Of a stretch of 64,000 nt of DNA, positions 1 through 64,000 are shown piece after piece (within the stretch, counting starts at the first letter, position 1; each line of letters starts with the position of its first letter). The notes beneath the pieces are model-generated. The model ran no database searches. It was not told where the DNA came from and saw only the letters and a program-made list of their open reading frames with translations. The translations under genes and the position numbers were made by a program. Source of the DNA: an uncultured candidate division WWE3 bacterium. Lineage in GTDB: Bacteria > Patescibacteriota > WWE3 > UBA101185 > UBA10185. The DNA lies in contig CAVXUZ010000005.1 in assembly GCA_963765125.1 (NCBI GenBank), forward strand, positions 33,596 through 97,595. Direction: 5' to 3'.

Positions 1-2
1 CG

Positions 3-149
3 ACTGGAAAATGGCTTACCCCATCAAAAGATTGGGTTCATAAGGTAGGAATCGAGCCCGATGTGAAGGTTGAAATATCAAAAGAAGATATCGAAGGTGG
101 AATAGACACGCAATTAAACAAAGCTCTCGAACTAGCAAAAGAAATTTAG
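3..149 (+). CDS. 3' fragment (C-terminal about 48 aa) of an S41 C-terminal processing (tail-specific) protease; the gene starts upstream of the window
   Basis: Frame 3 reads ...TPSKDWVHKVGIEPDVKVEISKEDIEGGIDTQLNKALELAKEI*, which resembles the conserved C-terminal tail of CtpA/Prc-type peptidases. It runs in frame from the window edge to a TAG at 147-149. Confidence 0.4.
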   Translation, partial: TGKWLTPSKDWVHKVGIEPDVKVEISKEDIEGGIDTQLNKALELAKEI

Positions 150-221
150 ATTGCTGTATAATACTATCGAATTTAAGTAATTTCTCAGTTTCGGTAATTA
201 ACATTTAAACATTCACTAATT

Positions 222-1400
222 ATGAAAAACATTAAATTTACAAGAACACTATTTTTTATCATCTGGTTAGTATTTATAGTCGGTGTATTGTACTTCTCGT
301 TTTCTTTAGTAGATAAATCCGGTCTTGGTAAAAGCGACAATAAACCACAATCCTCACAGAATAAAAATATTATTGAAAAGTTTTTGAGTGGAGATCTATT
401 CAAAAAAAACAGATACGCAGAACTTAAAAAGATCACAAACGGTGGTGTTATAGAAGAAGAATCAGCCACGATCGACGCTGTCGAAAGCGTGTCGCCTGCC
501 GTTGTGTCTATAGTAGTAAAAACAATCGAATTTGATTTTTTTAATGGGCCTTCGCAAAACGAATCGGGGATTGGTACAGGTTTTATTGTTAGCCCCAACG
601 GATTAATTGTTACAAACAGCCATGTCGTAAACAATACAAGAGGGGAGTACTCAGTGGTTTTGAAAAATGGTGAAACTTACAATGTCGAAAAAATTCATTT
701 AGATACAATATCTGACTTAGCAATCCTTGAAATTACTGCACGTGATCTTCCAGTTGTTGAGCTTGGTGATTCAGACACGTTGAAAGTAGGCCAAAAAGCT
801 ATTGCGATCGGCAACGCTTTAGGTCGATACCAAAACACAGTTACCATGGGTGTTATTTCTGGTGTAGGAAGAGAATTTTATGCTTCAGCCGGATTCGGGA
901 GTAGGGGAACGTTGCAAGAAAACGCCATACAAACTGACGCCGCGTTAAACCCAGGAAATTCAGGCGGACCTTTGCTTAATCTTGCAGGTCAGGTTGTTGG
1001 GATTAATGTGGCAACGACAATTGGTGCTGATAACATAAGTTTTGCAGTTCCAGTAAATACGTTAAAACCACTGCTTGAAATATTCGAAAAAGAAGGAAGA
1101 ATCATCAGACCATACCTAGGTATAACTTATACGGCTATTACAAAGGAGCTAGCAGCTCTCAGGCGCTTACCAGAAGGCGCTTTTATCTCAAGAGTCATAC
1201 CAGAGTCTCCTGCAGAAAAGGCTGGCTTGAAAAGAGGAGATATTATAGTGAAATTTGATGGAAATGATGTTAATTCAGAGTATTTGCTCTCGCGTGAAAT
1301 TGCTAAAAGAAAAGTTGGAGATAGGGTAGAGATTGTAGTTGATCGTAGTGGCCAACAAGAAACAATGCAGGTTACTCTTGATGAGGCGCCTGAAAACTAG
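222..1400 (+). CDS. htrA: HtrA/DegP-family periplasmic serine protease (trypsin-like S1C domain plus C-terminal PDZ)
   Basis: N-terminal TM/signal segment. Catalytic motif TDAALNPGNSGGPLLNLAGQVVGIN (GNSGGPL Ser box). His-region ...IVTNSHVV.... PDZ-like C-terminus (YLGITY...GLKRGDIIVKFDG). Confidence 0.85.
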   Translation: MKNIKFTRTLFFIIWLVFIVGVLYFSFSLVDKSGLGKSDNKPQSSQNKNIIEKFLSGDLFKKNRYAELKKITNGGVIEEESATIDAVESVSPAVVSIVVKTIEFDFFNGPSQNESGIGTGFIVSPNGLIVTNSHVVNNTRGEYSVVLKNGETYNVEKIHLDTISDLAILEITARDLPVVELGDSDTLKVGQKAIAIGNALGRYQNTVTMGVISGVGREFYASAGFGSRGTLQENAIQTDAALNPGNSGGPLLNLAGQVVGINVATTIGADNISFAVPVNTLKPLLEIFEKEGRIIRPYLGITYTAITKELAALRRLPEGAFISRVIPESPAEKAGLKRGDIIVKFDGNDVNSEYLLSREIAKRKVGDRVEIVVDRSGQQETMQVTLDEAPEN

Positions 1401-2325
1401 TCAAAATATCATCTATTTCGCCGTTCATAATTGCAGCTAAATTGTGCCACGACAGCTTAAGTCTGTGGTCGGTAATTCTGTCTTGAGGAAAATTGTAAGT
1501 TCGTATTTTTTCTGAACGATCTCCTGAACCTACTTGTGCGGTTCTTAGACCAGATAGGTTTTTTACTTGCTGTTCTTGCATTGCTGTGTAAAGGCGTGAC
1601 TGTAAAATACCTAAAGCTTTCTCTCTATTTTTACCCTGTGTTCGTTCTTCTTGGCATTCGACTACCACTTGTGTTGGAACGTGGGTGAGCCTAACGGCAG
1701 TAGAAACTTTGTTTACATTTTGTCCACCCTTACCACCTGAACGAAAAAAATCCCATTGTAAATCTTCAGGTCTGATTTCAAAGTCGACGTGTTTAATGTG
1801 TGGGAGTACAGCAACCGTTGCTGTGGATGTGTGTATTCTGCCTCCAGACTCAGTAACAGGTACTCTTTGTACTCTATGTACCCCAGATTCATTTTGAAGA
1901 AGTTTAAATATTCCACGACCTTTTATTTCAGCAGTTACTGTTTTTATTCCACCAGAAATGTTTTCAGACCTAAAATATTCTTCAACTCTGTAACCCTTAA
2001 CCTCTGCGTAGCGTAAATACATTCTGTAAAGATCACCAGCAAAAAGACCAGCCTCGTCGCCTCCTGTTCCAGCACGAATTTCGATAATCGCTAAATTTGG
2101 GTCAATTACTGCACCATCATCACTTTGGTCTGATGCAGTCTCGTCAAAATTTGTGTCTAGAGAATTAAGCGATTTTTCAAGGTCTGAGATTTGAGATTTA
2201 ATCTTTTCTATCTCTTCTTTGGCAAGTTGTGACATTTCTGGGTCTTGTAAAAGCTGGTTATTTTCTTGAAGCGCGGTATTAAGCTTTTCAATCTCTGAAG
2301 TGATGCTTTGTTTTACGTAATCCAT
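1372..2325 (-). CDS. prfA: Peptide chain release factor 1
   Basis: GGQ motif (SGGKGGQNVNKVSTAVRLTHVPT). PVT tripeptide of RF1 (RVPVTESGGRIHTS) rather than the SPF of RF2. Length 317 aa. Confidence 0.9.
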   Translation of the reverse strand: MDYVKQSITSEIEKLNTALQENNQLLQDPEMSQLAKEEIEKIKSQISDLEKSLNSLDTNFDETASDQSDDGAVIDPNLAIIEIRAGTGGDEAGLFAGDLYRMYLRYAEVKGYRVEEYFRSENISGGIKTVTAEIKGRGIFKLLQNESGVHRVQRVPVTESGGRIHTSTATVAVLPHIKHVDFEIRPEDLQWDFFRSGGKGGQNVNKVSTAVRLTHVPTQVVVECQEERTQGKNREKALGILQSRLYTAMQEQQVKNLSGLRTAQVGSGDRSEKIRTYNFPQDRITDHRLKLSWHNLAAIMNGEIDDILTSFQAPHQE

Positions 2326-2375
2326 ACAAAATAATCTTAACCTTTAAAGAGAATAAAATAAAATAATGGAATAAT

Positions 2376-2711
2376 CTAAGCAGTTTGATTTCTTGCTTGT
2401 TCTAGGAGATCTTTGAGTGTGGGTTGGCCACTTGCTGCTTTTTCTACTGTTTTAGTAGCTCTTGAGTCTTTTGCTTTTTTAATATCTTGCGCAGCTTGTT
2501 TCTTTTCGGTAGCGATTTTTTGCTTTTTGATGAATTTGTCAATTCTTCCTTCAGTATCGACAAACTTTTGTTGACCAGTGTAGAAAGGATGACACGCACT
2601 GCAGATTTCGACCGAAATCGTGTCTTTTGTTGAAAACGTGGTGAATTTATTACCACAAGCGCAGGTAACAACGGCCTCTTTATTTACTTTTGGGTGAATT
2701 CCATCTTTCAT
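2376..2711 (-). CDS. rpmE: 50S ribosomal protein L31 with a Lys/Ala-rich C-terminal extension
   Basis: [63 protein letters not shown] is a canonical L31 zinc-ribbon sequence. It lies directly upstream of prfA on the same strand. Confidence 0.85.
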
Positions 2712-2727
2712 AACGTAGAGGAGTATA

Positions 2728-3717
2728 TCAACTTTTTTTTATTTCAGCAATCACTACGCCAATTGCAATCAGCGCACCGCCAGTGAGCATATACGCGTTT
2801 GGTACCTCCCCTAAGATGGCGTAGGCAAATGGAAAGGTCATAAGCGGGCTTAAATAGCTCAAAATCGCGGTATCTTTGACTTCTACCTCTTTTAAACTCC
2901 ACTCAAAAAGGGTGTAAGCGATAATCGATGAAAAAATTGCCATAAAGAGTATTCCTAGAATTGGAGTGAGGGTTAAAGCTTGGAAGTTAAAATAGAAGTC
3001 ACCAAAAAAACCTGTACTTTCAATTATCGCCATAGGAATGAACGTAGCCAGACCTATGTAAAAAGAAATGACCGAAACAAAGATAGTAGGGTACTTATGG
3101 TGCATAGGTTTCATATGGATTAAGCCGAGGGTTCTTTTAATTTCTTTGGTACTTTGCCCATCAATAATTTTTGACCAAATTACATAGAGTAGGAATGAAA
3201 GACTACTTAATGCAATGAGAATATTTCCAACAAGTCTTAATTCGGTTGTTGTAGAAAACTCAGATGGGTTCATTAGAGGTTCGAGTGTCACAAAGACGGT
3301 TCCAAGAGTTGCGAGCCATAGCCCAGCTTTGACGTGCCAATCAATTTTTTCATGGTAAAAGTAATGACCAGCTAGTACTGAAAGTATAGGTCCAAGAAGT
3401 GAAATAATTACGCCATCCATGGCTGTTGTAAACCTAAGACCAAAAAATATTAAAACGAGACTGCTTTGCGATGCTACGCCTAGAATAATAATTTTGATTA
3501 AATCATCTTTGTAAATCGGTATGCGTCTCAGCATAGTAATCGTATATGGGAGAAGAATAACGCAAACAATCGTCAACCTAAAAAGTAAAAACGTCATAGG
3601 AGGTACGGTATCTAGCGTTATTTTAATGATTGGTGTAGCCGCAGCCCAAATAAACGTTGAAAAAAGAACTGCAAGAAGGTAGGGGACTTTTTTAGATTTG
3701 GGCAGTCTATAATTCAT
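2728..3717 (-). CDS. Polytopic membrane protein, probably a DMT/EamA-type permease (about 10 TM)
   Basis: 329 aa, almost entirely hydrophobic helices in two similar halves. No catalytic motifs recognised. Confidence 0.45.
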
Positions 3718-3858
3718 CTTTTTAATAATAGCTTAAAATGGTGTTTGTCTAAAGCGTGAAATGTTTAAAGGTCGAATTGCTAATCTTAAGATTTTAGGGC
3801 AAGAATAATAATTTATTATTCTTGCCCTTACGCACCCACTTAGGTTTAGCCATTAACA

Positions 3859-4020
3859 TTAACAGGTCGCTTTATCGTGAGGGCTTACTGCAATGCTAGT
3901 CTTTGTACGTGACTTTCTTTTAAGCTTTTTAATGTATTTTTGATAAGCAAGGCAATCTTTTAGATGATACTCGCCATCAAAATACGTAAAACCACAAAAA
4001 ATACACGTTATTTTGTTCAT
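3859..4020 (-). CDS. Small hypothetical protein (53 aa) with a CxxC...HxxxC pattern; below the ORF-track size cutoff
   Basis: Reverse-strand translation MNKITCIFCGFTYFDGEYHLKDCLAYQKYIKKLKRKSRTKTSIAVSPHDKATC. Found by manual reading. No homolog recognised. Confidence 0.25.
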   Translation of the reverse strand: MNKITCIFCGFTYFDGEYHLKDCLAYQKYIKKLKRKSRTKTSIAVSPHDKATC

Positions 4021-4294
4021 ACCGCATCTCCTTTTTACAGGCTGTATTATTGAGTTTTAATTGGAATTTAAAAAAACTCGGAGCCTGACTCCGAGCATTT
4101 AAAGGACAAATCTAAATACACAAGGTCAAGCACCAAATATTTGGCATCTAAAGTGCCAAACGCAGTGATAATAATTTGTGTATTTTTTCATGTTAGTCAT
4201 GATGTTGTGATTATAGAAGCCTGTGAGCCATTAGGTCAAGCCCTAAAATCAACTCAGAAATCCACTACTATTCGTGAATGATCTTTGTTAATAT

Positions 4295-4957
4295 ATGCCT
4301 ATGGAAATTACGTTAATTGGTCATTCTTGCTTTAAAATTAAGGGAAAAAGCCTTAGTATCGTTATAGATCCTTATAACCCAGATACAGTTGGCTATAAAA
4401 TGCCAAAAGTTTCAGCGGACGTTGTTTTATTAACGCACGATCGCGATGATCAAAAAAGCTTAGAAGCCGTAACCGATTATAAGTTTGTAATAAATAGCGC
4501 TGGCGAATATGAGATATCAGACACATTTGTTTACGGTATGAAAACTTTTCACGATGACGCTAAAGGTGCAGAGAGAGGGGAGAACATCATCTACCAAATT
4601 CTAATGGATGATTTTAGTATTTTACATTTGGGTGACTTGGGGCATGAACTTACACGCGAAACTCTTGAGAAGATTACTAACGTTGATATTCTTATGATTC
4701 CTGTTGGTGGTAGTTACACCATCGACGCAAGAACTGCCTTAAAAGTAATCTCACAAGTTGAACCCTCAATAATCATACCAATGCATTTTCAAACAGAAGA
4801 TTTAAAACTTCCTCAAAAACTTCAAGACGTGAAAGCATTTTTAGAAGAGTACGGTGCAGAAGGAAATGGTCTTAAAGAGGCAGACAAGCTGAGATTTTTG
4901 ACAAGAAATGACATTCCAGAGGAAAGTGAAGTATACTTACTGAGCCCCCAACATTAA
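4295..4957 (+). CDS. Metallo-beta-lactamase-fold metal-dependent hydrolase (UPF0173-like)
   Basis: MEITLIGHSCFKIKGK... N-terminus. HxHxDH-like region LLTHDRDD. Size (220 aa) and pattern are typical of the UPF0173 MBL family. Confidence 0.65.
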   Translation: MPMEITLIGHSCFKIKGKSLSIVIDPYNPDTVGYKMPKVSADVVLLTHDRDDQKSLEAVTDYKFVINSAGEYEISDTFVYGMKTFHDDAKGAERGENIIYQILMDDFSILHLGDLGHELTRETLEKITNVDILMIPVGGSYTIDARTALKVISQVEPSIIIPMHFQTEDLKLPQKLQDVKAFLEEYGAEGNGLKEADKLRFLTRNDIPEESEVYLLSPQH

Positions 4958-4972
4958 CCTGCTCATTGAACT

Positions 4973-6316
4973 ATGGCACAAGATAATACGACAAATATTA
5001 AATCGCACGTACCGCCGCACGATCTTGAGGCAGAAAAATCTGTTCTCGGCGCTCTTTTAATCGATAAAGACGCAATTGTTAAGGTTGTTGAGTTTTTAAG
5101 ACCAAGCCACTTCTATAAATCAGCACATGAAAAAATCTATGACGCAATAATTAATCTTTACGAAAAACGAGAACCCGCAGATTTAATAACTGTTCCTGGA
5201 GAATTACGAAAGATGAAGGAGTTAGAAAATACCGGGGGAGTAACTTACCTTACGGAGCTAGTGAATAGTGTTCCGACTGCAGCAAATGTTGAGCATTACG
5301 CACAGATTATAAGAGACGAGGCAATTAAACGTCTCCTGCTCTCATCTGCAGCAAGAATTGGTGAAATGGTTTTTGAAGAACCTGATATTGATAGGTTATT
5401 AGACGAGTCTGAACAACTACTTTACTCTGTCTCTAAAGACAAGGTTCACCAAGATTTTATACCTATAAAAGAAACTTTAGAGGTTACTTTTGAGAGACTC
5501 GACGAGTTATCTAAGACTAAAGGTGCGTTGAGGGGTGTTCCCACCGGAATAAAATCTCTAGATAGAATGCTATCTGGTCTACAAGACGAGGACCTCATTA
5601 TTTTAGCCGCAAGACCCTCCGTAGGAAAATCATCTTTAGCAATAAACATAGCACAACACGCAGCCGTTAATCACGGCATAGGCGTAGCAATATTCTCATT
5701 AGAGATGGGAAGAGAGTCGATAGTAGACAGAATGATTTCATCACAGGGGGATATAGATAACTGGCGTATTACCACAGGAAACCTAGAAGCAGAGGATTTT
5801 GAAAAATACGGAATAGCAGCAGGTGAGCTCGCAGACGCGCCGATCTCAATTGACGATACTCCTGGACAAAGTGTTTTAGAAATGAGAACAAAGGCAAGAA
5901 GATTGATGTTAGACCAGAATATTGGGCTTATCGTAGTCGATTACTTGCAGTTGGTTAAAGGTAGACGACAAGAGAGCAGAGTACAGGAGGTTTCTGATAT
6001 TTCGCAATCACTAAAAAACCTAGCAAGAGAGCTTAAAGTCCCTGTGTTGGCACTCTCCCAGCTATCGCGTGCAGTTGAGCAACGTGGTGGTGATAAACGA
6101 CCGCAATTATCTGACTTACGCGATTCGGGTTCTATCGAACAAGATGCAGACATTGTGTTGTTTTTGTATAGACCAGACGATGAAGACCGTGAAAACGGCA
6201 AATTAATTATTGCAAAGCACAGAAACGGTCCCACTGGCGAAATAGACCTTTACTTCAGGCCCGATCGAACTAAGTTCTTTGAAGTCTCAAAAGCAGAAAA
6301 CCAGCAAGAATCCTAG
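4973..6316 (+). CDS. dnaB: Replicative DNA helicase DnaB
   Basis: N-terminal DnaB domain (HDLEAEKSVLGALLID). Walker A ARPSVGKSSLAINIA. Walker B LIVVDYLQL. RecA-like C-terminal domain. 447 aa. Confidence 0.9.
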   Translation: MAQDNTTNIKSHVPPHDLEAEKSVLGALLIDKDAIVKVVEFLRPSHFYKSAHEKIYDAIINLYEKREPADLITVPGELRKMKELENTGGVTYLTELVNSVPTAANVEHYAQIIRDEAIKRLLLSSAARIGEMVFEEPDIDRLLDESEQLLYSVSKDKVHQDFIPIKETLEVTFERLDELSKTKGALRGVPTGIKSLDRMLSGLQDEDLIILAARPSVGKSSLAINIAQHAAVNHGIGVAIFSLEMGRESIVDRMISSQGDIDNWRITTGNLEAEDFEKYGIAAGELADAPISIDDTPGQSVLEMRTKARRLMLDQNIGLIVVDYLQLVKGRRQESRVQEVSDISQSLKNLARELKVPVLALSQLSRAVEQRGGDKRPQLSDLRDSGSIEQDADIVLFLYRPDDEDRENGKLIIAKHRNGPTGEIDLYFRPDRTKFFEVSKAENQQES

Positions 6317-6376
6317 TATTTTAATGATTTCCGTAATTTAATTGTGGTAAAATTCACACTATATTTGTAAAGTTTT

Positions 6377-6463
6377 GCCGTGGTGGCGGAATGGTATACG
6401 CGGTGGTCTCAAAAACCACTGGGCCTTAAGCCTGTGTGGGTTCGACTCCCACTCACGGCACCA
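6377..6463 (+). tRNA. tRNA-Leu (anticodon CAA), class II with a long variable arm; CCA encoded
   Basis: Manual fold. Acceptor GCCGTGG/CCACGGC. D-arm GCGG-AATGGTATA-CGCG. Anticodon stem GTGGT/ACCAC with loop CTCAAAA. Variable arm GGGCCTTAAGCCTGTG. T-arm TGGGTTCGACTCCCA. Terminal ACCA. Confidence 0.85.
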
Positions 6464-6663
6464 ACAGGGTGCTTGAAATAAAATTACCAAATAGTGCAGT
6501 AAAATACATTTTGTATCAAAGAACGGGCTATCATTTAAACGAACCCTTTTTTTCGCTTCTCACGTATTTTGGAGCTTTAAGCTTCTCACACCTCTACAAA
6601 CTTAGCGTCGAACTAAAAAGTATTTTTTACAGCAGTCAGGTTAAGTCCGCGTTTGTAAAAGAT

Positions 6664-7188
6664 ATGAACGGTGAAATTTCGTTAATTAAAAAATATCTTC
6701 CAAAAACTATCGATTCGATCCTAGATATTGGTTGTGGTGTAGCAGGAATTGACGTCATGATAAGTAATTATTATAAAAATAAAATTAACGTTTACTTGTT
6801 AGATAAGACACTCGTTGACAAAAAAGTATTTTATAAGTTCGAAAAGAGAGCATCGTTTTACAACTCGCTTGATTTAGCAAGAAAAATATTAGAAATTAAC
6901 GGGGTCGCAAGCGCAAGCATCCACACTCAAGAAGCTACTGCAAATAATAAAATTAAATTTAAGACAAATTTCGACCTAATTATTTCTTTAATTTCTTGGG
7001 GGTTTCATTACCCAGTCGAGATTTATCTAAATGAGGCATACGCAAAATTAAAAAAGGGTGGCGTACTAATAATTGATATAAGAAAAGACACGGGTGGCGT
7101 TGAATTAGTCAAAAAGAAATTCGGAAACCTTGATGTAATAAAGGAATTTAGTAAGTTTGTTAGAATAAGATCAGTTAAGAAATTTTAG
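6664..7188 (+). CDS. Class I SAM-dependent methyltransferase (substrate unknown)
   Basis: Motif I ILDIGCGVAGIDV. A later GGVLIID motif. The track ORF starts at 6436 inside the tRNA-Leu gene, so the start was moved to the internal ATG at 6664 (MNGEISLIKK...). The true start is uncertain. Confidence 0.5.
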   Translation: MNGEISLIKKYLPKTIDSILDIGCGVAGIDVMISNYYKNKINVYLLDKTLVDKKVFYKFEKRASFYNSLDLARKILEINGVASASIHTQEATANNKIKFKTNFDLIISLISWGFHYPVEIYLNEAYAKLKKGGVLIIDIRKDTGGVELVKKKFGNLDVIKEFSKFVRIRSVKKF

Positions 7189-7222
7189 TTAAAACTGATA
7201 CTTTTGGTATAATACGAGCGCT

Positions 7223-7774
7223 ATGCTAGCTTCTGAATTAAAAACAGGTTCAATATTTAAAGACGAGGGGTACCCATTTTTGGTTGAAAAATATGAGCAT
7301 ACAAAAACCGCTAGGGGAGGCGCAACAGTTAAGGTTAAGGCAAGAAATTTGCTAACGGACCAAGTGCTAGAAAAACGATACCAATCGACGTCAAGAGTTG
7401 AAGACGCTGATGTGATGAGAAAAAACGCGCAGTATCTCTATGAAGATAACGGTTACCATTTTATGGACCCCGACACTTACGAGCAGTTTATGATGACTAA
7501 GGATAGGGTTGGTGATAGCACTAAATTTTTACTTTCCGGAGAAAACGCGCAAATAATGTACTTTGAAGGTAATCCGGTATCTTTGGAATTACCAAATACG
7601 ATGATCTTTGAGGTAGCAGAAACTACACCGGGTTTTAAAGGAAACACTGTGTCCAGTGTATTTAAAGACGCCACACTCAACAACGGCGCTGTAGTAAAAG
7701 TTCCAACATTTATTAAATCAGGTGAAAAGATTAAAATGAATACAAGAACTGGCGAGTATGTTTCAAAAGCATAG
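7223..7774 (+). CDS. efp: Elongation factor P
   Basis: MLASELKTGSIFKDEGYPFLVEKYEHTKTARGGATVKVKARNLLTDQ... This includes the KPGKG-equivalent loop region (TKTARGGA). 183 aa, three OB-like domains. Confidence 0.9.
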   Translation: MLASELKTGSIFKDEGYPFLVEKYEHTKTARGGATVKVKARNLLTDQVLEKRYQSTSRVEDADVMRKNAQYLYEDNGYHFMDPDTYEQFMMTKDRVGDSTKFLLSGENAQIMYFEGNPVSLELPNTMIFEVAETTPGFKGNTVSSVFKDATLNNGAVVKVPTFIKSGEKIKMNTRTGEYVSKA

Positions 7775-7789
7775 TAGTTCACAACGGTT

Positions 7790-8776
7790 ATGACATTACC
7801 GCAAAATATAAATCTTGGTTTTTTGAGTTTTCCAACTATTTATTTTGTAATAGCACTAGTTGTTCTTGTCGTTATCTTTTTTGTGTGGCATGAAGCAACA
7901 AAAGATGGTTTTGATAACGAAAAGGTTTTTGACTTGCTGTTTTCTCTACTAGGACTTTCTTTTGGAGGCACAATAATATTTAATTATTACGCCCCATACA
8001 GGCTTTTTCTAAGAGGCCATAAGGAAGAAATGCTGATTGTTGGATTTACCCTTATTTCGATTTTAATTATTAAGATTGTAAGCAAGGTTTGGAAATGGTC
8101 AGTGTACAGACTACTAGACATATTTTCATTATTACTCTTCAGTTTTTTTGGCTATAAATACATACAAATTTTATTAGTAGATTTAAACCACGTGAGATTA
8201 ATTGCATTAATCTTATACGTTATTGCTTACTTTACCCTTTTTATACGCAGAAGTAAGATGCTGTCAGGTTTACTATTTTCATTGTTTTTGTTGATGACAT
8301 CAATCGTGGGGCAGTTTTTTTATTCAGAAAAACTTTATTTGATATTTTACTTCTTATTGATTACAATCAGTATGGCTGTACTTGTATTTAGAACAAAAAG
8401 AAACATGACAAATAATAAAATCAGTTTAGACTTCATTCAAAAAATTAAAGACTTTCTGAAAAACAAGAGTAAAAGACTTAAATCTGAGCAAAAGAAGTTA
8501 ATCGAAGATGACCCATACCTTCAAGAGGGTAGAGACTCTGGCAATGCAGAGGATATTGACGAGGCAATACTAGAAGATCTTGCGAAAACAGAAATTGAAA
8601 TCAAGAAAAAGAATGTATTAAACATGAGCAAAGAAGTCGATAACGCACTAGATAAGATTGAAGAAGGCAAATACGGACTATGCGAGATTTGCGGTAGCCC
8701 TATTGATAAAGCAAGATTAGAGGCTTACCCAGAAGCAGTTACGTGTCTCGAATGCTCAACAAAAGAAACTCAATAA
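7790..8776 (+). CDS. Polytopic membrane protein fused to a C-terminal DksA/TraR-type C4 zinc finger
   Basis: About 200 aa of TM helices, a charged coiled-coil linker, then EEGKYGLCEICGSPIDKARLEAYPEAVTCLECS (CxxC-x17-CxxC, TraR/DksA signature). Confidence 0.5.
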   Translation: MTLPQNINLGFLSFPTIYFVIALVVLVVIFFVWHEATKDGFDNEKVFDLLFSLLGLSFGGTIIFNYYAPYRLFLRGHKEEMLIVGFTLISILIIKIVSKVWKWSVYRLLDIFSLLLFSFFGYKYIQILLVDLNHVRLIALILYVIAYFTLFIRRSKMLSGLLFSLFLLMTSIVGQFFYSEKLYLIFYFLLITISMAVLVFRTKRNMTNNKISLDFIQKIKDFLKNKSKRLKSEQKKLIEDDPYLQEGRDSGNAEDIDEAILEDLAKTEIEIKKKNVLNMSKEVDNALDKIEEGKYGLCEICGSPIDKARLEAYPEAVTCLECSTKETQ

Positions 8777-8777
8777 A

Positions 8778-9083
8778 GTGTCTACAGTAAACTGTACCTA
8801 TTTATTTTATTCTTTTTTACCATTTAAATATTTTCTCGCTATCTGTGTTCTAGCAGTTTTTGTACTTTTTCTCTATATATTAAAAAAGCGACAAACCACT
8901 CTTTCAGTAGTGGCGTTGACACTTATTACTGCAGGAGGTTTACAGAATTTAGTTGAGAGGGTAGTGTATAATTGTGTCCAAGATCACTTGAATTTTTTTG
9001 GGCTGTTCTCCTTTAATACTGCCGATACGTTAATCACGGCCGGTGTATTTTTATTAATTTGTGATTTATTAAAAAATGAGTAA
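8778..9083 (+). CDS. lspA: Short lipoprotein signal peptidase (LspA)-like protein (101 aa, about 3 TM)
   Basis: AGGLQNLVERVVYNCVQDHLNFFGLFSFNTADTLITAGVFLLI matches the LspA C-terminal conserved blocks (GGxxNLxDR ... FNxADxxIxxG). The first catalytic Asp position is Glu here. The protein is much shorter than the canonical ~160 aa. Confidence 0.4.
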   Translation: MSTVNCTYLFYSFLPFKYFLAICVLAVFVLFLYILKKRQTTLSVVALTLITAGGLQNLVERVVYNCVQDHLNFFGLFSFNTADTLITAGVFLLICDLLKNE

Positions 9084-9453
9084 AAAGATTTTACTAATTG
9101 AAGACGAAACAAATATTCGCACAATGTACGCTGATATTCTTACAGAAGAGGGTTACGAAGTAATACAAGTGGGGGATGGTAAGCAGGGCTATGAGGTGGT
9201 GATGAATTCCGACTGGGACGTACTTTTATTAGACATTATGTTGCCAAGGCTTGATGGCATTGAGCTTCTCAAGCGCATGCGTGTATCACCAGCTAAAAAA
9301 GATAAACCAATAATTATTCTCACTAATTTAGAAGACAGCAGAATAAGAGAGACTTGCCTGAATTTGGGTATTAAAGATTTTCTAGTAAAGTCTAATATTA
9401 CGCCAGATGATGTAGTCTTAGCTGTGAAAAAATATGTCTTCAACAACGAATAA
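9076..9453 (+). CDS. Single-domain response regulator (CheY-like receiver only)
   Basis: LLIEDETNIRTMYADIL...DVLLLDIMLPRLDGIELLKRMR...IIILTNL...K (DD pocket, phospho-Asp, T and K positions). No output domain. Confidence 0.8.
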   Translation: MSKKILLIEDETNIRTMYADILTEEGYEVIQVGDGKQGYEVVMNSDWDVLLLDIMLPRLDGIELLKRMRVSPAKKDKPIIILTNLEDSRIRETCLNLGIKDFLVKSNITPDDVVLAVKKYVFNNE

Positions 9454-10147
9454 ATACCCTGTTATTTTCGAAGACGACGACGTTTTAATAATTGATAAAC
9501 CTACAGGTGTAGTTGTTAACATCTCAGAAACATCACCAGAAAACACAATTCAAAACTTTTTGAATGAATATTTAAAGATTGATTTAAACGCGGACTCGGA
9601 ATATGTAAAAAGATCTGGAGTAGTACACAGACTAGATAAAGACACTTCCGGGTTACTCGCAATCGCAAAAAATGAAAACGCCTTTTTTGCGCTAAAAGAG
9701 CAATTCAAAACGCGAAGTGTGAGTAAGGAGTACATTGCAGTTGTTTACGGGTTATTAGAAGAAAAACTTATTACAGTAAAGGCGCCTCTAGGAAGAGACC
9801 CAAAAAATAGACTTAGAATGGCAGTTATTAAAGACGGTAGATTTGCGCTAACAAACTTTGAGACAGTAGGTAACTACAAGAGCGGAGAGCTTGATATGAC
9901 TGTAGTTATTGCTAAACCTTTAACAGGAAGAACTCACCAAATAAGAGTACATTTATCGGCGTTAAGCCACCCTATAATGGGGGATCCGGTTTATATAGGT
10001 AAAAAAAGATATTTAGCCACTTTCGACATTTTTAAAAGAATGATGCTTCATGCGTGGAAATTATCATTTGATCACCCAGTTACTAAGGAGAGAATATCAT
10101 TAGAGTCGCCATTGCCCGAAGAATTTAGAAGAGTTTATTCAAAATAG
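9434..10147 (+). CDS. RluA-family pseudouridine synthase
   Basis: Catalytic block GVVHRLDKDTSGLLAIAKN (HRLD...SG). Later GRTHQIRVHL motif. No S4 domain, so a short RluA/RluD-type enzyme. Confidence 0.8.
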   Translation: MSSTTNKYPVIFEDDDVLIIDKPTGVVVNISETSPENTIQNFLNEYLKIDLNADSEYVKRSGVVHRLDKDTSGLLAIAKNENAFFALKEQFKTRSVSKEYIAVVYGLLEEKLITVKAPLGRDPKNRLRMAVIKDGRFALTNFETVGNYKSGELDMTVVIAKPLTGRTHQIRVHLSALSHPIMGDPVYIGKKRYLATFDIFKRMMLHAWKLSFDHPVTKERISLESPLPEEFRRVYSK

Positions 10148-10174
10148 GAACAAAAGTTGATACAATCAAAATAG

Positions 10175-11230
10175 ATGCCAAGAGGTTCTGCCCGAAAAAA
10201 ATCTAAAAAACCCGTTAACAAACGCATTGAGAAAAAAATGCAAAAAGTTAGAAAAGTTGCAGTAGTAACTATTTTGTTTATGGTCGCAGCAACTTTTTTA
10301 AGCGGATATTTTATTTATAAAAGACTAAATTCCGAATTAGCATCAGCATTTTCCCCGTCAAGTTACAACATATTAGACCATGAAATATTTACAGTCGCAT
10401 ATTTAGAAGTAGATAATTTTCAAGATGAGCCGTTAAAAACAAAACGTGTAGAAATGTTAGTTTTTGATAAAAGTACACAAAAACTAGTGAAATATAACAT
10501 TCCTCTAAATTTGGAAATTGATGTACCCGGAAGATTTGGGGTTGAACCATTTAGCAACATATTGGCGATTGGGAAGATGGATAATAGCGAGTTATGTGTC
10601 GGTGCTAAAGTCGCCGTTGACTCACTTTTTAAGCTAATGGCGTACCCAGTTGATCGTTATGTGCTCGTTGAAGAGAGAACCGCCCCTTTGATAGACGGTG
10701 TTTTGAATGGTGAGTTACAGGCGAAAGCGATAGAAAGCGAGTTATTTCTAATTAAGGACTCCATAAAAACAAATATGTCGCTTAGGGAGTTATTTGACGC
10801 TTATTCTTTCGCCATGTCACTTCCTCGCGACCGCGTCATAACAAAGGAATATAGCATTTCTTACAGTGAAAACCCGCTTCTCTTAGACGAAGAATTTATG
10901 GATATTACCTTTGATACTGAGTTATCTAGAGAGGAGAAGAGCATCTCCATATTAAATGCTTCTGATTCTTCTGGAGTTGCAACATTGGGTGCCAGAGTTG
11001 TTAAAAACCTTAGCGGTAGGATAGTATCGGTTGGTAACGCGTCATCAACAAGAGAAAAAGGTGTAATTATTACAGACGATCTGACTTCTGAAACAACAAG
11101 AACTTTAATGAACGTATTTAACATAGAAGAAGTATTACTGGATTCTGATGCTGGAGAGTTTAATGAGAGTGAAATATCTCGTTCAGATGTAACAGTTATC
11201 CTCGGGATTGACTTTACAATATCGATGTAA
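10175..11230 (+). CDS. Membrane-anchored hypothetical protein; basic N-terminus, one TM, large extracytoplasmic domain (possibly LytR/CpsA/Psr-like)
   Basis: MPRGSARKKSKKPVNKRIEKKMQKVRK, then TM VAVVTILFMVAATFLSGYFIY, then a 280-aa domain. The architecture resembles LCP proteins but no catalytic motif could be verified. Confidence 0.35.
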   Translation: MPRGSARKKSKKPVNKRIEKKMQKVRKVAVVTILFMVAATFLSGYFIYKRLNSELASAFSPSSYNILDHEIFTVAYLEVDNFQDEPLKTKRVEMLVFDKSTQKLVKYNIPLNLEIDVPGRFGVEPFSNILAIGKMDNSELCVGAKVAVDSLFKLMAYPVDRYVLVEERTAPLIDGVLNGELQAKAIESELFLIKDSIKTNMSLRELFDAYSFAMSLPRDRVITKEYSISYSENPLLLDEEFMDITFDTELSREEKSISILNASDSSGVATLGARVVKNLSGRIVSVGNASSTREKGVIITDDLTSETTRTLMNVFNIEEVLLDSDAGEFNESEISRSDVTVILGIDFTISM

Positions 11231-11331
11231 GATAATTTTGATACATGTCTCTCTCCTTTCCAGCACCCGCTCCATATTAGGGCGGGTGTTGTGTTGTCTA
11301 AAACCAGATTTAGGATTTAGATAGTGAGATT

Positions 11332-13857
11332 ATGAATATATTATTATTAACATTAGGAATATTTTTAGTTTTATTTGCAATATTTATTGTTTTTAAAAGA
11401 ACAGTAAGTGCTTCGCATTCCGAATCGTCTACAGGATCAAAACTCGAAATTTTAGAAATCAACATACTAAAGGCAGTTGAAACAGACGCAGATATTCATG
11501 CCTCGTCTCTTGCTGCAGAAAATATGTTTGCGTCGCTGCATGGGTTGCTTCGTGAAGACGCCGGTCATCAAGAGCATTTTTCGTTTGAAATTGTTGCTAG
11601 TAAAGAGTTGGGGCTTCGTTTTTACATTGCAGTACCAACAAATATAATTAAGTATATCGAGGGGCAGGTTTACGCTCAGTACCCATCAGCCCAGATAAAA
11701 GTAGTACAGGATTACGTAGGTCAGCTAGACTTTGAAAACTCAGTTTATGAGATTGCAACCTTAGGTCTTACTAAGCCAAATTATTTTCCGATAAAGTCGT
11801 ATAGAGACCTTGAAGTTGACCCATTATCGTCGATCACGTCTGTACTTTCTCAAGTTACAAACGATGAGACAATACTGCTGCAGTACCTTGTCAAACCAAT
11901 CGGAGACACATGGCAGGAAGAAGGACATAAATATGTAAACAACGTCAGATTAGGTTTAGACGTTCAAAAAAATGCGTCACTATTGAGCACTACTTTAAAA
12001 GCAGCTAGTACTGAGGCGATAGGAATCGCGGGTGGAATATTTACAGGCATGTTTAGATATAAAGAGCTGGATACTTATGCGAGTAAACCTCAAAAAGAGG
12101 TTGTTAGGCTTACTCAAACACAAGATACTCAAATAAAGGCAATCGAGGATAAACTTTCGCGTATGGGTTTTGAAGTAGAAATCCGCGTTGTGTCAGCTGC
12201 AAAGACGCTCGATCAGGCAGAAAACAGGCTAAGGTCATTGTTGGCGACATATCAACAAATATCGACAACGACGATTAATTCATTTAAATCAAAGTTGATT
12301 GTAAATAAAAGCTCACACTTAGAAAAAATTAAAAATAGAACGTTTGAACCAGAAAATGCTTTTGTACTGAATACTGATGAACTTGGCACAATCTACCATT
12401 TACCATCGGCAAATATTATTACGCCAAATATATCTTGGGTCTACTCAAGAAAAACAGAACCTCCTGCAAGTTTACCAACGAAAGATTGCGTTTATATTGG
12501 TGAAACAGTTTTTAGAAGTGAAAAAACTCGTTTTGGAATTACTGAGGGCGATGACCGCTTACGACACATGTATGTGATAGGGAAGTCAGGTACTGGAAAA
12601 TCAACTCTTTTTGAAGGAATGATCGCGCAAGACATTAAAAACGGTTACGGAGTTGGAATTTTAGATCCGCATGGAGAAACTATCGACAAAGTGTTAAATA
12701 GGATTCCTGATGAGAGGATTGATGATGTAATATATTTCGATCCCTCAGATACCGACCGTCCGATAGGCTTAAATTTGTTGCAGATTGATGACGCGTCGCA
12801 GAAAAATCTTTTAGCTTCTGGGCTGTTGTCAGCTATAAAACAGCACTTTGATTTTTCTTGGGGACCCAGATTAGAGTACCTTCTTAACTACGCGATTTTA
12901 ACGCTACTTGAAGTACCCGGAACCACGATGCTTGGTATTACAAGACTTCTAGAGGACCAAAATTATCAAAACTTTATACTTCACCAAGTAAAAGACCCTG
13001 TTGTTAAAAGATTTTGGAATGAAGAATTCAAACAGATGAAGGGCAACCAAAAACTCGTCACCGAGGCAATTGCACCTATTCAAAATAAAGTAAACAGATT
13101 TTTAGCTTCAAGCACAATCAGAAATATTCTTGGTCAGAAAAAATCTACTTTGGATATCAGCGACGCGATGAACAATGGAAAAATACTTTTAATAAACCTT
13201 TCAAAAGGAAAAATTGGTGCAGATAACGCTAACTTGCTTGGTGCACTCTTAGTTTCGAGAATTCAATTTTACGCACTTCAGCGTGCAAACATACCATATG
13301 AAAAGAGAAGACCTTTTTATCTCTATGTTGACGAGTTTCAGAATTTTGCCACAGGCAGTTTTGAAGAAATTCTTTCTGAATCGAGAAAATATAAATTGGG
13401 GTTGTATCTAACTCATCAGTTTACCGCACAGCTCCCTGAGGAGCTGCTCAAGGCTGTTTACGGTAACGTTGGTACTATCGCTACATTTTCACTAGGTGCG
13501 CCTGACGCAAAGGCGCTTGCGAACGAATTTGCCCCATACTTTACCGCAGAGGACATTATTTCGCTGGAAAGATTCGAAATGTATATAAAACTTATGATAA
13601 ATGGTATGACCTCTATACCATTTTCAGGGAGAATACTACTACCGTGGGTAAAAGACGAAGCTATAGCCCCTATTACAAGCAATAGAGAAAAAGCATTGGC
13701 TTTAAGTAGGCAGAAATACGGAGTTGACAAAGAGTATGTCGAAGAGAAAACAAGAAAATGGGTAGACACGAAATTTGACAAAGGTATGGCAATTGCGCTT
13801 GAATATAAGAGAGAGGGAGATGAAAATACAAATTTAGAAAAAGGAGACCAAATATGA
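11332..13857 (+). CDS. Membrane-anchored P-loop NTPase of the VirD4/TraG/VirB4 (AAA_10/TrwB-like) superfamily
   Basis: N-terminal TM. Walker A RLRHMYVIGKSGTGKSTLFEGMI. GILDPHGE. Walker B-like RPFYLYVDEFQNFAT. C-terminal helical domain. 841 aa. Confidence 0.55.
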   Translation: MNILLLTLGIFLVLFAIFIVFKRTVSASHSESSTGSKLEILEINILKAVETDADIHASSLAAENMFASLHGLLREDAGHQEHFSFEIVASKELGLRFYIAVPTNIIKYIEGQVYAQYPSAQIKVVQDYVGQLDFENSVYEIATLGLTKPNYFPIKSYRDLEVDPLSSITSVLSQVTNDETILLQYLVKPIGDTWQEEGHKYVNNVRLGLDVQKNASLLSTTLKAASTEAIGIAGGIFTGMFRYKELDTYASKPQKEVVRLTQTQDTQIKAIEDKLSRMGFEVEIRVVSAAKTLDQAENRLRSLLATYQQISTTTINSFKSKLIVNKSSHLEKIKNRTFEPENAFVLNTDELGTIYHLPSANIITPNISWVYSRKTEPPASLPTKDCVYIGETVFRSEKTRFGITEGDDRLRHMYVIGKSGTGKSTLFEGMIAQDIKNGYGVGILDPHGETIDKVLNRIPDERIDDVIYFDPSDTDRPIGLNLLQIDDASQKNLLASGLLSAIKQHFDFSWGPRLEYLLNYAILTLLEVPGTTMLGITRLLEDQNYQNFILHQVKDPVVKRFWNEEFKQMKGNQKLVTEAIAPIQNKVNRFLASSTIRNILGQKKSTLDISDAMNNGKILLINLSKGKIGADNANLLGALLVSRIQFYALQRANIPYEKRRPFYLYVDEFQNFATGSFEEILSESRKYKLGLYLTHQFTAQLPEELLKAVYGNVGTIATFSLGAPDAKALANEFAPYFTAEDIISLERFEMYIKLMINGMTSIPFSGRILLPWVKDEAIAPITSNREKALALSRQKYGVDKEYVEEKTRKWVDTKFDKGMAIALEYKREGDENTNLEKGDQI

Positions 13858-14684
13858 ATCCTCAAGCACAAAACCATTTAGACGAGCTAAAGAAAAAACT
13901 AGCTCAAGTTGAGTCATTATTAATTTCAGCCAGAAAAAGTTTAGAAAAATTAGAACATGAGTATCTGAGACCAGATTATACTCAAGTTGAGGGAATGGTC
14001 GGAGTTTATGATGGAAAATATATGGTGGCTCAAGACGGTACTAAGATAGAAGTTCCATCAAATTATGCTGCAAAAACAAAATTGGTTTTTGGCGACACTT
14101 TAAAACAGATTGAAGAAGACGGAAAAAAGCTTTTTAAGCAGATCGAGCGCGTTGAGAGAGAAAAAGTTGAGGGCATAATGACAAAGAAAGAAGGGGAGTG
14201 GTACTTATTAACCGACAGAGGGTCGTACAAAGTATTAGACACCGCTGCCGATTTTCAAGGTGCAGAATTAAATAGTCAGGCGACAGCATTTGTACCCAAG
14301 AACAAGCTGGATTCACCATTTGCAACAATCGATATTATTGAAGGTTTTGGAAGAAAAGCAGAGCCAGAGAAGCCCCAAGCACCTGTTAAGCAAGAACCTA
14401 CTAAACAAGCGTCAACAAGACAAGCACCTTCTAAACAAGTGCCTGCAAAAGCAGAGTTACCGGCTAAAGTTAAGGAATCCCCGCAAGAAAAGCCTACCAA
14501 GACCGAAGAAAGAGAAAAAGCACCTGAAAAGAGCAGAAAACCTACCCAGAGTTACAAAAGAGAGAATAAACCGTCAATTTATAAGAAATCTGAAGCCGAA
14601 AAACCACAGCCTACAAATGAAGAAGTTGAGGAAAAACATACCCCAGCTAAAGAAATAGTGCTTGAAGCGGATGATTTAGTGTAA
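13854..14684 (+). CDS. Coiled-coil protein with a Lys/Pro/Glu-rich low-complexity C-terminal tail; translationally coupled to the upstream ATPase (ATGA overlap)
   Basis: The N-terminal 60 aa are predicted coiled coil. The C-terminus has repeats KPQAPVKQEPTKQASTRQAPSKQVPAKAELPAKVKESPQEKPTK.... 4-nt overlap with the preceding gene. Confidence 0.5.
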   Translation: MNPQAQNHLDELKKKLAQVESLLISARKSLEKLEHEYLRPDYTQVEGMVGVYDGKYMVAQDGTKIEVPSNYAAKTKLVFGDTLKQIEEDGKKLFKQIERVEREKVEGIMTKKEGEWYLLTDRGSYKVLDTAADFQGAELNSQATAFVPKNKLDSPFATIDIIEGFGRKAEPEKPQAPVKQEPTKQASTRQAPSKQVPAKAELPAKVKESPQEKPTKTEEREKAPEKSRKPTQSYKRENKPSIYKKSEAEKPQPTNEEVEEKHTPAKEIVLEADDLV

Positions 14685-14685
14685 A

Positions 14686-15369
14686 TTATTCTTCTTCTAT
14701 ATCGATACTTTCGGTTTCGGTAACGTCTAATTCAGGTTCGTCTAGAACATCCCTTTTCATAAAAGGTTTTTCTATTTGTTTTTCTGACCTGAAGATTGGA
14801 AATTTGCTCTGAAGCGCGATAACAACGCTTTCATCTTTTATTTTTATAACTTTGGCAGTAACGTGTTTATTGTCTTGTTTTGCTTTAAAGACAATGACGC
14901 TTGTTTCGTCTTTAATTTCTCCAAGATCTCTATCCTTTTCAGTATCTATAAAATTCAATTTTGTTTTGTTAATTCTTAAACCTAGCTCTTGGCCAATTTC
15001 AAGACTCTTTAAATACTTTTTCTCGGTTTTTAATTCAATCTGAACAGTTGTTCCTGGCTCTTTAATGTAGGCTTTTGTGAGTTTTGCAATATCTTTTCCT
15101 GCGACGTCGTCTTTTTTTTCAGCTGCGAGTTTATAGTTTTTTTGGGCGATTTTGTTAATGGGGTCTGCGTCGAGTATTTGCTTAAAGATCTTTTTTGCTT
15201 TTGCGTAATCCTTATTCATCAAGAGCGCACGGCCAAGTCTAATGGAAGCGTCCCTGTCATCTGGAATTTTCTCAAGGATCTCCCCATTTACCTTGATAGC
15301 TTCTTCCCAGTCTTGATTTAGGGCAGATGTGATAGCTTTTTTTTCTAACGCGCTAACGTTAAGTTGCAT
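14686..15369 (-). CDS. TPR-repeat protein
   Basis: Tandem TPR-like helices (AIKVNGEILEKIPDDRDASIRLGRALLMNKDYAKAKKIFKQILDADP). The start was moved to the internal ATG (MQLNVSALEKK) at 15367-15369, because the track start at 15474 overlaps the next gene by 29 nt. Confidence 0.55.
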   Translation of the reverse strand: MQLNVSALEKKAITSALNQDWEEAIKVNGEILEKIPDDRDASIRLGRALLMNKDYAKAKKIFKQILDADPINKIAQKNYKLAAEKKDDVAGKDIAKLTKAYIKEPGTTVQIELKTEKKYLKSLEIGQELGLRINKTKLNFIDTEKDRDLGEIKDETSVIVFKAKQDNKHVTAKVIKIKDESVVIALQSKFPIFRSEKQIEKPFMKRDVLDEPELDVTETESIDIEEE

Positions 15370-15445
15370 GAGTATGAACTTATCAAATATAAAACATTTG
15401 TCAATAAAAAAGACCAAGTTTGTTTTTAAACTTGGTCTAGTTTTG

Positions 15446-15691
15446 TTAGGAAGTCTGATGACCAACCCAACCATTCTTTCGACTTATTTCACTGATATCC
15501 TTTCTATCATGTTCAATAAGCTTTTTAACTATGCTTCTCGCCTTATCGAAGTTCTGTGCCCAGACTTTTACTGCTACGGTGTATGTAGTGATCACCCGGT
15601 TTTGACTGTCCAGTTTTTTAGCCGTTGCAAAGATAGTAAACTTGCGCTTACCCCCGCGCCGTTGTATTTCATCAAATCTGCTATTTGACAT
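15446..15691 (-). CDS. Small basic hypothetical protein (81 aa)
   Basis: ORF with no recognisable family. Basic and RNA-binding-like in composition. Confidence 0.3.
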   Translation of the reverse strand: MSNSRFDEIQRRGGKRKFTIFATAKKLDSQNRVITTYTVAVKVWAQNFDKARSIVKKLIEHDRKDISEISRKNGWVGHQTS

Positions 15692-15792
15692 ATCTTTTAC
15701 TCCTTTACTTTGGATTTAATGCCAGATCTTGATGGGGTTTTGCCCAATATACACCTAAACCAACCGCTGTTCAATGTGGTAAGATATCAAAT

Positions 15793-16338
15793 ATGAGTGG
15801 GCATTCAAAATGGCACAACATTAAAAGACAAAAAGGTCTTAATGACGCTAAAAAAGGCCAAACATTTTCAAAGTTGGCTAGGTTAATTACCATCGCTGCA
15901 AAACAAGGCGGTGGGGATCCTAATAGTAATGCAGCACTCAGGTTGGCAGTTCAAAAAGCAAAAGACGAGAGGATGCCAAAAGAAAATATCGAAAGAGCAA
16001 TTAAAAAAGGTACAGGTGAATTATCAGGAGAAAGCTACGAAGAAGTTGTATACGAGGCGTTTGGGCCCTTTGGAGGCGCTTTTGTGTTGGCTTGTGTTAC
16101 AGACAATATAAACAGAACCGTGTCTGAACTAAGAGCTCTTTTTAACAAAAATGGTGGTAGTTTAGGTACAAAAGGTAGTGCTGCATACATATTCAATACA
16201 CCAGACAAACAACCGAGTTTTTTTATTGACATAACAACAGAGGACGCAGCAGAAAAGATTGATAGTATTATCGAACTTTTAGAGGATAACGAAGATATAC
16301 AAGAGATCTTACATAATTATAAATTTCCAGAAGCATAA
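15793..16338 (+). CDS. YebC/PmpR-family transcriptional regulator (short form, 181 aa)
   Basis: MSGHSKWHNIKRQKGLNDAKKGQTFSKLARLITIAAKQGGGDPNSNAALRLAVQKAKDERMPKENIERAIKKGTGE is a canonical YebC N-terminus. The C-terminal domain is shortened relative to ~240-aa homologs. Confidence 0.8.
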   Translation: MSGHSKWHNIKRQKGLNDAKKGQTFSKLARLITIAAKQGGGDPNSNAALRLAVQKAKDERMPKENIERAIKKGTGELSGESYEEVVYEAFGPFGGAFVLACVTDNINRTVSELRALFNKNGGSLGTKGSAAYIFNTPDKQPSFFIDITTEDAAEKIDSIIELLEDNEDIQEILHNYKFPEA

Positions 16339-16340
16339 AA

Positions 16341-16814
16341 ATGATAATACTAGGAATTGATCCGGGTACAGCGAGCATGGGTTATGGAATTATTAAAGTG
16401 GAAAAAGACGGCCCAGTACTAAAAGGGCATGGTGTAATAAAAACCAGCGCAGACGCTTTAATGCAAAAACGCCTTGAGGTGTTGTACTCAAATTTAATTG
16501 ATATTTCAAAAGAATATAAACCAAATATAATGTCGATTGAGAGATTATTTTTTAACACTAACGCTAAGACCGCGATGACAGTTGGTCAGGCAAGGGGAGT
16601 CGCGATGCTTGCTGCGGCACATAGCGGGCTTGAAATAGTAGAGTATACTGCGCTTCAGGCTAAAATGGAGTTGACTGGTTACGGCAGAGCTGACAAAAAG
16701 CAAATGCAGGAGGCAGTTAAAAAGATCATTGGTCTAAGCGTGCCTATTAAATCAGATGATGCAAACGACGGTGTAGCAATGGCGCTATGCCACTATTTTA
16801 AATCGTCAAAGTAA
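16341..16814 (+). CDS. ruvC: Holliday junction resolvase RuvC
   Basis: MIILGIDPGTASMGYGII (catalytic Asp7). E-region IERLFFNTN. D/H motif DDANDGVAMALCHYF. 157 aa. Confidence 0.85.
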   Translation: MIILGIDPGTASMGYGIIKVEKDGPVLKGHGVIKTSADALMQKRLEVLYSNLIDISKEYKPNIMSIERLFFNTNAKTAMTVGQARGVAMLAAAHSGLEIVEYTALQAKMELTGYGRADKKQMQEAVKKIIGLSVPIKSDDANDGVAMALCHYFKSSK

Positions 16815-16815
16815 T

Positions 16816-17610
16816 ATGCATATAGATATAACAAGAAGACAAAGATTTTTTATTTTTACAGCAGCTCTTTCAGTACTTGTATATTTTTATTTAAAGCAGC
16901 TTCCTCAGATAAATATTCCACTAATTGCAATAATTGGTCTTTTAATACCGGTTGGATCATTTTGGGCGCATAGCCCTAATTCAAGAATATTAAATATAAT
17001 TGTGACAAGTATTACACCGATGGCTTTAGCCGGAGGGTATATGTTATCGATGGCATTTTTTCCAAACTTCAGTAACATATTTAAGATTGCCTCGATTGTA
17101 GTCTTTGCAAATATTTTCTACATCTTGTTATTAGTAAACAATGTATTTTTAGTGGTTGAAAGTAGGAAAGAGCCAATTCCGCTTTTTAGGGTGGCAATTA
17201 CTTGGAGTAAAATTCTGATTGCCGCGGTGGCGATTCCACTGTTGGCGGGGGTGTTTAAAATATCTGTAAACTCATTTTTTGAAGCTGGCATAACAACAGG
17301 TCTTTCGTTGTTATTTTTCATATATTTAACGTGGGCATTAAGACACGACACTGATGTTAAAACTTACAAAATAGGGGAGATTGCAGCCATTGTCGCCTTT
17401 GGCAGCTTTATGGTAACTGTAGCAAGTATTTCAGTCTCATTTATTCCTACTGAGACATTCCTAAGGGCTATGTATGTCGCATCAATTTTAATATTTGGTA
17501 TAAGTTACTTTGAGGCGCATCTAAAGAATTCCATCACAAAAAAACTAATTAATGAGCATATTGCAATCTCATTATTATTTTTAATATTACTTTTTGTATT
17601 TAAACCATAA
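16816..17610 (+). CDS. Polytopic membrane protein, unknown function (about 8 TM)
   Basis: 264 aa of hydrophobic helices. No motif recognised. Confidence 0.45.
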   Translation: MHIDITRRQRFFIFTAALSVLVYFYLKQLPQINIPLIAIIGLLIPVGSFWAHSPNSRILNIIVTSITPMALAGGYMLSMAFFPNFSNIFKIASIVVFANIFYILLLVNNVFLVVESRKEPIPLFRVAITWSKILIAAVAIPLLAGVFKISVNSFFEAGITTGLSLLFFIYLTWALRHDTDVKTYKIGEIAAIVAFGSFMVTVASISVSFIPTETFLRAMYVASILIFGISYFEAHLKNSITKKLINEHIAISLLFLILLFVFKP

Positions 17611-18468
17611 GCACAATCCGCTACAACAGCAACATTAAAGAAGGGGAGAGGGAAGTGAAAATACTCGAAACCTAGCAACCTATAGTATGCATTGCTAACA
17701 AATTGCGACGTAACCCTATAGTACTATGAACGTTTGTCATAAACTGCAACATATATTGCAGTATATTTTGGTGTTTATCTGGTCTACTGTGCAATAAACG
17801 TTGTAGTATACTGTCAAATATATTACAGCAGCAACATATAGTAAGAGTGTCATAGAGGGGGTAGGGGTGGTGTGGATAAGTCTGAGGTGCATTTAGAAAT
17901 GCAATTTAAATTCAACAGCCAAACATGGCGAAACGCTGAATAATTAATTTAATTAATAATAAATAGAGAATATATATGCTCGAAATAGACAGGAATTGAC
18001 TGCAAGACCCATCTCCACCTCTTTCCCCCCGAATAGATCTGGAAAGTGGATGACAAAGGCATCTTATATCAAGAACGTCGTTAAACATACATTATACGAC
18101 GTTACCAATCTATATAAAACAGGCACTCTCCTCAAGTATTCATCTCTTATTTTATTCAAGTCACTTGCCTTCTCTTTTTACTTCTCAATTCACTTGCAAT
18201 GTTTTTATAGTTGCCTATTGCAATCTCTTTATTCAATTTCAGTCGCATTTAAATTAATAATTTTTCAGCACAATTCCCTTGCAATTTCCGAATGATTTTT
18301 TGCTACATGTCTTTCTAAGTCTTTTAACTCCCCCTCTATGACTTACAAGTGTGCTTTATGTATAATAGGGGTACAGGAGAAACACGTCGCATCTGTTATA
18401 CGTTGTACTGACGATATAAAACGCCTGTGACGTCACAGAATGCCCTGTGAGCTCTCCTACAAAAAATC

Positions 18469-19506
18469 ATGAGTAAAGTATCATCAAACACAAGTCTGAG
18501 TGAAGCACTAGTCAAATATTTAGAGTTTTGCGAGATAGATCGCAACCTTTCCCAAAACACAATTAAGATGTATCACTTTTACCTCGAAGATTTTAATTCG
18601 TGGATAAGAGATTATTTGCAAAAAGAAGAAGTGTTACTATCTGACATCGACGGCGATCTGGTTAAAAAATATCGCGTATACCTAAACAGACGAATTAGTT
18701 CAAAATCTGACCAAGAGTACAAAAGATCAACACAAAACACTTTCTTAGTGGCGATAAGAGCCTTTTTAAAGTACTTAGTGGTTGAAGAAGAGCTCGAAAT
18801 ATTTCCACCAGATCAGATTATATTAGGTAAAGCAGAGGGCAGTATGCCTAAAGTGTTAAATGACGAGCAGTTATCAAGGCTTTTTCAGGTACAGAACCTA
18901 AATAGACTCTCTGGTGTTAGGGATCGCGCAATACTAGAGACCTTTTTTAGTACCGGACTGCGCGTATCAGAACTGAGATCCCTCAATATTGACGATATAA
19001 ATCCAGAGACGGGCGAATTTACTATTATTGGTAAGGGTAGAAAGGTTAGAACTGTTTATTTAAGCGACAGCGCAAAGAGCTGGCTAGGAAGATATATTGC
19101 ATCAAGACGCGATAATTTTAGACCGTTGTTTATTAGGTACTCGGGTAGAAAAATGACGGAAAATGACTTTACAGGTGAATCTTTGCGCATCACACCAAGG
19201 AGTATTCAAAGGTTACTTAAAAAGTACGTGATTAGAGCTGGTATATCTGTTGATGCCACGCCACATACACTTCGTCATACTTTTGCAACCGGGCTACTTA
19301 AAGAAGGCGCTGATTTACGCTCAGTTCAGGAATTACTAGGACACTCCAACGTTTCTACGACACAGATATATACGCACGTTACAAATAAGCAACTGAAGGA
19401 TACCCACAAGAAGTTTCATAGAGACCTCTACCCCTCTGAATCCCCTAACGAAAGCCTTTCCACTTTGTCAGAAGAAGAAGAAGATTCTGTGTCTTCAATT
19501 GCTTAA
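18469..19506 (+). CDS. Tyrosine site-specific recombinase of the XerC/XerD type with an acidic Ser/Glu-rich C-terminal tail
   Basis: N-terminal SAM-like domain (LVKYLEFCEIDRNLSQNTIKMYHFYLEDF). Catalytic RxxR...HxLRH...Y residues (RDRAILETFFSTGLRVSEL; TPHTLRHTFATGLLKEGADLRSVQELLGHSNVSTTQIYTHV). C-terminus SESPNESLSTLSEEEEDSVSSIA. Confidence 0.8.
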   Translation: MSKVSSNTSLSEALVKYLEFCEIDRNLSQNTIKMYHFYLEDFNSWIRDYLQKEEVLLSDIDGDLVKKYRVYLNRRISSKSDQEYKRSTQNTFLVAIRAFLKYLVVEEELEIFPPDQIILGKAEGSMPKVLNDEQLSRLFQVQNLNRLSGVRDRAILETFFSTGLRVSELRSLNIDDINPETGEFTIIGKGRKVRTVYLSDSAKSWLGRYIASRRDNFRPLFIRYSGRKMTENDFTGESLRITPRSIQRLLKKYVIRAGISVDATPHTLRHTFATGLLKEGADLRSVQELLGHSNVSTTQIYTHVTNKQLKDTHKKFHRDLYPSESPNESLSTLSEEEEDSVSSIA

Positions 19507-19528
19507 AAATTCCCTATTTTGGCCGGTG

Positions 19529-20173
19529 TTATTTAACTTTAAAAGTTTTTCTGTGTAAATCGGAGAACCCGTGTTTTTTAATCATGTTGCGGTGAAATTC
19601 GGTGCCGTATCCTTTATGTCGTTCAAAACCATAGACTTCGTATTTGTTGTTATGTGAAAACCTCTCCATTAAGGCGTCCCTATAGACTTTCGCGACGATA
19701 GACGCTGCTGCAATAGAAATGCTGAGACTATCTCCCCTTTTAATGTTTGTCTGTGATTCTTTCGCAAAGTTCTTAATCTCAAACGCGTCTGTAAGTATAT
19801 GGTGGGGTTTTTTATCGAGTTTGAGTACAGCTTTTTCAAAGGCAATTTGAGTGCATTTTGAAATACCTAGCCTATCAACCTCTAAATTGTCTATTTCAAC
19901 CACTGAGTACGCTAATGCCTCATTAACGATGAATTCATTTAATTTACAGCGTTTATTGTGGGTTAGTAATTTTGAATCATTAATTTCGTCGTACAACTTG
20001 TGTTCATCTAATAAATTTTTGTAATCATTTAAGTGTTTGGGGTTTAGAATAACGGCAGAAACAACCATTGGCCCTGCGAGGCACCCGCGCCCTACTTCAT
20101 CCACGCCAGCGATGTACTTTAGTCCCCTGTTCCAGAGGTTTCGTTCGAATTTTGTGAGTAGATCAAGCGGCAT
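19529..20173 (-). CDS. rnhB: Ribonuclease HII
   Basis: GVDEVGRGCLAGPMVVSAVIL (DEVGRG catalytic motif). Downstream SKLL and DSK motifs. 214 aa. Confidence 0.85.
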   Translation of the reverse strand: MPLDLLTKFERNLWNRGLKYIAGVDEVGRGCLAGPMVVSAVILNPKHLNDYKNLLDEHKLYDEINDSKLLTHNKRCKLNEFIVNEALAYSVVEIDNLEVDRLGISKCTQIAFEKAVLKLDKKPHHILTDAFEIKNFAKESQTNIKRGDSLSISIAAASIVAKVYRDALMERFSHNNKYEVYGFERHKGYGTEFHRNMIKKHGFSDLHRKTFKVK

Positions 20174-20188
20174 TTAATTGTTGGGTAA

Positions 20189-22804
20189 TTATTTTTCTGC
20201 AGGTTGAGGTGCACTGGTTTCGACAGTTTCATCCTCTAGCACTGCTACTGAGGTAACCTTATCGTTATCCTTTAGTTTGATTAATCTGACGCCTAAAGTA
20301 GCGCGTCCGAGTACTGGAATATCAGCAGCGGCAACTCTTATCACCATGCCACTTTCAGTTGCTATTAGAAGATCAATCTTAGTTCCATCGTTGATTGCCT
20401 TAGCTGCGACTAGGTTGCCGGTTTTATCGCTTGGTTTATATGCAATAATCCCCGACCCTCCCCTATTTTGTGTTTTGTACTCAGTGAAAGGAGTTTTCTT
20501 ACCGTAACCTTTTTCAGCTACTGTACACAGAAGCATTTTGTCGCTTTTTTCAGGAATTATAATTGCGCTTACGACTACATCTTTTGGATTTTTTAGCTTG
20601 ATACCGCCAACGCCGCTAGCGGTTCTACCCATAGGTCTTGCGTCAGCCTCATTAAATCGTATAGACTGCCCCTCAGCGGTCGTAATCATTACATCATCTT
20701 TACCGTATGTAATGCCGGCAAACACTAGGCTATCACCATCTGTTAGGTTAATTGCCTGTATACCTGATGATCTTATATGGCGATACTGCTCAATATCGGT
20801 CTTTTTAACTTTTCCTTGGTTTGTAACGAAAAAGACAAAGCCACCCATATTATCCATTTCTTCTGGGCTAAGCGTTAAAAATGCCTCGACTCTTTCTTCG
20901 GAGCCTATGCTTAAGAAGTTAACTAGAGGTGTTCCTTTTGCGATTCTCGAGTATTCAGGTATTTCCCATATTCTCATCTTGTAAACCTTGCCTGTGTTTG
21001 TAAATACGAGAGCCCAATCATGAGCTTGGCACGACTTGATGGTTGTAACTTGGTCTTCATCTTTCAGCTGCGCACCAGATATACCCGTTCCTCCTCTACC
21101 CTGTGTTCTGTAGGCGCTTTCTTTCATTCTCTTTATATAACCGCCTGCAGATATGGTAATTATTGACTCTTCGTTTACGATTATGTCTTCATCGCTTATT
21201 TCATCAATCAAACCTTTTACTACTTTAGTGCGGCGTTCATCGTTAAATTTTTCTTTTAGCTCTAATAATTCGCTTCTGACCCTTTCAATAATTAGTTTTG
21301 GTGATGCAAGTAGTTCCTCAAATCCTTGTATTGTCTTAATAATCTCTTTTAACTCGTCCTCAATCTTTTTTCTTTCGAGCGCGGCGAGTCTTCTAAGTTG
21401 CATATCTAAGATTGCCTGAGCTTGAATATCTGAAAAATCAAATACTTTAATAAGCTTTTCTTTTGCTACATCAGCGTCTGGGCTACTTCTGATCAATTTT
21501 ATTATTTCGTCAAGATTGTCCAAAGCTTTTTTCAGACCGAGCAATATGTGTTCTCTAAGCTTTGCTTTCTTAAGTAAAAAGATTGTTCGTCGGATTATTA
21601 CTTGCTGTCTGTGGATAATAAATTCTTCGAGAATATTCTTAAGAGTCATTAATCTTGGCTCATTATTTAGCAGTGCGACAATGTTTGCGTTGAATGTACT
21701 CTGCAGAGGAGTGTATTTGTACAAACTGTTCTCAATCTTCTTGGGTATTGCGTCTCTTTTTAACTCAATAACAACTCTGATTTCGTTTCTGCTTGATTCG
21801 TCGCGTAAATCTGTGATTCCCTCAATCCTTTTATCTTTAACTAGTTCGGCAATTTTGGTTAAGAGTGAAGATTTTTCAATTTGATATGGAATTTCTTTAA
21901 CGATGATGCGAGTTTTTCCGCCTTTTGTTTCCTCAATCTCCATCTTGGCTCGTGTTACTACCCTTCCTCTACCTGTTGCGTACATATGGACGATTTCTTT
22001 TTGATCATAAATTATTCCACCCGTTGGGAAATCTGGTCCGTGAATATAACTGATAAGTTCTTGTGCTGTGGCGCTAGACTCAAATTTAGTTTTTGCGATT
22101 TTTAAAATCTGTTTTTGATTAACAACGTCAATTTCATGGTCATAAGTGTCTGTTCCTATGGAGTCTGCTTTATCTATCATGAAATTAATAGCGTCTATCA
22201 CTTCGCCTAGATTATGGGGAGGAATATTTGTTGCCATTCCGACTGCGATGCCCGATGAGCCGTTAATTAAAAGGTTTGGTAATAGTGATGGCAAGTATTG
22301 TGGTTCTTCGGTTTGCAGGTCATTAAGCTCAAAATCAACCGTATCCGAGTCAATATCGCGGTAAAGCTCTTCTGCAATTTTGCTAAGTTTGCTTTCTGTG
22401 TACCTCATGGCTGCTGGAGGGTCGCCGTCGATGCTTCCGAAGTTTCCTTGAGGCATTATGAGTGGGTATCTAAGTGAAAAGTCTTGTGCCATTCTAACCA
22501 ATGAGTCGTAGATGGCTGTATCACCGTGAGGATGATACTTTTTCATAACTTCACCAACAACAGAGGCGCATTTAAAGTATTTGCCAGTATGGACCATATT
22601 TTGGTCCTGCATAGCGTAGATGATTCTTCGGTGGACTGGTTTTAAGCCGTCTCTGACGTCAGGTAGTGCTCTAGAAACGATTACGCTCATCGCGTAGTCA
22701 AGATATGCGGTTTGCATCTGCTCATTAATGTCAGTTGTACCTTTTAGCAGGCCGTTATCGTCATACTCTTTAATGGGTTCTAGTTCTGTATCTTTTTCTT
22801 CCAT
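20189..22804 (-). CDS. gyrA: DNA gyrase subunit A
   Basis: AYLDYAMSVIVSRALPDVRDGLKPVHRRIIYAM. Active-site Tyr region. C-terminal beta-pinwheel repeats. 871 aa. Confidence 0.95.
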   Translation of the reverse strand: MEEKDTELEPIKEYDDNGLLKGTTDINEQMQTAYLDYAMSVIVSRALPDVRDGLKPVHRRIIYAMQDQNMVHTGKYFKCASVVGEVMKKYHPHGDTAIYDSLVRMAQDFSLRYPLIMPQGNFGSIDGDPPAAMRYTESKLSKIAEELYRDIDSDTVDFELNDLQTEEPQYLPSLLPNLLINGSSGIAVGMATNIPPHNLGEVIDAINFMIDKADSIGTDTYDHEIDVVNQKQILKIAKTKFESSATAQELISYIHGPDFPTGGIIYDQKEIVHMYATGRGRVVTRAKMEIEETKGGKTRIIVKEIPYQIEKSSLLTKIAELVKDKRIEGITDLRDESSRNEIRVVIELKRDAIPKKIENSLYKYTPLQSTFNANIVALLNNEPRLMTLKNILEEFIIHRQQVIIRRTIFLLKKAKLREHILLGLKKALDNLDEIIKLIRSSPDADVAKEKLIKVFDFSDIQAQAILDMQLRRLAALERKKIEDELKEIIKTIQGFEELLASPKLIIERVRSELLELKEKFNDERRTKVVKGLIDEISDEDIIVNEESIITISAGGYIKRMKESAYRTQGRGGTGISGAQLKDEDQVTTIKSCQAHDWALVFTNTGKVYKMRIWEIPEYSRIAKGTPLVNFLSIGSEERVEAFLTLSPEEMDNMGGFVFFVTNQGKVKKTDIEQYRHIRSSGIQAINLTDGDSLVFAGITYGKDDVMITTAEGQSIRFNEADARPMGRTASGVGGIKLKNPKDVVVSAIIIPEKSDKMLLCTVAEKGYGKKTPFTEYKTQNRGGSGIIAYKPSDKTGNLVAAKAINDGTKIDLLIATESGMVIRVAAADIPVLGRATLGVRLIKLKDNDKVTSVAVLEDETVETSAPQPAEK

Positions 22805-22897
22805 AACTGATTAATGATACCAAGATTACATTGTGTAATCAATGGAAATACTACGTTTAAACACGCACTTTTTGGCTTTATTTCGACCTTGATTAGA

Positions 22898-24922
22898 TTA
22901 TAATCCGAAGTAAACAATTACCAATGGAGCTATTAACAAAGCTACAATTTGGATTATTTTCATCATCGGATTTATTGCTGGTCCGGAAGTATCTTTGAGA
23001 GGATCACCTACGGTGTCCCCTACTACGGCAGCTTTATGTGCCATACTTCCTTTTCCACCCATATTGCCGTCCTCAATGTACTTTTTAGCGTTATCCCAAG
23101 CTCCGCCTGTGTTGCAGCTATAAAGTGCAACCATTAAACCTGACGCGATAGCCCCTGCTAAAAATCCACCGAGAGCCTCAGCACCAAGCGTGCTGGCAAA
23201 AATTGGTGATGTAACAACAATAGCTGCAGGAATGATCAACTCTTTTTGTGCAGCCGCTGTAACAATATCAACAGCTTTTGAGTAATCTGGTAATGCTTTA
23301 CCTTCCATTATGCCTTTAATTTCTTTGAATTGGCGCCTTACCTCTTCAATGACTTGGTAAGCAGCAACACCAACTGCCTTCATAAGCCTTGAACTAAATA
23401 AGTAAGGAAGTACGCTACCAAACAATAACCCAACAAAAACCTTAGGATTTGCGATATCTATAGCTACAAGTCCGGTTATTTCAAAGTATGTTGCAAATAA
23501 TGAACTTGCGGCGATGACGGCTGATCCTACTGCAAAACCTTTTGTAAGAGCTTTTGTGGTATTACCGACAGCGTCGAGACCTGATGTGACTTCAGCAGCC
23601 TTTTCAGATAAACCTGCCATTTCACACATTCCTTGAGCATTGTCTGAGATAGGTCCAAATGTATCCAATGCCATAATAATTCCTGTCGTAGCGAGCATTC
23701 CCATACCAACTAGTGAAACACCGTAAAATCCAAGAAGCTCGTAACCTATTAGTATGCCCCCGATCATAACCAATGTTGAAGCAAAGGTTGACTCCATTCC
23801 GTAAGACATTCCAGAAATGATGTTTGTACCGGCGCCTGTTTCAGAAGCTTTTGCGATTGCAACAACCGGCTTTTCTCCTGGTCCAGTGTAGTATTTGGTG
23901 ATAAAAAGCAAAGCTAACATAGCAACAATACCTGCGACCGCTGCGTATCCCGCTTTTACTTCTCCAAGAAGATAATAAGCAAGACCCATAAATATAAACG
24001 CAGAAGATATGGCTGAGATAACAAAACCTCTAATTAACGGTTGAATTGCACCCTTATCTTTTTTAGTAGCTTTAACAAAGAATGAACCAAGGATCGAAGT
24101 GAAAATAGCTGCTGACCTTGCAAGTAGAGGGAAAACGACTCCTTTGAGTCCAAACATATGTCCGCCTAAAATCATGGCTGCAACGACGGTTAACTCATAT
24201 GATTCAAAGACATCCGCTGCCATACCGGCGCAGTCTCCAACGTTGTCACCAACGTTATCTGCGATAACTGCTGGATTTCTTGGGTCATCTTCAGGAATAC
24301 CTTTTTCAACTTTGCCTACTAAGTCGGCACCTACATCAGCTGCCTTTGTAAATATACCGCCCCCTACTCTCATAAAGAGTGCGAGAAGCGCAGCACCAAA
24401 TCCATAACCAACCAAAACATCAGTTGCGTGTTTAGCAACTTGCGCATCGCCCTGTGTGTGAAAAGAGAAATATGACCACATATAGATAAGTGAAACACCG
24501 AGTAGTCCAAGTCCGACAACGAGCATTCCGTTTACTGTACCTGCGCCAAAAGCAACTTTTAGAGCGGGGTTTAGGCCTCTTAACGCGGCATTTGCTGTTC
24601 TAACGTTAGCTTGAACGGCAACCCACATACCAATGTATCCGATAATTGCGCTTGAGATTGCACCGAGCAAAAACGTTACCGCAATATCAGCACCCATAGT
24701 CGCGAAAAGAATAAAGAAAAGGACAATCATAAAAGGAATGATTACCTTAAATTGTCTTTTAAGATAAGCCATGGCTCCGTCTCTGATAGCTTGAGCAATA
24801 GCCTTAAGCTTTGGAGAACCTTCTGGCTCTTTTAGTACTTGTTTTGTTAAATAAAAACCATAGGCAAGCGCAATAACCGATGTTATTGGTGCTCCGAAAA
24901 GTGCGATCAATTGTATATCCAT
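22898..24922 (-). CDS. hppA: Membrane-bound H+/Na+-translocating pyrophosphatase
   Basis: [18 protein letters not shown] and other V-PPase signature blocks. About 16 TM helices. 674 aa. Confidence 0.9.
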
Positions 24923-25058
24923 TTGTTGTCCTTAATATGATAAAGAAATAATTACTTTAGTTTGAAAAACTTCGTAAATTATACATTTATATCTGTATAT
25001 GGCAAGTTTTTCTGCCTGTTTGAACCAATAATGCGAACGTTAAAAATTTATCGTTAAA

Positions 25059-25556
25059 TCATTTAAGATTTAAGTTAAAACCACGCTCGTAAACACTGTT
25101 GTCATTTCCTCCGTCGCTTTGTGCATTTATCTGGTAGCGGTTTGACTCAAAAACCATATTTAGTTCAAAATCGGTACCGTTTGAATAATATGAGAATACG
25201 TAAGGATCGGAATTTACCGGATCGGCTGGAAGTACAGATATTACATCGATTAATCCCCTACCCTTTAAGTCAACAAATTTTACCCACCCCAATCCGTTTA
25301 TATTATTTGAACCAAGATTTGAACTGCAGTCAGAACAACCGATTGTGTTGCTAAGTTGGATTACACCGTTTGCAATAGAATCAATAATTGCAGTTTGAAC
25401 ACTGAGCATATCATTCATTCTGCGCGCATCTCTTGCTTGTTTTTGATACTCGTTAACGTCGAGTATCTTAACCATAATTCCTGTAAGTATTCCAATAATT
25501 GAAATTACGATTAGAAGTTCAATAAGTGTAAATGCATTTGGTTTGGTGATGGGCAT
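25059..25556 (-). CDS. Type IV pilin paralog (prepilin leader MPITKPNA|FTLIELLIVISIIGIL)
   Basis: Class III signal peptide with E+5. The C-terminal blocks LPADPVNSDPYVFSYY, FELNMVFE and DGGNDNSVYERG are shared with the pilins at 32599 and 48299. Confidence 0.75.
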   Translation of the reverse strand: MPITKPNAFTLIELLIVISIIGILTGIMVKILDVNEYQKQARDARRMNDMLSVQTAIIDSIANGVIQLSNTIGCSDCSSNLGSNNINGLGWVKFVDLKGRGLIDVISVLPADPVNSDPYVFSYYSNGTDFELNMVFESNRYQINAQSDGGNDNSVYERGFNLNLK

Positions 25557-25579
25557 TACTAAAAGTATAGTGTGAAGTG

Positions 25580-27559
25580 CTAGGTTTTGTCGATATTTGC
25601 TTCTTTAGCGTGAGTTTGTATAAATCTTTTTCTTGGAGGTACTTCGCTTCCCATTAGCATTGTGAAAACCTCGTCTGTTTTTGCTTCGTCGCTAATGCTG
25701 ATTTGTAAAAGTTTTCTTGTTTCTGGATTCATTGTGGTTTCCCAGAGTTCATCGGCATTCATTTCTCCTAGACCTTTAAACCTTTGCACAACAGCTTTTT
25801 TACCGGCGTCTGTCTTGAGAAATTCCTGTCTTTCATTTTCGTCAAAAAGGTACTTCTTTTCCTTATTCCAAGAAGCTTTAAACAGCGGTGGAACTGCCAC
25901 AAAAATGTGTCCTTCATCAATCAATTGCTTCATATGTCTATAGAAGAAAGTTAAATGCAAAGTCATGATGTGCATTCCGTCACTATCTGCATCGGCCATA
26001 ATGATGATCTTGTGATATCTGAGTTTTTCTGCGTTGTATTGTTCCCCTATTCCAGCGCCGACAGCTACGATTAAGCTTTTGAATTTGTCAGATTCTACAA
26101 TTTTATCGATTCTTGCACGTTCGGTATTTAAAACTTTTCCAAACAAAGGAAGAATTGCTTGAGTTTCTCTGTTTCTACCTTGTTTTGCTGAACCTCCTGC
26201 TGAATCTCCCTCAACAATAAAAAGCTCTGCTCTTTTTGGATCTTTTGTTGCGCAGTCAGAAAGTTTACCTGGTAATACGCCGCTACCTGAATCCAAAAGA
26301 TTCTTTCGGATAACTGTATCCCTTGCAGCTTTTGCAGCCATTCTTGCTTTTAATGCGAGTACATTTTTTTCAATGATTGCTTTAGCGTCTCGAGGGTTTT
26401 CGTTTAGAAAATTTTCAAGTCCGTCTTTAACTACGGTTTCAACTGCTTGTCTAACGATTGTGTTTCCTAGTTTTGCCTTTGTTTGGCCTTCAAACTGAAG
26501 TGTTTCAGAGTTCAGCTGAACAGAAATTACTGCTGTTAGGCCCTCTCTTAAATCGTCACCTGAAAGATTATCGTCTTTGTCTTTAATAATATTTGATTTT
26601 CTTGCATAGTCATTGATTGATTTGGTTAATGCCGATCTAAACCCTGTCATATGGGTTCCACCTTCATTATTTTTAAGATGGTTTGCAAAGCAAAGGAGTG
26701 TTTCATTAAATGAATCGTTGTATTGAAGAGCTACTTCAACGTCGACGTCATCTTGGGTTTTTTTAACAAAAAAGATATTTGGGTGCATGACCTGCTTATT
26801 TCTGTTAATAGCCTTTAGATAAGATTTAATTCCACCCTCAAAATAAAATGATTCTTTTATATCGTTGCGATAATCGTGCACGTCAAATTTAATATTTGCA
26901 GTTAAATACGCGTACTCTTTTACTTGATTTAAAAAGAATTTATGTTTAAAGTCGATTGTTTCAAATATTGTGTCATCGGGTAAAAACTGGACTATACTTC
27001 CCGATTCGTAGTTCCAGTCGTCGAGGTGTAATAACCATTTTGGTTTTGCGCTTAATTTTGTAACTGGTTTTTTAAGATCAAGCGTTTCTACTGGTCTAAC
27101 AACTTTTCCTCCGTTTTCATATTCTTGGATAACAATTGTATCCCCTCTTTTGACTATCACTCTGCACCACTTAGAAAGTGCGTTTACTACCGAAGCACCA
27201 ACTCCGTGGAGTCCGCTTGAGACTTTGTAACCGCCTCCGCCGAATTTTCCACCCGCGTGGAGCCTTGTATAAGCAAGTTCCAAAGCGCTTACGCCATAGC
27301 CTTCTTTTATATCAAATGGAATTCCTCTTCCGTTATCGTAGATTGCAGCTGAGCCATCTTCTAAAAATTCAAGTCTAATATGATTTGCAAAACCACCAAT
27401 ACCCTCGTCCATTGAGTTATTGAGAATTTCTGTAACCAAATGATGAAGACCCTCTTCACCTGTCGACCCGATGTACATACCAGGTCTTTTTCTGACCGGT
27501 TCGAGACCTTCTAGTACTTGTATTTGATCAGCGCTGTATTCAGAAGTTTGTTTAGTCAT
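25580..27559 (-). CDS. gyrB: DNA gyrase subunit B
   Basis: GHKL ATPase N-terminus (LHHLVTEILNNSMDE). TOPRIM domain EGDSAGGSAKQGR. C-terminal tail. 659 aa. Confidence 0.95.
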   Translation of the reverse strand: MTKQTSEYSADQIQVLEGLEPVRKRPGMYIGSTGEEGLHHLVTEILNNSMDEGIGGFANHIRLEFLEDGSAAIYDNGRGIPFDIKEGYGVSALELAYTRLHAGGKFGGGGYKVSSGLHGVGASVVNALSKWCRVIVKRGDTIVIQEYENGGKVVRPVETLDLKKPVTKLSAKPKWLLHLDDWNYESGSIVQFLPDDTIFETIDFKHKFFLNQVKEYAYLTANIKFDVHDYRNDIKESFYFEGGIKSYLKAINRNKQVMHPNIFFVKKTQDDVDVEVALQYNDSFNETLLCFANHLKNNEGGTHMTGFRSALTKSINDYARKSNIIKDKDDNLSGDDLREGLTAVISVQLNSETLQFEGQTKAKLGNTIVRQAVETVVKDGLENFLNENPRDAKAIIEKNVLALKARMAAKAARDTVIRKNLLDSGSGVLPGKLSDCATKDPKRAELFIVEGDSAGGSAKQGRNRETQAILPLFGKVLNTERARIDKIVESDKFKSLIVAVGAGIGEQYNAEKLRYHKIIIMADADSDGMHIMTLHLTFFYRHMKQLIDEGHIFVAVPPLFKASWNKEKKYLFDENERQEFLKTDAGKKAVVQRFKGLGEMNADELWETTMNPETRKLLQISISDEAKTDEVFTMLMGSEVPPRKRFIQTHAKEANIDKT

Positions 27560-27685
27560 ACGAATGTTGGGTTATTATATGTTACTTTTTTCTAAATAAC
27601 GATAATAACTGTTAGATTTTATAGTAATTGCTAGGGCTTTTCAAGGCTACGTATTTATAGAGATGGCCTTATTAAAGCTAAAAAG

Positions 27686-28357
27686 TCAGTTTAGATTAAT
27701 GAAGATTGTTTCTAATGCCAATCTCGCATTAACGTTTGTTTCTTCAATGTCTTTTTTAATCTCTAACGCTCTTTTCAAAAATTGAACAGAGCTCTTGTCT
27801 GCAAAATTTAACATCTCTTCCCTACCCTGTGTAATTAAATCTTCTAAAACTAATACAATCTCTTCTTTTTCAAATTTCCCAATTTCCTGAGCTAATTCTA
27901 GTTTTTGTCCAAAATCCATCATTTTAATTGTTTTTAATTTATAGTTACTTTTAATTTCTTCTGTGTCATCCCTTTCTGCGTGTATTTTTCTACACCTAGA
28001 AACAACTGTTGGAAGTAGTGAATTTTCTGTTTTTGCACTTAGAACTATAAGTACTCCTGCGGGTGGTTCTTCGAGTGTTTTTAAAAGTGCGTTTTGGGCT
28101 TGGGATGTTAGAAGGTGAGCGTCGTGAATTATTACAGCTTTATTCTTTGCGCTGTAGGCTTTAGTAGAAAGAAAGGTTGTACATTTTCTAACCAAATCAA
28201 TACCTATACTATTTTTTCCTTTTTCTTTTTTAATCACTAAAAGGTCAGGATTTTCTTTTTCAACAAGTTTTAGATTGGCGTTTTTAATGATCTCAAAGAC
28301 CTTTTTTTCGCGTATTTTTAAAGTATTTCCGATAACGAGTACCGCTCCCGATGTCAT
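27686..28357 (-). CDS. holB: DNA polymerase III delta-prime-like clamp-loader subunit (short, degenerate P-loop)
   Basis: AVIIHDAHLLTSQAQNALLKTLEEPP (sensor-1 / SRC-like arginine-finger region, typical of HolB). 223 aa. Confidence 0.6.
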   Translation of the reverse strand: MTSGAVLVIGNTLKIREKKVFEIIKNANLKLVEKENPDLLVIKKEKGKNSIGIDLVRKCTTFLSTKAYSAKNKAVIIHDAHLLTSQAQNALLKTLEEPPAGVLIVLSAKTENSLLPTVVSRCRKIHAERDDTEEIKSNYKLKTIKMMDFGQKLELAQEIGKFEKEEIVLVLEDLITQGREEMLNFADKSSVQFLKRALEIKKDIEETNVNARLALETIFINLN

Positions 28358-28419
28358 ATTCGCATTATACTATCAATCAAATGATTGTGTTATGATAGAT
28401 AATATAATTAAACCTGCCT

Positions 28420-30183
28420 ATGTTTGATGCAAGTAAACAAAAAGGAATCGAAGACGTTTTAGCCGCAAAAGGTATCTTGAGCAAAGACCAACTTTCAGCC
28501 GTAAAATTTGATCACGTTAATACTGGAAGGAGCATGCACGAGATCCTTAAAGAAAGAGGCTTTGTCTCAGAAAAGGATTTCGTAGAAGCCTACGGTGAGG
28601 TTTATAACATTCCCTATCTCAATCTAGAGAGTGAACAAATAGATGAGAATATTTTTAACATCCTTCCTCTTTCAGTTTTAAAAAAGTACAAAATAGTCCC
28701 AGTTAAACTTGAAGATAAATCAAAACTACATTTAGCCATGGAAGATCCACTCGATCTTCAAACAATCGAGTTTGTAGAAAGAAAAACCGGCTACCACGTA
28801 ATTCCCTATATTGCGACGACAAAAGCATTAGAAAAGATCTTAGAAGAGTTTAAAAGTGAAGCTATTGGTGATGAAATTAGCGCTGCGTTAGAAGAAATCA
28901 CCCAAACAACGTTAAAAATTGAAGAAGGTTCTGCCGATTTGTCTGACGAAACAATAAGAGATGCGCCTGTTGCAAGAATTGTGAGCATGATTTTAGAAAC
29001 CGCTGTTAAAACCGGCGCCTCTGATGTGCACCTAGAGCCTGGTGAAGATAAGTCAAGACTACGTTACCGAGTTGATGGAATTTTAGAAGAAAAAAGAACA
29101 TTTCCTAAAGAAATGCACGATTCAATCGTTGCAAGAATAAAAATCCTTTCTAATATGAAAATTGATGAGCGCAGACTTCCTCAAGACGGTAGATTCAAAG
29201 TTCAAGTTGGCGAAACAAGCACAGATTTGCGCGTGTCGTCACTGCCGACGATATACGGTGAAAAAGCAGTTATTAGGTTGTTGAAAGAACAAGGGGTTGT
29301 TTTTAGCTACAAAGATTTAGGATTACGCGGTCTCGCGTTGAAAAGATTTGAAGCAGCATCGTTTAAACCAACGGGTATGATTCTTGTTACAGGTCCTACA
29401 GGTTCAGGAAAAACCGTCACGCTTTCTGCAGCGCTCTCTAAATTAAATACTGCGAGAGTAAACATCGTTACAATTGAAGACCCTGTTGAAATTCGTGTCA
29501 GCGGTGTTAACCAGGTTCAAGTCAATCCTCAAGCAGGATTAACATTCGCTGCAGGGCTAAGATCATTCTTACGACAAGACCCAAACATTATTCTAGTGGG
29601 AGAGATTCGAGACAGTGAAACTGCGGAGCTAGCAATCCACGCGGCATTAACTGGGCATTTAGTTTTATCGACTCTCCACACCAATTCTGCTGCTGGAGCA
29701 ATTCCTAGGTTATTAGATATGAAGGTTGAAGATTTTCTGCTCTCCTCTACCCTGAATGCTGTTTTAGCACAAAGACTTGTGAGAAAAATTTGTAATGAAT
29801 GCAAAGAGCCGTACGAACCTCCTGAGGAAATACAAAAACAAATTAGAGAAATTCTCGCCGAAGTTAAGACAAACAAAATTCTCGTTTCAAAAGATCCGGA
29901 CGTGGCAAAATTATTAAAAGAATTAGATAAACCAGCAATTACTTTATATAAAGGAAAAGGTTGCGATGTTTGTGGCCAGACAGGCTACAAAGGTAGAATT
30001 GGTATTTTTGAATTATTAGAAATGAATGAAAAGATTGCACGTTTAACGATAGATGGTAGCCCAGCAGAAACAATCGAAAAACAAGCGATAGAAGATGGAA
30101 TGCTCAAACTGCTGCACGACGGCTACTTGCGAGCTTTAGAAGGAAATACAACTATTGAAGAAGTTATGAGGGTTGCAAAATAA
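28420..30183 (+). CDS. pilB: Type IV pilus assembly (extension) ATPase PilB/GspE family
   Basis: N-terminal GSPII_E_N domains. Walker A LVTGPTGSGKTVTLSAAL. Asp/His boxes. Tetracysteine CNECK...CDVCGQTGYKGR zinc motif. 587 aa. Confidence 0.9.
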   Translation: MFDASKQKGIEDVLAAKGILSKDQLSAVKFDHVNTGRSMHEILKERGFVSEKDFVEAYGEVYNIPYLNLESEQIDENIFNILPLSVLKKYKIVPVKLEDKSKLHLAMEDPLDLQTIEFVERKTGYHVIPYIATTKALEKILEEFKSEAIGDEISAALEEITQTTLKIEEGSADLSDETIRDAPVARIVSMILETAVKTGASDVHLEPGEDKSRLRYRVDGILEEKRTFPKEMHDSIVARIKILSNMKIDERRLPQDGRFKVQVGETSTDLRVSSLPTIYGEKAVIRLLKEQGVVFSYKDLGLRGLALKRFEAASFKPTGMILVTGPTGSGKTVTLSAALSKLNTARVNIVTIEDPVEIRVSGVNQVQVNPQAGLTFAAGLRSFLRQDPNIILVGEIRDSETAELAIHAALTGHLVLSTLHTNSAAGAIPRLLDMKVEDFLLSSTLNAVLAQRLVRKICNECKEPYEPPEEIQKQIREILAEVKTNKILVSKDPDVAKLLKELDKPAITLYKGKGCDVCGQTGYKGRIGIFELLEMNEKIARLTIDGSPAETIEKQAIEDGMLKLLHDGYLRALEGNTTIEEVMRVAK

Positions 30184-31253
30184 TGTCAGAAAAATTAAAC
30201 GCCACACCGCTTTTAGAGAAAATATTGGACCTAAACGCGTCAGATTTACTGCTATCTGTAACAAATGTACCTATTATTAGAGTTCACGGTAAACTTCAGC
30301 AATTGCCCGGTTACGAGCCTTTAACCGCTTTAGACATTGAGTTTTTTCTTTCGCAAATACTAAAAGCAGATCAAAAGGACATTTTAGACGTTAATAAGGA
30401 GATTGATTTTTCAGTTGCGCTTGGTAATAAGGCAAGATTTAGGGTAAATGCATTTTTTCAAAAAGGCTACCCCTCAGTTGCTTTAAGAGCAATCCCCTTG
30501 CGAGTTCCGAACTTAGAAGAATTAAATTTGCCAAAAATTGTTGAACAACTAACAAATCTTAAACAGGGATTAGTGCTAGTAGTCGGTCCCACTGGTCATG
30601 GAAAGTCCACGACGATTGCTGCAATGATCGAAAAGATCAACGAAACCAGATCAGAGCATATCATCACGATAGAAGACCCAATTGAGTACATCTTTTTTAA
30701 TAAGAAATCACTCATTGAGCAGCGCGAAATGTACCTAGACACCCACTCTTGGGATGTTGCACTCAAATCAGTTTTACGCCAAGATCCAAATATTGTTATG
30801 GTTGGTGAGATGCGAGATACGCAGACGATGTCTGCAGTTTTGCAGATTTCTGAAACAGGCCATTTGGTTTTTGCTACACTCCACACAAATTCAGCTGCGC
30901 AGACAATTGAAAGAATCATTGTCTCCTTCCCAGAAAGTAAGCAAGGTCAGGTTAGACAGCAGTTATCACAGGTTATTGAGGCCGTAGTCTCTCAAAGGTT
31001 AGTGCAGGCAAAAGGTGGAGGTTTAATACCTGCGGTTGAAATATTACTTTCGACCGGAGCTGTGAGAAACTTGATACGAGAAGGTAAAACCCACATGATA
31101 GACAACGTAATTAGCACAAGTTTAGGTATAGGCATGATAGACCTAGACCACAGCCTTGCAGAGCTGGCGATGCAAAACAAAGTAGATATTGAAGAGGCGA
31201 TGAAATATTCACTCAAACCAGATAATTTAAGGACTGCTCTCAAGCAGAAATAA
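30183..31253 (+). CDS. pilT: Twitching-motility (retraction) ATPase PilT
   Basis: VVGPTGHGKSTTIAAMIEKIN (Walker A). ITIEDPIEY. AIRNLIREGK motif region (GAVRNLIREGK). 356 aa. 1-nt overlap with pilB. Confidence 0.85.
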   Translation: MSEKLNATPLLEKILDLNASDLLLSVTNVPIIRVHGKLQQLPGYEPLTALDIEFFLSQILKADQKDILDVNKEIDFSVALGNKARFRVNAFFQKGYPSVALRAIPLRVPNLEELNLPKIVEQLTNLKQGLVLVVGPTGHGKSTTIAAMIEKINETRSEHIITIEDPIEYIFFNKKSLIEQREMYLDTHSWDVALKSVLRQDPNIVMVGEMRDTQTMSAVLQISETGHLVFATLHTNSAAQTIERIIVSFPESKQGQVRQQLSQVIEAVVSQRLVQAKGGGLIPAVEILLSTGAVRNLIREGKTHMIDNVISTSLGIGMIDLDHSLAELAMQNKVDIEEAMKYSLKPDNLRTALKQK

Positions 31254-31255
31254 AT

Positions 31256-32458
31256 ATGCCAGTTTACGCTTACACTGCCTCAGATACTGCCGGTAATAAA
31301 AGAACAGGTGCAGTTGACGCGCGAAACAGAGAGTTTGCCGTTGGTCTGCTTAAAAACCAAGGTTTATACGTTATTGAACTGCACGAAAAACATGATTCTT
31401 TGATTGATAAACTAGGTCTTTTTGGTAATGTTCCTGAAGGTGAAGTTGTAGCTTTCACAAGACAATTTTCAACAATGATCAGCGCAGGGCTGCCAATTTC
31501 ACGTGCGTTAGACGTTCTATCTTCACAATCAACAAGTAAAGCTCTGAGAAAAGTATTAATCGATGTTTTAAGAGATATTGAAGGCGGTTCTTCACTCTCG
31601 ATGGCGCTTGGTAGATACCCAGACGCGTTTCCTGCTACGTATCAAGCTTTAGTTCGCGCAGGCGAAGCATCCGGTAAGCTCGACGATATTTTAAAACGAC
31701 TCGCTACAACATTAGAAAAACAAAGGGAGCTAAACTCTAGTTTCAAATCGGCGATGATTTATCCGACAATTGTTTTCTTTGCCATGATAGGTGTTTTTGT
31801 GTTAATGATGATATTTGTTATACCAAAACTCGCAGATATGTATGAAAGTTTAAACGTTGAGTTGCCCGCAACAACCCAGATGATGATAGATACTTCAAAC
31901 TTCATTGTAAACAATATCGTAGTTATGATTATTTTATCTCTCGGAGGCATAATCGCCTTAAGATCATTTTTGAAAACAGAAACCGGCCACGAGTTAGTCG
32001 CAGAAATTACATTTAAACTACCAGTTTTTGGAAAAATAAATAAGCAAAAAGAAGTTACAGATTTTACAAGGACGTTAGGTTTGTTAATCGCATCTGCTAT
32101 ACCAATTGTTGAGGCATTAAATATCACTGCTGGTGTTATGAAAAATAAATTTTATCGCGAGGCGGCAATAAACGCAGCGGCTGCTGTTGAAAAAGGTAAC
32201 AAACTTTCGGATTACATCAGATCAAATTCAGTTTTTCCTCCCCTACTCGGGCAAATGACTAGTGTTGGTGAAGAGACGGGGCAACTCGACGAAGTATTAG
32301 ACAGAGTTGCAAACTATTTAGAGGGTGAAGTTGACCACGCAGTAAAAGGGCTATCTTCTGCACTAGAACCAATAATTTTGTTAATGCTGGGCGGGATGGT
32401 TGGGTTCTTGATTATCTCGATTATTACACCGATTTATAAGATTACGAGTGCGCTGTAA
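31256..32458 (+). CDS. pilC: Type IV pilus platform protein PilC (GspF family)
   Basis: Two GspF repeats, each with a cytoplasmic domain plus TM segments (…GLPISRALDVL…; …AIPIVEALNITAGV…). 400 aa. Confidence 0.85.
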   Translation: MPVYAYTASDTAGNKRTGAVDARNREFAVGLLKNQGLYVIELHEKHDSLIDKLGLFGNVPEGEVVAFTRQFSTMISAGLPISRALDVLSSQSTSKALRKVLIDVLRDIEGGSSLSMALGRYPDAFPATYQALVRAGEASGKLDDILKRLATTLEKQRELNSSFKSAMIYPTIVFFAMIGVFVLMMIFVIPKLADMYESLNVELPATTQMMIDTSNFIVNNIVVMIILSLGGIIALRSFLKTETGHELVAEITFKLPVFGKINKQKEVTDFTRTLGLLIASAIPIVEALNITAGVMKNKFYREAAINAAAAVEKGNKLSDYIRSNSVFPPLLGQMTSVGEETGQLDEVLDRVANYLEGEVDHAVKGLSSALEPIILLMLGGMVGFLIISIITPIYKITSAL

Positions 32459-32598
32459 AAAACCAATTATTAGGTTGGTGATTGCAACAACAGTAATTGT
32501 TAGCTTTGCTAATTGGATATAAATCTGTTTAGAATTAATAAGTTGAACGTAATTATTTATTATAAAAATATAATTTTGAAAGGGGGTGTATTAGAACA

Positions 32599-33096
32599 AT
32601 GAGAAATCAAAAAGGTTTTACGCTAGTTGAGCTCTTGGTCGTTATCGCAATTGTCGGTATTTTAGCCGGTGTTGTATTGATCGCAATTAATCCTGCCACA
32701 TTATTGGCAAAAGCGAGAGATTCACAGAGATTGCAAGATATAGATACCATCAACAAGGCAATCGGTTTAGCATTAGCAGACAACGAGGTTACACTCGGTG
32801 CAACTGGTACATGTGCCACCTGCGACAGTTTATCAGGTTCACAGACAGTTGAGGGTGCAAACGGTTGGGTAAAGTTCACAATTCCTACAGGAAAGACTGG
32901 ACTTAGCAAATATATCGCCGCACTTCCTGTTGATCCTACAAACACAGGAGCGTTGGTTTATACATTTGCATCAACTGCAACAGCTTATGAGTTGAATGCA
33001 GTACTTGAGAATGTAGATAACGTAGCAAAAATGACTACAGATGGTGGCGACGACGCCGCAGTTTTCGAAGTGGGAACAAATCTTACTATCCTCTAA
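32599..33096 (+). CDS. pilA: Type IV pilin, probable major pilin (leader MRNQKG|FTLVELLVVIAIVGILAG)
   Basis: Canonical G-F cleavage site and E+5. A very strong Shine-Dalgarno (GAAAGGGGGTG) lies 8 nt upstream. A stem-loop terminator lies immediately downstream. Shares C-terminal blocks with the pilins at 25059 and 48299. Confidence 0.8.
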   Translation: MRNQKGFTLVELLVVIAIVGILAGVVLIAINPATLLAKARDSQRLQDIDTINKAIGLALADNEVTLGATGTCATCDSLSGSQTVEGANGWVKFTIPTGKTGLSKYIAALPVDPTNTGALVYTFASTATAYELNAVLENVDNVAKMTTDGGDDAAVFEVGTNLTIL

Positions 33097-33152
33097 TCAC
33101 CTGTCTAAGATTGGATGATAGTAACGCCCATGTGCACATGATAGCGTTACGT

Positions 33153-33186
33153 GAAAAGCCCTCCTAATCGAGGGCTTTTCTAACTT
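33153..33186 (+). terminator. Rho-independent terminator after the major pilin gene
   Basis: GAAAAGCCCTC-ctaatc-GAGGGCTTTTC is a perfect 11-bp stem followed by a T-rich tail. A second palindrome GTAACGC...GCGTTAC lies at 33121-33150. Confidence 0.6.
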
Positions 33187-33212
33187 TAGAAATATGCTAA
33201 ACTTACTAAGGT

Positions 33213-34097
33213 ATGTTGCAACAAGTATTGTTATACATTTTGGTTTTTGTCTCAGGTCTATTTTTTGGATCATTTTTAAATCTCGTTTCTGATCGAGTAA
33301 CTAAAGGTAAATCAGTTTTATTTGGTAGATCACAATGCGACCATTGTAAAAAACCACTTGGTGCAAAAAATCTTATTCCTGTTGTTTCGTATATTTTACA
33401 AAGAGGAAAGTGTGCAAAGTGCCACAAGAAAATTTCATTTTACTATCCATTTTCAGAAATTCTTACCGGTTTAGCATTTGTTGGTGCTGCAGTTTCAGCA
33501 AGAATCACAGTTTTAGTTAACGTTTCAACAATATTTACATTCATATATCTTCTTGGTGTTGCTAGCTTTTTTATCATCTTGCTTTTAACAGATATGAAAG
33601 AAAGAGTAATCCCAAATAAAATTATTTACCCAGCAATTATTTTTGTTTTCTCATTTTTAATATTAAGCGCAGTAATTTATTTCTACATGTATTACATCCA
33701 ACTTAAAGCTGACACGTTTGGTCAATATTTACTCGACGCTGGAATTATGAAAGTACAAATCTTAAACTCATTAGTCTCTCTGGGAATTTTGATTTTAAGT
33801 TCCCTGGTTATTTCTGCATTCTTTGCGTTTTTAGTTTGGATAACAAAGGGCAGAGGTATGGGAGCTGGCGACATTAGACTCGGATTTTTAATTGGGTTGT
33901 TTAACGGCTATCCATTTAACTTTATCGCAATATTTTTAGGATTTGTCTTGGGAGCCCTAGTAAGTTTGGTTCTAGTTGTTTTAAAGAAAAAGACGATGAA
34001 AGACACAATTGCATTTGGGCCATTTTTAATCTTAGGGAGTGTTGTAGCAATGATCTGGGGAAGCCTAATTTTACAGTGGTATACAAACCTTCTCTAA
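33213..34097 (+). CDS. pilD: Prepilin peptidase / N-methyltransferase PilD (A24 family)
   Basis: N-terminal zinc-binding CDHCKKPL...CAKCHKKI. Catalytic Asp regions (TDMKERVIPN; GAGDIRLGFLIG). 294 aa, polytopic. Confidence 0.85.
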   Translation: MLQQVLLYILVFVSGLFFGSFLNLVSDRVTKGKSVLFGRSQCDHCKKPLGAKNLIPVVSYILQRGKCAKCHKKISFYYPFSEILTGLAFVGAAVSARITVLVNVSTIFTFIYLLGVASFFIILLLTDMKERVIPNKIIYPAIIFVFSFLILSAVIYFYMYYIQLKADTFGQYLLDAGIMKVQILNSLVSLGILILSSLVISAFFAFLVWITKGRGMGAGDIRLGFLIGLFNGYPFNFIAIFLGFVLGALVSLVLVVLKKKTMKDTIAFGPFLILGSVVAMIWGSLILQWYTNLL

Positions 34098-35218
34098 TCT
34101 TTTTTAGGTCGTTTTTTAGATAAAGTAAACCAAAACGTCGATCCCTTACCAACCCCATCAGAAAAGACTCCGATTTTTCCACCCATCGCATCAACAAAAA
34201 GTTTTACGATATAAAGACCAAGTCCCGTGCCCTCTGCTTCTGCAACAGTTTGGTAGGACGAATCTAGCCTTCCGAATTTATGAAATAGTCTTTCTAATTC
34301 ACTTTGTTTAATTCCCCTACCCGTATCAATAATCGAAATTTTTATAAAATCACCAGCGTTTCTGATATCAATTTTTATTTCTCCTTGATCGGTAAATTTC
34401 ATAGAATTTCCAACGAGATTTACCAAAATTTCTCTCAATTTCGATGTGTCGACATACGCATAGTGCTTATTATGCTCGTTTGAAATTGTAAGCTTTAAAC
34501 CTTTTTCGTCTGCTTTAACTTTAAAATCAGAAACAAGTTCTGCAACAGTGTCTACGAGTTCGACGCGGTTAATTACTACGTGAAGTGCGTTTTGTTCAAT
34601 TCGCGAAACACTCAAAATATCGTTGATAAGTTCGATCATTCTCTCGGTACTTAAAATCGCTTTTTTAATATACTCTTTTTGTTTATCGGTAAGAGTTCCG
34701 TGTTTTTCAGAACTAATCATCCACAAATAACTTTTAATAATTGTCATTGGAGTGCGCAGCTCGTGTGAGGCAACAGACAAAAACTCATCTTTGGTTCGTT
34801 CAAGTTCTTTGATTTTTGTAATATCAGATATTGTGATTAGGCTTTCCTCTTGCCCCTCACCAAGTTCAATAACTGCAGTCTTTACCTCTACTCGATATTT
34901 ATTGCCTTTTGCTAAAAGGATGATGTCTGCAATATGACTATGTTTTGAACTTTTCTTAAAGCAAAAGCTTTCTGGGCTTACCGGAGAATTATCAGTTGAA
35001 TAAAGCTCTAATAAGTCGTGAACTCCAGCTCCGATGGCGTTTTCTTTTTTTACACCGAATTGCTCCTCAGCAGCTTTATTGAAAAGAGTAATTTTATAAT
35101 GTTTATTTACAGCAAGAATTGATTTTGAGATAGCATCAATAATTTGCTCAATACTTGCCTTGTGAGAATTATTTTTGGTCAAACTTTCAATATTGGGCAT
35201 TAAAACTATTTTACACAA
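34094..35218 (-). CDS. Sensor histidine kinase with a PAS domain (cytoplasmic; HisKA plus HATPase_c)
   Basis: PAS block (ITLFNKAAEEQFGVKKENAIGAGVHDLLELY). H-box SHELRTPMTIIKSY. N/G boxes (NLVGNSMKFT; DTGRGI; GTGLGLYIVK). The track start is TTG at 35218; an alternative ATG start lies at 35200. Confidence 0.8.
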   Translation of the reverse strand: MCKIVLMPNIESLTKNNSHKASIEQIIDAISKSILAVNKHYKITLFNKAAEEQFGVKKENAIGAGVHDLLELYSTDNSPVSPESFCFKKSSKHSHIADIILLAKGNKYRVEVKTAVIELGEGQEESLITISDITKIKELERTKDEFLSVASHELRTPMTIIKSYLWMISSEKHGTLTDKQKEYIKKAILSTERMIELINDILSVSRIEQNALHVVINRVELVDTVAELVSDFKVKADEKGLKLTISNEHNKHYAYVDTSKLREILVNLVGNSMKFTDQGEIKIDIRNAGDFIKISIIDTGRGIKQSELERLFHKFGRLDSSYQTVAEAEGTGLGLYIVKLFVDAMGGKIGVFSDGVGKGSTFWFTLSKKRPKKD

Positions 35219-35248
35219 AAAAATATTTTGGTATATACTAGAAATACT

Positions 35249-35635
35249 ATGGAAGAAAACATTACAAAGAAAAAAACCGTACTTTTAGTTGAGGACGAAG
35301 TAGATTTAGTAGATTTATACACAGAAATATTAAACGAAGCGGGTTACGATGTACTCCCCTCTTATGACGGTGAAGATGGAATTTATAAAGTAAAAAATGA
35401 AAAATGGGATTTGTTACTTTTAGATATTATGCTCCCAGAAAAAGATGGTATGGCTGTACTTGAAGAAATGCAAAAAACTGAGGCCTCAAAAAAGGGACCG
35501 GTGGTGCTACTCACAAACCTAAACAGTGAAGATCTCATAGAACGTGCATACAAACTAGGTGCCGATGACTATTTAATCAAATCAGAAATTTCGTTAGACG
35601 ATATTGTTAAAAAAGTAAAACAGTATCTTAGTTAA
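35249..35635 (+). CDS. Single-domain response regulator (receiver only), divergent from the histidine kinase
   Basis: VLLVEDEVDLVDLYTEIL...DLLLLDIMLPEKDGMAVLEEMQ...VVLLTNL...K. Start taken at ATG 35249 (MEENITKKK); the track uses TTG 35228. The stop overlaps the start of the next gene. Confidence 0.8.
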   Translation: MEENITKKKTVLLVEDEVDLVDLYTEILNEAGYDVLPSYDGEDGIYKVKNEKWDLLLLDIMLPEKDGMAVLEEMQKTEASKKGPVVLLTNLNSEDLIERAYKLGADDYLIKSEISLDDIVKKVKQYLS

Positions 35636-36171
35636 TGTTTAAGCTTAGTAAAAAAAGAATCACAATTATTTTATTTGTTATTGTCATTTTGGCAATTACC
35701 ACAGCCGCCGTCATTTTTATACTTCCAAAGATAACAAATAAAAAAAGTGTAGTTAGAGATCAGCCAATTGCATACGAGGACACTAAAGACACAATTGTTC
35801 CCGAAGAAGCAGCAGCGTTGATAGAGTTAAATGCAATTTTAGATCCTGAAACCGACTATTGGGCAGACTGGAGCTGGCAAGCAAAATATGCAGAGTTTAT
35901 CATAAGCAATTTAAGTGTTGCTGATAATTACATTGTTGGCTACATTAGCAGACCGGTGGCGTTATCGAATAATAATGCGCAGATAGTAAAACACCCGTTA
36001 TGTGATCCTACAAAGTCGATTGCGGTTTCCAAAGATGATCCACTTAGAGGTATAAATGCAAAAGGCTTTGAATTTATGCAACGTGCAAGCTCTGGAGATA
36101 TTTTCTACACCAATTGTTTAGACGAGGAGTGTTTTAACATTGGCAATAACTGTGTCTTAGTAGAATTTTAA
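35635..36171 (+). CDS. Membrane-anchored small secreted protein, member 1 of a C-x3-C-x6-C C-terminal motif family
   Basis: N-terminal signal-anchor KRITIILFVIVILAITTAAVIFIL. C-terminus ...ASSGDIFYTNCLDEECFNIGNNCVLVEF. Clear paralog of the 40272 gene and related to 36174. Confidence 0.6.
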   Translation: MFKLSKKRITIILFVIVILAITTAAVIFILPKITNKKSVVRDQPIAYEDTKDTIVPEEAAALIELNAILDPETDYWADWSWQAKYAEFIISNLSVADNYIVGYISRPVALSNNNAQIVKHPLCDPTKSIAVSKDDPLRGINAKGFEFMQRASSGDIFYTNCLDEECFNIGNNCVLVEF

Positions 36172-36173
36172 AA

Positions 36174-36749
36174 ATGAAAAAATTAATAAACAAAAAAATA
36201 TTACGAATCTTATTAATAATACTTGGCGTTATATTGCTGGGCTTTATAGTTAGCCCATTTATTTTTAGTAAACGAGTAGAAATTAATGAGTTTGACCAGA
36301 TTTATATAAAGAGTAATAGATTTGTTTTACCTAAATTAATTTCAATAGAAAAAAGACAAGATATCGGGGTTAAAGAGGCAGGTTTAATCAAAACCGAAAT
36401 TATCTCTCCTGAGGGTAAAACTGGTATTAACGAACTTTCTTATTGGGATACGTGGACTTGGAACACAAAATTGGTAAAACTAGAAATCTTAAGAGTTTCT
36501 GTTGAAAGCGGTAATGTTTACGCAAGTCTATTACTTCCTGCCGAGTCGAGTGGGTTGTCACCAGAAAAAGAGTACGAAATCAAATGCAGTGTTGATGAAA
36601 CATCTGTTATTTATTTTCGTGATCCAGCTAATCGCAACGATGAGTATAAACCAGCGATTGAACTGTTAGCGTCCGGTGACCTGTTCTACGCATATTGTTT
36701 GGATTCTCAATGTAGTTCTCTTGGTCGACGCTGTATTATTGAGCGCTAA
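36174..36749 (+). CDS. Membrane-anchored small secreted protein, member 2 of the C-x3-C-x6-C family
   Basis: Signal-anchor ILRILLIILGVILLGFIV. C-terminus ...LASGDLFYAYCLDSQCSSLGRRCIIER. Confidence 0.55.
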   Translation: MKKLINKKILRILLIILGVILLGFIVSPFIFSKRVEINEFDQIYIKSNRFVLPKLISIEKRQDIGVKEAGLIKTEIISPEGKTGINELSYWDTWTWNTKLVKLEILRVSVESGNVYASLLLPAESSGLSPEKEYEIKCSVDETSVIYFRDPANRNDEYKPAIELLASGDLFYAYCLDSQCSSLGRRCIIER

Positions 36750-36772
36750 AAACTACCTTTAGTTTAAGGTAC

Positions 36773-36811
36773 CCCATAGTTGATATTTGCCACATAATTT
36801 GAGACAATCCA
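36773..36811 (+). promoter_or_regulatory. Conserved upstream element CCCATAGTTG-N16-TGAGACAAT, copy 1 of 4 (upstream of the 36855 lipoprotein gene)
   Basis: Same bipartite motif as at 40866, 41465 and 42179. Confidence 0.4.
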
Positions 36812-36854
36812 ATTAAACTTAAATAACCCGAAAAAACAATAAAAAGGAGGCAAA

Positions 36855-37748
36855 ATGAAGACTAAGTTTTTTTCAGGGTCTTGGCTATTTAGCCGCACTT
36901 TAAAAACTCTAATTCTCGTACTACTTATTACGTCAGTTGTTATGACAATACTTATCGGCTGTACGCCTGCGACGTCAGTTCTAGTCGTAGAACCGATTGT
37001 AACTACAAACACACCGCTAATAGAGATTGTTGGCGAGTCGACAGCTACAGCAGTACCTACGGCTACCCTATTTCCGACCATGGTTGTTACGCCCGAGCCA
37101 ACTACAATGCCAGAAAATTTTGGGTGGCCCATCTTACAAGAAATGCCTTACGGTGAGGAACGTGCAGAGATTGAGGCTTCGCTTGCAAAGGACCCTAACC
37201 TTGTAAAAGGAACTCCCTCTGAGAATGAGCGGTTCATGATTGCTGATGTATGGGGTTTATGGCCACTTCTTTATAATCCAAACACAGGGATGTTACCTGA
37301 CTATTCAAATAAAAGTCTTCCAGATGACCTTTACAGTTATCTGAATGTTTGGTATAGAGGCAGTCATAAATTTTATGTCGACACCGGAACAAGTGGTAAC
37401 CCGGCGATGTTTGCAGAACAACTAGACGGTAATCTACCGATAATGTTTAAATACCCATTTGTGGTGTATGAATATGCAAATAGCACGTCGAGTAGTCTTT
37501 GCCAGTTTTTCGAAGCCGGAACGTTAGCCGGCTATGGATTGGGTGAAGAGACTGTCGATGGGCAGCCAAGTGACATACCAACCGGAATCGCATATCTGGT
37601 TGAAAGGTTTGGTGATTCTAAAATCATCAATGATGCAGACAGGCTGTACTGTAGTAACTTTGATCCTGTCTCAAACGACTTCTTAACCATAGCAAAGGCA
37701 AAAGGTTACGATACTATAGTTGCACAGGTTTTGGAAAAGCTCAAATAA
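36855..37748 (+). CDS. Putative lipoprotein or secreted protein (297 aa), unknown function
   Basis: Strong SD (AAAAAGGAGGCAAAATG). Signal peptide with lipobox-like LIGC. Thr/Pro-rich linker. An upstream CCCATAGTTG...TGAGACAAT motif is shared with the 40949, 41548 and 42261 genes. Confidence 0.5.
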   Translation: MKTKFFSGSWLFSRTLKTLILVLLITSVVMTILIGCTPATSVLVVEPIVTTNTPLIEIVGESTATAVPTATLFPTMVVTPEPTTMPENFGWPILQEMPYGEERAEIEASLAKDPNLVKGTPSENERFMIADVWGLWPLLYNPNTGMLPDYSNKSLPDDLYSYLNVWYRGSHKFYVDTGTSGNPAMFAEQLDGNLPIMFKYPFVVYEYANSTSSSLCQFFEAGTLAGYGLGEETVDGQPSDIPTGIAYLVERFGDSKIINDADRLYCSNFDPVSNDFLTIAKAKGYDTIVAQVLEKLK

Positions 37749-37847
37749 AATAATCGAGAATTAGAAAATTATTAAGTAACACCCTCAGTCACTTTGAGGG
37801 TGTTTTTTATTGTTATTCTATAAATAATCGTTTAGTATTAATAAGTA

Positions 37848-40097
37848 GTGAACAATACTTCACCTTGCCTAAAACTTAATACCATATTATTAATCCGTTT
37901 GTTAATTTTTATTACTAGTGCTTTTTTACTTTCATTTGCTACAAAAAACGTTATTTACGCAGGCTGCGCCGCAAACGAATGTGACGGACCAGGTGAATAC
38001 GAGTGCGAGAATGGAACGATGTGCTGTACAGGCGGCGGATGTCCATCAAACAGATGTCCAGCCAACTGCACTGCTAGAATTTATTCGGGTTATTGGACGT
38101 GTAATTGTACACTATCAAGAGAGGTATGTTCCATTCCTACACCGTATGATTGTGAGCCTTGCATTACTGAAAGGGTGTGTGGACCAGAGACAACATGTGG
38201 TTATGTGAGTAGTTCAACATGTGCACAATGGGCTACCCGTTCTTACCCATGTCGACAAAAGACATGTTGGTATAATTATTGTTGGTACACTTGGGGCACA
38301 TGCAAGTCAACATACTGTGCAAGATACTATCAGGTTTGGCGCTGCTCAACCACAGACGTTTGCAAAAATGTTAAAAATTGTAGTACTTGCTACAAAAAAA
38401 ATTGCTTCATAGAGTACTACGAAGATCAAACAACCTACACCGCTAGAGGTACATGTAAATACTGTACACAGGGTGGCGGCGGGGGTGGTGGCTCTTGCAC
38501 AACTAACCCAACTGCGCCTACTTTAAATACCCCATTTGAAGGTTCGTCAATGCAAGGTAGTCTAGCAATTGATTTTAGCTGGAATGCCCCGACAAGTTGG
38601 GGGGCTAATTGTACGCCCGCAAGTTACTTTCTAATGGTTGATGACGAGAGTAGTTTTACAGACCCCCGAGTGCACAGCGTGTCGTACCCAACTTCGACTA
38701 CATCACAAACCGTTACAATGCCGGGAGAAGATACTTATTTTTGGAGAGTTCAGGCGTGTAATCAACGCGGCTGTACCTCATCTGTCACGAGGTCATTTAA
38801 CTTTAGTTGCGGTATAGCTCCTGGTAGAGCAACTAACCCATCGCCGTCAGATGGTGCGACCGACGTTACTATTGCACCAACACTATCATGGGATGGCCCA
38901 TCAGATTGGGGTTCAGCATGTGGTATGAACAACAACAATAGATTCACAGTTTACGGTCAGGTTAAAAATGGAGTATGTGAGGGTCCAGGTTCTGGCTATT
39001 CTGCAATACCTTCTTGTACAAATTTACCTGAGGGTACGACATCTTGTATAGACCCATTTTTCAACACCAGCAGTACCCCTTACTGTTGGTATGTTTCCAC
39101 AAACAACGGTACAGAGACGACGCTTTCTGCCTCTACTGCTGATGAAGTATGGGAGTTTAGAACAGAAGAGCCCATCACTTATACAAATTGGGTTACTGCA
39201 TTGTTTGGTGATTTTTATGCAGGAGGTTTAACCGAGCAATACCCAAGCACAACACGCTATGTGACGCCTTGGAATCCTCCATATGCAGCATATGAAAAAG
39301 AACCTACCTCCTCTGATGAGCCAAACGTAGCACTTATCACAAGCAATGATACGGATATAACAAATGATAATGGTGCTAATGAATACAATCCCGGATCTCA
39401 ATCAAATCTATCAGTTGAATTTGCTAACTTTGAAGAAACATGGCCTGCAAGCTACCGCGGTACTCCCCCAGCTTCAGCTATTAATTTACCTTTAAATGGA
39501 GGCTCTTGTTCAGATATCTTCACAGGTAGTACAAAGCTTGATCCTTACGAAGTATATGAAGCTGATGCAAGCTGTATGTCAGAAGCAATCAATGCAGTTG
39601 ATGGTAACCCCAATGGCTATTCACTAGCCTCAGACGGTTATACAGTTATCTTTGTTACAGGAAGCACAAACCTTGAAATAGACAGTCCATTTACCACATC
39701 AAATGATGATTACCGTGTGGTATTTGTTACTGGACCTAATGTTTCAGTACAGATAGATAGAAACTTAAAGTTAGCAACCGATCCTGATTTTAACAGTGAG
39801 CCTTTAATTGAAGCTGCCTTTATCGTTACCAAAGACTTAACCATTGAGGGTGCTGCTAACGATTCATCTATAGACCTAACTACTGATCCAGATGGTTCAA
39901 TTATGGTTGAGGGTCCACTTATCGCAAGAACAGTAAACTTTAACAGAAACAGAGGTCTAACTAATCAATATCCATCAGAGATTGTTAAATACAATCCTAA
40001 CTACATATATAACCTAACAGAACAAGAAAGAACCTCTCTAAAAAACAATGGTTCAGGCCTGTTTGTTATTGATATTACTTGGATGAATGTAGACTAG
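37848..40097 (+). CDS. Giant secreted protein 1 (749 aa): signal peptide, extremely Cys-rich module, Gly7 linker, two FN3-like domains, and a conserved C-terminal domain shared with the 43554 gene
   Basis: About 40 Cys in residues 38-218 (CAANECDGPGEYECENGTMCC...CKYCTQGGGGGGGSC). FN3-like repeats with the W...Y.W.VQACN..GC...TRSF pattern. C-terminal 261 codons nearly identical at the DNA level to 44931-45714. Confidence 0.7.
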   Translation: MNNTSPCLKLNTILLIRLLIFITSAFLLSFATKNVIYAGCAANECDGPGEYECENGTMCCTGGGCPSNRCPANCTARIYSGYWTCNCTLSREVCSIPTPYDCEPCITERVCGPETTCGYVSSSTCAQWATRSYPCRQKTCWYNYCWYTWGTCKSTYCARYYQVWRCSTTDVCKNVKNCSTCYKKNCFIEYYEDQTTYTARGTCKYCTQGGGGGGGSCTTNPTAPTLNTPFEGSSMQGSLAIDFSWNAPTSWGANCTPASYFLMVDDESSFTDPRVHSVSYPTSTTSQTVTMPGEDTYFWRVQACNQRGCTSSVTRSFNFSCGIAPGRATNPSPSDGATDVTIAPTLSWDGPSDWGSACGMNNNNRFTVYGQVKNGVCEGPGSGYSAIPSCTNLPEGTTSCIDPFFNTSSTPYCWYVSTNNGTETTLSASTADEVWEFRTEEPITYTNWVTALFGDFYAGGLTEQYPSTTRYVTPWNPPYAAYEKEPTSSDEPNVALITSNDTDITNDNGANEYNPGSQSNLSVEFANFEETWPASYRGTPPASAINLPLNGGSCSDIFTGSTKLDPYEVYEADASCMSEAINAVDGNPNGYSLASDGYTVIFVTGSTNLEIDSPFTTSNDDYRVVFVTGPNVSVQIDRNLKLATDPDFNSEPLIEAAFIVTKDLTIEGAANDSSIDLTTDPDGSIMVEGPLIARTVNFNRNRGLTNQYPSEIVKYNPNYIYNLTEQERTSLKNNGSGLFVIDITWMNVD
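39267..40050 (+). repeat. 784-bp intragenomic direct repeat, copy 1 (partner at 44931-45714); in-frame coding sequence
   Basis: Base-by-base comparison of the printed lines. The copies are identical except two adjacent third-position synonymous differences at 39956-39957 (ggtcta versus gggtta). Confidence 0.85.
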
Positions 40098-40271
40098 CTA
40101 CTTTAAAATAGGGTTATGTTATTAAACCAATATTGAATTTTGGCCTGTTGATAAGGTAAGAAAAAGTCTTATGATATTGTTAACAAAACTAGACAGTAAA
40201 GACCCAGTAGATTGCGATCGCAAACTGTGTGCCAGTGTCTACTTAAAAAATAGAAATTTTGTAATTTAATA

Positions 40272-40802
40272 ATGCCCGTTAAAGATTACATACAAAAGAA
40301 AAAATTCTCCGTCACCATACTTCTGATAGTTATTGTTGTAACACTAATTACTGTAGGTTTCGTAATGCCGCTCATCACCAACCCAGAAAAAAAAGTTGCT
40401 AAAGATACAAAGACAACGCAAGTTGGAAAACTAGACGCAAACATGTTGCCATCAGAATTTGTAAAAGCGTTTTCAGAAGGGTCAATGTATTTTAAAAATT
40501 GGAACTGGCATGACAAAATGGTGCAAGTCATAATTACAGACTCAAGCGTTAGTGAAGATTCGATGGCAGGCTACATCAGAAACCTAACTGATAAATTTCC
40601 TGACAGAGAAAACAGAAGATTTTTTAACTCGTGCACGCCTGAACAAACTTTTGCTGTGTCTAACGTCAACCCAACTAAAAGCGTTTTAGCAAAAGGTTTT
40701 GGTTTAGTGAGCCGTGCCTCTGCGGGAGACATCTTATATACGTACTGTCTTGACGAAAACTGTGTAAACCTCGGCAAGAGCTGCGTGCTGATTGAATTTT
40801 AA
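40272..40802 (+). CDS. Membrane-anchored small secreted protein, member 3 of the C-x3-C-x6-C family
   Basis: Signal-anchor FSVTILLIVIVVTLITVGFVM. C-terminus ...ASAGDILYTYCLDENCVNLGKSCVLIEF. About 45% identical to the 35635 product over the C-terminal half. Confidence 0.6.
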   Translation: MPVKDYIQKKKFSVTILLIVIVVTLITVGFVMPLITNPEKKVAKDTKTTQVGKLDANMLPSEFVKAFSEGSMYFKNWNWHDKMVQVIITDSSVSEDSMAGYIRNLTDKFPDRENRRFFNSCTPEQTFAVSNVNPTKSVLAKGFGLVSRASAGDILYTYCLDENCVNLGKSCVLIEF

Positions 40803-40865
40803 ATAATCCCCTACTTTATGTTTTTTGGTTTGGTGATTTTTTTTGCGTCGGTGGATAACCGATAG

Positions 40866-40902
40866 CCTATAGTTGATTTTTATGCTGAAAATGTGAGTTA
40901 AT
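40866..40902 (+). promoter_or_regulatory. Conserved upstream element CCTATAGTTG-N17-TGAGTTAAT (putative promoter/operator), copy 2 of 4
   Basis: The same bipartite motif with the same spacing occurs at 36773, 41465 and 42179, each about 45-60 nt upstream of a secreted-protein gene. Confidence 0.45.
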
Positions 40903-40948
40903 CCTTATCAATTGTATGTGCTCAGTCAATACCGCAAAGGAGGTACAA

Positions 40949-41386
40949 ATGGCTGTTAAGAATGGCTCGGCTGTATTTGTTGTTGTGAGCGTTTTATTAC
41001 TGGTTATGGTACTTGTAGTGACGATTGTTTATATAACATTAAAACTTACTGCACCGATTGAGTTAAGGAGCTTTACGGACGTAACTGACAAAGTTATCTC
41101 TGGAGAGATTGTTTGCGCCCCATTGGGAGACGCGCAGTTAGAAAGAACAAGACTTGGTCTAAAATCAGGTCGCACCACTATAGTAAATCAACTCTACCCG
41201 AGTCATAACGTGTCAGTGGCATGTTCCTTTCTTGTGGTGCTCGAGTCAGCTAATCCAGAAGTAGTTACGATCGTTTATTACAAAAAAGGTGGAGTTAGGG
41301 TAGTGGAGAGGGTTTTAATAGACCCGCGGAATGCAGCGCAACTCTGGAAAAATGCTAAACCGGTAAATGGTAACTTAAATTTATAA
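40949..41386 (+). CDS. Small secreted/membrane-anchored protein, tandem paralog A (146 aa)
   Basis: Start at the ATG preceded by AAAGGAGGTACAAATG, which is the identical RBS context of the 42261 gene. Signal-anchor AVFVVVSVLLLVMVLVVTIVYI. Conserved blocks VISGEIVCAPLGD and VVTIVYYKKGGVRVVERVLIDPRNAAQLWKNA are shared with the 41548 and 42261 products. Confidence 0.55.
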   Translation: MAVKNGSAVFVVVSVLLLVMVLVVTIVYITLKLTAPIELRSFTDVTDKVISGEIVCAPLGDAQLERTRLGLKSGRTTIVNQLYPSHNVSVACSFLVVLESANPEVVTIVYYKKGGVRVVERVLIDPRNAAQLWKNAKPVNGNLNL

Positions 41387-41401
41387 ATTGTAGATTTGTT
41401 A

Positions 41402-41440
41402 GTCCCCATCTCTTTCACCAAGATGTGGGGATTTAATTTG
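41402..41440 (+). terminator. Stem-loop terminator after paralog A
   Basis: TCCCCATCTCTTTCACCAAGATGTGGGGA followed by TTTAATTTG. Confidence 0.4.
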
Positions 41441-41464
41441 TTTGATAGCCCAACACAAATAGTA

Positions 41465-41500
41465 CCTATAGTTGCACTTAGCAAAGATTTATGAGTAAAT
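41465..41500 (+). promoter_or_regulatory. Conserved upstream element CCTATAGTTG-N17-TGAGTAAAT, copy 3 of 4
   Basis: Same motif and spacing as at 40866 and 42179. Confidence 0.45.
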
Positions 41501-41547
41501 AGCATCAAGATAAATCCGTATATTCCACATCAAGGAAGGAGGGAAGA

Positions 41548-42099
41548 GTGGCTACAAATAACAACTTTAGTAAGGTTGTAGTTTTAATGCTTGCTGTGCT
41601 ACTGGTTGCTGTTTCAGGTTGTAATGAGACTCAGGCAAGTGTTTCACCGACCGTTGAACCAACTCTGGCACCAACGATCGTGATTAAAAATATTGCTACA
41701 ACGACGCTGCCACCAACTACCAAGCCCACGTTAGTACCAACACCTTCGGAGGAACTTGGGTCAACATCAACACCAATAGCTGTAGTAGAAATTAGATCAC
41801 TAGATGAATTGATTACTACTGTTAATAATGAAGTTATTGCTGGTGCACCCATCTGTGGAACACCCAAACTTGGGGATTCAGGAGTAACGTTATCTAACGG
41901 TTTTAAGTACTTAAGCTTAAAAACAAAAGTGTTTCCGGATTTAGAAAAAATACTTTGCCAGTACCTTATTATTATGCCAAATGAGCATACTCCAACTGTT
42001 ACAGCAGTATATTTAAGAGATGGTGTGTACCTACTTGAAAATGTAAAGATCGAAAAGAGCCTATTAAATGATTTTTGGAAAAAAGGTTTAACTGAGTAG
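41548..42099 (+). CDS. Lipoprotein, tandem paralog B (183 aa); GTG start
   Basis: Signal peptide with lipobox LLVAVSGC. Thr/Pro-rich linker. C-terminal domain VIAGAPICGTPKLGDSGVTLSNGFKYLSLKTKVFPDLEKILCQYLIIMPNEHTPTVTAVYLRDGVYLLENVKIEKSLLNDFWKKGL is homologous to the 42261 product. Confidence 0.55.
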   Translation: MATNNNFSKVVVLMLAVLLVAVSGCNETQASVSPTVEPTLAPTIVIKNIATTTLPPTTKPTLVPTPSEELGSTSTPIAVVEIRSLDELITTVNNEVIAGAPICGTPKLGDSGVTLSNGFKYLSLKTKVFPDLEKILCQYLIIMPNEHTPTVTAVYLRDGVYLLENVKIEKSLLNDFWKKGLTE

Positions 42100-42120
42100 T
42101 AAACACCTAAGTCGCAATCA

Positions 42121-42162
42121 AACCCCACCTTACTTTTTAAGAAGATGGGGTATTTTTTTAAA
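42121..42162 (+). terminator. Stem-loop terminator after paralog B
   Basis: AACCCCACCTTACTTTTTAAGAAGATGGGGT followed by ATTTTTTT. Confidence 0.45.
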
Positions 42163-42178
42163 AAGCATTTTAACATGC

Positions 42179-42214
42179 CCTATAGTTGCAAATTTACCTA
42201 AAATATGAGTAAAT
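42179..42214 (+). promoter_or_regulatory. Conserved upstream element CCTATAGTTG-N17-TGAGTAAAT, copy 4 of 4
   Basis: Reads as TTGCAA-N17-GTAAAT (sigma70-like) preceded by the conserved CCTATAG. Confidence 0.45.
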
Positions 42215-42260
42215 AACAACAGAACAAATCAACGCAAACAATACCATAAAGGAGGTACAA

Positions 42261-42764
42261 ATGAATGCGAAAAATAACCACACTAAGGTTATGGTTGTTG
42301 TTATTGTTATAGTAGCAATACTGGTCATGGGTTATACCACAGCAGACGCAGGGTATCTTCTGACAGGAAAAAATACTCTGGGATCCAAGGTTGCGCGGAG
42401 CTCAGTGTCGTCTTCGATGGCTGATTCCACCTTGATGTTCTTGCCAATATCCCTAGACGAGAAAATTGATTCTATCGCAGAAGATGTAATTGCTGGAAAG
42501 ACAGTATGCGGTGATCCAGGAGCTGACTTAACAGCCATGAAGTTTGACTCTGGATACAGATACGTAAGATGGCATGTAACAAAGTTTCCGGAGTACAAAC
42601 AGGTGATGTGTAAACTCATTGTTGTGCTACCGTCAGAAAAGTCGTCCACTGTTTTTGTTGTATATTTAAACAACGGCGATTACACGGTTAGTGAGGCCCT
42701 TGTTGATTCCAAAATACTTAAATCTTTTTGGAAAAGAAGTCTATTGATAACCACAGAATCTTGA
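42261..42764 (+). CDS. Secreted/membrane-anchored protein, tandem paralog C (167 aa)
   Basis: RBS AAAGGAGGTACAAATG. Signal-anchor VMVVVIVIVAILVMGY. C-terminal domain VIAGKTVCGDPGADLTAMKFDSGYRYVRWHVTKFPEYKQVMCKLIVVLPSEKSSTVFVVYLNNGDYTVSEALVDSKILKSFWKRSL. Confidence 0.55.
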   Translation: MNAKNNHTKVMVVVIVIVAILVMGYTTADAGYLLTGKNTLGSKVARSSVSSSMADSTLMFLPISLDEKIDSIAEDVIAGKTVCGDPGADLTAMKFDSGYRYVRWHVTKFPEYKQVMCKLIVVLPSEKSSTVFVVYLNNGDYTVSEALVDSKILKSFWKRSLLITTES

Positions 42765-42770
42765 TAGGAG

Positions 42771-42810
42771 ATCCCCACTTCAATTTTATTGGACTGGGGA
42801 TTTACTTTAT
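42771..42810 (+). terminator. Stem-loop terminator after paralog C
   Basis: ATCCCCA-cttcaattttattggac-TGGGGAT has a perfect 7-bp stem and is followed by TTACTTTAT. Confidence 0.45.
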
Positions 42811-42811
42811 G

Positions 42812-42840
42812 TTGACATAGGTGAACAATAATTACATAAT
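42812..42840 (+). promoter_or_regulatory. Sigma70-like promoter TTGACA-N17-CATAAT ending 6 nt before the GTG/ATG start of the 42847 gene (possible leaderless transcript)
   Basis: Consensus -35 TTGACA at 42812-42817. 17-nt spacer. -10 CATAAT at 42835-42840. Confidence 0.5.
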
Positions 42841-42846
42841 TTTACT

Positions 42847-43575
42847 GTGATGAATGTATTGCCCAAAAGAAACGCCATCCTGGTAAGTGTAATTATAATC
42901 TTGTTTACTCTAACGCTATTATCCATCGTGCCGTACTTAACGTTAAGAAGCTACATCAAAAGAAATGTTGATAAAAATATAGAATATGTGTTTTACGTTG
43001 AGGTAGAAGATTCATTAAAAAATTCAAAATATCCAAATCTTGCGACTTGGTACCTAAGTAAGGTACAGAACTTTTATAAAGCAGTACTTAATAGGGAGTT
43101 TCTTGTAGAGCTACCTGATTATAATACTGTTTTTCAAGCCTACGACTACACCGAATACCCAGCTGTATTTTTGGTCAAGAATTATGACTTACCAACAGAC
43201 GAGATAAGTATTGAATTTGTAATGCCCACTGATTTTGCTGAATTTACAGCAGTAGCAAAGTTGAACTGCGGTAAGGCAACAACGCGTGCTGGTGTATACA
43301 GTGCTAGCCAGCAAACCGAGAAATGGGCAATACTCAAGGAGTTACGACAGAGTAATCTTAGCGAAGAAGACAGGTTTACTTTGATTGGTAAATTATATCG
43401 CGCAATTCCGTTTGAAGAACAGCTATCAGTGGAAAATGGTGTTGGCCAGACAATTCAGGAGATGCTGGAGCGATCAGAAATAACACAGGACAAAAGGCAG
43501 CTAAAATTGGTAACAACTTGTAGAGAGGACCAGTGTGACAATACCTCTGAGCAATGTATTCTGTACATTCAATAA
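42847..43575 (+). CDS. Membrane-anchored secreted protein (242 aa), divergent member 4 of the C-x3-C-x6-C family; overlaps the start of giant protein 2 by 22 nt
   Basis: Signal-anchor AILVSVIIILFTLTLLSIV. C-terminus ...KLVTTCREDQCDNTSEQCILYIQ. Confidence 0.55.
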   Translation: MMNVLPKRNAILVSVIIILFTLTLLSIVPYLTLRSYIKRNVDKNIEYVFYVEVEDSLKNSKYPNLATWYLSKVQNFYKAVLNREFLVELPDYNTVFQAYDYTEYPAVFLVKNYDLPTDEISIEFVMPTDFAEFTAVAKLNCGKATTRAGVYSASQQTEKWAILKELRQSNLSEEDRFTLIGKLYRAIPFEEQLSVENGVGQTIQEMLERSEITQDKRQLKLVTTCREDQCDNTSEQCILYIQ

Positions 43576-45761
43576 ATATGAAAATTAATAAAAACTATAC
43601 TAATAAGAGTGCCTTACCTTTTGTAGCGTCATTGTTTCTTGCGTGTGTTATTTTGTTTAGTCCTGTTGCCGATGCAAAAATTTACAATCCTAAACCAAAA
43701 CCTGGAAAATATATTAACTGGGACAGAGTTTACAAAGAGAGAATAAATAAAATTCATGAGAAGGATGCCAAGATGGCGGCGACTTACGCAAGACTGGCAG
43801 CTAAAAACCCAGATAAGCTGAGAGATTTAATCGATACATGGGCAGCAAACAAAGGTATTACTCATGATCAGTTTAATGTCTGGGAGGTAAAGAATCTTTA
43901 TTCAATAATCTCGGGAGGAAGCGTTGTCCTTGGTAGCTTTGGGCCGTCTGCGGACTATGAGTTTATTGTCAGCGATGACGGCACAAAGATGTATTGGAGT
44001 GACGCCACCGGCGGTTATACAAGTATAACTGTACCTGCGCGTTACACTACAGTATCAGGTCAGTATGCGTCATATAATTCATCAACTGGTGTTGTTTGTT
44101 ACAGTTGGATTGGTTGTACTATACCAACTACCGCATCTAATGGAAATACAAACAATGGATGTAGTGGGCTACCTACGGCGCCACCACTTGTTAGTCCCCT
44201 CAACGGTGCAACAATCTTTGAGAATAAAACGATTAGTTTTCAGTGGGGTGCACCCACTGGGTGGGGTACAAACTGTCCAACTCATGTATATAGGCTACAA
44301 GTTGACGACGAAAACACGTTTAGTGAGCCTTCTGCTTTAGATTCTGGTTTTGATGGTAGTACAACCTCAACGACAGCAGATTTTACTTTAAATAAAGAGT
44401 ACTTTTGGAAAGTTCAAGCTTGTAACGCAAAAGGATGCACCCCCTCTGTAACAAGATCATTCATACTTGGTTGCGGTATCGCTCCAGGAGTTGCATCAAA
44501 CCCAACACCTTCAGACGGTGCAATAGATGTAGTTATTGCACCAACACTGTCTTGGGATGGTCCATCCGATTGGGGCTCAGCATGCGGTATGGATAACAAT
44601 AATACATTTACGGTATACGGTCAGGTTAAAAATGGACTGTGTGAAACTCCAGGCCCAGGTTATTCTGCAATTCCAACTTGTACAAACCTCTCTGAAGCAT
44701 CAACATCTTGTGTAGATCCATTCTTTAACACTCGAAGCACACCATATTGCTGGTATGTAGGAACAAACAATGGAACAGAAAGTAATACGTCAGCAGCAAC
44801 AGCTGACCAAGTATGGGAGTTTAGAACTGAAGACCCCCTTCTCTTTGAAAACTGGGTAACCACACTTTTTGGTGATTTTTATGCAGATACTCTTGCAGAA
44901 CAATATCCTAAATCAGCAAACTACGCATCCCCTTGGAATCCTCCATATGCAGCATATGAAAAAGAACCTACCTCCTCTGATGAGCCAAACGTAGCACTTA
45001 TCACAAGCAATGATACGGATATAACAAATGATAATGGTGCTAATGAATACAATCCCGGATCTCAATCAAATCTATCAGTTGAATTTGCTAACTTTGAAGA
45101 AACATGGCCTGCAAGCTACCGCGGTACTCCCCCAGCTTCAGCTATTAATTTACCTTTAAATGGAGGCTCTTGTTCAGATATCTTCACAGGTAGTACAAAG
45201 CTTGATCCTTACGAAGTATATGAAGCTGATGCAAGCTGTATGTCAGAAGCAATCAATGCAGTTGATGGTAACCCCAATGGCTATTCACTAGCCTCAGACG
45301 GTTATACAGTTATCTTTGTTACAGGAAGCACAAACCTTGAAATAGACAGTCCATTTACCACATCAAATGATGATTACCGTGTGGTATTTGTTACTGGACC
45401 TAATGTTTCAGTACAGATAGATAGAAACTTAAAGTTAGCAACCGATCCTGATTTTAACAGTGAGCCTTTAATTGAAGCTGCCTTTATCGTTACCAAAGAC
45501 TTAACCATTGAGGGTGCTGCTAACGATTCATCTATAGACCTAACTACTGATCCAGATGGTTCAATTATGGTTGAGGGTCCACTTATCGCAAGAACAGTAA
45601 ACTTTAACAGAAACAGAGGGTTAACTAATCAATATCCATCAGAGATTGTTAAATACAATCCTAACTACATATATAACCTAACAGAACAAGAAAGAACCTC
45701 TCTAAAAAACAATGACTCAGGTCTGTTTGTTGTTGATGTTACTTGGATTAGCGACGAATGA
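43554..45761 (+). CDS. Giant secreted protein 2 (735 aa): signal peptide, non-Cys-rich N-terminal domain, FN3-like domains, and the same conserved C-terminal domain as the 37848 gene
   Basis: Signal peptide ALPFVASLFLACVILFSPVADA. The FN3-like region is 70-85% identical to protein 1. The C-terminal 261 codons (44931-45714) are nearly identical in DNA to 39267-40050. Confidence 0.7.
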   Translation: MYSVHSINMKINKNYTNKSALPFVASLFLACVILFSPVADAKIYNPKPKPGKYINWDRVYKERINKIHEKDAKMAATYARLAAKNPDKLRDLIDTWAANKGITHDQFNVWEVKNLYSIISGGSVVLGSFGPSADYEFIVSDDGTKMYWSDATGGYTSITVPARYTTVSGQYASYNSSTGVVCYSWIGCTIPTTASNGNTNNGCSGLPTAPPLVSPLNGATIFENKTISFQWGAPTGWGTNCPTHVYRLQVDDENTFSEPSALDSGFDGSTTSTTADFTLNKEYFWKVQACNAKGCTPSVTRSFILGCGIAPGVASNPTPSDGAIDVVIAPTLSWDGPSDWGSACGMDNNNTFTVYGQVKNGLCETPGPGYSAIPTCTNLSEASTSCVDPFFNTRSTPYCWYVGTNNGTESNTSAATADQVWEFRTEDPLLFENWVTTLFGDFYADTLAEQYPKSANYASPWNPPYAAYEKEPTSSDEPNVALITSNDTDITNDNGANEYNPGSQSNLSVEFANFEETWPASYRGTPPASAINLPLNGGSCSDIFTGSTKLDPYEVYEADASCMSEAINAVDGNPNGYSLASDGYTVIFVTGSTNLEIDSPFTTSNDDYRVVFVTGPNVSVQIDRNLKLATDPDFNSEPLIEAAFIVTKDLTIEGAANDSSIDLTTDPDGSIMVEGPLIARTVNFNRNRGLTNQYPSEIVKYNPNYIYNLTEQERTSLKNNDSGLFVVDVTWISDE
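44931..45714 (+). repeat. 784-bp direct repeat, copy 2 (partner at 39267-40050)
   Basis: See copy 1. Identity breaks exactly at both ends (g/c before, g/a after). Confidence 0.85.
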
Positions 45762-45892
45762 TTAGATCTGTAAAAGGATTGTTTGAAAACAGTAGATTTG
45801 GGTTGTTGTTTGTGATTGTATTTTTTATGGTGTCGATGTTTGTTGCCTACTACATTGCACCATTAATTATGCAAAGTGTGTTTGCAAGATAG
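45758..45892 (+). CDS. Possible 44-aa single-TM micro-protein whose ATG overlaps the stop of giant protein 2 (ATGA)
   Basis: MIRSVKGLFENSRFGLLFVIVFFMVSMFVAYYIAPLIMQSVFAR, read manually. Below the ORF-track cutoff. No homolog known. Confidence 0.25.
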   Translation: MIRSVKGLFENSRFGLLFVIVFFMVSMFVAYYIAPLIMQSVFAR

Positions 45893-45974
45893 GAGTTTAT
45901 ATCTGCTAGTATAAGTGCAAAGTAACAAATTGTTTGTGCTATACTAAAAAGGTATAGGAATAAGGCTGCTCAGT

Positions 45975-46841
45975 ATGATAAAAAAATACAATACTGCTCT
46001 AAAAGAATCAGAAAAAGGACAAGCGTTGCTTTTTGTTGTAGTCGCTATGACAATTGCTTTGTCTATTGGAATTAATTCAAGTGTCAGAACACTTACCTCC
46101 CTGTCAAGAACTTCAAGATCAGACACGGCCTCAAGAGCTTTAGCTGCAGCAGAGGGCGGCATTGAGAGATATCTTGCACTCTCTACAACCGAACTAGAGA
46201 GTACGATTACTGGCAATTGCGCAGCAGGAACTTATGATCAAACAGCAGAAGCTTGCCTGATAGAGTTTGATGCTTCTTCTGATGCAATTGTTTCTCAAGC
46301 TCACGTTACTGTGCAAAGATACGAACCAGATTTCTATCCCTTTGATTTAGAGAGTGGCCAAGTTAAAGAAGTGAATCTTTATGATTACAACAGCGGTAAT
46401 CATTACGGTGCTTCTACTGTCGAAGTTTGTTGGAATTCAAAACCACAATCAGAGTTAATGTATATTGCATACAAAGACTCCGGTATTAGTGCTCGTGGTG
46501 GTCTTACCGGTTCAAACGCACCAGATGCTCCTTACAGCAGCAAAGGTTTTGAAAGCGCAGGACCGGGCAGAGACGGATACGCTAACTGCAAAACTATAGA
46601 TATAACTAATGATGTTTACGGGCTGAGAATTAGATCTGTTGGTGATGCTTCTAGCGTTGCAGTGTTCCCTACCGGCAATGAGAGACTCCCTCTTCAAGGT
46701 TATACAATTAAATCTATTGGAAGAATACAACAGGACCAAGGCGTTACCGCTACGAGAACAATTAGCATTATAAGAAGTCTAGCTTATCTCCCTGTAAGCT
46801 TTGACTATGCGTTATATTCAGAGGGCTCGATTACTAAATAA
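45975..46841 (+). CDS. PilX-like minor pilus protein (PilX_N-type N-terminus, no prepilin cleavage site)
   Basis: MIKKYNTALKESEKGQALLFVVVAMTIALSIGINSSV...ASRALAAAEGGIE. Paralog of the 50417 gene (shared C-terminal FDYALYS / FDYALFQ). Confidence 0.6.
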   Translation: MIKKYNTALKESEKGQALLFVVVAMTIALSIGINSSVRTLTSLSRTSRSDTASRALAAAEGGIERYLALSTTELESTITGNCAAGTYDQTAEACLIEFDASSDAIVSQAHVTVQRYEPDFYPFDLESGQVKEVNLYDYNSGNHYGASTVEVCWNSKPQSELMYIAYKDSGISARGGLTGSNAPDAPYSSKGFESAGPGRDGYANCKTIDITNDVYGLRIRSVGDASSVAVFPTGNERLPLQGYTIKSIGRIQQDQGVTATRTISIIRSLAYLPVSFDYALYSEGSITK

Positions 46842-46848
46842 TCTGACC

Positions 46849-47298
46849 ATGCCCAAAAATCAATATCTAAAAACACAAAGTGCCTTTACGCTAATCGAAC
46901 TGTTAATTGTTATTTCTGTTGTTGGCATATTATCCGGAGTTTTGGTAAATGTTATAGATTCGAAAGGTCAAAAAAATAAAGCACTAGACAGTGTTCATCG
47001 AAAAGACATAAACGATTTAGCAGTTTCAATCGAGTCTTACAGGACAGCAGAAGGTTCATACCCCGATGAGGGAACAGAAAACAACCCTCTTGACCCCAGC
47101 GCGTCTACGAGAAATACTGCCGCGGTTTATATAACAGAGTGGCCAGTGGGTGTTATTTATATAAAAAACGATCCTGATTTTGCAATTTATATTCAAAAAG
47201 AAGCTGATACAAATTTTATAAAGTATAATTCGGTGTGGAGAGAATTCAGAGAGTGCGCTGATACAACAAATCCAACCAGTATTACCGACTGTGATTAA
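46849..47298 (+). CDS. Type IV (minor) pilin
   Basis: Start moved to the internal ATG. Leader MPKNQYLKTQSA|FTLIELLIVISVVGILSGV with E+5. Confidence 0.7.
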   Translation: MPKNQYLKTQSAFTLIELLIVISVVGILSGVLVNVIDSKGQKNKALDSVHRKDINDLAVSIESYRTAEGSYPDEGTENNPLDPSASTRNTAAVYITEWPVGVIYIKNDPDFAIYIQKEADTNFIKYNSVWREFRECADTTNPTSITDCD

Positions 47299-47734
47299 AA
47301 AAGAATTCGGATTTACCTTAATAGAACTGCTCGTAGTTGTCTCCGTTATTGGAGTTCTCGTGGGAGTAACTGTAAATGTTATTGATGGAAGAAGGCAAAA
47401 GGCAGTTGCGCAAGATTCTGCTAAAAAAACTAATTTAGAAAAAGTGTGTGCAGGTTTACAAGCTTACTATCAAGGTGAAGATTCATATCCGGCTGAAGGT
47501 GACGTAAATGTACCTCTTCATAGTACTGCAGCAACCGCGTCGACTTTAGCTTTTTATATTAATTCTTGGCCTGATGGTTTTATATACAACGTTAACGGGA
47601 ATGACTTTTCAATTCATGTGCAAAAGTCTGTTGATGAAAACTTTTTTAAATGCGGTACTGCTTGGAGAACTGTTCAAGAATGTGCAAGTACTACAGATGC
47701 CAATGATGTAAGTAGTTGCAATCCAATTCCCTAA
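47291..47734 (+). CDS. Type IV (minor) pilin
   Basis: Leader MIKKEFG|FTLIELLVVVSVIGVLVGV. 8-nt overlap with the previous gene. Confidence 0.75.
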   Translation: MIKKEFGFTLIELLVVVSVIGVLVGVTVNVIDGRRQKAVAQDSAKKTNLEKVCAGLQAYYQGEDSYPAEGDVNVPLHSTAATASTLAFYINSWPDGFIYNVNGNDFSIHVQKSVDENFFKCGTAWRTVQECASTTDANDVSSCNPIP

Positions 47735-47790
47735 AGAATATTTCACTCTCCTACCTTGACACCGCAACGCTAAAATCTCATACTTAATCT

Positions 47791-48315
47791 ATGCCCTCAC
47801 ACCTTAAAAATAAAAAATCAGCAGGTTTTACTTTAATAGAGTTATTAGTTGTTATTTTGGTGATTGGCGCACTTAGTGGTGTGCTTTTAAGCGTGATTAA
47901 TAGCTCAGGCATAAGAGGAAAAGCTAGAGATTCTCAAAGAAAAGCAGATGTTAAAAAAATACAAACAGCTCTAGAATTATACTTTTCGGACAATAGAACT
48001 TACCCTGTTAGCGACGATGGCGGAGGTGCAGGATCTTGGGAGCTTGTAGGTGCAGGTGCATTGGGAGCGTTTCTTTCGCCAGATTATATTGACCCACTCC
48101 CGCAAGACCCCAAAAAAGAGGTTTCAACTGATTCCGACCCTTGTTCAAACCCAACTGTTCCTAGATATAATTATCGCTCAGACGGCGCATACTATTTCTT
48201 AACAGCGATCATGGAAGTTGAAACATCTAACGATGATGGCGAGTGTGGCTCAGTCATTGGTTGTGCGGCAGGGTACGCCTCAGAAAATTTCTGCTATTAT
48301 GCCAGAAATCCATAA
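47791..48315 (+). CDS. Type IV (minor) pilin
   Basis: Leader MPSHLKNKKSAG|FTLIELLVVILVIGALSGV. Confidence 0.75.
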   Translation: MPSHLKNKKSAGFTLIELLVVILVIGALSGVLLSVINSSGIRGKARDSQRKADVKKIQTALELYFSDNRTYPVSDDGGGAGSWELVGAGALGAFLSPDYIDPLPQDPKKEVSTDSDPCSNPTVPRYNYRSDGAYYFLTAIMEVETSNDDGECGSVIGCAAGYASENFCYYARNP

Positions 48316-48799
48316 GCCTAAAAATTTAAAAGGAATGACTTTGATTGAGATTGTTCTTGCTGTTGCAGTTATTCTCATTATTTCGGGAGCAGGACTACTG
48401 GCTATTAATCCAGCTGAGAAAAGGGCAAATGCGAGAGACACCGTAAGAATTAGTGATATAGAAACAATCGAGAGGGCAGTTCAGGAATATTTGATGGATA
48501 ACGGCAGCTATCCTGACCTGGCGGGTACTATAAGAGAAAGCGTCACCCTCCCAACAGGAAATACGTCATTAGATAATTCAGCGTCTGGTTGGATTGATAC
48601 CGACCTCTCTAAATATATGTCGAGAATGCCGATCGATCCTATTAATGACGCCACTTATAAGTACAGTTATTACCACACCACTAGCACTTACGAGATTAAC
48701 GCAGTTTTAGAAGACATTACTAACCTAATGTTAGACGACGGTGGAAATGACGCAAATGTTTACGAAGTAGGAAACGATTTAACATTAATCTCGCCATAA
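48299..48799 (+). CDS. Type IV pilin paralog of the major pilin
   Basis: Start moved to the internal ATG, giving leader MPEIHKPKNLKG|MTLIEIVLAVAV. The C-terminus MPIDPINDATYKYSYYHTTSTYEINAVLEDITNLMLDDGGNDANVYEVGNDLTLIS matches the 32599 and 25059 pilins. Confidence 0.7.
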   Translation: MPEIHKPKNLKGMTLIEIVLAVAVILIISGAGLLAINPAEKRANARDTVRISDIETIERAVQEYLMDNGSYPDLAGTIRESVTLPTGNTSLDNSASGWIDTDLSKYMSRMPIDPINDATYKYSYYHTTSTYEINAVLEDITNLMLDDGGNDANVYEVGNDLTLISP

Positions 48800-48825
48800 A
48801 AAAGTATAAGTGTTAGAATTTTAGT

Positions 48826-49371
48826 ATGAGAACTGCCCAAAACTCTCTTTTTCACGGATTTACCCTAATTGAGCTTTTAATAACCATTTCTATTATTACG
48901 ATTATTACAGGCGCGTCATTACCAAGCTTTAATTCTTATATTAAAAATCAAAATGTAAAACAGTCACAAGAAAAAGTAAAAGATGATTTACGAACAGTAC
49001 AAAATAGAGCGTTAAATGGTCAAGACGCAGAAGTGCTACTAAGTGGTAACAAAGTAAATTATTGGGGAATTGAATTTGCTCAAGGAGAGGCCGCCTATAC
49101 ATATTTTATTTCTACAGATACTTCGTCATGTGGACCTGCCGCCAATCGACAAGATTTTAGAGTTAGTGAAATACTCCCTGGCGACAACGTAGTGAGAAGC
49201 GAGGATGGCTGTGTTTTTTTTAGTTTTGAAAATGGTGATGCTTTTTTCTCACCGGCCCCGGCAGACACAATTATTATCGGCCCCCCTACCGGAAGTACAG
49301 GGTGTAAAAGGCTTGAAGTTACCCCTGTCGGGTTAATACAAGCAATAACAAACAATGATTTATGTACGTAA
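48826..49371 (+). CDS. Type IV (minor) pilin
   Basis: Leader MRTAQNSLFHG|FTLIELLITISIITIITG. Confidence 0.75.
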   Translation: MRTAQNSLFHGFTLIELLITISIITIITGASLPSFNSYIKNQNVKQSQEKVKDDLRTVQNRALNGQDAEVLLSGNKVNYWGIEFAQGEAAYTYFISTDTSSCGPAANRQDFRVSEILPGDNVVRSEDGCVFFSFENGDAFFSPAPADTIIIGPPTGSTGCKRLEVTPVGLIQAITNNDLCT

Positions 49372-49864
49372 AATAAAACTAAATAATGAAAGCGGAATTG
49401 GTATTGTTGAGGTGATTGCGGCCTTGGGAGTGTCGGTTGTAGTACTTACCTCTTTAGTTGCGTTGTCAATTTTTTCTCTGAGATCCTCATTACATAGCAA
49501 ACTCCAGCTTGAAGGAACAAAATTTGCAAATCGTGAACTTGAGCTAGTCAGGGCATTTCGTGATACTCCGCCCGAATGGGAAAATGGTACAGATGGATTT
49601 CTTGACCAAGTAATGGGCTGCACCGCCGCGAGTCCTTGCCACATGCTTTTTACAGGTGGTTTAACGGTTGGCAGCGGTAGTACTACTGAGGGAAACGGCG
49701 CAGAAACAATCACCAGACAATTTACAGCTTCGAGAACAGACGGAACGCAGCTTCAATCAGGAGACGAAACGGTGAGAATTAGCGTAACAGTATCTTGGGA
49801 AGTAGGAACCGATACAAAATACGCTCGTTTATATACAGATTTAACGAATTGGGCAGACAAATAA
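49355..49864 (+). CDS. Pseudopilin/minor pilin with an atypical leader (…NNESG|IGIVEVIAALGV)
   Basis: Hydrophobic N-terminal helix with Glu at +5 after Gly. Overlaps the previous gene by 17 nt. Confidence 0.55.
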   Translation: MIYVRKIKLNNESGIGIVEVIAALGVSVVVLTSLVALSIFSLRSSLHSKLQLEGTKFANRELELVRAFRDTPPEWENGTDGFLDQVMGCTAASPCHMLFTGGLTVGSGSTTEGNGAETITRQFTASRTDGTQLQSGDETVRISVTVSWEVGTDTKYARLYTDLTNWADK

Positions 49865-49865
49865 A

Positions 49866-50417
49866 ATGAAAAAAACCGTAGAGAAAAATGGATTTACACT
49901 AATAGAATTAATCATTGTAGTTTCAATTTTAGCCATTGCTGTTGGAGTAACCAGCGATGTTCTAATTAACTTAGTGAGGTCATACAACAAAAGTCAGGTA
50001 TCGCATGAGGTTGAACAGAACGCAAACTTTGTTGGACAAAAATTGGTTAAAGAATTACGAAACGCTACGGTGATTACAGACCTTGATCTCGGCGACTTAA
50101 CCCCGCTTCAACAAGGCGACCATTACAATGAAGTTACTTTTTTAGACTCGGCGGGTAATGAAATAATTTATAGTGTTTTAGGCGGGATAATATTTAGAAA
50201 TAGTGGGTCTGGTGATGAAGAGCTGACTGAGAATAATCCACCATATGGTATTGACGCGGCGTGTCCAAACACAGACGACTGTTTTACTTTGCTATCCGCG
50301 AATCCACAGGTCTTAAGAATATCCATTATTATGACGCAAGCCGGCACACCGGGTAACCGCTCATTTGAAGGCGAAATAAATATCGAAGATACAATAGTCA
50401 TAAGGAACACGTATTAA
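49866..50417 (+). CDS. Type IV (minor) pilin
   Basis: Leader MKKTVEKNG|FTLIELIIVVSILAIAVGV. Confidence 0.75.
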   Translation: MKKTVEKNGFTLIELIIVVSILAIAVGVTSDVLINLVRSYNKSQVSHEVEQNANFVGQKLVKELRNATVITDLDLGDLTPLQQGDHYNEVTFLDSAGNEIIYSVLGGIIFRNSGSGDEELTENNPPYGIDAACPNTDDCFTLLSANPQVLRISIIMTQAGTPGNRSFEGEINIEDTIVIRNTY

Positions 50418-51226
50418 TGAAAAATAACCTTTATAACAATGAAAAAGGTCAGACCTTACTCATCATGTTTGTGATGATGGTTATCGCACTTTCTATAGGA
50501 ATTGCAATTTCTACAAGATACATTGGTGGTTTAAGGAATATTACGCAATCCGATCTTTCTACAAGGGCAATCGCAGTAGCCGAAGCAGCTGTTGAACATA
50601 TCTTGTTATTACCAATCGAAACAATCGAAGACTATGCAACAAATGGCACATGCGGGGCAAACTGTACGCTCTCGATAACTGGCGATGATGGTCAGGTGCT
50701 GACTGCAAACGTGACTTTAACAATCTTAGGTTCGAGTTCAGAGCCTTACCTTCTTCAACTTAAAACAGACGAGACATCGCAGGTTAATCTTCAAGGTTAC
50801 CCACAAAATCAAAACGTTTATATTTGTTGGGATGAACCAGATATGTCAATCACCGGTCTTTATTTAAATGGTGCTGTTGGTAGTTATCAAGCTGACGCAT
50901 TCTCATATAATCCTCCAACGACATCTCATGCTGATAATAATTTTTCAAACGCTGCTGCTCAACAAGGTTATAGCAGTTGTATTACTATAGCCAGTATTGC
51001 AAATTCAAATATGTTGAGATTAAAAGCACTTTATAATGAAGGTTACGTCGTTGTAATACCCGCAAGCGGACAAGTATTACCAAACCAAGGAATTTTAATT
51101 GAGTCAGTCGGCAACGCAGGAGATGTAACAAAAACGGTCACGGTACTTATTACAGACCCCATTATGCCAGCACAATTCGACTACGCGCTTTTTCAAAAAT
51201 CGAACACTCAGCCATTGTCTAACTAG
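50417..51226 (+). CDS. PilX-like minor pilus protein, paralog of the 45975 gene
   Basis: MKNNLYNNEKGQTLLIMFVMMVIALSIGIAISTRY...TRAIAVAEAAVEH. C-terminal FDYALFQ. Confidence 0.6.
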   Translation: MKNNLYNNEKGQTLLIMFVMMVIALSIGIAISTRYIGGLRNITQSDLSTRAIAVAEAAVEHILLLPIETIEDYATNGTCGANCTLSITGDDGQVLTANVTLTILGSSSEPYLLQLKTDETSQVNLQGYPQNQNVYICWDEPDMSITGLYLNGAVGSYQADAFSYNPPTTSHADNNFSNAAAQQGYSSCITIASIANSNMLRLKALYNEGYVVVIPASGQVLPNQGILIESVGNAGDVTKTVTVLITDPIMPAQFDYALFQKSNTQPLSN

Positions 51227-51249
51227 TTTAATTAAGGTAACATTTTCTT

Positions 51250-52281
51250 ATGCCCTCAGTACTAGGTCTTGATTTAGGTCAACACACGTTCCGAGCCGTT
51301 GAGATTGAAGTTTCAAAAAAAGGTACGTTTCTCAATCATTATGGGGTTTACGATAATCAAAATATTGATTTCGATGGAACAGATGCTGACTCACAAAAAG
51401 AATATTCTCACGCGATCAAAGAGTTTATAAAAGACTCAGGATTTTCTACTCCTCAAGTAATAATTTCACTTGAAGATAAAGATATTTTTATGAGGGTGAT
51501 TAGCGTACCTCAAATGAGTGATAAAGAACTAAGTAGTTCGATAATGTTTGAAGCAGAACAATACATTCCCCTACCGATAAAAGAAGTTAATCTTAGTTAC
51601 CAAGTACTTGATATTCCTACTAACGAACCAGGAAGAGTGAGCGTTCAGTTGGTGGCAGCAAGAAAAGATATTATTCAAAAATCAATTAGCCTTGTTAAAG
51701 AAGCGAAACTAACACCGGTAGGAATAGAACCAGAAGCGTTGTCTATTGGACGCGCTTTAGGTGAAGCCTCTGACGCTAGCGCAAATATAATTTTACATTT
51801 AGGTTACAGAAAATCTCTTATTATAGTTGCTCTGAAAGGATTTGTTGTTTTTAACAGAACGTTATCTATTGGAGGAGATGCTATGACCAGGGCCTTGAGT
51901 CAGGCGTTAAACCTAGATTACATACAAGCTGAAGAGTATAAAAAAGCGTATGGATTGATGCAGGAACAAGCTGAGGGGCGTATTTATGAGGTTATTAAGC
52001 CCATGTTTGACAGCATAAACGATGAAATTGGTCGCGCACAAGTATTTTTTACAACTCACCACCCGGGTGTTACTATTAATAAAGTGTTGTTATCCGGAGG
52101 TACTGCCCTAATGCCAGGATTATTATTATACATGGCAAATAATTTAAGCCTCGAAGTCGAACTAGCTAACCCATTTAAAAAGGTAGCATTTTCTAAAGAT
52201 CTAGAGAGTAAAAAAGAGTGGCTGATGGAGAATGGCCCATTATTTACCGCCCCCGTTGGGCTGGCGTTAAAGGAATTTTAA
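51250..52281 (+). CDS. pilM: Type IV pilus assembly protein PilM (actin-like ATPase fold)
   Basis: MPSVLGLDLGQHTFRAVEIE... N-terminus. Sugar-kinase/actin fold blocks (ILHLGYRKSLIIVA; LLSGGTALMPGL). 343 aa. Confidence 0.8.
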   Translation: MPSVLGLDLGQHTFRAVEIEVSKKGTFLNHYGVYDNQNIDFDGTDADSQKEYSHAIKEFIKDSGFSTPQVIISLEDKDIFMRVISVPQMSDKELSSSIMFEAEQYIPLPIKEVNLSYQVLDIPTNEPGRVSVQLVAARKDIIQKSISLVKEAKLTPVGIEPEALSIGRALGEASDASANIILHLGYRKSLIIVALKGFVVFNRTLSIGGDAMTRALSQALNLDYIQAEEYKKAYGLMQEQAEGRIYEVIKPMFDSINDEIGRAQVFFTTHHPGVTINKVLLSGGTALMPGLLLYMANNLSLEVELANPFKKVAFSKDLESKKEWLMENGPLFTAPVGLALKEF

Positions 52282-52284
52282 TCG

Positions 52285-52836
52285 ATGGCGCAATCTATTA
52301 ACCTCATCCCCCAAGAAGAAAGATTAGCTCAAACAAAAACAAAAGTTGTTAAAGTAAGTACGATTCTAACAGTAGTGCTTCTCGTAATTGTTGGAGGTGT
52401 TGGAGGATATTATTTCTATAGAGCGAGTACGATAAAGTCAGAATTAAATAATCTTGAAACACAGGTAAATTCACTTAGATCAGATATTTCGCAACTTAAA
52501 GACATGGAGATCAATGCGAGAAATCTTTATAAAAAATCGACTGCATTGGGTACTATATTTTCGAGTCGTGTCTATTATTCAAAAATGCTTTCAGCACTAG
52601 AACAGAGTACGCCAGAAGGAATCCTGATTGATTCTTTTGGACTCGGAACCGACCAGACGGTTGCAATTTCAGGCCGAGCAAATACCTATAATGATGTGCA
52701 GAGTTTTACAAATCGATTACTTGAACGCGAATTATTTACTGAGGTTGAATTAAAGTCAGTCGGTCTCGAAAGCCGTCAAGAAAAAGTAAACTTTTTTATA
52801 GTAGTAAGTTACGACTTAGGATTATTACATGAATGA
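52285..52836 (+). CDS. pilN: Type IV pilus assembly protein PilN
   Basis: Short cytoplasmic N-terminus (INLIPQEERL), a single TM, then a coiled coil. Position directly after pilM. Confidence 0.7.
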   Translation: MAQSINLIPQEERLAQTKTKVVKVSTILTVVLLVIVGGVGGYYFYRASTIKSELNNLETQVNSLRSDISQLKDMEINARNLYKKSTALGTIFSSRVYYSKMLSALEQSTPEGILIDSFGLGTDQTVAISGRANTYNDVQSFTNRLLERELFTEVELKSVGLESRQEKVNFFIVVSYDLGLLHE

Positions 52837-53755
52837 AGACCTAGGACTACAACCACAAATGGATCAAGCAGATCAACAAATGGATAAAGTGTTATCAGAG
52901 GCGACGAACCAGTTCAAACAGCCGATTGTAATGCCAAAGAAATCAAGTGTTCAACTAGACGCTATAAAAGAAACATTACTAAACTACATAGTCCCGTTGG
53001 TTTCTATACTTCTCACAGTCCTGATCGGTTTATTTGTCTTATATCCTTCATACAAAAGTCTCCCCGACCTTCAAACACAGCTAGATCAAAAGAGGCTTCT
53101 AAAATCAAACCTCGAGAAAAAGATAGACAATTTAAATAGACTCGCAGATTTTAAAAATGTTGTTGATGAAGATGCTGCGCTAGTCAGTAAAGTACTGGTA
53201 TCAGATCAATTAATACCTGGGTTGTTAACTCAAGTCGACAAAATTACACAAGAGGCTGGCCTTTCAATCAATAGACTTAACTACGGAGTTGGTGTAACAA
53301 CCCAAGCCGGCGGTACAGCGACGCCAGTCACATACAACTATGTAACTGTAAATCTTGGCGTAACAGGAAGTTTTGAACAAATTAAAACATTTTTATCAAG
53401 ACTCGAAGGCGCGGCAAGAATAATTGATGTCGATAAGTTTAGATACACACTCAGTGAAACAGACGCAGGAAACTTTTTAGGTGTGAATTTTGTGTTAGTT
53501 TCACCTTATCTATTTGTTGAATCCACAGCTATAACTGATGAGTCTATTAATCTCGATATCTCGAGCCCAGCTTTTGTAGGATTAATTAATAAAATAAAAA
53601 ATCTTAATTACTACGATCCAAATGAAATAAATCTCGAAGTTCCTGTTATAGAGGCAACAGAAGAAGACAAGGAAGAAGAGTTAACAGGTGAAGAAATTAT
53701 TCAACAAGTCACACAGCAAGAAGTTCTGCAGGGTGCGGGTGAACCAACTCAGTAG
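52829..53755 (+). CDS. pilO: PilO-like pilus assembly protein
   Basis: Single TM (IVPLVSILLTVLIGLFVLY) followed by a coiled coil and a periplasmic domain. Position after pilN. The Glu-rich C-terminus is atypical. Confidence 0.5.
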   Translation: MNEDLGLQPQMDQADQQMDKVLSEATNQFKQPIVMPKKSSVQLDAIKETLLNYIVPLVSILLTVLIGLFVLYPSYKSLPDLQTQLDQKRLLKSNLEKKIDNLNRLADFKNVVDEDAALVSKVLVSDQLIPGLLTQVDKITQEAGLSINRLNYGVGVTTQAGGTATPVTYNYVTVNLGVTGSFEQIKTFLSRLEGAARIIDVDKFRYTLSETDAGNFLGVNFVLVSPYLFVESTAITDESINLDISSPAFVGLINKIKNLNYYDPNEINLEVPVIEATEEDKEEELTGEEIIQQVTQQEVLQGAGEPTQ

Positions 53756-54387
53756 TCTTTAGAGTTTTCTTTTCTCCATTTTTTAATTTCAGCGTGATTA
53801 CCCGACACTAATACTTGTGGTACTTTGTGGCCTTTAAATTCCTCTGGTCTTGTATATTGTGGATATTCAAGTGTGTCTTCTGAAAATGATTCTACAGCAG
53901 TTGTCTCATCGTCCAGAACACCTGGTTGTAAACGCGTAATACTTTCCATAATAATTAACGCTGGCAGTTCACCACCAGATAAAACATAATCACCAATAGA
54001 AATCATTTCATCACAATAATTGTTTACTCTTTCATCAACACCTTCGTATCTTCCACAAATTAGAGTTAGCTCGTCGAGTTTCTGATATTCACGGGCAACC
54101 TTTTGCGTATATTTTTTTCCACGCGGCGAAAGAAGAATAGTTTTTCTATTTTCTGATGTAGGTTTGATGGTTTGTAGTGCGTTAAAAATTGGCTCAACCA
54201 TTAAAAGCATGCCTTTACCTCCACCGTAAGGTTTACCATCAACAGTGCCGTAGCTATCGAGCGCAAAATTTCTCAAACCGATTAAATTAACTTCGATTTT
54301 ATTTAATTCTATAGCCTTCTTAAATGGGAGATATTCTAAATGTTTTTCAAATATTTCTGGAAAAAGTGTAACGATATTAAGCTTCAT
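53749..54387 (-). CDS. trmD: tRNA (guanine37-N1)-methyltransferase
   Basis: MKLNIVTLFPEIF...GLRNFALDSYGTVDGKPYGGGKGMLLMVEPI (SPOUT fold, TrmD signature). 212 aa. Confidence 0.9.
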   Translation of the reverse strand: MKLNIVTLFPEIFEKHLEYLPFKKAIELNKIEVNLIGLRNFALDSYGTVDGKPYGGGKGMLLMVEPIFNALQTIKPTSENRKTILLSPRGKKYTQKVAREYQKLDELTLICGRYEGVDERVNNYCDEMISIGDYVLSGGELPALIIMESITRLQPGVLDDETTAVESFSEDTLEYPQYTRPEEFKGHKVPQVLVSGNHAEIKKWRKENSKDY

Positions 54388-54628
54388 TTTCTCTATTTTT
54401 GTCTATCAACTCTACTCGGACTCTGACGCCATCTTTGATAGCCTTAGCCCTGATGAGTGATCTTATGCTTCTGATAGTCTTACCTTGTTTGCCAATCACC
54501 AAACCCATATCTTCGTCGGCAACTTCAATATTAAATGTCACGTATCCATTGTCATTTAATTCTTCAATTTTAATATTTTCGGGCTGTGAAACTATTTGGT
54601 TAAGAATGTATACAAGAAATTCTTTCAT
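54377..54628 (-). CDS. KH-domain RNA-binding protein (UPF0109/YlqC family)
   Basis: GLVIGKQGKTIRSIRSLIRAKA (GxxG KH loop). Conserved position between rpsP and trmD. Confidence 0.75.
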   Translation of the reverse strand: MKEFLVYILNQIVSQPENIKIEELNDNGYVTFNIEVADEDMGLVIGKQGKTIRSIRSLIRAKAIKDGVRVRVELIDKNRENEA

Positions 54629-54642
54629 TGTTTAATTCTACT

Positions 54643-55101
54643 TTACTCTGTAGGTACTTCGCCAGCAGTCTCTTCTGCAGTCTCTTCTGAGGGTGTGTCT
54701 TCGACTTTTGCACTTTCTGCAGCTTCGCTCTCGACGGCTTCTTTTGCACTTTCTGCAGATTTTTTTGCACTTTCCGCGGCGGCGCTTTCAGCAGCCTCTT
54801 TCGCGTTCTCAGCAGCTGCCTTATCGGCGGCTTCTTTTTGAGCTTTAGGATTATAGTCGGCGTATTTAAAAGTACCGTCAAGTAGTGATTTTACTGCTGC
54901 AGTAACAATTGCACCTTTTCCAACCCATTTATCGTAACCGTCTTTATTAATGGTTAATTTGCTTTTTGGATCAATTGGATTATAAAAACCTAGGATTTCT
55001 AAAAATTTCCCATTTCTCTTGGTTTTTGTTTGCGTCACAACAACCCTAAATGAGGGTGCGTGCCTTTTTCCGAATTTTGCTAATCTAATGGTTACTGACA
55101 T
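54643..55101 (-). CDS. rpsP: 30S ribosomal protein S16 with a roughly 70-aa Ala/Glu/Lys-rich repetitive C-terminal extension
   Basis: MSVTIRLAKFGKRHAPSFRVVVTQTKTKRNGKFLEILGFYNP is a canonical S16 sequence. The tail is AAENAKEAAESAAAESAKKSAESAKEAVESEAAESAK, encoded by imperfect tandem DNA repeats. Confidence 0.85.
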   Translation of the reverse strand: MSVTIRLAKFGKRHAPSFRVVVTQTKTKRNGKFLEILGFYNPIDPKSKLTINKDGYDKWVGKGAIVTAAVKSLLDGTFKYADYNPKAQKEAADKAAAENAKEAAESAAAESAKKSAESAKEAVESEAAESAKVEDTPSEETAEETAGEVPTE

Positions 55102-55126
55102 AACGGAATGAATAGTATCATAGGGC

Positions 55127-55813
55127 TTAAAGCTTGTCTATCGCTGTTTTTGCTGCCTCTTGCTCTGCTTTCTGTTTGCTGTGGCCTTCCCCTACTCCAA
55201 ATTCTTTTTCATTGAGATAAACCCCAACTTTAAAGATTTTTTCATGATCTAAACCCCACGAGTCTATAACTTTATAACTTGGTGTAACGCCGAATTTTTC
55301 TTGTGCCATCTCTTGAAATATGGACTTAGCATCCTTATAGGACTGGTTTTCAACTATACTGTCAATTTTGTATAAAAGTTCTTTTTCAACGAATTTTTTG
55401 CATACTTGTAGGCCGTTTTCAATGTAAATTGCGCCTAAAACTGCCTCAAAAGTATTTGCTAAGATATACTCTCTGTCACGGCCGCCCGTTGCTTCTTCTC
55501 CGTTAGAAAGTAAAAGAAACTCCCCAAAGCCTAGTCTACGGGCTTCTTCGCCAATTGAAGCTGTACATACAATTGCAGCTCGATAATTCGTCATATCGCC
55601 TTCTGGAGCCTTAGGAAACCTATTAAAAAGGTATTCTGACGAGACTAGCTGTAAAACAGCGTCACCTAAAAATTCAAATCTCTCATTTGAGGGATTTTCA
55701 TAGTTTGGGTGCTCGTTTAGGTAGGATCTATGGGTAAAAGCAATAACGTAATTATTTTCGTTTTTAATATCGATTTGTAGTATTTTTGAAAGTTTTTTAG
55801 CGTCGAAAGGCAT
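55127..55813 (-). CDS. rnc: Ribonuclease III
   Basis: RNase III signature ERFEFLGDAVLQLVSSEYLF. C-terminal dsRBD (…GEGHSKQKAEQEAAKTAI). 228 aa. Confidence 0.9.
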   Translation of the reverse strand: MPFDAKKLSKILQIDIKNENNYVIAFTHRSYLNEHPNYENPSNERFEFLGDAVLQLVSSEYLFNRFPKAPEGDMTNYRAAIVCTASIGEEARRLGFGEFLLLSNGEEATGGRDREYILANTFEAVLGAIYIENGLQVCKKFVEKELLYKIDSIVENQSYKDAKSIFQEMAQEKFGVTPSYKVIDSWGLDHEKIFKVGVYLNEKEFGVGEGHSKQKAEQEAAKTAIDKL

Positions 55814-55816
55814 ATT

Positions 55817-56053
55817 TTAGTCTAATTTTTCTATTAAAAGCTCAACTAGATCCATTACAGACTCTAGTTCTTCTTTTTCTTCTTCTTCAAACTCTATTTT
55901 ATACTCTTCTTCTAGAGCAGCGAGAACTTCAATTAATTCTAGCTCGCTTATGTTTAGGTCATCTTCAAAGTAAGAGCTTTCAGAAATATCCTCAGGGTCA
56001 ACTCCTGTTCTTTCTATGATAACTGACATAACTTTATTTAAATATTTATTCAT
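55817..56053 (-). CDS. Acyl-carrier-protein-like small acidic protein
   Basis: 78 aa, highly acidic four-helix pattern. A candidate phosphopantetheine Ser lies in DDLNISELELIE. The DSL motif is degenerate, so the call is tentative. Confidence 0.45.
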   Translation of the reverse strand: MNKYLNKVMSVIIERTGVDPEDISESSYFEDDLNISELELIEVLAALEEEYKIEFEEEEKEELESVMDLVELLIEKLD

Positions 56054-56483
56054 TTTTTGTTGCCTCCTTTTTTAACTCAACGACAGTGCCTAACACTCCG
56101 TTGATAAATTTTGATGACGTGTCGTTACCGAACTCCTTGCCCAACTCGACTGCCTCATCTATCGCAACTTTTTCTGGTGTTTTGCCCCTACCAAATAATA
56201 TTTCAAAAATCGCTATTCTCAATATTACCAAATCTACTTTTGAAATTTTATCTAATGGCCAATCAGGTGCACACTGCGCAATTATTTCATCAATTTCCCT
56301 TTTATGTACCTTTACACCTTGAATAATAAAATCCGTCAACTCGATGTCTTGCCCAGCCTCGTTAAGAAGTTCTTCAGAAAGTTCCATATTATTATGGTCG
56401 TCTGAATCTGAAAAAAGCCAACAAAATATAGAAGTAAGTGCTAATTTTCTTGCGGCGTGTCTTGGGTCAGATTTTGTCTTCAT
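56046..56483 (-). CDS. nusB: Transcription antitermination factor NusB
   Basis: MKTKSDPRHAARKLALTSIF... and a conserved helical NusB fold pattern. 145 aa. Confidence 0.8.
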   Translation of the reverse strand: MKTKSDPRHAARKLALTSIFCWLFSDSDDHNNMELSEELLNEAGQDIELTDFIIQGVKVHKREIDEIIAQCAPDWPLDKISKVDLVILRIAIFEILFGRGKTPEKVAIDEAVELGKEFGNDTSSKFINGVLGTVVELKKEATKNE

Positions 56484-56494
56484 TTTATGGATTA

Positions 56495-56641
56495 TTAAAC
56501 TTCGACGTACTCATCAACGTGGGGTCTTTTATAACCCTTTGTGTCTTTGGTCTTTATGGCTTTTACTTCATCTCTTCCATAATGAGCGTTTCTTTTTCGC
56601 CTTGTTCGGCCTTTTGAATGTTTTCTTTTTGGTACTGGCAT
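56495..56641 (-). CDS. rpmF: 50S ribosomal protein L32 (48 aa); missed by the ORF track because of its size
   Basis: Manual reverse-strand translation MPVPKRKHSKGRTRRKRNAHYGRDEVKAIKTKDTKGYKRPHVDEYVEV. The MxVPKRKxSKxR start is diagnostic of L32. Confidence 0.8.
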   Translation of the reverse strand: MPVPKRKHSKGRTRRKRNAHYGRDEVKAIKTKDTKGYKRPHVDEYVEV

Positions 56642-56732
56642 ACTGTACGTTTATAACCTAATTTTAGCGCTTTTGCAACCTTATTTTGATGGTTTGGTGA
56701 TTTGTTGCTTTTTTAAAATCGTAAAATAGCTT

Positions 56733-57248
56733 TTACCAAATCTGCGCTGATCGACTATCCCAAGACCTAAATTTTCTACAAGTTTTTCGATTTGATAGCT
56801 CATTACCGTGAAAAAAGACCGTAATGCCGTCATTATTAAGTATTTCTTCAATATTTTGCATTAAAAATCTATGCGAGGTTGTGTTGTAAAAGGGGTCAAG
56901 AAAGATAATATCGTAGCTTTTTTCTGTGTTTGCAACATACTTTATGGCGTCGCGGTGAAAAAACTCCGCTTTATCTTGATAGCCAAGCTCTTCGATATTT
57001 CTTAAGATTGCATTTCCAGCCTCATGGCTAATGTCCACAAAATCACACCACTGCGCACCTCGGCTCAAAGCTTCAAAACCTAAATTACCGCTTCCTGCAA
57101 AAAGGTCAAGACAGACAGCATTAACCACCTTTTCACCCAACATAGAAAAAAGTGATCCTTTTGCCACTTCTTGCACCGCTCGGTATTCTTTTGTATTCGG
57201 GGTTTTTAAATGTTTGTTTTTTGAAATGCCAGTAGTAATTCTAACCAT
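56733..57248 (-). CDS. rsmD: 16S rRNA (guanine966-N2)-methyltransferase RsmD; the 3' end is possibly frameshifted
   Basis: LDLFAGSGNLGFEALSRGA (motif I). DIIFLDPFY (DPPY catalytic motif). An alternative +1 frame after an A5 run encodes a more RsmD-like C-terminus (see findings). Confidence 0.75.
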   Translation of the reverse strand: MVRITTGISKNKHLKTPNTKEYRAVQEVAKGSLFSMLGEKVVNAVCLDLFAGSGNLGFEALSRGAQWCDFVDISHEAGNAILRNIEELGYQDKAEFFHRDAIKYVANTEKSYDIIFLDPFYNTTSHRFLMQNIEEILNNDGITVFFHGNELSNRKTCRKFRSWDSRSAQIW

Positions 57249-57270
57249 AAGTATATTTTATACTTTTTAG

Positions 57271-57360
57271 CAAAAAAAAACGGCACGAGTTTATTTTATA
57301 AGCAGTAATCGTTATGAGTGGAAGGGGTCCACAACGATTACTTTGCTTTAAACTCGTGCC
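57271..57360 (-). terminator. Exceptionally long intrinsic terminator (about 30-bp interrupted stem plus T9) downstream of the minus-strand tRNA pair
   Basis: Minus strand: GGCACGAGTTTAAAGCAAAGTAATCGTTGTGGACCCCTTCCACTCATAACGATTACTGCTTATAAAATAAACTCGTGCCG followed by TTTTTTTTT. Confidence 0.6.
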
Positions 57361-57362
57361 AA

Positions 57363-57492
57363 GGTGCGGGAGGATGGATTCGAACCACCATTTCCGTGCG
57401 AAGTTGGTTCAACATGGGCATTAAGGCCTGATACGCCAGAACACACTCGGCATGTTAACTACCACGGCGCCTTACCACTAGGCCACTCTCGC
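57363..57492 (-). tRNA. Atypical tRNA-like gene (130 nt): canonical acceptor, D and T arms, with a roughly 57-nt insertion within the anticodon loop; isotype undetermined
   Basis: Acceptor GCGAGAG/CTCCCGC (one A:C mismatch). T8. D-arm GCCT-AGTGGTA-AGGC. Anticodon stem CCGTG...CACGG separated by 64 nt. Variable loop AAAT. T-arm GGTGG-TTCGAAT-CCATC. Discriminator A plus CC. Confidence 0.45.
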
Positions 57493-57504
57493 GATTAAAT
57501 CCAG

Positions 57505-57578
57505 AGCGGGTGGATGGATTCAAACCACCGACCTCTACGTTATCTACGTAGCGCTCATCTCAGCTGAGCTACACCCGC
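57505..57578 (-). tRNA. tRNA-Ile (anticodon GAU)
   Basis: Acceptor GCGGGTG/CACCCGC. D-arm GCTC-AGCTGAGAT-GAGC. Anticodon stem CTACG/CGTAG with loop TAGATAA. T-arm GGTGG-TTTGAAT-CCATC. CCA not encoded. Confidence 0.8.
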
Positions 57579-57645
57579 GTTTGGTAACAGCAATTCTCTC
57601 CTTCTCTCTTACGAGTTTGTAGTATTAAACAAAGTTAATGTTTTG

Positions 57646-59664
57646 TCAATTATTTCCCACGTATCGGCCAAGTCTGTCGTAAATCTTCTTTTTTAGCTTA
57701 GGGTAGTTATCTATTTGGGGAAAATATTTTGCAGAGTATTCTTTTGCCTTTTCTAAAGTTTCAAGATCAGACAAACGCGCGACTTTAAATCTTTTAAAAC
57801 CGTGTTGGAGTGTGCCGTAGATATCCCCACTTCCGCGAAGTTCGAGATCGATTTCTGCTAATTCTAAGCCGTTATTTACGGTTTCTAGATATTTTAATCT
57901 GTTGTAGGCGCTACGGTTATTACTACTCATAAAAATAAAACAATGTCCCTCTTGCCCCATACGCCCGATTCTGCCTCGTAGCTGATGTAAACTTGCGAGA
58001 CCGTATCTTTCTGCGCTTTCGATCACCATAACTGCTGCTTCTGGAATGTCTATGCCTACTTCAATAACCGGAGTGGACACTAGAATTTGTATTTCTCCTT
58101 TTTCAAATCTTTCAACAACGCCTCTTTTTTCTTCAGAAGTCATTTTGCCGTGGAGTAAACCAATCTTAAGATTTTTAAAAACTCCAGTTCTCAATTTTTC
58201 AAACTCAACTGTCGCAGCACGGACATTTTCAAAATCCTCATGCGACGACTCAAGAATAAAAGGACAAACGATAAATGTTTGTTCTCCTCTATCTCTAATC
58301 CATTCAAAGTGTTGATCACGTAATTTCTCAGGAACAACTTTTGTTTTAATTTTCTTTTCTTTTGATAGTATCGTTCTCAATTGTGATATTTCTAAATCAC
58401 CGTATATTGTTAATGCTAGTGTTCTAGGTATAGGAGTTGCCGTCATGGTAAGTAGGTGGGGTGTGAAACCGCCAAAGTCTAAACTCGCAAGTTTTGTTCT
58501 TTGTTCAACACCAAAACGATGCTGTTCATCGATAATCACCAAACCAACACCACTGTAATCCTCTTTAAAAAGAAGTGAGTGGGTTCCGATTAGAATATAA
58601 GGTTCTTTTGCAACTTCAGTTTTTAGCGAGCTCATTGCAATATGAACATTTGCGCCAAGCGGCTCTAGCACCTTTTTAAATGTGTCATAGTGCTGTTTTG
58701 AAAGAATCTCGGTTGGAGACATATAAAGAACATTTTTACCATTTAAGTAGGAAATATAAGCAGAAATAATTGCAACCATAGTTTTACCAGTGCCCACGTC
58801 ACCTTCAAGTAGTCTATTCATAGGGTGCGTCTTATTAAGATCACTTTTAATTTCTACAATTGCAGATTTTTGTGATTCAGATAATTCGAATGGAAGTGTT
58901 TTTATAAGTTCATTAACATTATTTTCATATTTCTCTGATGGTAACTCGCGGGAATGTAATTGTTTTTGCCAAATAGCTTTTCTATTCTCAACGTTTATAA
59001 GTTCTATTAATAATTCTTCAAGTGCAAATCTTTTTCTCGCCTGGTCAATCTCTCTTTGCGTAGTGGGAAAGTGAAAATAGTTTAATGCTTCGCCAAACTT
59101 AGGAAACTTTTCGTGAGAAATTATGTCTTCTGGTAAAAATTCATCTAGTGTCAATTTTGATAAAAGTATTTCATTTATTTTTCCCCTAATCCATTTTGAC
59201 GATACTCCACTCGTTTCAGGGTAAACTCCGATAAGTCTTCCAGTGTTTAGAGCTTGCTCGGCTAAAAGTTCGTATGTGGGTGCTACAAGATTTAATTTAC
59301 TTCCGAATTTGCCAACCTTACCACTAAAACTATATTTCTCACCCTGTTTTAAAGATTTTTTGAGGTAGTGGCTGTTAAACCAGATAACATTTACTTTTCC
59401 GGTTTGGTCAAGAACGTCGGTTTGAGTTAAACGTTTACCGTATTTTGTAAAAATATTTTTCACTTCGCCTAATACGCCTTGAACTGTTGCAACGTCACCT
59501 TCGTTCAAATCTGAGATGTTTTTAATAACTGAATAATCGTCGTATCTAAATGGAAAATGATAAAGTAGCTCTTCTACTGTTCTAATACCGAGCTTTTCTA
59601 AAAGCACACGATACTTGGGTCCTATTTTAGGAACTGCTGTAACCGGATTGGTTAATTCAAGCAT
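57646..59664 (-). CDS. recG: ATP-dependent DNA helicase RecG
   Basis: Wedge/OB N-terminus. Helicase motifs (…GDVGTGKT…; DEQHRFG; …LVSTPVIEVGIDIPEAAVMVIESAERYGLASLHQLRGRIGR). 672 aa. Confidence 0.9.
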   Translation of the reverse strand: MLELTNPVTAVPKIGPKYRVLLEKLGIRTVEELLYHFPFRYDDYSVIKNISDLNEGDVATVQGVLGEVKNIFTKYGKRLTQTDVLDQTGKVNVIWFNSHYLKKSLKQGEKYSFSGKVGKFGSKLNLVAPTYELLAEQALNTGRLIGVYPETSGVSSKWIRGKINEILLSKLTLDEFLPEDIISHEKFPKFGEALNYFHFPTTQREIDQARKRFALEELLIELINVENRKAIWQKQLHSRELPSEKYENNVNELIKTLPFELSESQKSAIVEIKSDLNKTHPMNRLLEGDVGTGKTMVAIISAYISYLNGKNVLYMSPTEILSKQHYDTFKKVLEPLGANVHIAMSSLKTEVAKEPYILIGTHSLLFKEDYSGVGLVIIDEQHRFGVEQRTKLASLDFGGFTPHLLTMTATPIPRTLALTIYGDLEISQLRTILSKEKKIKTKVVPEKLRDQHFEWIRDRGEQTFIVCPFILESSHEDFENVRAATVEFEKLRTGVFKNLKIGLLHGKMTSEEKRGVVERFEKGEIQILVSTPVIEVGIDIPEAAVMVIESAERYGLASLHQLRGRIGRMGQEGHCFIFMSSNNRSAYNRLKYLETVNNGLELAEIDLELRGSGDIYGTLQHGFKRFKVARLSDLETLEKAKEYSAKYFPQIDNYPKLKKKIYDRLGRYVGNN

Positions 59665-59685
59665 ATATTCATTCTACCAATTAAC

Positions 59686-59841
59686 CTAAAACATATATGG
59701 CAAAAGCGATGTTAGTAGTAATGCAATAGTTGCTATGAGAACTAAAACGCTGCCGATATTTTTTGGTCTAAAAGCTCTGCGTATTTTCTTTTTTATTGCT
59801 TTGGCTTTTGATATTTCTGTTTGTTGTTTATCAGACTGCAT
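59686..59841 (-). CDS. Possible 51-aa single-TM micro-protein upstream of recG
   Basis: Manual translation MQSDKQQTEISKAKAIKKKIRRAFRPKNIGSVLVLIATIALLLTSLLPYMF. Below the ORF-track cutoff. Speculative. Confidence 0.2.
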   Translation of the reverse strand: MQSDKQQTEISKAKAIKKKIRRAFRPKNIGSVLVLIATIALLLTSLLPYMF

Positions 59842-59931
59842 AAAAAGAGTATAGCAAAGTTGTAAGAGTTTGATTAGTAAGACAAAAAATAACCCTTAAA
59901 GATTTCTCTGTAAGGGTTATTGTGTTGCAGG

Positions 59932-60156
59932 TTAATCGTAGCATCGGGTGCAAACATTTTCGAGTTTGAACCGGCGAATGGCAACACTGGGATTATCACA
60001 GCAGACTGTTACCAAATCTTTGTCATGTGTGTTATCTGTCAATGTGCCGTCTTTTTTCACGAACCTTTTTCCTCCTGGTTTTATACCAACTACCACCAAA
60101 ACCCAGCGCTCACCATCTTTCTGAGTCTTGACCTCTAATTTCTTGCTGCTAGTCAT
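59932..60156 (-). CDS. Small Cys-containing hypothetical protein (74 aa)
   Basis: …VTVCCDNP…CTRCYD. No family recognised. Confidence 0.35.
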   Translation of the reverse strand: MTSSKKLEVKTQKDGERWVLVVVGIKPGGKRFVKKDGTLTDNTHDKDLVTVCCDNPSVAIRRFKLENVCTRCYD

Positions 60157-60284
60157 AAGCCATCTCCTTTGAATATTAGTTTTGTGGATTATATCACGTT
60201 ATATAGGTTATAAGCAATACTACAGGTCATTTACAATAGGACAACAAAAAGCCCCTTAGATTATATCTTTGGGGCTTATACTTG

Positions 60285-60506
60285 CTAAGATTGTGAACGG
60301 CCTTCCCATCTTCTTGGATTAAATCCGCGAATGTTTGGTATAAAAGGTATCGTTTCACGCTCTTTTTCTGTTTCGCGATGCTTTGCTGCAGCGGTTTCTA
60401 TTTGCGCATCAGTCATCGCCGGCATCTCACATCCACAACCTGGACAAATATTTGTAAGAGATGTGGTACTTTTCCACATCCTACAAGGTATACAGTAAAG
60501 CCACAT
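60285..60506 (-). CDS. Small zinc-ribbon protein (73 aa)
   Basis: CIPC-x15-CPGC four-Cys ribbon. No family recognised. Confidence 0.4.
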   Translation of the reverse strand: MWLYCIPCRMWKSTTSLTNICPGCGCEMPAMTDAQIETAAAKHRETEKERETIPFIPNIRGFNPRRWEGRSQS

Positions 60507-60521
60507 GGTTCTCCTTATATT

Positions 60522-60848
60522 CTATGCAAGTTTTACTCTTAGCCTGCTCCCCACCGTTGTACGCCCGGATTTTATTGTAACGAATTGCGCTTTGCAGCCG
60601 CATCTCAATGATTGACGACCTCTCTCGAGTATCGTCTCGATCTCTTCTTTTTGGGCTTGTAACATAGGTTTACCACAGCATTCGCAGTTTCTAGGTTTTT
60701 TGCTGTCAGATAAAATCTGAAGCCGGCAATCGCCGCACACGAACCAGAACTTACCAGTATCACTTGACATATCGAACTCCTTTTTTTGTGGATTTGGTTG
60801 TGAGCATTTTACCACCTTTTTACTGAATTGAAAAACCGCTGTAGTCAT
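60522..60848 (-). CDS. Small zinc-ribbon protein (probably about 82 aa, starting at the internal MSSDTGKFWF)
   Basis: FVCGDC-x15-CECCGKPM four-Cys ribbon. The N-terminal 26 aa of the track ORF are doubtful. Confidence 0.4.
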   Translation of the reverse strand: MTTAVFQFSKKVVKCSQPNPQKKEFDMSSDTGKFWFVCGDCRLQILSDSKKPRNCECCGKPMLQAQKEEIETILERGRQSLRCGCKAQFVTIKSGRTTVGSRLRVKLA

Positions 60849-60882
60849 AAAAAAAGGACTATATCTTTGATATAATCACTCT

Positions 60883-63591
60883 ATGTTTAGAGTGCTTAAC
60901 GCAAAGAAACGAAAAGTAAAAAAGGCTATTAGAGTATTCAAAAGCAGATTCTTCAATTCAAAGCTTGGAGTTACTTCAATAACCAGAAAGATAGGTACTA
61001 TCGAGCTTGAGGGTAAACAACTTTATCTGGCTACATATCTTGCAACTTTCACTTTGGTAGGGTTAGTTGCTGCAACTTTTCTAGCACTCATAGTTTTGGC
61101 TGTCGTATCGCGACAACTACCCAACCCAAATCAACTTCTTGAGAGGAGTTACGAATTATCGACAAAAATTTACGATCGCAATAATGTACCGATTTATGAG
61201 GTTTATGGAGAAAAAAATAGGACGCTTGTTAAACTTTCAGATATTTCTCCAGACGTACAGCACGCGACTTTAGCAGTTGAGGATGCTGCTTTTTATACGC
61301 ATAAAGGTTTCTCGTTACGCGGAATGGCAAGAGCACTGCGCAATACAATAACTGGAAAAGGACTACAAGGCGGGTCAACTCTTACGCAGCAGGTTATTAA
61401 AAACACACTTTTAACTCAAGAACGTACGATTATGCGAAAACTGAAAGAGTTAGTTTTATCGTTACAGCTAGAAAATCGCTATTCAAAAGATGAAATTTTA
61501 CAAATGTACCTAAATGAGTCTCCTTATGGAGGGCAAAATTACGGCGTTTACACTGCGTCACGAGCCTATTTTGGAAAAGAACCTAAGGATCTCTCGCTCG
61601 CCCAGGCAGCATATTTATCTGGGCTCCCACAAAGACCTAGCTATTATTCACAGTATGGTACTAACCCAGAAGCTGGAATTGAAAGAAAAAATGCAGTTTT
61701 GGAATTAATGCACAAAAAAGGGTGGGTCGGCGCTGACGGAAAAAATTATTATATTAGTGATGAGGATTACGAAAAGGCGATAAATGAGGAGTTAATCTTT
61801 CAAGCTGCAAGTATTCCATTTTTAGCCCCACATTTTGTTTTTTATGTGAAACAAGAGCTGGTTGATTTATTTGGCGAAGATATTGTTGAACAGGGTGGCT
61901 TGCAGGTAAAAACTACTTTAGACTTGGAGTTTCAGGAGGAAGCACAAAAAATAGTGTTTGAAGAAGTCGAAGGTTCTAAAACTCTTAATGTCTACAATGG
62001 CGGTCTCATTGCATTAAACCCGAAAAATGGACAAATACTAGCGATGGTAGGTTCAAAAGGTTATTTCTTAGAATCAGAGCCTGAGGGCTGTATATCTGGT
62101 ATAACGGGAGAAAACAGCTGTTTATTTGAACCTGAACTTAATACCACAACAGCAAACAGACAGCCGGGCTCGAGTATTAAACCGTTAACTTATGCGTCGA
62201 TGCTGAATCAGGGCTACACCAGCTCGTTCACATTCTTAGACGTTCCTACAAAGTTTCCTGGTGAAGATGTAAACAAACCTTATGTACCAGAAAACTACGA
62301 TGGTACATTTCGCGGTCCAATGTCTTTAAGAAAATCATTAGCAAACTCATTAAATATTCCTGCAGTTAAGGCACTAAGAGTTGGTGGTCTTGATAATATG
62401 ATTGATTTTGCAGAAGAGCTTGGTATCACCACATTAAAACAGCGCGAGAGATTTGGATTAGCTTTAACTTTGGGCGGTGGAGAGACCAAGCTTTTAGAGA
62501 TGACTGGAGCATTTGGCGCGTTTGCAAATAAAGGAATGTTCTACAAGCCAATTGCAATTACCGAGGTTACAAACTCAAGAGGCGAAGTTTTATACAAATG
62601 GAGAGACGACGGTGGCAAAAAAGTGATGGGAGAAGAAGTAGCGTTTCTTATTTCAGATATTTTGTCTGATGATGGTGCAAGAAGCGATGCTTTTGGATTA
62701 GGCAGCTTGTTAAACATTTCTGGATATAAGGTTGCAGTTAAAACTGGTACAACGGATGACAAGCGTGATAACTACGCCATGGGTTATACGCCGTCAATTG
62801 CGATTGGTGTTTGGGTTGGTAATAATAATAACGATAAGATGAACCCCTACATTGCATCGGGTATAACAGGCGCAACACCAGTTTGGAATCGTACGATGAA
62901 ACATTATTTACAAAAATACTTTTCTGATGAAGAATCGCGAGAAAATTTTGAAGCTCCAAAAAATGTAGAAAAAATATCAATCGATAAACTTACGGGAATG
63001 CTACCTTACGACGATAAAGATACAAGGTCAGAGTGGTTTATCAAAGGAACAGAACCTACTGCAATTAGCGACTGGTATAAAAAGATAGAAATTTGCGAAG
63101 AAGATGGAAAGATTGCAAATGATTCATGCAAAGACGCTGATAATACAGACACAGAAACTTTTATAGACATTCAAGCCGAGTTGCCCGAGTGGCAATTGTA
63201 TGTGGACAAATGGGTTAGCGAAAATTATTCAGAAAAGGATGAATATTTTCCACCAAAAATGCAAACCTGTTTAGAATTTGATGATGACGGAGATGTCGAT
63301 GATGATAGTAAAGTTTGCGTAAAAATAATTAATTTCAACGACGGCGATCGTGTACCGTTAGATTTTAGACTAAGCGTTGAGGCCTCAAGTGCAAAAGACA
63401 TTGAAACTATAACAATTTATATGGACGGCGAAAAAATTACCGAAGATGACTCATCGCCATACGGTTATAATTTTGAACTTTCTGGAAATAAAATCGGCGA
63501 GCATACATTTAGAGTTACAGCAAAAGATGAAAAAGGAAATAAAGGCGAAGATGAGATTAAGCTGAACGTCAGTGGGTACCAGTTAGATTAA
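60883..63591 (+). CDS. Class A penicillin-binding protein (bifunctional glycosyltransferase/transpeptidase) with a C-terminal extra domain
   Basis: N-terminal TM. GT51 motifs (ATLAVEDAAFYTHKGFS; GGSTLTQQ). Transpeptidase SxxK (PGSSIKP), SxN and KTGTT motifs. A C-terminal roughly 180-aa Ig-like/acidic domain. 902 aa. Confidence 0.9.
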   Translation: MFRVLNAKKRKVKKAIRVFKSRFFNSKLGVTSITRKIGTIELEGKQLYLATYLATFTLVGLVAATFLALIVLAVVSRQLPNPNQLLERSYELSTKIYDRNNVPIYEVYGEKNRTLVKLSDISPDVQHATLAVEDAAFYTHKGFSLRGMARALRNTITGKGLQGGSTLTQQVIKNTLLTQERTIMRKLKELVLSLQLENRYSKDEILQMYLNESPYGGQNYGVYTASRAYFGKEPKDLSLAQAAYLSGLPQRPSYYSQYGTNPEAGIERKNAVLELMHKKGWVGADGKNYYISDEDYEKAINEELIFQAASIPFLAPHFVFYVKQELVDLFGEDIVEQGGLQVKTTLDLEFQEEAQKIVFEEVEGSKTLNVYNGGLIALNPKNGQILAMVGSKGYFLESEPEGCISGITGENSCLFEPELNTTTANRQPGSSIKPLTYASMLNQGYTSSFTFLDVPTKFPGEDVNKPYVPENYDGTFRGPMSLRKSLANSLNIPAVKALRVGGLDNMIDFAEELGITTLKQRERFGLALTLGGGETKLLEMTGAFGAFANKGMFYKPIAITEVTNSRGEVLYKWRDDGGKKVMGEEVAFLISDILSDDGARSDAFGLGSLLNISGYKVAVKTGTTDDKRDNYAMGYTPSIAIGVWVGNNNNDKMNPYIASGITGATPVWNRTMKHYLQKYFSDEESRENFEAPKNVEKISIDKLTGMLPYDDKDTRSEWFIKGTEPTAISDWYKKIEICEEDGKIANDSCKDADNTDTETFIDIQAELPEWQLYVDKWVSENYSEKDEYFPPKMQTCLEFDDDGDVDDDSKVCVKIINFNDGDRVPLDFRLSVEASSAKDIETITIYMDGEKITEDDSSPYGYNFELSGNKIGEHTFRVTAKDEKGNKGEDEIKLNVSGYQLD

Positions 63592-63966
63592 CTAGGATCT
63601 GCATTCATATCCGTAATCAGAGTTGAGCATTTTTATTAATCCATCACGTACTTTTTGTGTGTCACTAGTTTTGTATTTAATTTCAACCAAAACTGCTTTT
63701 TTATTATCCCCCACTTCGGTACCTATATATTCCTCGGTAACGTAAGCTTCATTAATAATCTCAGAAAACTTCTCAATATTTTGTAGAGCAGGGCCAAAAG
63801 ATTCATTAATGTTCATAACTAGTGAAATATTTTCTGTAGTAAAATCAGGAGCCTCATTAACTGGTCTTAAAGAAGTATTTTTAAATTTTAAAAGTTGTTG
63901 CGTGTTTAGTGTAAAACCTTGGACATCCAAAAAACCTATTTTATCTTTACCTATTAAAACATTCAC
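63592..63966 (-). CDS. Hypothetical protein (124 aa)
   Basis: ORF only. No motif recognised. Confidence 0.3.
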   Translation of the reverse strand: MNVLIGKDKIGFLDVQGFTLNTQQLLKFKNTSLRPVNEAPDFTTENISLVMNINESFGPALQNIEKFSEIINEAYVTEEYIGTEVGDNKKAVLVEIKYKTSDTQKVRDGLIKMLNSDYGYECRS

Positions 63967-64000
63967 ACCAAATTCGTTTTTTTCAAAAATGTAATTAGCT

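Follow-up and report, generated by a model that had tools for sequence, protein, structure and literature searches.

In Thermus thermophilus, ComZ (PDB 6QVI), a pilin resembling GspK, bears a solenoid like that of ice-binding proteins and has been proposed to sit at the pilus tip (PMC6561018), and in cyanobacteria the solenoid of PilX has been proposed as a 'tip plug' that replaces PilY1 (bioRxiv 10.64898/2026.02.12.705559). In both cases pilin fold and solenoid form one polypeptide, the solenoid being an insertion within the fold. Tapirins of Caldicellulosiruptor are non-pilin proteins whose genes adjoin a pilus locus; their C-terminal beta-helix domain serves in attachment. PilY1 (PilC) of proteobacterial and Myxococcus type IVa pili is a large non-pilin encoded beside PilX and the minor pilins, with a conserved C-terminal domain and a variable N-terminal part. 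Treuner-Lange 2020 reportedly describes PilY1 paralogs with different N-termini within one genome. Among CPR bacteria, the saccharibacterial PilX1 and PilX2 are without PilD signals, and host binding depends on PilX2 (PMC12206443). The Pam pili of Candidatus Mycosynbacter amalyticus, a system known only from CPR and encoded by an operon of exported unannotated proteins, are thought to make host contact (bioRxiv 10.64898/2026.03.03.709456).

The locus described here lies in a window of 64,000 nt (the whole stretch of DNA that was analysed) and encodes two large proteins, D and J. As with ComZ and cyanobacterial PilX, which are proposed to sit at or plug the tip in organisms without PilY1, their genes belong to the minor-pilin region and a tip position is proposed, but their solenoid is the C-terminal domain (CTD) of a separate protein that has a Sec-type signal, long variable N-terminal parts and no pilin domain, and the PilX-like protein is encoded by a separate, adjacent gene. 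They resemble PilY1 in all the features given above, but their CTD is a beta-solenoid rather than a beta-propeller, they have no Pfam match, and their gene precedes the PilX-like one. The earlier note had suggested an undescribed system; this holds for the protein families but not for the principle, since PilY1, ComZ and cyanobacterial PilX already provide examples of a bulky non-pilin or solenoid module at the tip of the pilus.

Organization of the region and its pilus gene neighbours

Ten + strand ORFs, A to J (35635-45761), lie between a response regulator and a PilX-like gene, and the type IV pilus genes reported earlier on both flanks are present:

28420..34097, + strand: pilB, pilT, pilC, a major-pilin-like gene and pilD (Pfam)
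34094..35218, - strand: PAS histidine kinase (HK; Pfam PAS, HisKA, HATPase_c), divergent from the response regulator
35228..35635 (probable start 35249), + strand: receiver-only response regulator (RR), 135 aa (Pfam Response_reg only)
35635..36171, + strand: A, A-family protein anchored in the membrane at its N-terminus; four Cys are invariant (C-x37-C-x4-C-x6-C)
36174..36749, + strand: B, A-family paralog
36855..37748, + strand: C, which carries a lipobox (LIGC), a T/P-rich linker and a globular domain containing a Cys pair; relatives have C-like genes at the corresponding position
37778..37804, + strand: terminator-like hairpin between C and D (11-bp stem and T run; pattern match only)
37848..40097, + strand: D, 749-aa D-family protein
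39267..39955, + strand: identical CTD tract, copy 1 (in D), 689 nt, 100% identical to 44931-45619
40272..40802, + strand: E, A-family paralog, 36% identical to A, opening cassette 2
40949..41386, + strand: F, F/G/H family, signal anchor; start set by a repeated RBS-plus-ATG block common to H
41548..42099, + strand: G, F/G/H family, lipobox VSGC and T/P-rich linker
42261..42764, + strand: H, F/G/H family, signal anchor or signal peptide
42847..43575, + strand: I, divergent A-family-like protein in which the C-terminal C-x4-C-x6-C block alone is clearly common to the family
43554..45761 (probable start 43578), + strand: J, 735-aa D-family protein
44931..45619, + strand: identical CTD tract, copy 2 (in J), 689 nt
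45758..45892, + strand: 44-aa ORF with one hydrophobic segment, its ATG overlapping the J stop
45975..46841, + strand: K, PilX-like protein; candidate minor pilin of the tip and candidate docking partner
46849..53755, + strand: seven pilin-like genes (N_methyl motif in 6/7), a second PilX-like gene (50417-51226), pilM, pilN and pilO

The region is best explained as the adhesin-encoding section of a single large type IV pilus (T4P) gene cluster, made up of two cassettes, A-B-C-D and E-F-G-H-I-J. Its end had been set at 45892, which is the stop of the overlapping 44-aa ORF, while J itself ends at 45761. This small ORF is possibly a relic of an A-like gene; its tblastn matches were weak and solely to A-family N-termini.

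The RR stop codon, TAA, and the ATG of gene A have one base in common (TAATG, 35633-35637), and this 1-nt overlap shows co-transcription or translational coupling of the two genes. Both the overlap and the divergent PAS kinase were confirmed. The signal regulation suggested from them does not follow: the HK/RR pair is a conserved neighbour (HK at the same position in the related loci L002/L007 and L005, 74-75% identity; RR in L002 and L005, 80-81% identity), but the RR lacks an output domain and the overlap does not show that the RR regulates the region. Action of the RR via protein contacts, as for CheY or PilH, is more likely than action as a transcription factor. The number of terminator-like sites found in the region by pattern matching was not above chance.

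Each of A to J has a single N-terminal hydrophobic segment and none elsewhere (10/10), judged by a Kyte-Doolittle 19-residue mean >= 2.3, a heuristic in place of SignalP/LipoP. By this measure, the claim that every product carries a signal peptide, anchor or lipoprotein signal is upheld. The same pattern occurs in just 13 of the 55 other ORFs of the window, and most of these belong to the adjoining pilus cluster (pilins, PilX2 or PilN). None of the ten proteins matched a family in Pfam, NCBIfam or PHROG, so that the description 'no recognisable family' is correct for curated libraries; it fails overall, as D and J have hundreds of homologues. Homology to phage structural proteins was also considered, and no phage homologues of the region's proteins were found (PHROG searches included).

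It is very improbable that the region is a divergent Pam-type operon for a donor-strand-exchange pilus (the CPR pilus of Mycosynbacter). All products have export signals, as in the Pam operon, and G gave a weak NCBIfam match to CPR_pilus_PamR (E 2.8e-5, 23 bits), but this spans only the signal and linker at the PamR N-terminus and lies far under the 300-bit cut-off, and G was dismissed as a PamR. Apart from this spurious hit, no Pam-family model or curated family matched the region's proteins at a meaningful score. Pam pili consist of Ig-like pilins, and Pam chaperones and PamR have C-terminal membrane helices while A to J have none; the CTD, moreover, is a solenoid and not a truncated Ig fold, so that both folds and assembly logic differ.

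Conservation in related CPR assemblies

The common gene order in relatives is pilT-pilC-pilA-pilD-HK-RR, A-like, C-like, D-like, PilX-like, minor pilins, pilMNO. The L002/L007 locus, for example, reads pilT-pilC-pilA-pilD-HK(-)-RR, two A-like genes, C-like, D-like (1162 aa), PilX1-like, minor pilins, PilX2-like and pilMNO, and L005 has the first half of this order likewise; in both, the A-like/C-like/D-like module lies after HK/RR and before PilX and the minor pilins. The succession of pilus locus, two-component system, region and pilus locus is conserved in related CPR assemblies. Tandem cassettes, with A-like and D-like genes beside PilX-like genes, occur in L004, L010, L011 and L013. The label 'accessory island' did not survive: gene order is conserved in relatives, the G+C content is unremarkable, and the surrounding genes are housekeeping. 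Comparison of these sequences indicates that the region is a conserved, duplicated part of the T4P gene cluster of an ultrasmall CPR bacterium.

The proteins might instead be fast-evolving surface or secreted products unrelated to the pilus in function, placed here by an accident of history that the operon structure has preserved. F, G, H and the J head have no homologues in 13 loci, and C-like proteins diverge very fast among relatives, as this would lead one to expect. It is nevertheless hardly probable, because the D-like/PilX-like order and tight coupling are kept across 34% to 55% CTD identity and because cassettes have duplicated along with their PilX-like gene (L003, L004, L010-L013).

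Among the small proteins, A, B and E are paralogs (E 1e-32 to 1e-12), while I joins them only via its C-terminal motif (E 0.08). A-like homologues were found in 8 loci, and four Cys are invariant in 12 A-family sequences, which come from the window, five distinct loci (L001, L002, L004, L005, L013) and the near-duplicate pair L010/L011. A, B, E and I had earlier been grouped as C-x3-C-x6-C proteins; the group is sound, but the spacing is C-x4-C-x6-C, preceded by a fourth invariant Cys. The structure model of the family was poor (pLDDT 60). The best reading is that A, B, E and I are conserved membrane-anchored accessory proteins, which would have an N-in/C-out anchor and two likely disulfides. 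C shows weak similarity to the C-like proteins of relatives, mostly in the anchor, linker and C-terminal 'LYC.NFD' motif, and these would be lipoproteins or otherwise anchored. A-like and C-like proteins both recur in relatives' cassettes, and most likely they would hold or load the adhesin at the membrane, although this is a weak suggestion.

F, G and H form another set of paralogs (E 1e-25 to 1e-7) and are the sole genes of the region with homologues in 0/13 loci; they are additions so far seen in this window alone. Their paralogy had been recognized earlier, but not all are lipoprotein-like: besides C, G alone of the ten ORFs has a lipobox, and F and H look like signal anchors.

The D-family proteins and their solenoid domain

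In D, a signal peptide is followed by a Cys-rich head with the motif CCTGGGCPS (aa 40-217), then by two Ig/FN3-like domains (aa 217-441) and finally by the CTD (aa 439-749, nt 39162-40094). J has an AxA signal peptide, a unique, partly helical head without any homologue (13 loci included), two Ig/FN3-like domains and the CTD (nt 44826-45758). The two are 80% identical over 541 aa, in agreement with the earlier description of different heads on a near-identical C-terminal domain. They had also been called FN3-containing; no FN3 match was found in Pfam (best, Ig_Rha78A_N, E 0.12), and the designation Ig/FN3-like comes from homology to multi-repeat proteins.

Homologues of D and J have so far been found only in CPR-labelled genome assemblies. 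The family is defined by a 310-aa beta-solenoid of ice-binding-protein type, which always forms the very C-terminal end, as seen in about 40 cluster representatives whose N-terminal parts differ; passenger domains include CBM60 (5/32 members), Big_7 (5/32) and Ig_Rha78A_N (3/32). Signal-peptidase-I-like sites followed by Cys-rich heads occur across the family, and, because of these N-terminal Sec-type features (hydropathy and motif rules), D and J are probably exported via Sec. In structure comparison the nearest match to the CTD was ComZ, a pilus-tip protein. The fold is also that of ice-binding proteins (DUF3494 / IBP-1 fold), but D and J have no Pfam sequence match, DUF3494 included, and in the context of CPR pilus genes ice binding is not expected.

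A conserved CTD with varied heads, CBM60 among them, is the usual pattern for a docking tail joined to a variable binder, and such roles may be proposed here. Against this, the beta-helix itself binds the ligand in the top fold matches (DNA in ComZ, cellulose in tapirins, ice in ice-binding proteins), and Saccharibacteria are naturally competent (PMC10633639). The solenoid of D and J could then bind DNA or a glycan for DNA uptake or substrate capture, in place of recognizing a specific host, the N-terminal parts being spacers or auxiliary binders. This is unlikely, as the CTD is the most conserved part while the heads vary and carry modules, ComZ binds DNA between two domains and not on the solenoid face alone, and no comEC or other competence gene was present among the family-searched genes. 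Tapirins, furthermore, have neither a Cys-rich head nor coupling to a PilX-like gene, and D and J did not match the NCBIfam tapirin model; their tail is probably for docking.

The PilX-like protein K as proposed docking partner

The N-terminus of K (...KG/QALLF..., no Glu at +5) is in register with the prepilin motif (hhalign P 8e-4, probability only 24%), and searches of Pfam, NCBIfam and PDB gave no match and no pilin model. Because of this motif and its gene position, K is considered a putative pilin. K homologues follow D-like genes in L002/L007, L003, L006 and L008-L013, and in eight retrieved loci, which come from fewer than eight independent sources, the distance from the D-like stop codon to the start of the PilX1-like gene is -19 to +4 nt (L002, L003, L006, L008, L009, L010, L012, L013). 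In the window, D is followed by E and not by a PilX-like gene. A K-like gene heads the minor-pilin operon in every locus reaching far enough.

We give a probability of about 0.5 to the reading that D and J are Sec-exported adhesins whose CTD docks to the PilX-like protein, with the pilus tip as the probable site. Docking to K is proposed because of gene adjacency and analogy: the CTD would bind K, which is encoded nearby and, without Glu5, is GspK-like, and the D-family protein would then ride at the tip with the minor-pilin priming complex, its variable head touching the host cell surface. If so, D and J are good candidates for swappable host-attachment heads. The suggestion of pilus-associated or surface adhesins in a CPR organism is supported by the T4P genes that adjoin D/J family members in related CPR assemblies, the PilX coupling, the ComZ-like fold, the CBM heads and the lack of phage homologues in the searches.

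Somewhat unlikely, but the foremost competitor, is that D and J are held on the cell body, the CTD binding the outer domain of a membrane-anchored partner (K, an A-family or a C-like protein). On this reading, pilus adjacency would reflect co-expression for attachment in two steps, the pilus tethering the host and a short-range adhesin then locking on. Every small cassette protein is anchored N-terminally with its domain facing outward, K has no detectable prepilin-peptidase-type signal or pilin family match, L001 carries a D-like, A-like and C-like trio remote from any pilus gene, and extra close-range adhesins have been proposed for Saccharibacteria (PMC12206443; PMC10633639). The position of K-like genes at the head of the minor-pilin operon, the register of the K N-terminus with the prepilin motif, and the precedent of a solenoid with a GspK-like pilin as a tip solution argue for the tip instead.

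D and J present two heads beside one shared PilX-like gene, K. Because the 689-nt CTD tract is identical between them, gene conversion is indicated as the probable cause, and it would keep both CTDs identical and let both heads fit the same partner. The tract has a sharp upstream boundary, with about 35-40% divergence beyond it, and on the 3' side there are just 2 mismatches up to 40050; the flanking sequence has 63 synonymous and 43 non-synonymous codon differences.

The pilus cluster and the genes inside it

The window carries a single long type IV pilus cluster, and the ten ORFs considered here, A to J, lie within it. On the 5′ side are pilB, pilT, pilC, a major-pilin-like gene and pilD, together with a PAS histidine kinase on the minus strand that is divergent from a 135-aa, receiver-only response regulator (Pfam). 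On the 3′ side are K, seven pilin-like genes, a second PilX-like gene, pilM, pilN and pilO. The prepilin N-terminal methylation motif (PF07963, G|FTLxE) was detected by Pfam in the major-pilin-like gene and in six of the seven downstream pilin-like genes, and in none of A to J. The features referred to below, including two genes that lie outside the main pilus cluster, are:

11332–13857 (+), 841-aa membrane-anchored VirD4/TrwB-like coupling ATPase (DUF87, TrwB_AAD_bind)
25059–25556 (−), lone pilin-like gene between the H+-pyrophosphatase gene and gyrB
35635–45761 (+), ORFs A to J, in two cassettes (A to D and E to J)
37778–37804 (+), strong terminator-like hairpin (11-bp stem and T run) between C and D
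37848–40097 (+), D, first of two large paralogs
43554–45761 (+), J, the second large paralog (probable start 43578)
45758–45892 (+), 44-aa ORF with one hydrophobic segment, its ATG overlapping the J stop
45975–46841 (+), K, PilX-like protein
50417–51226, PilX2, second PilX-like gene
57365–57492 (−), 128-nt tRNA called by Rfam (45.7 bits), adjoining tRNA-Ile(GAT); missed by ARAGORN at default settings, which with the intron option predicted a 37-nt intron and a tRNA of 93 nt that has a long extra arm and 'AAT' as its anticodon

The stop codon of the response regulator and the start of A have one base in common (TAATG), confirming an overlap reported in the earlier note. Both parts of a two-component system are present, a kinase with HisKA and HATPase_c domains and a receiver domain. 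No output domain was found in the regulator by Pfam and, from what is established for single-domain receivers, it is at least as likely to act on the pilus motor in the manner of CheY/PilH as to regulate the island. A promoter and terminator scan returned site counts at chance level, so no operon boundaries are claimed from it; given the hairpin between C and D, D may be transcribed separately from A-B-C.

Each of the ten proteins has a single strongly hydrophobic segment within its first 45 residues and none elsewhere, as judged by a hydropathy heuristic; the same pattern occurs in 13 of the 55 other ORFs of the window, most of which belong to the adjoining pilus cluster (pilins, PilX2 or PilN). 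The export signals claimed earlier are thus borne out at the level of hydropathy, but a lipobox ([LVI][ASTVI][GAS]C at the signal-peptide end) was matched only in C (LIGC) and G (VSGC). F, G and H, previously described as three tandem lipoprotein-like paralogs, are true paralogs, although F and H lack the lipobox and C, outside the trio, has one. The probable start of F is at 40949, as indicated by a block of ribosome-binding site plus ATG that is repeated in H.

The D/J family and its C-terminal solenoid

D and J share 80% identity over 541 aa. Both begin with a signal-peptide-like N-terminus and are built of modules, the tail, a C-terminal domain of about 310 residues (CTD), being a conserved solenoid. 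A word-indexed protein search with J recovered only D and J themselves, and taken alone would suggest orphans; an exhaustive HMMER scan (query J residues 193–735) overturned this, with 1030 proteins at E ≤0.001. Calling these CPR surface proteins orphans on the strength of a fast search would be wrong, and the earlier statement that the island genes belong to no recognisable family stands insofar as A to J matched nothing in Pfam, NCBIfam or PHROGs, but not for D and J, with their many homologues.

The HMMER matches fell into two classes. One comprises very large proteins in which the Ig/FN3-like repeat recurs many times; the other, about 40 cluster representatives, has the final 310 residues of J. 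In all of the latter the CTD ends 0–22 residues from the C-terminus of its own protein, and the parts N-terminal to it vary in length and content. In many members, as in D, the signal peptide leads directly into a Cys-rich region, often with CC(T/Q/I)G(G/N)GCP(S/T); the head of J has no homologue in the D-family set. The variable heads sometimes include carbohydrate-binding modules, and among 32 members the domains detected were CBM60 (5), Big_7 (5), Ig_Rha78A_N (3) and a Hint module (2). The Hint/intein-like module lies within the head in both cases, one being P0032 (residues 131–240), and is odd for an exported adhesin. D and J had been described as FN3-containing, but neither has a Pfam match to FN3 (PF00041), the best being Ig_Rha78A_N at E 0.12. 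Homologues match Ig_Rha78A_N, Big_7 and one FN3-like family and, since the middle region of D/J matches the repeats of the giant proteins, 'Ig/FN3-like' is a fair term.

No Pfam family covers the CTD, and a sequence search of the PDB found no match to it. Its structure model gave the fold matches listed below and, with ComZ and ice-binding proteins at the top, the modelled domain is assigned to the triangular beta-solenoids of the ice-binding-protein class. The last residues, 304–311 (J aa 728–735; ...GLFV.DV.WISEE), are well conserved, with W307 nearly invariant, and are modelled at pLDDT <50; they could form a tail that is ordered only on a partner.

Table. Fold matches of the CTD model
Match; score
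ComZ of Thermus thermophilus (207 residues aligned); 11.3
Four ice-binding proteins; 9.3–11.1
Tapirin C-terminal domains; 5.4–5.9
Generic beta-helix adhesins and hydrolases; lower

ComZ has been reported to carry a solenoid that is similar to an ice-binding protein, is set into a GspK-like pilin fold and could be accommodated only at the pilus tip (PMC6561018). A solenoid-in-pilin design has been reported for all cyanobacterial PilX and has been proposed as a tip plug replacing PilY1 (2026 preprint, bioRxiv 10.64898/2026.02.12.705559). D and J share this type of triangular solenoid, but in ComZ and PilX it interrupts a pilin fold whose N-terminal alpha-1 helix belongs to the same polypeptide, whereas in D/J it is C-terminal; unlike ComZ, D and J begin with Sec-type signals (AxA-like sites) and match neither N_methyl nor any pilin. 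PilY1/PilC, like D/J, are non-pilin proteins encoded with PilX and minor pilins, and have a conserved C-terminus and a variable N-terminus. Their C-terminal domain is a beta-propeller, whereas D/J had no Pfam match to that domain at E up to 10 and the CTD is modelled as a solenoid, so the likeness supports 'works like' rather than membership. D/J likewise had no Pfam match to the ice-binding DUF3494 at E up to 10, and that likeness is at the fold level only. Tapirins are non-pilin attachment proteins whose genes adjoin a pilus locus; no island protein matched the tapirin model NCBIfam NF051896 above its cut-off. The fold matches to tapirins and ComZ would also suit a solenoid that is itself the ligand or DNA binder, as in those proteins, which we regard as unlikely; the carbohydrate-binding modules of this family were found in heads.

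Two other origins were considered. A phage source was rejected, as the island proteins matched nothing in PHROGs and no viral structure resembling the CTD was found by Foldseek against BFVD (best E 0.09). That the island encodes a Pam-type pilus is scarcely credible: the sole match, that of G, scored 23 bits against a cut-off of 300 and covered the signal and linker only. Pam chaperones and PamR have a C-terminal membrane helix, and Pam components have C-terminal anchors and Ig folds (bioRxiv 10.64898/2026.03.03.709456), whereas the island proteins have neither these features nor any C-terminal hydrophobic segment.

Related loci and the coupling to PilX-like genes

Pattern scans with a CTD alignment (10 closer sequences) retrieved loci L001–L013, six from species-representative genomes, all of them CPR assemblies labelled Saccharibacteria or WWE3, and seven from metagenomes; window proteins were mapped onto them by tblastn. 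L002 (and its duplicate L007) matches the window in gene order, with PilT 82% and PilC 76% identical: pilT, pilC, pilA, pilD, histidine kinase (−), response regulator, two A-like genes, a 299-aa C-like and a 1162-aa D-like gene, a PilX1-like gene, minor pilins, a PilX2-like gene and pilMNO. The first half of this order is kept in L005. G+C content in the island region is ordinary and the neighbouring genes are housekeeping (gyrA, gyrB, H+-pyrophosphatase, recG, class A penicillin-binding protein); with the compositional signal absent and such surroundings, horizontal transfer was rejected. The region is not the accessory island it was taken for. Cassette 1 (A, B, C, D) is the conserved module, and cassette 2 (E to J) repeats it in diverged form with some additions. 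Among the additions are F, G and H, which have no counterpart in any retrieved locus and no relation to the C-like or A-family profiles. C, F, G, H and I gave no phmmer hits against ORFs of the first 13 loci, and the C-like proteins resemble C chiefly in the anchor, a T/P-rich linker and a short C-terminal motif.

The tail gene is tightly coupled to the PilX-like gene that opens the minor-pilin operon. In L002, L003, L006, L008, L009, L010, L012 and L013 the end of the D-like ORF falls anywhere from 19 nt inside the PilX1-like ORF to 4 nt ahead of it; with L002/L007 identical and L008/L009 and L010/L011 about 96% identical, the independent observations are closer to seven than ten. L003, L004 and L010–L013 have PilX1-like genes on both sides of, or after, the D-like gene, and in L004, L010, L011 and L013 A-like genes stand alongside. 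Such an arrangement looks like cassettes in tandem, every one of them having a PilX1-like gene of its own; in L003 the two copies are 78.5% identical at the DNA level. In the window, unlike in these relatives, two D-like genes are accompanied by a single adjacent PilX1-like gene. The exception is L001, where a D-like, A-like and C-like trio lies beside a recombinase gene and SUF genes on a 13-kb contig devoid of pilus genes. The claim of pilus-associated adhesins gains from the D-like/PilX-like coupling, the ComZ-like fold and the CBM60 heads, and L001 counts against it. Mere co-location with pilus genes, against which the recurrent coupling counts, seems quite improbable.

The 44-aa ORF downstream of J occupies an unusual gap of 213 nt between J and K, where relatives have −19 to +4 nt. 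The only similarities found for it, all weak, are with A-family genes in the part encoding their N-terminal anchors, and it may be what is left of an A-like gene.

K and its relatives share an invariant G-Q-x-L, which hhalign places in register with G|FTLIE in the window pilins (P 8e-4, probability 24%). K lacks Glu at +5 and had no match in Pfam, NCBIfam or the PDB, and its reading as a pilin is only partly supported by these alignments. Saccharibacterial PilX1 and PilX2 have been described in similar terms, as being without a PilD signal and having extra C-terminal domains, with PilX2 required for host binding (PMC12206443).

Proteins A, B, E and, as a more distant relative, I are small and have C-x4-C-x6-C (not the C-x3-C-x6-C first reported) at the extreme C-terminus and one upstream Cys, all four Cys being invariant in 12 sequences. 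By their topology they should present a small disulfide-bonded domain outside the membrane; their structure model is poor (pLDDT 60), and its fold search carried no reliable information. Word-indexed searches with alignments of 4 and 12 sequences returned essentially same-contig proteins. The family recurs in the cassette of relatives and, with low confidence, may be an accessory that holds or loads the adhesin. The A-like and C-like genes in the cassette, present even in L001, would also fit D/J as cell-body adhesins anchored through such proteins or through K, a reading that we hold to be rather unlikely; the coupling of the tail gene is to the opening of a minor-pilin operon.

An identical tail tract and a possible role at the pilus tip

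A tract of 689 nt spanning CTD residues 36–265 (39267–39955 = 44931–45619) is 100% identical in the D and J genes, and the 95 nt that follow have two mismatches only. Directly upstream the genes differ at about every third base, and the 530 nt before the tract contain 63 synonymous and 43 non-synonymous codon differences, indicating that the duplication is old and the identity recent. The window thus has two heads with one common PilX-like gene and an identical tail.

We propose that the CTD docks to the PilX-like protein, that the two would be built into the pilus tip with the minor-pilin priming complex, that the head would bind the host surface, and that gene conversion may keep both tails fit for a single PilX-like partner. 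Taken together this has a probability of roughly 0.5; every functional step is inferred, in an uncultivated lineage. The proposed job is that of PilY1, with its propeller, and of ComZ and cyanobacterial PilX, with their fused solenoid. A separate solenoid protein would be a third solution linked to these two for placing a bulky binding module at the tip.

A more specific and tentative version, with the odds somewhat against it, is a two-piece CPR pilus tip. The PilX-like pilin without E5 would be the socket, and exchangeable, Sec-exported non-pilin adhesins would plug into it by their beta-solenoid tails, so that one cell could arm its pili with different heads while gene conversion keeps the plug compatible and the heads diversify. 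If this is true, episymbionts would have a host-range system of modular design.

The means by which ultrasmall CPR/Patescibacteria locate and keep hold of host cells are still largely an open matter: type IV pili are needed, and the recognition determinants have not been identified (PMC12206443, PMC10633639). The present system offers a candidate, open to testing, for the way in which CPR pili recognise a host. Members of the Pfam-less CTD family, with at least 40 clusters, are candidate pilus-borne adhesins, and the PilX-like gene is a concrete candidate partner. A cassette of A-like, C-like, D-like and PilX-like genes with homogenised tails is a genomic signature that could predict host-binding genes across CPR genomes. 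The earlier description of an undescribed system holds for its components, as the CTD, A and K families are absent from Pfam and NCBIfam, but the principle of a bulky module at the tip is already known from PilY1, ComZ and cyanobacterial PilX. In our literature search no paper was found that describes, for Patescibacteria, a separate protein with a solenoid tail and coupling to PilX.

Tail homogenisation may recur in relatives. The L004 and L005 contigs, from another assembly, both break off within the CTD, their final 55 nt being the same, and L012 has the same 127 nt at both ends (1–127 and 4185–4311), inside D-like genes. Breaks at identical stretches are what assemblers produce at identical repeats, which hints, and no more, that D-like paralogs in these genomes have identical tracts in common.

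Follow-up and report, generated by a model that had tools for sequence, protein, structure and literature searches.

Type IV pili are believed to play a central part in host attachment and DNA uptake in CPR bacteria (Patescibacteria), and to our knowledge the parts that determine pilus specificity are largely unannotated in the genomes of this group. PilY1/PilC-type tip proteins of other type IV pilus systems are encoded just upstream of the minor-pilin genes. PilY1/PilC and the non-PilD 'PilX1/PilX2' proteins of Saccharibacteria are large, Sec-type, non-pilin proteins encoded beside minor pilins, which are thought to prime pilus assembly and to act as adhesins (PMC7541494, PMC12206443). A term search of the Saccharibacteria paper revealed no small anchored partner. 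In Myxococcus xanthus, the accessory factor TfcP is needed to stabilise PilY1.1, a large non-pilin tip protein (PMC8833165). [quoted passage not shown]

Here we analysed a stretch of 64,000 nucleotides from an uncultured candidate division WWE3 bacterium, the whole of which is referred to as the window. The window contains a complete type IV pilus locus. The type IV pilus core (PilB, PilT, PilC, the major pilin, and prepilin peptidase PilD) is encoded on the forward strand at 28420..34097, followed by a soluble PAS histidine kinase with PAS, HisKA, and HATPase domains (34094-35218, reverse strand) and a stand-alone receiver protein (35228-35635, forward strand). Further downstream, all on the forward strand, are four genes for small proteins (A to D), a 297-aa lipobox-like membrane protein (X297, 36855..37748), two large proteins, a conserved 288-aa protein followed by minor pilins with the N_methyl motif (45975..51226), and PilM, PilN, and PilO (51250..53755). 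This pilus locus, the main context of proteins A to D, had been overlooked in the sequence-only reading of the window. Promoter-like sites were no more frequent in the window than in shuffled sequence.

Protein A (178 aa, 35635..36171) is encoded directly downstream of the receiver gene, whose stop codon its start overlaps (TAATG), and is followed in tandem by protein B (191 aa, 36174..36749). Protein C (176 aa, 40272..40802) and protein D (242 aa, 42847..43575, or 241 aa from an alternative ATG at 42850) lie further downstream. All four open reading frames were confirmed at the starts first reported, with exactly the C-termini quoted for them, and the proposed N-terminal signal-anchor was borne out, with one strongly hydrophobic 19-mer at the N-terminus of each protein (Kyte-Doolittle mean 2.9-3.2). 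Each protein has exactly four cysteines, at positions 123/161/166/173 in A, 138/175/180/187 in B, 121/159/164/171 in C, and 141/225/230/237 in D. The C-terminal tri-cysteine motif described earlier is therefore common to all four proteins, although its spacing is C-x4-C-x6-C and not C-x3-C in the first interval. The fourth cysteine, said for A, B, and C to lie about 40 residues before the motif, is 84 residues away in D, which has an insertion of about 70 aa before the C-terminal cysteine hairpin. Among the 94 open reading frames of at least 100 aa in the window, only six contain C-x4-C-x6-C, and A to D are four of these six.

Judged by their sequences, A, B, and C are plainly paralogous: A and C are 34% identical (E 4.5e-30), the pairs A-B and B-C match with E ~2e-9, and the three score 136.7, 118.7, and 155.8 bits, respectively, against the family HMM. 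The earlier proposal of a four-member family thus holds by BLASTP for these three, whereas D has no BLASTP match to A, B, or C and is placed only by the family profile. Against this profile D scores 27.7 bits in two collinear pieces, a score reached by none of 2000 shuffles of the D ectodomain, and the next open reading frame in the window scores 11.7 bits. The hhalign probability of D versus the family is 49%, compared with at most 1.5% for control proteins. The hairpin glycine, the YWxxWxW block, and the GD..Y block are all present in A, B, and C; D has serine at the conserved glycine position, and its aromatic and GD blocks are degenerate. On its profile score, D is a probable, but not certain, member of the family.

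A profile of A, B, and C retrieved 89 clusters (50% identity) at E <=1e-3 among 1.84 billion representatives, and the tri-cysteine motif recurs in 88 of these 89 homolog clusters from other genomes. The four cysteines (one upstream plus C-x4-C-x6-C) are invariant in 87 of 87 aligned members, and the glycine in the cysteine hairpin is 97% conserved, while the transmembrane segment is poorly conserved. In 86% of members the N-terminal tail carries a net positive charge, and the ectodomain has a median pI of 4.55, with pI <6 in 97% of members. A word-index homolog search with A returned only the window's own proteins. As the first reading had stated, no characterised family was recognised: A to D matched no family in Pfam, NCBIfam, or PDB sequences, and the 87 members matched none in Pfam. 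Sequence comparison therefore indicates that A, B, C, and more distantly D belong to a genuine unnamed protein family of WWE3-type and other Patescibacteria (CPR) assemblies.

The AlphaFold2 model of A (pLDDT 90.6) has a transmembrane helix at residues 6-34, a helix at 56-69, and strands at 85-177, with a low-confidence linker interrupting the helix. According to this model, the family protein would be single-pass, starting with a few positively charged residues in the cytoplasm, followed by a transmembrane segment, a flexible linker, one helix, and an acidic small beta-barrel ectodomain of about 95 residues. The four invariant cysteines most likely pair up as two extracellular disulfides, and CPR bacteria are known to have MdbA-like oxidoreductases and VKOR for making disulfides outside the cytoplasm (PMC6744442); alternatively, the cysteines could bind metal. 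In Foldseek searches of the PDB, the best ectodomain matches were OB/CusF/IF1-like barrels, all weak (E >=0.03, TM ~0.5 on the target). OB-fold and CusF-like small beta-barrels are thus the nearest structural match to the modelled ectodomain, but by weak resemblance only, and the predicted fold gives no clue to function. An OB-like fold encoded in a competence-type pilus locus would suggest DNA binding, but the acidity of the ectodomain speaks against it.

Several known identities were considered for the family and rejected. A sortase is contradicted by the lack of histidine or arginine among the conserved positions, of a Pfam match, and of any sortase among the Foldseek matches listed. A thioredoxin-fold oxidoreductase of the DsbA/MdbA type is not consistent with C-x4-C in place of CxxC, an all-beta barrel after one helix, and no Pfam match. 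Identity with PilN or PilO was rejected since neither PF05137 nor PF04350 was matched, the hhalign probability versus PilN was 1.5%, and the true PilN and PilO genes lie at 52285-53755. Homology to the neighbouring E/F/G paralogs, X297, PilN, or the major pilin was likewise rejected, with hhalign probabilities of at most 1.5%. A pilin identity lacks support: PF07963, which marks the class III signal peptide of type IV pilins and pseudopilins, was absent from A to D and from the 87 members, though the neighbouring pilins match it. A looser version of this idea, in which the family is a degenerate, uncleaved pilin-like protein built into or under the pilus, draws on the N-terminal hydrophobic helix, the beta domain with C-terminal cysteines (superficially like a disulfide-bonded D-region), and the location of the gene among pilin genes. 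However, the N_methyl motif and the conserved Gly(-1)/Glu5 are absent, the transmembrane segment varies within the family, the linker breaks the helix, and the hhalign probability versus the major pilin is 0.3%, and we regard this as the least probable explanation.

The large proteins, called giant in the first reading, are only 749 aa (large protein 1, 37848..40097, forward strand) and 735 aa (large protein 2, 43554..45761, forward strand, or from a start at 43578). Large protein 1 has a signal peptide, a cysteine-rich N-terminal module (…MCCTGGGCPS…), tandem FN3-like domains, and a conserved C-terminal region. The C-terminal 540 aa of large protein 2 are 80% identical to it, and the cysteine-rich N-terminal module is missing. 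The family genes had been placed immediately upstream of each large gene. This is correct for D, whose gene overlaps large gene 2 by 22 nt if the latter starts at ATG 43554, as had been proposed, but is followed by a 2-nt gap if ATG 43578 is used. It is not correct for A, B, or C: X297 and a strong terminator-like hairpin at 37778-37804, upstream of the gene for large protein 1, separate A and B from it, and C, which comes after large gene 1 and lies four genes upstream of large gene 2, adjoins neither. Proteins loosely similar to X297 recur beside family genes in other genomes.

To place this arrangement in context, related loci were collected from genome and metagenome collections with the degenerate DNA pattern [YF]CL[DN]xxCxx[hydrophobic]GxxC[IV]L; pattern stretches without a family open reading frame (~8 of 20 in genomes, ~10 of 34 in metagenomes) were treated as chance matches. 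In most of the related WWE3/Patescibacteria loci, the family gene lies directly 5' of, and often overlaps by 4 bp, a gene for a large signal-peptide protein with a cysteine-rich "GCPSW" N-terminal module; where the sequence reaches further, a 283-313 aa protein and then minor pilin genes follow. WWE3/Patescibacteria MAGs and metagenome contigs show the same gene order, also where the family member is a distant one. A cysteine-rich large open reading frame directly follows 21 of the 36 unique family open reading frames, with a GCP[ST] motif in 18 of those 21, and after most of the remainder comes another family gene or a single intervening membrane protein of about 300 aa. The small and large genes overlap by 4 bp in three loci (L023, L024, and L025), and the pair occurs twice within one locus in L014 and L054. 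In L028, L038, and L046 the pair lies between the minor pilins and PilM and not after the response regulator. The suggested co-occurrence with large FN3-containing proteins thus took the form of genomic coupling: in some loci the two genes are duplicated together, and they change place together within pilus loci. The family gene and the large gene are a tightly linked, often translationally coupled cassette in pilus loci.

These loci also bear on a regulatory explanation, in which the small proteins signal the status of the pilus or the tip protein to the adjacent histidine kinase and receiver. The FimS-AlgR system of Pseudomonas, which is modulated by PilY1 and minor pilins (PMC5979040), provides a precedent, and a receiver gene lies upstream of the family gene in many loci as well as overlapping gene A in the window. 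However, the cytoplasmic tail comprises only ~5-12 residues, the kinase has no transmembrane segment besides its three domains, and the cassette is away from the receiver gene, beside PilM, in L054 as in the three loci above, leaving a regulatory link a remote prospect. The family gene, present in one to four copies per locus, co-duplicates with the large gene and not with pilMNO. This argues against the small protein being the extracytoplasmic part of a monoderm CPR pilus machine, a PilP/GspC analogue that contacts PilN/O independently of the large protein. Bitopic topology, a small beta domain, and constant presence in pilus loci would suit such a component, but paralogs this divergent are unusual for a core machine part, profile similarity to PilN is lacking, and PilP/GspC structures were absent among the 50 Foldseek PDB matches listed. 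We consider a machine component rather improbable.

For the canonical members, the partner has the cysteine-rich GCPSW module in 18 of 20 cases, while D and L014 2-619, which diverge most from the rest of the family, have partners without it, an association that comprises only 22 phylogenetically non-independent pairs. The first reading had suggested contact through the conserved C-terminal domain of the large proteins, which is not supported as stated: it is the N-terminal module that varies together with the small protein. The partners carry 17-50 cysteines, concentrated near the N-terminus, which together with the invariance of the family cysteines could indicate a dedicated oxidative-folding factor whose redox-active cysteines form or shuffle disulfides of the partner. 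The divergent L014 2-619, which lacks the cysteine hairpin and has a partner without the module, fits this idea. However, the family has neither CxxC nor a thioredoxin fold, being modelled as a beta-barrel, D retains its four cysteines and yet has a partner with almost no N-terminal cysteine, and MdbA/VKOR are already present in CPR bacteria, so that this function appears highly improbable. A more elaborate version would make the small protein a new, non-thioredoxin, membrane-tethered redox/folding factor, whose invariant cysteine hairpin engages the GCPSW module of the partner by mixed disulfides or as a disulfide-knot template, the two acting as a CPR-specific 'load-and-lock' pair in place of PilY1-type tip assembly; we hold this to be very unlikely.

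It is gene position, just upstream of the minor-pilin genes, that suggests a PilY1-like role for the large proteins. They differ from PilY1/PilC in having no PilY1/PilC Pfam domain but a cysteine-rich GCPSW module, tandem FN3-like domains, and a C-terminal region of no known kind; no Pfam or NCBIfam match to the PilY1/PilC C-terminal beta-propeller was found in either large protein of the window, and no sequence relative was found in the PDB. The structure model of the large protein, built from six sequences, was poor (pLDDT 41), with the tandem FN3-like region as its only usable part. In a word-index homolog search, large protein 2 matched nothing beyond the proteins of the window, and a profile of 12 large proteins matched only six proteins, four of them from outside the window.

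We tentatively favour, at somewhat under even odds, a reading in which the small protein, tethered in the membrane, serves as a docking or chaperone partner of a PilY1-like non-pilin pilus protein. As the cognate large protein exits the Sec translocon, the small protein would capture it at the membrane, probably via the variable N-terminal module of the large protein, would keep it folded and retained in a cell without an outer membrane, and would hand it to the minor-pilin priming complex, so that it reaches the pilus. The arrangement in the window, where A, B, and C do not adjoin a large gene, counts against this reading. The same cassette linkage is expected if the small protein is instead a permanent membrane anchor that stays bound to the large one, the pair forming a two-subunit adhesin at the cell surface that is pilus-encoded but not pilus-borne. 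The large proteins bear a signal peptide but lack an anchor, and CPR cells have no outer membrane that would hold back a protein once secreted (PMC6744442). However, the cassette is always among genes for pilins, the 288-aa protein, and PilM, a position typical of priming or tip components, and a permanent anchor seems unlikely.

The proposed docking or chaperone role follows the same functional logic as that of TfcP, also a small extracytoplasmic protein, whose gene accompanies a minor-pilin/PilY1 set. However, TfcP is a soluble periplasmic c-type cytochrome that binds calcium (PMC8833165), whereas the non-homologous A-D family, known from sequence and a model, is predicted to be a membrane-anchored beta-barrel protein and has no CxxCH. 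The likeness to PilY1/PilC and PilX1/PilX2 concerns the large partner and not the small protein. PamC and PamD resemble A to D as membrane-tethered helpers of pilus subunits in CPR bacteria, with a proposed role in both cases; the Pam pilus differs in using donor-strand exchange and chaperone-usher-like components from a separate operon (bioRxiv 10.64898/2026.03.03.709456). A to D matched none of the NCBIfam CPR_pilus models at E <=0.1. A PamR/Pam-pilus identity was also rejected for the neighbouring open reading frame F, which scores 23 bits against a cut-off of 300; the assembly system and operon described for the Pam pilus are different ones.

The small proteins are thus a new family within an already known kind of system, the type IV pilus. 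Our analysis defines a two-gene cassette, a small four-cysteine membrane-anchored protein with a large cysteine-rich FN3-containing protein, that is conserved in the retrieved pilus loci of WWE3-type and other Patescibacteria, and the family HMM provides a marker for annotating CPR pilus loci. The cassette is a candidate for retaining a large non-pilin protein and mounting it on the pilus in a monoderm cell without a periplasm. If the small protein and the N-terminal module do pair specifically, duplicated cassettes could diversify adhesin repertoires.

The window contains four ORFs on the + strand, A (35635-36171, 178 aa), B (36174-36749, 191 aa), C (40272-40802, 176 aa), and D (42847-43575, 242 aa), each encoding a single strongly hydrophobic N-terminal segment, described as a signal-anchor in the sequence-only reading, and exactly four Cys, three at the C-terminus and one upstream. 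The C-termini quoted in that reading matched these ORFs exactly, while its motif, C-x3-C-x6-C, was off by one, the actual spacing being C-x4-C-x6-C. The corrected pattern occurred anywhere in six of the 94 window ORFs of at least 100 aa, four of which were A-D. In BLASTP comparisons, A and C shared 34% identity (E 4.5e-30), A-B and B-C matched at E ~2e-9 each, and D had no match with A, B, or C.

A word-index search with A returned A alone. A profile of A, B, and C searched against 1.84 billion representative proteins retrieved 89 clusters at E ≤1e-3 and 34 at E ≤1e-10. The C-terminal tri-Cys motif, typically YCLDxxCxx[IL]GxxC[IV]L, was present in 88 of the 89 clusters and so does recur in homologs, the point on which the earlier claim had been made to depend. 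In the family alignment (87 sequences), the four Cys were the sole invariant columns, one Gly of the hairpin was 97% conserved, and 71 members had exactly four Cys. The median length was 191 aa, the N-terminal tail was net positive in 86% of members, and the ectodomain had a median pI of 4.55. As anticipated, no known family was recognized: A-D had no Pfam match, nothing meaningful in NCBIfam, and no match among PDB sequences, the 87 members had no consistent Pfam match, and no source gave these proteins a name. The 4-Cys proteins are a real, conserved, and unnamed protein family.

D was missing from the 89 clusters. When all 550 window ORFs were scored with a family HMM built without D, D reached 27.7 bits and the next non-member ORF 11.7 bits. 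The match consisted of two collinear pieces, residues 6-147 (including the first Cys) and 220-240 (the Cys hairpin), separated by ~70 additional residues. None of 2000 ectodomain shuffles of D reached this 27.7-bit score (maximum 18.7). The ectodomain by itself scored 17.3 bits. The hhalign probability of D against the family was 49%, compared with ≤1.5% for PilN, the major pilin, X297 (a 297-aa membrane protein), and three paralogous small ORFs, E, F, and G. Based on the HMM score, shuffles, and hhalign, D is probably a divergent family member, with less certain membership than A-C.

The AlphaFold2 model of A, built from the 87-sequence alignment, was confident (pLDDT 90.6, pTM 0.71), with a TM helix (6-34), a low-confidence linker, a helix (56-69), and seven strands plus one short helix between residues 85 and 177. 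We infer a signal anchor of N-in/C-out topology and two disulfides, which in A, from the strand register of the model, are probably C161-C166 and C123-C173; the four Cys may instead form a metal site. MdbA-like oxidoreductases and VKOR have been reported in CPR bacteria (PMC6744442). The ectodomain fold is weakly OB-like, but its acidity argues against DNA binding.

The window holds a complete type IV pilus locus, made up of PilB, PilT, PilC, the major pilin, and PilD (28420-34097), a soluble PAS histidine kinase and a stand-alone receiver protein (34094-35635), a 288-aa protein followed by a series of minor pilins with the N_methyl motif (45975-51226), and PilM, PilN, and PilO (51250-53755). 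The start of A overlaps the stop of the receiver gene (TAATG). The kinase and the CheY-like receiver, which has no output domain, are divergently transcribed, and the pair keeps its place across several related loci (such as L011, L017, L022, L033, and L042). Elsewhere in the window, an Rfam tRNA match (57365-57492, - strand, 128 nt, 45.7 bits) adjoins tRNA-Ile; it was not called by ARAGORN and may represent a tRNA with an intron or with some other unusual feature.

Two large proteins, G1 (37848-40097, +, 749 aa) and G2 (43554-45761, +, 735 aa), carry signal peptides and tandem FN3-like domains. The large-protein model was poor (pLDDT 41), with the FN3-like region as the sole confident part (Foldseek E 3e-7 to FN3 pairs). 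Family genes had been placed next to each large gene, which fails for C, since it adjoins none. The proposed overlap of D with the start of G2 holds for ATG 43554 (22 nt) and not for ATG 43578 (2-nt gap), the latter giving a signal peptide of more usual form. Between X297 and G1 lies a strong terminator-like hairpin (37778-37804), and a good promoter-like site (42812-42840) lies upstream of D, although promoter-like sites as a class were not commoner than in shuffles. The C-terminal 540 aa of G1 and G2 are 80% identical, and their genes (38736-40084 vs 44400-45748) are 89% identical in DNA sequence across 1361 nt, including a 689-nt exactly identical stretch (39267-39955 and 44931-45619), whereas the N-terminal ~200 codons are unrelated. 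This pattern points to a recent gene conversion or domain swap, or possibly to an assembly collapse.

Scanning genome and metagenome collections with a degenerate DNA pattern that encodes the Cys hairpin retrieved related loci, and exact look-ups of distant family members gave five more. True matches in the genome scan came from MAGs labelled WWE3, 'Saccharibacteria', or Patescibacteria, and the closest relatives of the window included a WWE3 MAG with 82% PilB identity. Family members also occurred on contigs with non-WWE3 NCBI labels (L010, 702 bp, Anaerolineales; L020, L005, L008, and L012, Saccharibacteria). At least some of these labels probably reflect errors of binning or naming, because the pilus proteins of L020 are 80-85% identical to those of the window.

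The recurring gene order, pieced together from the loci, is PilB-PilT-PilC-pilin-PilD-(kinase)-receiver, one or two family genes, (a ~300-aa membrane protein), a large Cys-rich protein, the 288-aa protein, and minor pilins; in the window, A-B-X297-G1 follows the arrangement of L020. Directly after 21 of the 36 unique family ORFs was a large ORF with a Cys-rich N-terminus (18 of the 21 with a GCP[ST] motif within a conserved MCCTGxGCPSWxC module), and directly after three was a second family gene; the remaining 11 were mostly followed by an X297-like protein and then, where sequence extends, the large gene. In L023, L024, and L025, the family and large genes overlap by 4 bp. The pair is present twice in L014 and L054, and in L028, L038, and L046 it lies between the minor pilins and PilM instead of behind the receiver gene, so the pair behaves as a mobile two-gene cassette within pilus loci.

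The sequence of X297 (36855-37748) includes a lipobox-like LIGC as well as a Thr/Pro-rich linker. Loosely conserved membrane or lipoprotein-like proteins of this kind (~220-430 aa) recur beside family genes (L004 1082-2035, L020 5374-6327, L005 1443-2741, L017 674-1336, L008 1787-2671, L022 4663-5520, and L024 1552-2388) and may be a third cassette component. E (40916-41386), F (41548-42099), and G (42261-42764) each have an N-terminal hydrophobic segment and a domain of ~100 aa in which two Cys are conserved (VIAGxxxCG…C…VYL…FWK). F and G matched at E 2e-20, F had a sub-threshold match to NCBIfam CPR_pilus_PamR (23 bits), and the three showed no relation to the 4-Cys family (hhalign probability 0.3%). 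Since no relatives of D, the G2 N-terminus, or E/F/G were found among the retrieved loci, C, E, F, G, D, and G2 appear to make up a second module specific to this lineage.

Directly after the signal peptide, large proteins carry the Cys-rich module C…C.GPGEY.C..G.MCCTGxGCPSWxC, found in the window (37848-38470), L004, L005, L007, L011, L012, L014, L019, L020, L024, and many metagenome loci, with no Pfam or NCBIfam match; G2 lacks it. Of 20 canonical members directly preceding a large gene, 18 had a partner with this module, whereas D and L014 2-619, the two that diverge most (~28 bits each), had partners without it (p ~0.03, simple hypergeometric). As the pairs are not phylogenetically independent, this association is only suggestive; it favours the partner's N-terminal module as the probable site of contact over the conserved C-terminal domain, which the sequence-only reading had put forward for complex prediction.

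The best-supported reading is that the small protein acts as a membrane-tethered docking or chaperone partner of the large non-pilin protein. In a cell without an outer membrane, it would hold the Sec-exported, disulfide-rich large protein at the membrane and then hand it to the priming complex of minor pilins. The family itself, its predicted fold, its pilus-locus setting, and its linkage to the large gene are shown by the data above; topology, disulfides, binding, and function are inferred. Functionally, the nearest precedent comes from Myxococcus, whose PilY1.1 is stabilised by the accessory factor TfcP (PMC8833165); there, the complex for priming and for the tip consists of PilY1 together with minor pilins (PMC7541494). 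TfcP is not homologous to the 4-Cys family. Saccharibacteria have large non-PilD 'PilX1/PilX2' proteins, which have been proposed to be adhesins (PMC12206443); neither these proteins nor PilY1 and minor pilins are homologous to the family. Rival readings of the small protein that were weighed are a subunit that permanently anchors a surface adhesin, a PilP-like part of the pilus machine, a link to the two-component system, a redox or folding factor, and a degenerate pilin. As a docking or chaperone partner, the small protein is a new component type in a known kind of system, the accessory factors that serve non-pilin tip proteins of type IV pili. With its putative mechanism, the 4-Cys family provides a concrete, testable lead for CPR pilus biology.

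Follow-up and report, generated by a model that had tools for sequence, protein, structure and literature searches.

Four exact copies of the 10-mer CCYATAGTTG in the window (the whole 64-kb stretch of DNA analyzed) appear to belong to sigma70-type promoters of genes for lipoproteins and membrane-anchored exported proteins. On balance, we consider it probable that they form a small, lineage-conserved lipoprotein promoter set in which the 7-bp block CCYATAG is a putative regulator site, most likely that of an activator. We regard the block as a genuine regulatory signal of a fairly ordinary sort. The predicted promoters are the following.

Promoter S1, 36773..36808, + strand: CCCATAG and TTGATA (-35), a 17-nt spacer, and TTTGA-GACAAT (TG-extended -10)
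Promoter S2, 40866..40902, + strand: CCTATAG and TTGATT, an 18-nt spacer, and TGTGA-GTTAAT
Promoter S3, 41465..41500, + strand: CCTATAG and TTGCAC, a 17-nt spacer, and TATGA-GTAAAT
Promoter S4, 42179..42214, + strand: CCTATAG and TTGCAA, a 17-nt spacer, and TATGA-GTAAAT

The 10-mers at 36773, 40866, 41465, and 42179, found where the initial annotation had placed them, are all intergenic and on the + strand, and their number compares with 0.17 expected under a first-order Markov model (Poisson P = 3e-5). In an independent locus, L020, the exact 10-mer was found twice against 0.08 expected, also on the coding strand and between genes. A scan with a bipartite weight matrix gave 31 to 34 bits for the four window sites and 8.6 bits for the runner-up in the 64 kb; since the latter is below the best scores of simulated sequences (mean, 12.6; maximum, 17.8 bits), the window has no weaker members of the motif. 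The "partial version" proposed earlier at 17679-17726 scored 3.8 bits, which is background. The designation of the motif as island-specific holds within the visible 64 kb and is unproven beyond that scope.

Several other identities of the repeat were rejected. The copies are only four in 64 kb, span 5.4 kb, lie on one strand, and never fall inside genes, which is not the distribution of a DNA uptake sequence or a genome-wide dispersed repeat. An invertible, phase-variable promoter switch was dismissed as well, no inverted copies of the 10-mer being present around the promoters in the window: the reverse complement of the exact 10-mer is absent from it, and the only minus-strand match is the one-mismatch CCCATACTTG at 44817. 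Promoters of T7-like single-subunit RNA polymerases have CTATAG in common with the block, but they also conserve a recognition region at -17 to -5, upstream of TATAG, and upstream of CCYATAG the conservation here is limited to (G/C)ATAn. A scan of public collections with the pattern CCTATAGTTG-N16-18-TGAGTWAAT returned scattered single matches (8 from genomes, 10 from metagenomes, and 1 from viral contigs), which we take as chance because none is followed by a ribosome-binding site or a start codon.

Each site sits 3' of a stop codon or terminator and 5' of a Shine-Dalgarno sequence and start codon. The four genes, which adjoin a type IV pilus cluster, are single-gene units with one hairpin terminator each, as listed here.

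36855..37748, + strand: gene for a 297-aa lipoprotein; signal peptide with LIGC as its terminal lipobox; Shine-Dalgarno AAAAGGAGG
37778..37804, + strand: intrinsic terminator for the 297-aa gene; -18 kcal/mol, z = -4.6, with a T-run after it
40949..41386, + strand: gene for a 145-aa membrane-anchored protein, paralogue 1; Shine-Dalgarno AAAGGAGG
41401..41433, + strand: intrinsic terminator of the 145-aa gene; -15.7 kcal/mol, z = -3.0
41548..42099, + strand: 183-aa lipoprotein gene, paralogue 2; lipobox VSGC; Shine-Dalgarno GGAAGGAGG; GTG start
42122..42151, + strand: intrinsic terminator for the 183-aa gene; -12.2 kcal/mol, with a T7 run after it
42261..42764, + strand: gene for a 167-aa membrane-anchored protein, paralogue 3; Shine-Dalgarno AAAGGAGG
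42769..42803, + strand: intrinsic terminator of the 167-aa gene; -17.9 kcal/mol, z = -4.0

The start of the 10-mer lies at a constant 82 to 83 nt from the start codon (ATG at 36855 and 40949, GTG at 41548, and ATG at 42261); the distance of 45 to 60 nt originally reported is right for the 3' end of the motif (46 to 47 nt) and wrong for the start of the 10-mer. The start of the second gene, initially set at 40916, was corrected to 40949 (AAAGGAGGTACAAATG; the database protein P0003 has 145 aa). The last three of the four genes form a set of tandem paralogues whose products have diverged to 28 to 32% identity. Among the 33 window genes with an upstream gap of at least 40 nt, a strong Shine-Dalgarno sequence was found only in these four, and for this reason we regard them as a distinct expression class. 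The island also contains a segmental duplication, in which a 735-aa protein matches a 749-aa protein at 81% identity across 72% of its length.

The sigma70-like reading, already offered in the initial annotation, was supported by the structure of the units and, in seven sites from three genomes, by the TTG, the 17- or 18-nt spacing, and a TG. The -35 hexamers are TTGATA, TTGATT, TTGCAC, and TTGCAA in the window and TTGCAA, TTGCGA, and TTGCAA in L020 and L022, the TTG being common to all seven. The -35/-10 spacers measure 17, 18, 17, and 17 nt in the window and 17 or 18 nt, depending on register, in L020 and L022. As in extended -10 promoters, every aligned site has a TG one to three bases 5' of the -10 (-15/-14). 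The window -10 hexamers (GACAAT, GTTAAT, GTAAAT, and GTAAAT) all have T at -7, and only that of S1 has A at -11. Accordingly, S1 alone among the four passed a standard sigma70 consensus scan; the other three failed it because GTAAAT and GTTAAT carry T, not the near-universal A, at -11. Unlike these hexamers, the L020 -10 is a canonical TATAAA. The downstream half of the motif as first described, TGAG(T/A)(A/C)AAT at 16 or 17 nt from the 10-mer, had to be revised: the gap is 17, 18, 17, and 17 nt at sites 1 to 4, site 2 reads TGAGTTAAT and falls outside the pattern, and L020 has GTGTATAAA in that place, so the element is a genome-specific extended -10 and not a conserved part. The CCYATAG block occupies about -42 to -36, abuts the -35 in all seven sites, and has a semi-conserved (G/C)ATAn flank; in S2, the 5' flank additionally holds a tandem 7-bp copy, CCGATAG, plus TGGATAACC, the latter shared with L020a and L022. 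Transcription is predicted to start about 7 nt past the -10, near 36815, 40909, 41507, and 42221.

The sites outside the window come from related contigs, where two exact 10-mers (L020) and one copy with a single mismatch (L022) likewise precede exported-protein or lipoprotein genes. In the alignment of the seven sites from three genomes, only CC..TAGTTG, the TG, and one A of the -10 are invariant. Elsewhere, the spacer and the leader vary, and the proteins are 28 to 32% identical or without detectable relation, from which we argue that the invariant bases are under purifying selection. All seven sites probably descend from a common ancestor and so do not count as independent samples. L020a, L022, and S1 share a slot in syntenic islands, before a gene for a large Cys-rich protein and 3' of genes for a response regulator or a Cys-C-terminal family. 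From the -35 to the ATG, S1 and its leader share about 80% identity with the L019 orthologue, compared with 57 to 59% for the proteins (P0006 and P0007, homologues of the 297-aa protein). This orthology begins at the TTG: the related promoters of L019 (TTCTGC/TGCTGC) and L021 (GTTATTG) keep the -35 and -10 and lack CCYATAG, so the block must be dispensable there or its factor missing. The promoters of the neighboring large-protein genes have similar -35 and -10 elements (e.g., TTGCAA-N17-TATCAT in L020) and neither CCYATAG nor a leader, which means that the block is not a general companion of -35 regions in these genomes.

The earlier proposal that the upstream block is a regulatory part in its own right is plausible, as no other block is so well conserved across the genomes. 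The binder that had been suggested, the adjacent two-component system, did not stand up. This system consists of the following two genes.

34094-35218, - strand: PAS-HisKA-HATPase kinase, partner of the response regulator
35228..35635, + strand: receiver-only response regulator of 135 aa (PF00072, residues 18-130)

The pair accompanies the island in the window as well as in L020 and L021, and the first L020 motif lies 71 nt past the regulator gene, as would be expected if the response regulator bound CCTATAG. However, the regulator has no DNA-binding output domain, its orthologues in L020 and L021 (84 to 87% identical) are receiver-only as well, and L021 has the pair at 85% identity and yet lacks the motif. 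The system is consequently an improbable direct binder, and we give such binding next to no chance. The pair may still act indirectly, e.g., through a phosphorelay to another regulator, or control the pilus in a CheY-like way. Neither the window nor the related loci showed a gene for a DNA-binding regulator or a sigma factor.

We thus picture four sigma70-type promoters, each serving a single-gene unit. Such a unit would begin with (G/C)ATAn-CCYATAG (about -47 to -36), followed by a TTGnnn -35, a 17- or 18-nt spacer ending in TG, and a weak -10 of the form G(A/T)nAAT. After a leader some 40 nt long and a strong AGGAGG Shine-Dalgarno sequence, it would end with the gene for the lipoprotein or membrane-anchored exported protein and an intrinsic terminator. 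CCYATAG would be the candidate site of a trans-acting regulator, and since the window -10 hexamers are poor, this is most likely an activator, which at a class II position could touch the alpha subunit or sigma region 4. The sequences show the motif, its nonrandom occurrence and placement, its recurrence in two further genomes, and the layout of the transcription units; from these we infer that a protein binds CCYATAG and activates transcription by doing so. In this manner, the sites may jointly control a small group of fast-evolving surface proteins whose genes neighbor the type IV pilus cluster. A point against a regulator site is that CCYATAG, at 7 bp and lacking symmetry, is shorter than dimeric regulators typically need.

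Known systems offer several parallels. The TTG -35, the 17- or 18-nt spacer, and the invariant TG are those of extended -10 promoters (TGn, or the Gram-positive "TRTG" -16 region); S2 to S4 read T(G/A)TG, and the sites are suitably placed, with a leader and a Shine-Dalgarno sequence after them. Unlike such promoters, the window ones have a poor -10 and an additional invariant 7-bp block fused 5' of the -35. Class II activator promoters (lambda cI at PRM; the marbox of MarA/SoxS) have a regulator site that abuts or overlaps the -35, with its center near -41. The conserved element here, which directly adjoins the -35 on its upstream side (about -36 to -47) and accompanies a weak core, would match them in position; its asymmetry would suit monomeric binders of the MarA/SoxS type. 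The conserved core, however, is only 7 bp, or about 12 bp at most with the GATAn flank, unlike class II sites. CCYATAG is not known to resemble any established operator, and a literature search for the string gave only chance matches to primers. In Mycoplasma loci of the vlp/vsp type, fast-diverging lipoprotein genes each keep nearly the same promoter, leader, and ribosome-binding sequence. The present island resembles them in that the 5' expression region is kept while the coding regions diverge, and differs from them in having no homopolymer tract or invertible element and no conservation of the signal peptides.

An unlikely alternative to a regulator site is that a dedicated alternative sigma factor reads the whole bipartite block (CCYATAGTTG plus a TG-N2-TAAAT-like part). 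The window -10 is indeed atypical, with T at -11 in three of the four sites and an invariant G at -12, whereas the other promoter-like -10 hexamers of the window are TAnnnT; the spacing is strictly fixed, and diverged paralogues within one genome share identical long blocks in the -10 region (TGAGTAAATA in the window, TGAAAATAGTGTATAAA in L020). Nevertheless, it is the -10 region that varies between genomes, up to the canonical TATAAA of L020, and the 10-mer that does not. The TTG, the spacer, and the TG match primary-sigma geometry exactly, CCYATAG taken as a -35 would lie too far from the -10, at 20 to 21 nt, and no sigma gene was seen nearby. We hold it quite unlikely that the block is intrinsic to RNA polymerase recognition, i.e., an extended -35 or UP-like element contacted by sigma region 4 or the alpha C-terminal domain and giving a constitutive boost. 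Its short, asymmetric form, its invariant spacing and contiguity with the TTG in all seven sites, and the failure to find a regulator gene in the window or the related loci would fit this, as would its place upstream of the -35, where UP elements (-38 to -59) also lie. Those elements are A/T tracts, however, and here two C's and a G are invariant; moreover, the block is confined to one gene class, being absent from the other promoter-like regions of the window, from the neighboring large-protein promoters with the same -35 hexamer, and from the orthologous promoters of L019 and L021.

A low probability was also assigned to CCYATAGTTG being a repressor operator that occludes the -35 and keeps the genes silent until release. 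The site overlaps or abuts the -35, and the L020 cores (TTGCrA-N17-TATAAA with TG) are strong and would need no activation. Weak core promoters in the window are a better fit to activation, and the conservation runs upstream of the -35 and not into the spacer or start site, the usual repressor zone. It is very unlikely that the repeats are a functionless relic of tandem gene and promoter duplication, even though paralogues 1 to 3 lie in tandem, the island has undergone the duplication described above, and some likeness persists in the spacer and Shine-Dalgarno blocks. Identity of the 10-mer at 10 of 10 positions contrasts with the diverged proteins and randomized noncoding surroundings, and in two other genomes, the 10-mer precedes unrelated genes in islands whose proteins are at most about 50% identical.

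Returning to CCYATAG as an activator site, it belongs to an already well-known sort of feature, a promoter-proximal cis element. Almost nothing is known of transcriptional regulation in uncultivated small-genome bacteria of this kind, and this compact promoter tag recurs across genomes and is restricted to surface lipoprotein genes beside pilus machinery. It could serve as bait in a DNA pull-down of the regulator and, with complete genomes available, as a search pattern for co-regulated surface proteins. More speculatively, and with rather little probability in our estimate, the CCYATAG-tagged promoter, the 40-nt leader, and the strong Shine-Dalgarno sequence may form a private expression cassette for fast-evolving surface lipoproteins by the type IV pilus genes, in a genome that is mostly leaderless and Shine-Dalgarno poor. 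A dedicated factor, either a regulator or a sigma-like protein, would turn the cassette on, e.g., at contact with a host cell, and the motif would then be a handle on the host-interaction regulon of an uncultivated lineage. The coincidence of the tag with the only strong ribosome-binding sites of the window suggests two gene-expression classes in one genome.

The 10-mer CCYATAGTTG is present in the window in four exact copies, all on the + strand and all where the initial annotation had placed them, against 0.17 copies expected for both strands together under a first-order Markov model of the window (P = 3e-5). The four motif units are as follows.

36773, + strand: site 1; start codon at 36855; 297-aa lipoprotein; hairpin terminator at 37778-37804
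40866, + strand: site 2; start codon at 40949; 145-aa protein; hairpin terminator at 41401-41433
41465, + strand: site 3; start codon at 41548; 183-aa protein; hairpin terminator at 42122-42151
42179, + strand: site 4; start codon at 42261; 167-aa protein; hairpin terminator at 42769-42803

A weight matrix comprising both motif halves with a variable gap was run across the 64-kb window and across simulated sequences. The four sites scored 31 to 34 bits and the next best window position 8.6 bits, which is below the best scores of the simulated sequences (mean, 12.6 bits; maximum, 17.8 bits). The four sites stand sharply apart as a class of which the window contains no weaker members; a partial version previously noted at 17679-17726 scored 3.8 bits, that is, background. 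The spacing between the 10-mer and the downstream TGAG is nearly identical in all the sites, as had been claimed, but amounts to 17, 18, 17, and 17 nt rather than 16 or 17 nt, and site 2, which reads TGAGTTAAT, departs from the earlier description. The sites do lie upstream of start codons, with the 10-mer beginning 82 to 83 nt before them and not 45 to 60 nt as first described.

The lipoprotein encoded behind site 1 has the lipobox LIGC, and the genes behind sites 2 to 4 encode paralogues with pairwise identities of 28 to 32%, with a VSGC lipobox in one of them and an N-terminal membrane anchor in each of the others. Since every gene ends in a hairpin terminator of its own, the four are separate single-gene units, and the ribosome-binding site of every unit is the canonical AGGAGG. 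The family of three paralogues is an orphan: no other member was found among 5.8 billion proteins, and a profile search of 1.84 billion representatives returned the three paralogues and a single marginal match (P0004, a 1,403-aa protein; E = 8.5e-4). With no homologues to compare, orthologue footprinting was not feasible for the three genes; a distant relative of 175 aa was met only by chance on L019, a related ENA contig. None of the ten island proteins submitted to Pfam matched a family, and the structures predicted for the 297-aa protein (mean pLDDT, 34) and the 183-aa protein (mean pLDDT, 41) were too poor to use.

In the window, 33 genes have an upstream gap of at least 40 nt, and the four motif genes are the only ones of these with a strong Shine-Dalgarno site; for operon-internal genes, AGGAG or GGAGG was found in 1 of 25. 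A TAnnnT hexamer close before the start codon is a signature of leaderless transcripts. Such a hexamer, ending 4 to 11 nt before the start codon, was present in 16 of the 33 gapped genes (e.g., those at 15793, 27686, 57646, 20189, 2728, 42850, and 37848), with roughly 7 expected by chance in this AT-rich DNA. By these counts, leaderless genes appear to predominate in the genome and Shine-Dalgarno sites to be scarce. Because strong Shine-Dalgarno sites are, among the gapped genes, confined to the motif genes, and 16 of the 33 have TAnnnT instead, the motif genes form a distinct expression class in this genome.

The layout of the sites, TTG(A/C)nn, a spacer of 17 or 18 nt, TG, one base, and G(A/T)nAAT, has the same geometry as a primary-sigma promoter with an extended -10, and in sites 2 to 4 the TG takes the Gram-positive style T(G/A)TG. 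The promoter reading proposed in the initial annotation is supported by this fit, and the four sites are very probably promoters. Their -10 hexamers are weak: A is almost universal at -11, T occupies that position in three of the four sites, and only site 1 passed a consensus scan. CCYATAG is contiguous with the -35 TTG on its upstream side, at about -42 to -36, and its composition rules out an UP element. In site 2 (40853-40875), TGGATAACC is followed by a 7-bp unit duplicated in tandem, CCGATAG CCTATAG, and the spacer, at 18 nt, is one longer than the 17 nt of the other sites; the segment 40853-40875 can be read as three 7-bp units, GATAACC, GATAGCC, and TATAGTT.

Several other identities of the motif were considered and rejected. 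Taking CCYATAGTTG itself as a -10 (TATAGT) would leave it with neither a TG nor a -35 conserved upstream and would not account for the invariance of CC and TTG. Inspection revealed no consistent second repeat 21 bp upstream, as in LytTR-type direct repeats, and no consistent dyad symmetry of the extended site. A sigma54 -24/-12 element has a different GG-GC spacing, and TTGC is missing from sites 1 and 2; TGGATAA, for a DnaA box, is present in just three of seven sites. The absence of exact reverse-complement copies from the window rules out a dispersed uptake sequence or an invertible switch, and the sites have no conserved upstream recognition region, which rules out a T7-like promoter.

We then turned to related loci. 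Searches for the bipartite pattern in genome, metagenome, and viral contig collections, from all three of which the source genome is absent, gave chance singletons only. Three loci, L020, L021, and L022, were reached through homologues of the 749-aa island protein. The exact 10-mer occurs twice in L020, where 0.08 copies would be expected (P = 0.003), each time upstream of an island lipoprotein gene: the first copy, CCCATAGTTGCAA..., follows the response-regulator gene at a distance of 71 nt, and the second, CCTATAGTTGCGA..., lies between the two large-protein genes. In L022 the slot that corresponds to site 1 holds a copy with one mismatch, CCTGTAGTTGCAA. In an alignment of seven sites only CC, TAGTTG, TG, and one A of the -10 are invariant; a (G/C)ATAn flank is semiconserved, TGGATAACC being common to the first L020 site, L022, and site 2. 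The -10 region in L020 is GTGTATAAA and not TGAGTAAAT, so the right half initially included in a bipartite motif is an ordinary -10 sequence in the source genome's own version rather than a conserved element. Judged from these alignments, the cross-genome signal is the 10-mer. In L020 a hairpin directly follows the -10 of both motif genes (9086-9171, GTACGA...TCGTAC; 12735-12803, GTACG...CGTAC), and the two genes have an identical AAAGGAGAAGTCTCGTG start region, their proteins being just 28% identical.

L019 carries two tandem homologues of the 297-aa protein (57 to 59% identical). From the -35 TTG to the ATG, their promoter and leader share about 80% identity with those of site 1 (TTGAAATTTGACGCGAAGTTTGAGATAAT...), and the similarity ends exactly at TTG, with TTCTGC or TGCTGC in L019 in place of the window's CCCATAG. 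Upstream of TTG, the L019 sequence is a duplicated fragment of the signal-peptide coding region of the neighboring lipoprotein gene. Ahead of each tandem 296-aa gene (2940-3225 and 4200-4541), sequence from the next lipoprotein gene, which is intact at about 5713, is duplicated, namely its first codons together with the region upstream of them; this places a tandem duplication junction exactly at the -35 TTG. The words CTATAGG and CCATAGG, found about 225 nt before the L019 genes, are inverted relative to the motif and belong to a duplicated fragment of a neighboring gene's upstream region; they were treated as coincidence.

The element is non-random and strand and position specific, was kept in three genomes while the coding sequences diverged beyond recognition, and sits at the upstream end of what looks like a promoter, only before genes for exported proteins. 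It is very improbable that the sites are a neutral relic of duplication; CCYATAG is likely to be under functional constraint. We lean toward a composite arrangement in which CCYATAG is a regulator site, probably an activating one. The TTG, TG, and -10 would be read by the primary sigma factor, and a trans-acting protein would bind CCYATAG (perhaps as much as about 12 bp if the flank is included) and contact RNA polymerase from a class II position, compensating for the weak -10. On sequence grounds the sites resemble promoters of the extended -10 type that carry a class II regulator site, and the asymmetry of CCYATAG recalls MarA/SoxS-type monomeric binders.

That the sites, with their primary-sigma geometry and weak -10 hexamers, are read by a dedicated alternative sigma factor seems unlikely. 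Slightly more doubtful still is an extended -35 intrinsic to RNA polymerase: CCYATAG does adjoin TTG, but the promoters of the adjacent large-protein genes, which are leaderless, have similar -35 hexamers and no CCYATAG. A repressor operator, with CCYATAG bound at the same place to opposite effect, is doubtful to the same degree. The link to the neighboring two-component system suggested in the initial annotation was not supported, and direct binding of the motif by its response regulator is hardly credible, since this protein of 135 aa consists of a receiver domain and lacks an output domain, and L021 (GCA_964510435.1), in full synteny with the window, keeps the regulator at 85% identity without the motif. 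The positionally equivalent L021 promoter reads TTGATATTT-N-TGTGTATAAA preceded by GTTATTG, a degenerate motif despite the retained kinase and regulator pair.

With the composite arrangement preferred, the feature is, as far as sequence can tell, a promoter-proximal cis-regulatory element that would define a small lipoprotein regulon and is conserved in a few related uncultivated bacteria; such elements are a known kind of feature, of which this is a new member. A string search of the literature for the 10-mer gave chance primer matches only, and a literature search on promoters in candidate-phyla bacteria gave nothing relevant. The element is of use chiefly for tracking down the regulator and the full regulon, and secondarily for its tie to the only strong ribosome-binding sites in an otherwise leaderless-looking genome.

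The two large Cys-rich secreted proteins of the island (37848-40097, 749 aa; 43554-45761, 735 aa) share 81% identity across 72% of their length, with almost identical C-terminal parts, a likeness that marks the island as a segmental duplication with recent homogenization. Their homologues in L020 to L022 show about 50% identity over the C-terminal 430 aa only. Every related island also encodes members of a family of small membrane-anchored proteins that end in a conserved C-x(4-5)-C-x(5-6)-C tail (e.g., CLDENCVNLGKSCVLIEF), for which Pfam gave no match.

35635-36749, 40272-40802, and 42850-43575: window members
17148: L020 member
7872 and 8415: L021 members
2459 and 3020: L022 members

The window as a whole comprises a large type IV pilus region, which also includes pilin-like genes, with ordinary housekeeping genes around it (gyrA, gyrB, dnaB, prfA, efp, and trmD).

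28420-32458: pilB, pilT, and pilC-like genes
33213: prepilin peptidase gene
51250-53755: pilM/N/O-like genes

Ten housekeeping proteins (Efp, RpmE, RpsP, GyrB, PrfA, DnaB, PilT, TrmD, YebC, and HppA) each formed a cluster of one when about 15 billion proteins were grouped at 90% identity, which means that this collection holds no close sequenced relative. Upstream of a tyrosine recombinase gene (18469-19506) lie 858 nt without a convincing open reading frame (17611-18468), in which Rfam found no significant match and two copies of CCTATAGTA, 36 nt apart, scored at background for the motif; further long gaps are at 3718-4294 and 59665-60521. At 57365-57492 (- strand), adjoining tRNA-Ile (57504-57578), the full Rfam tRNA model matched over 128 nt that ARAGORN did not call, and the match looks like a tRNA gene interrupted, past the anticodon-stem region, by about 55 nt of inserted or intron sequence.
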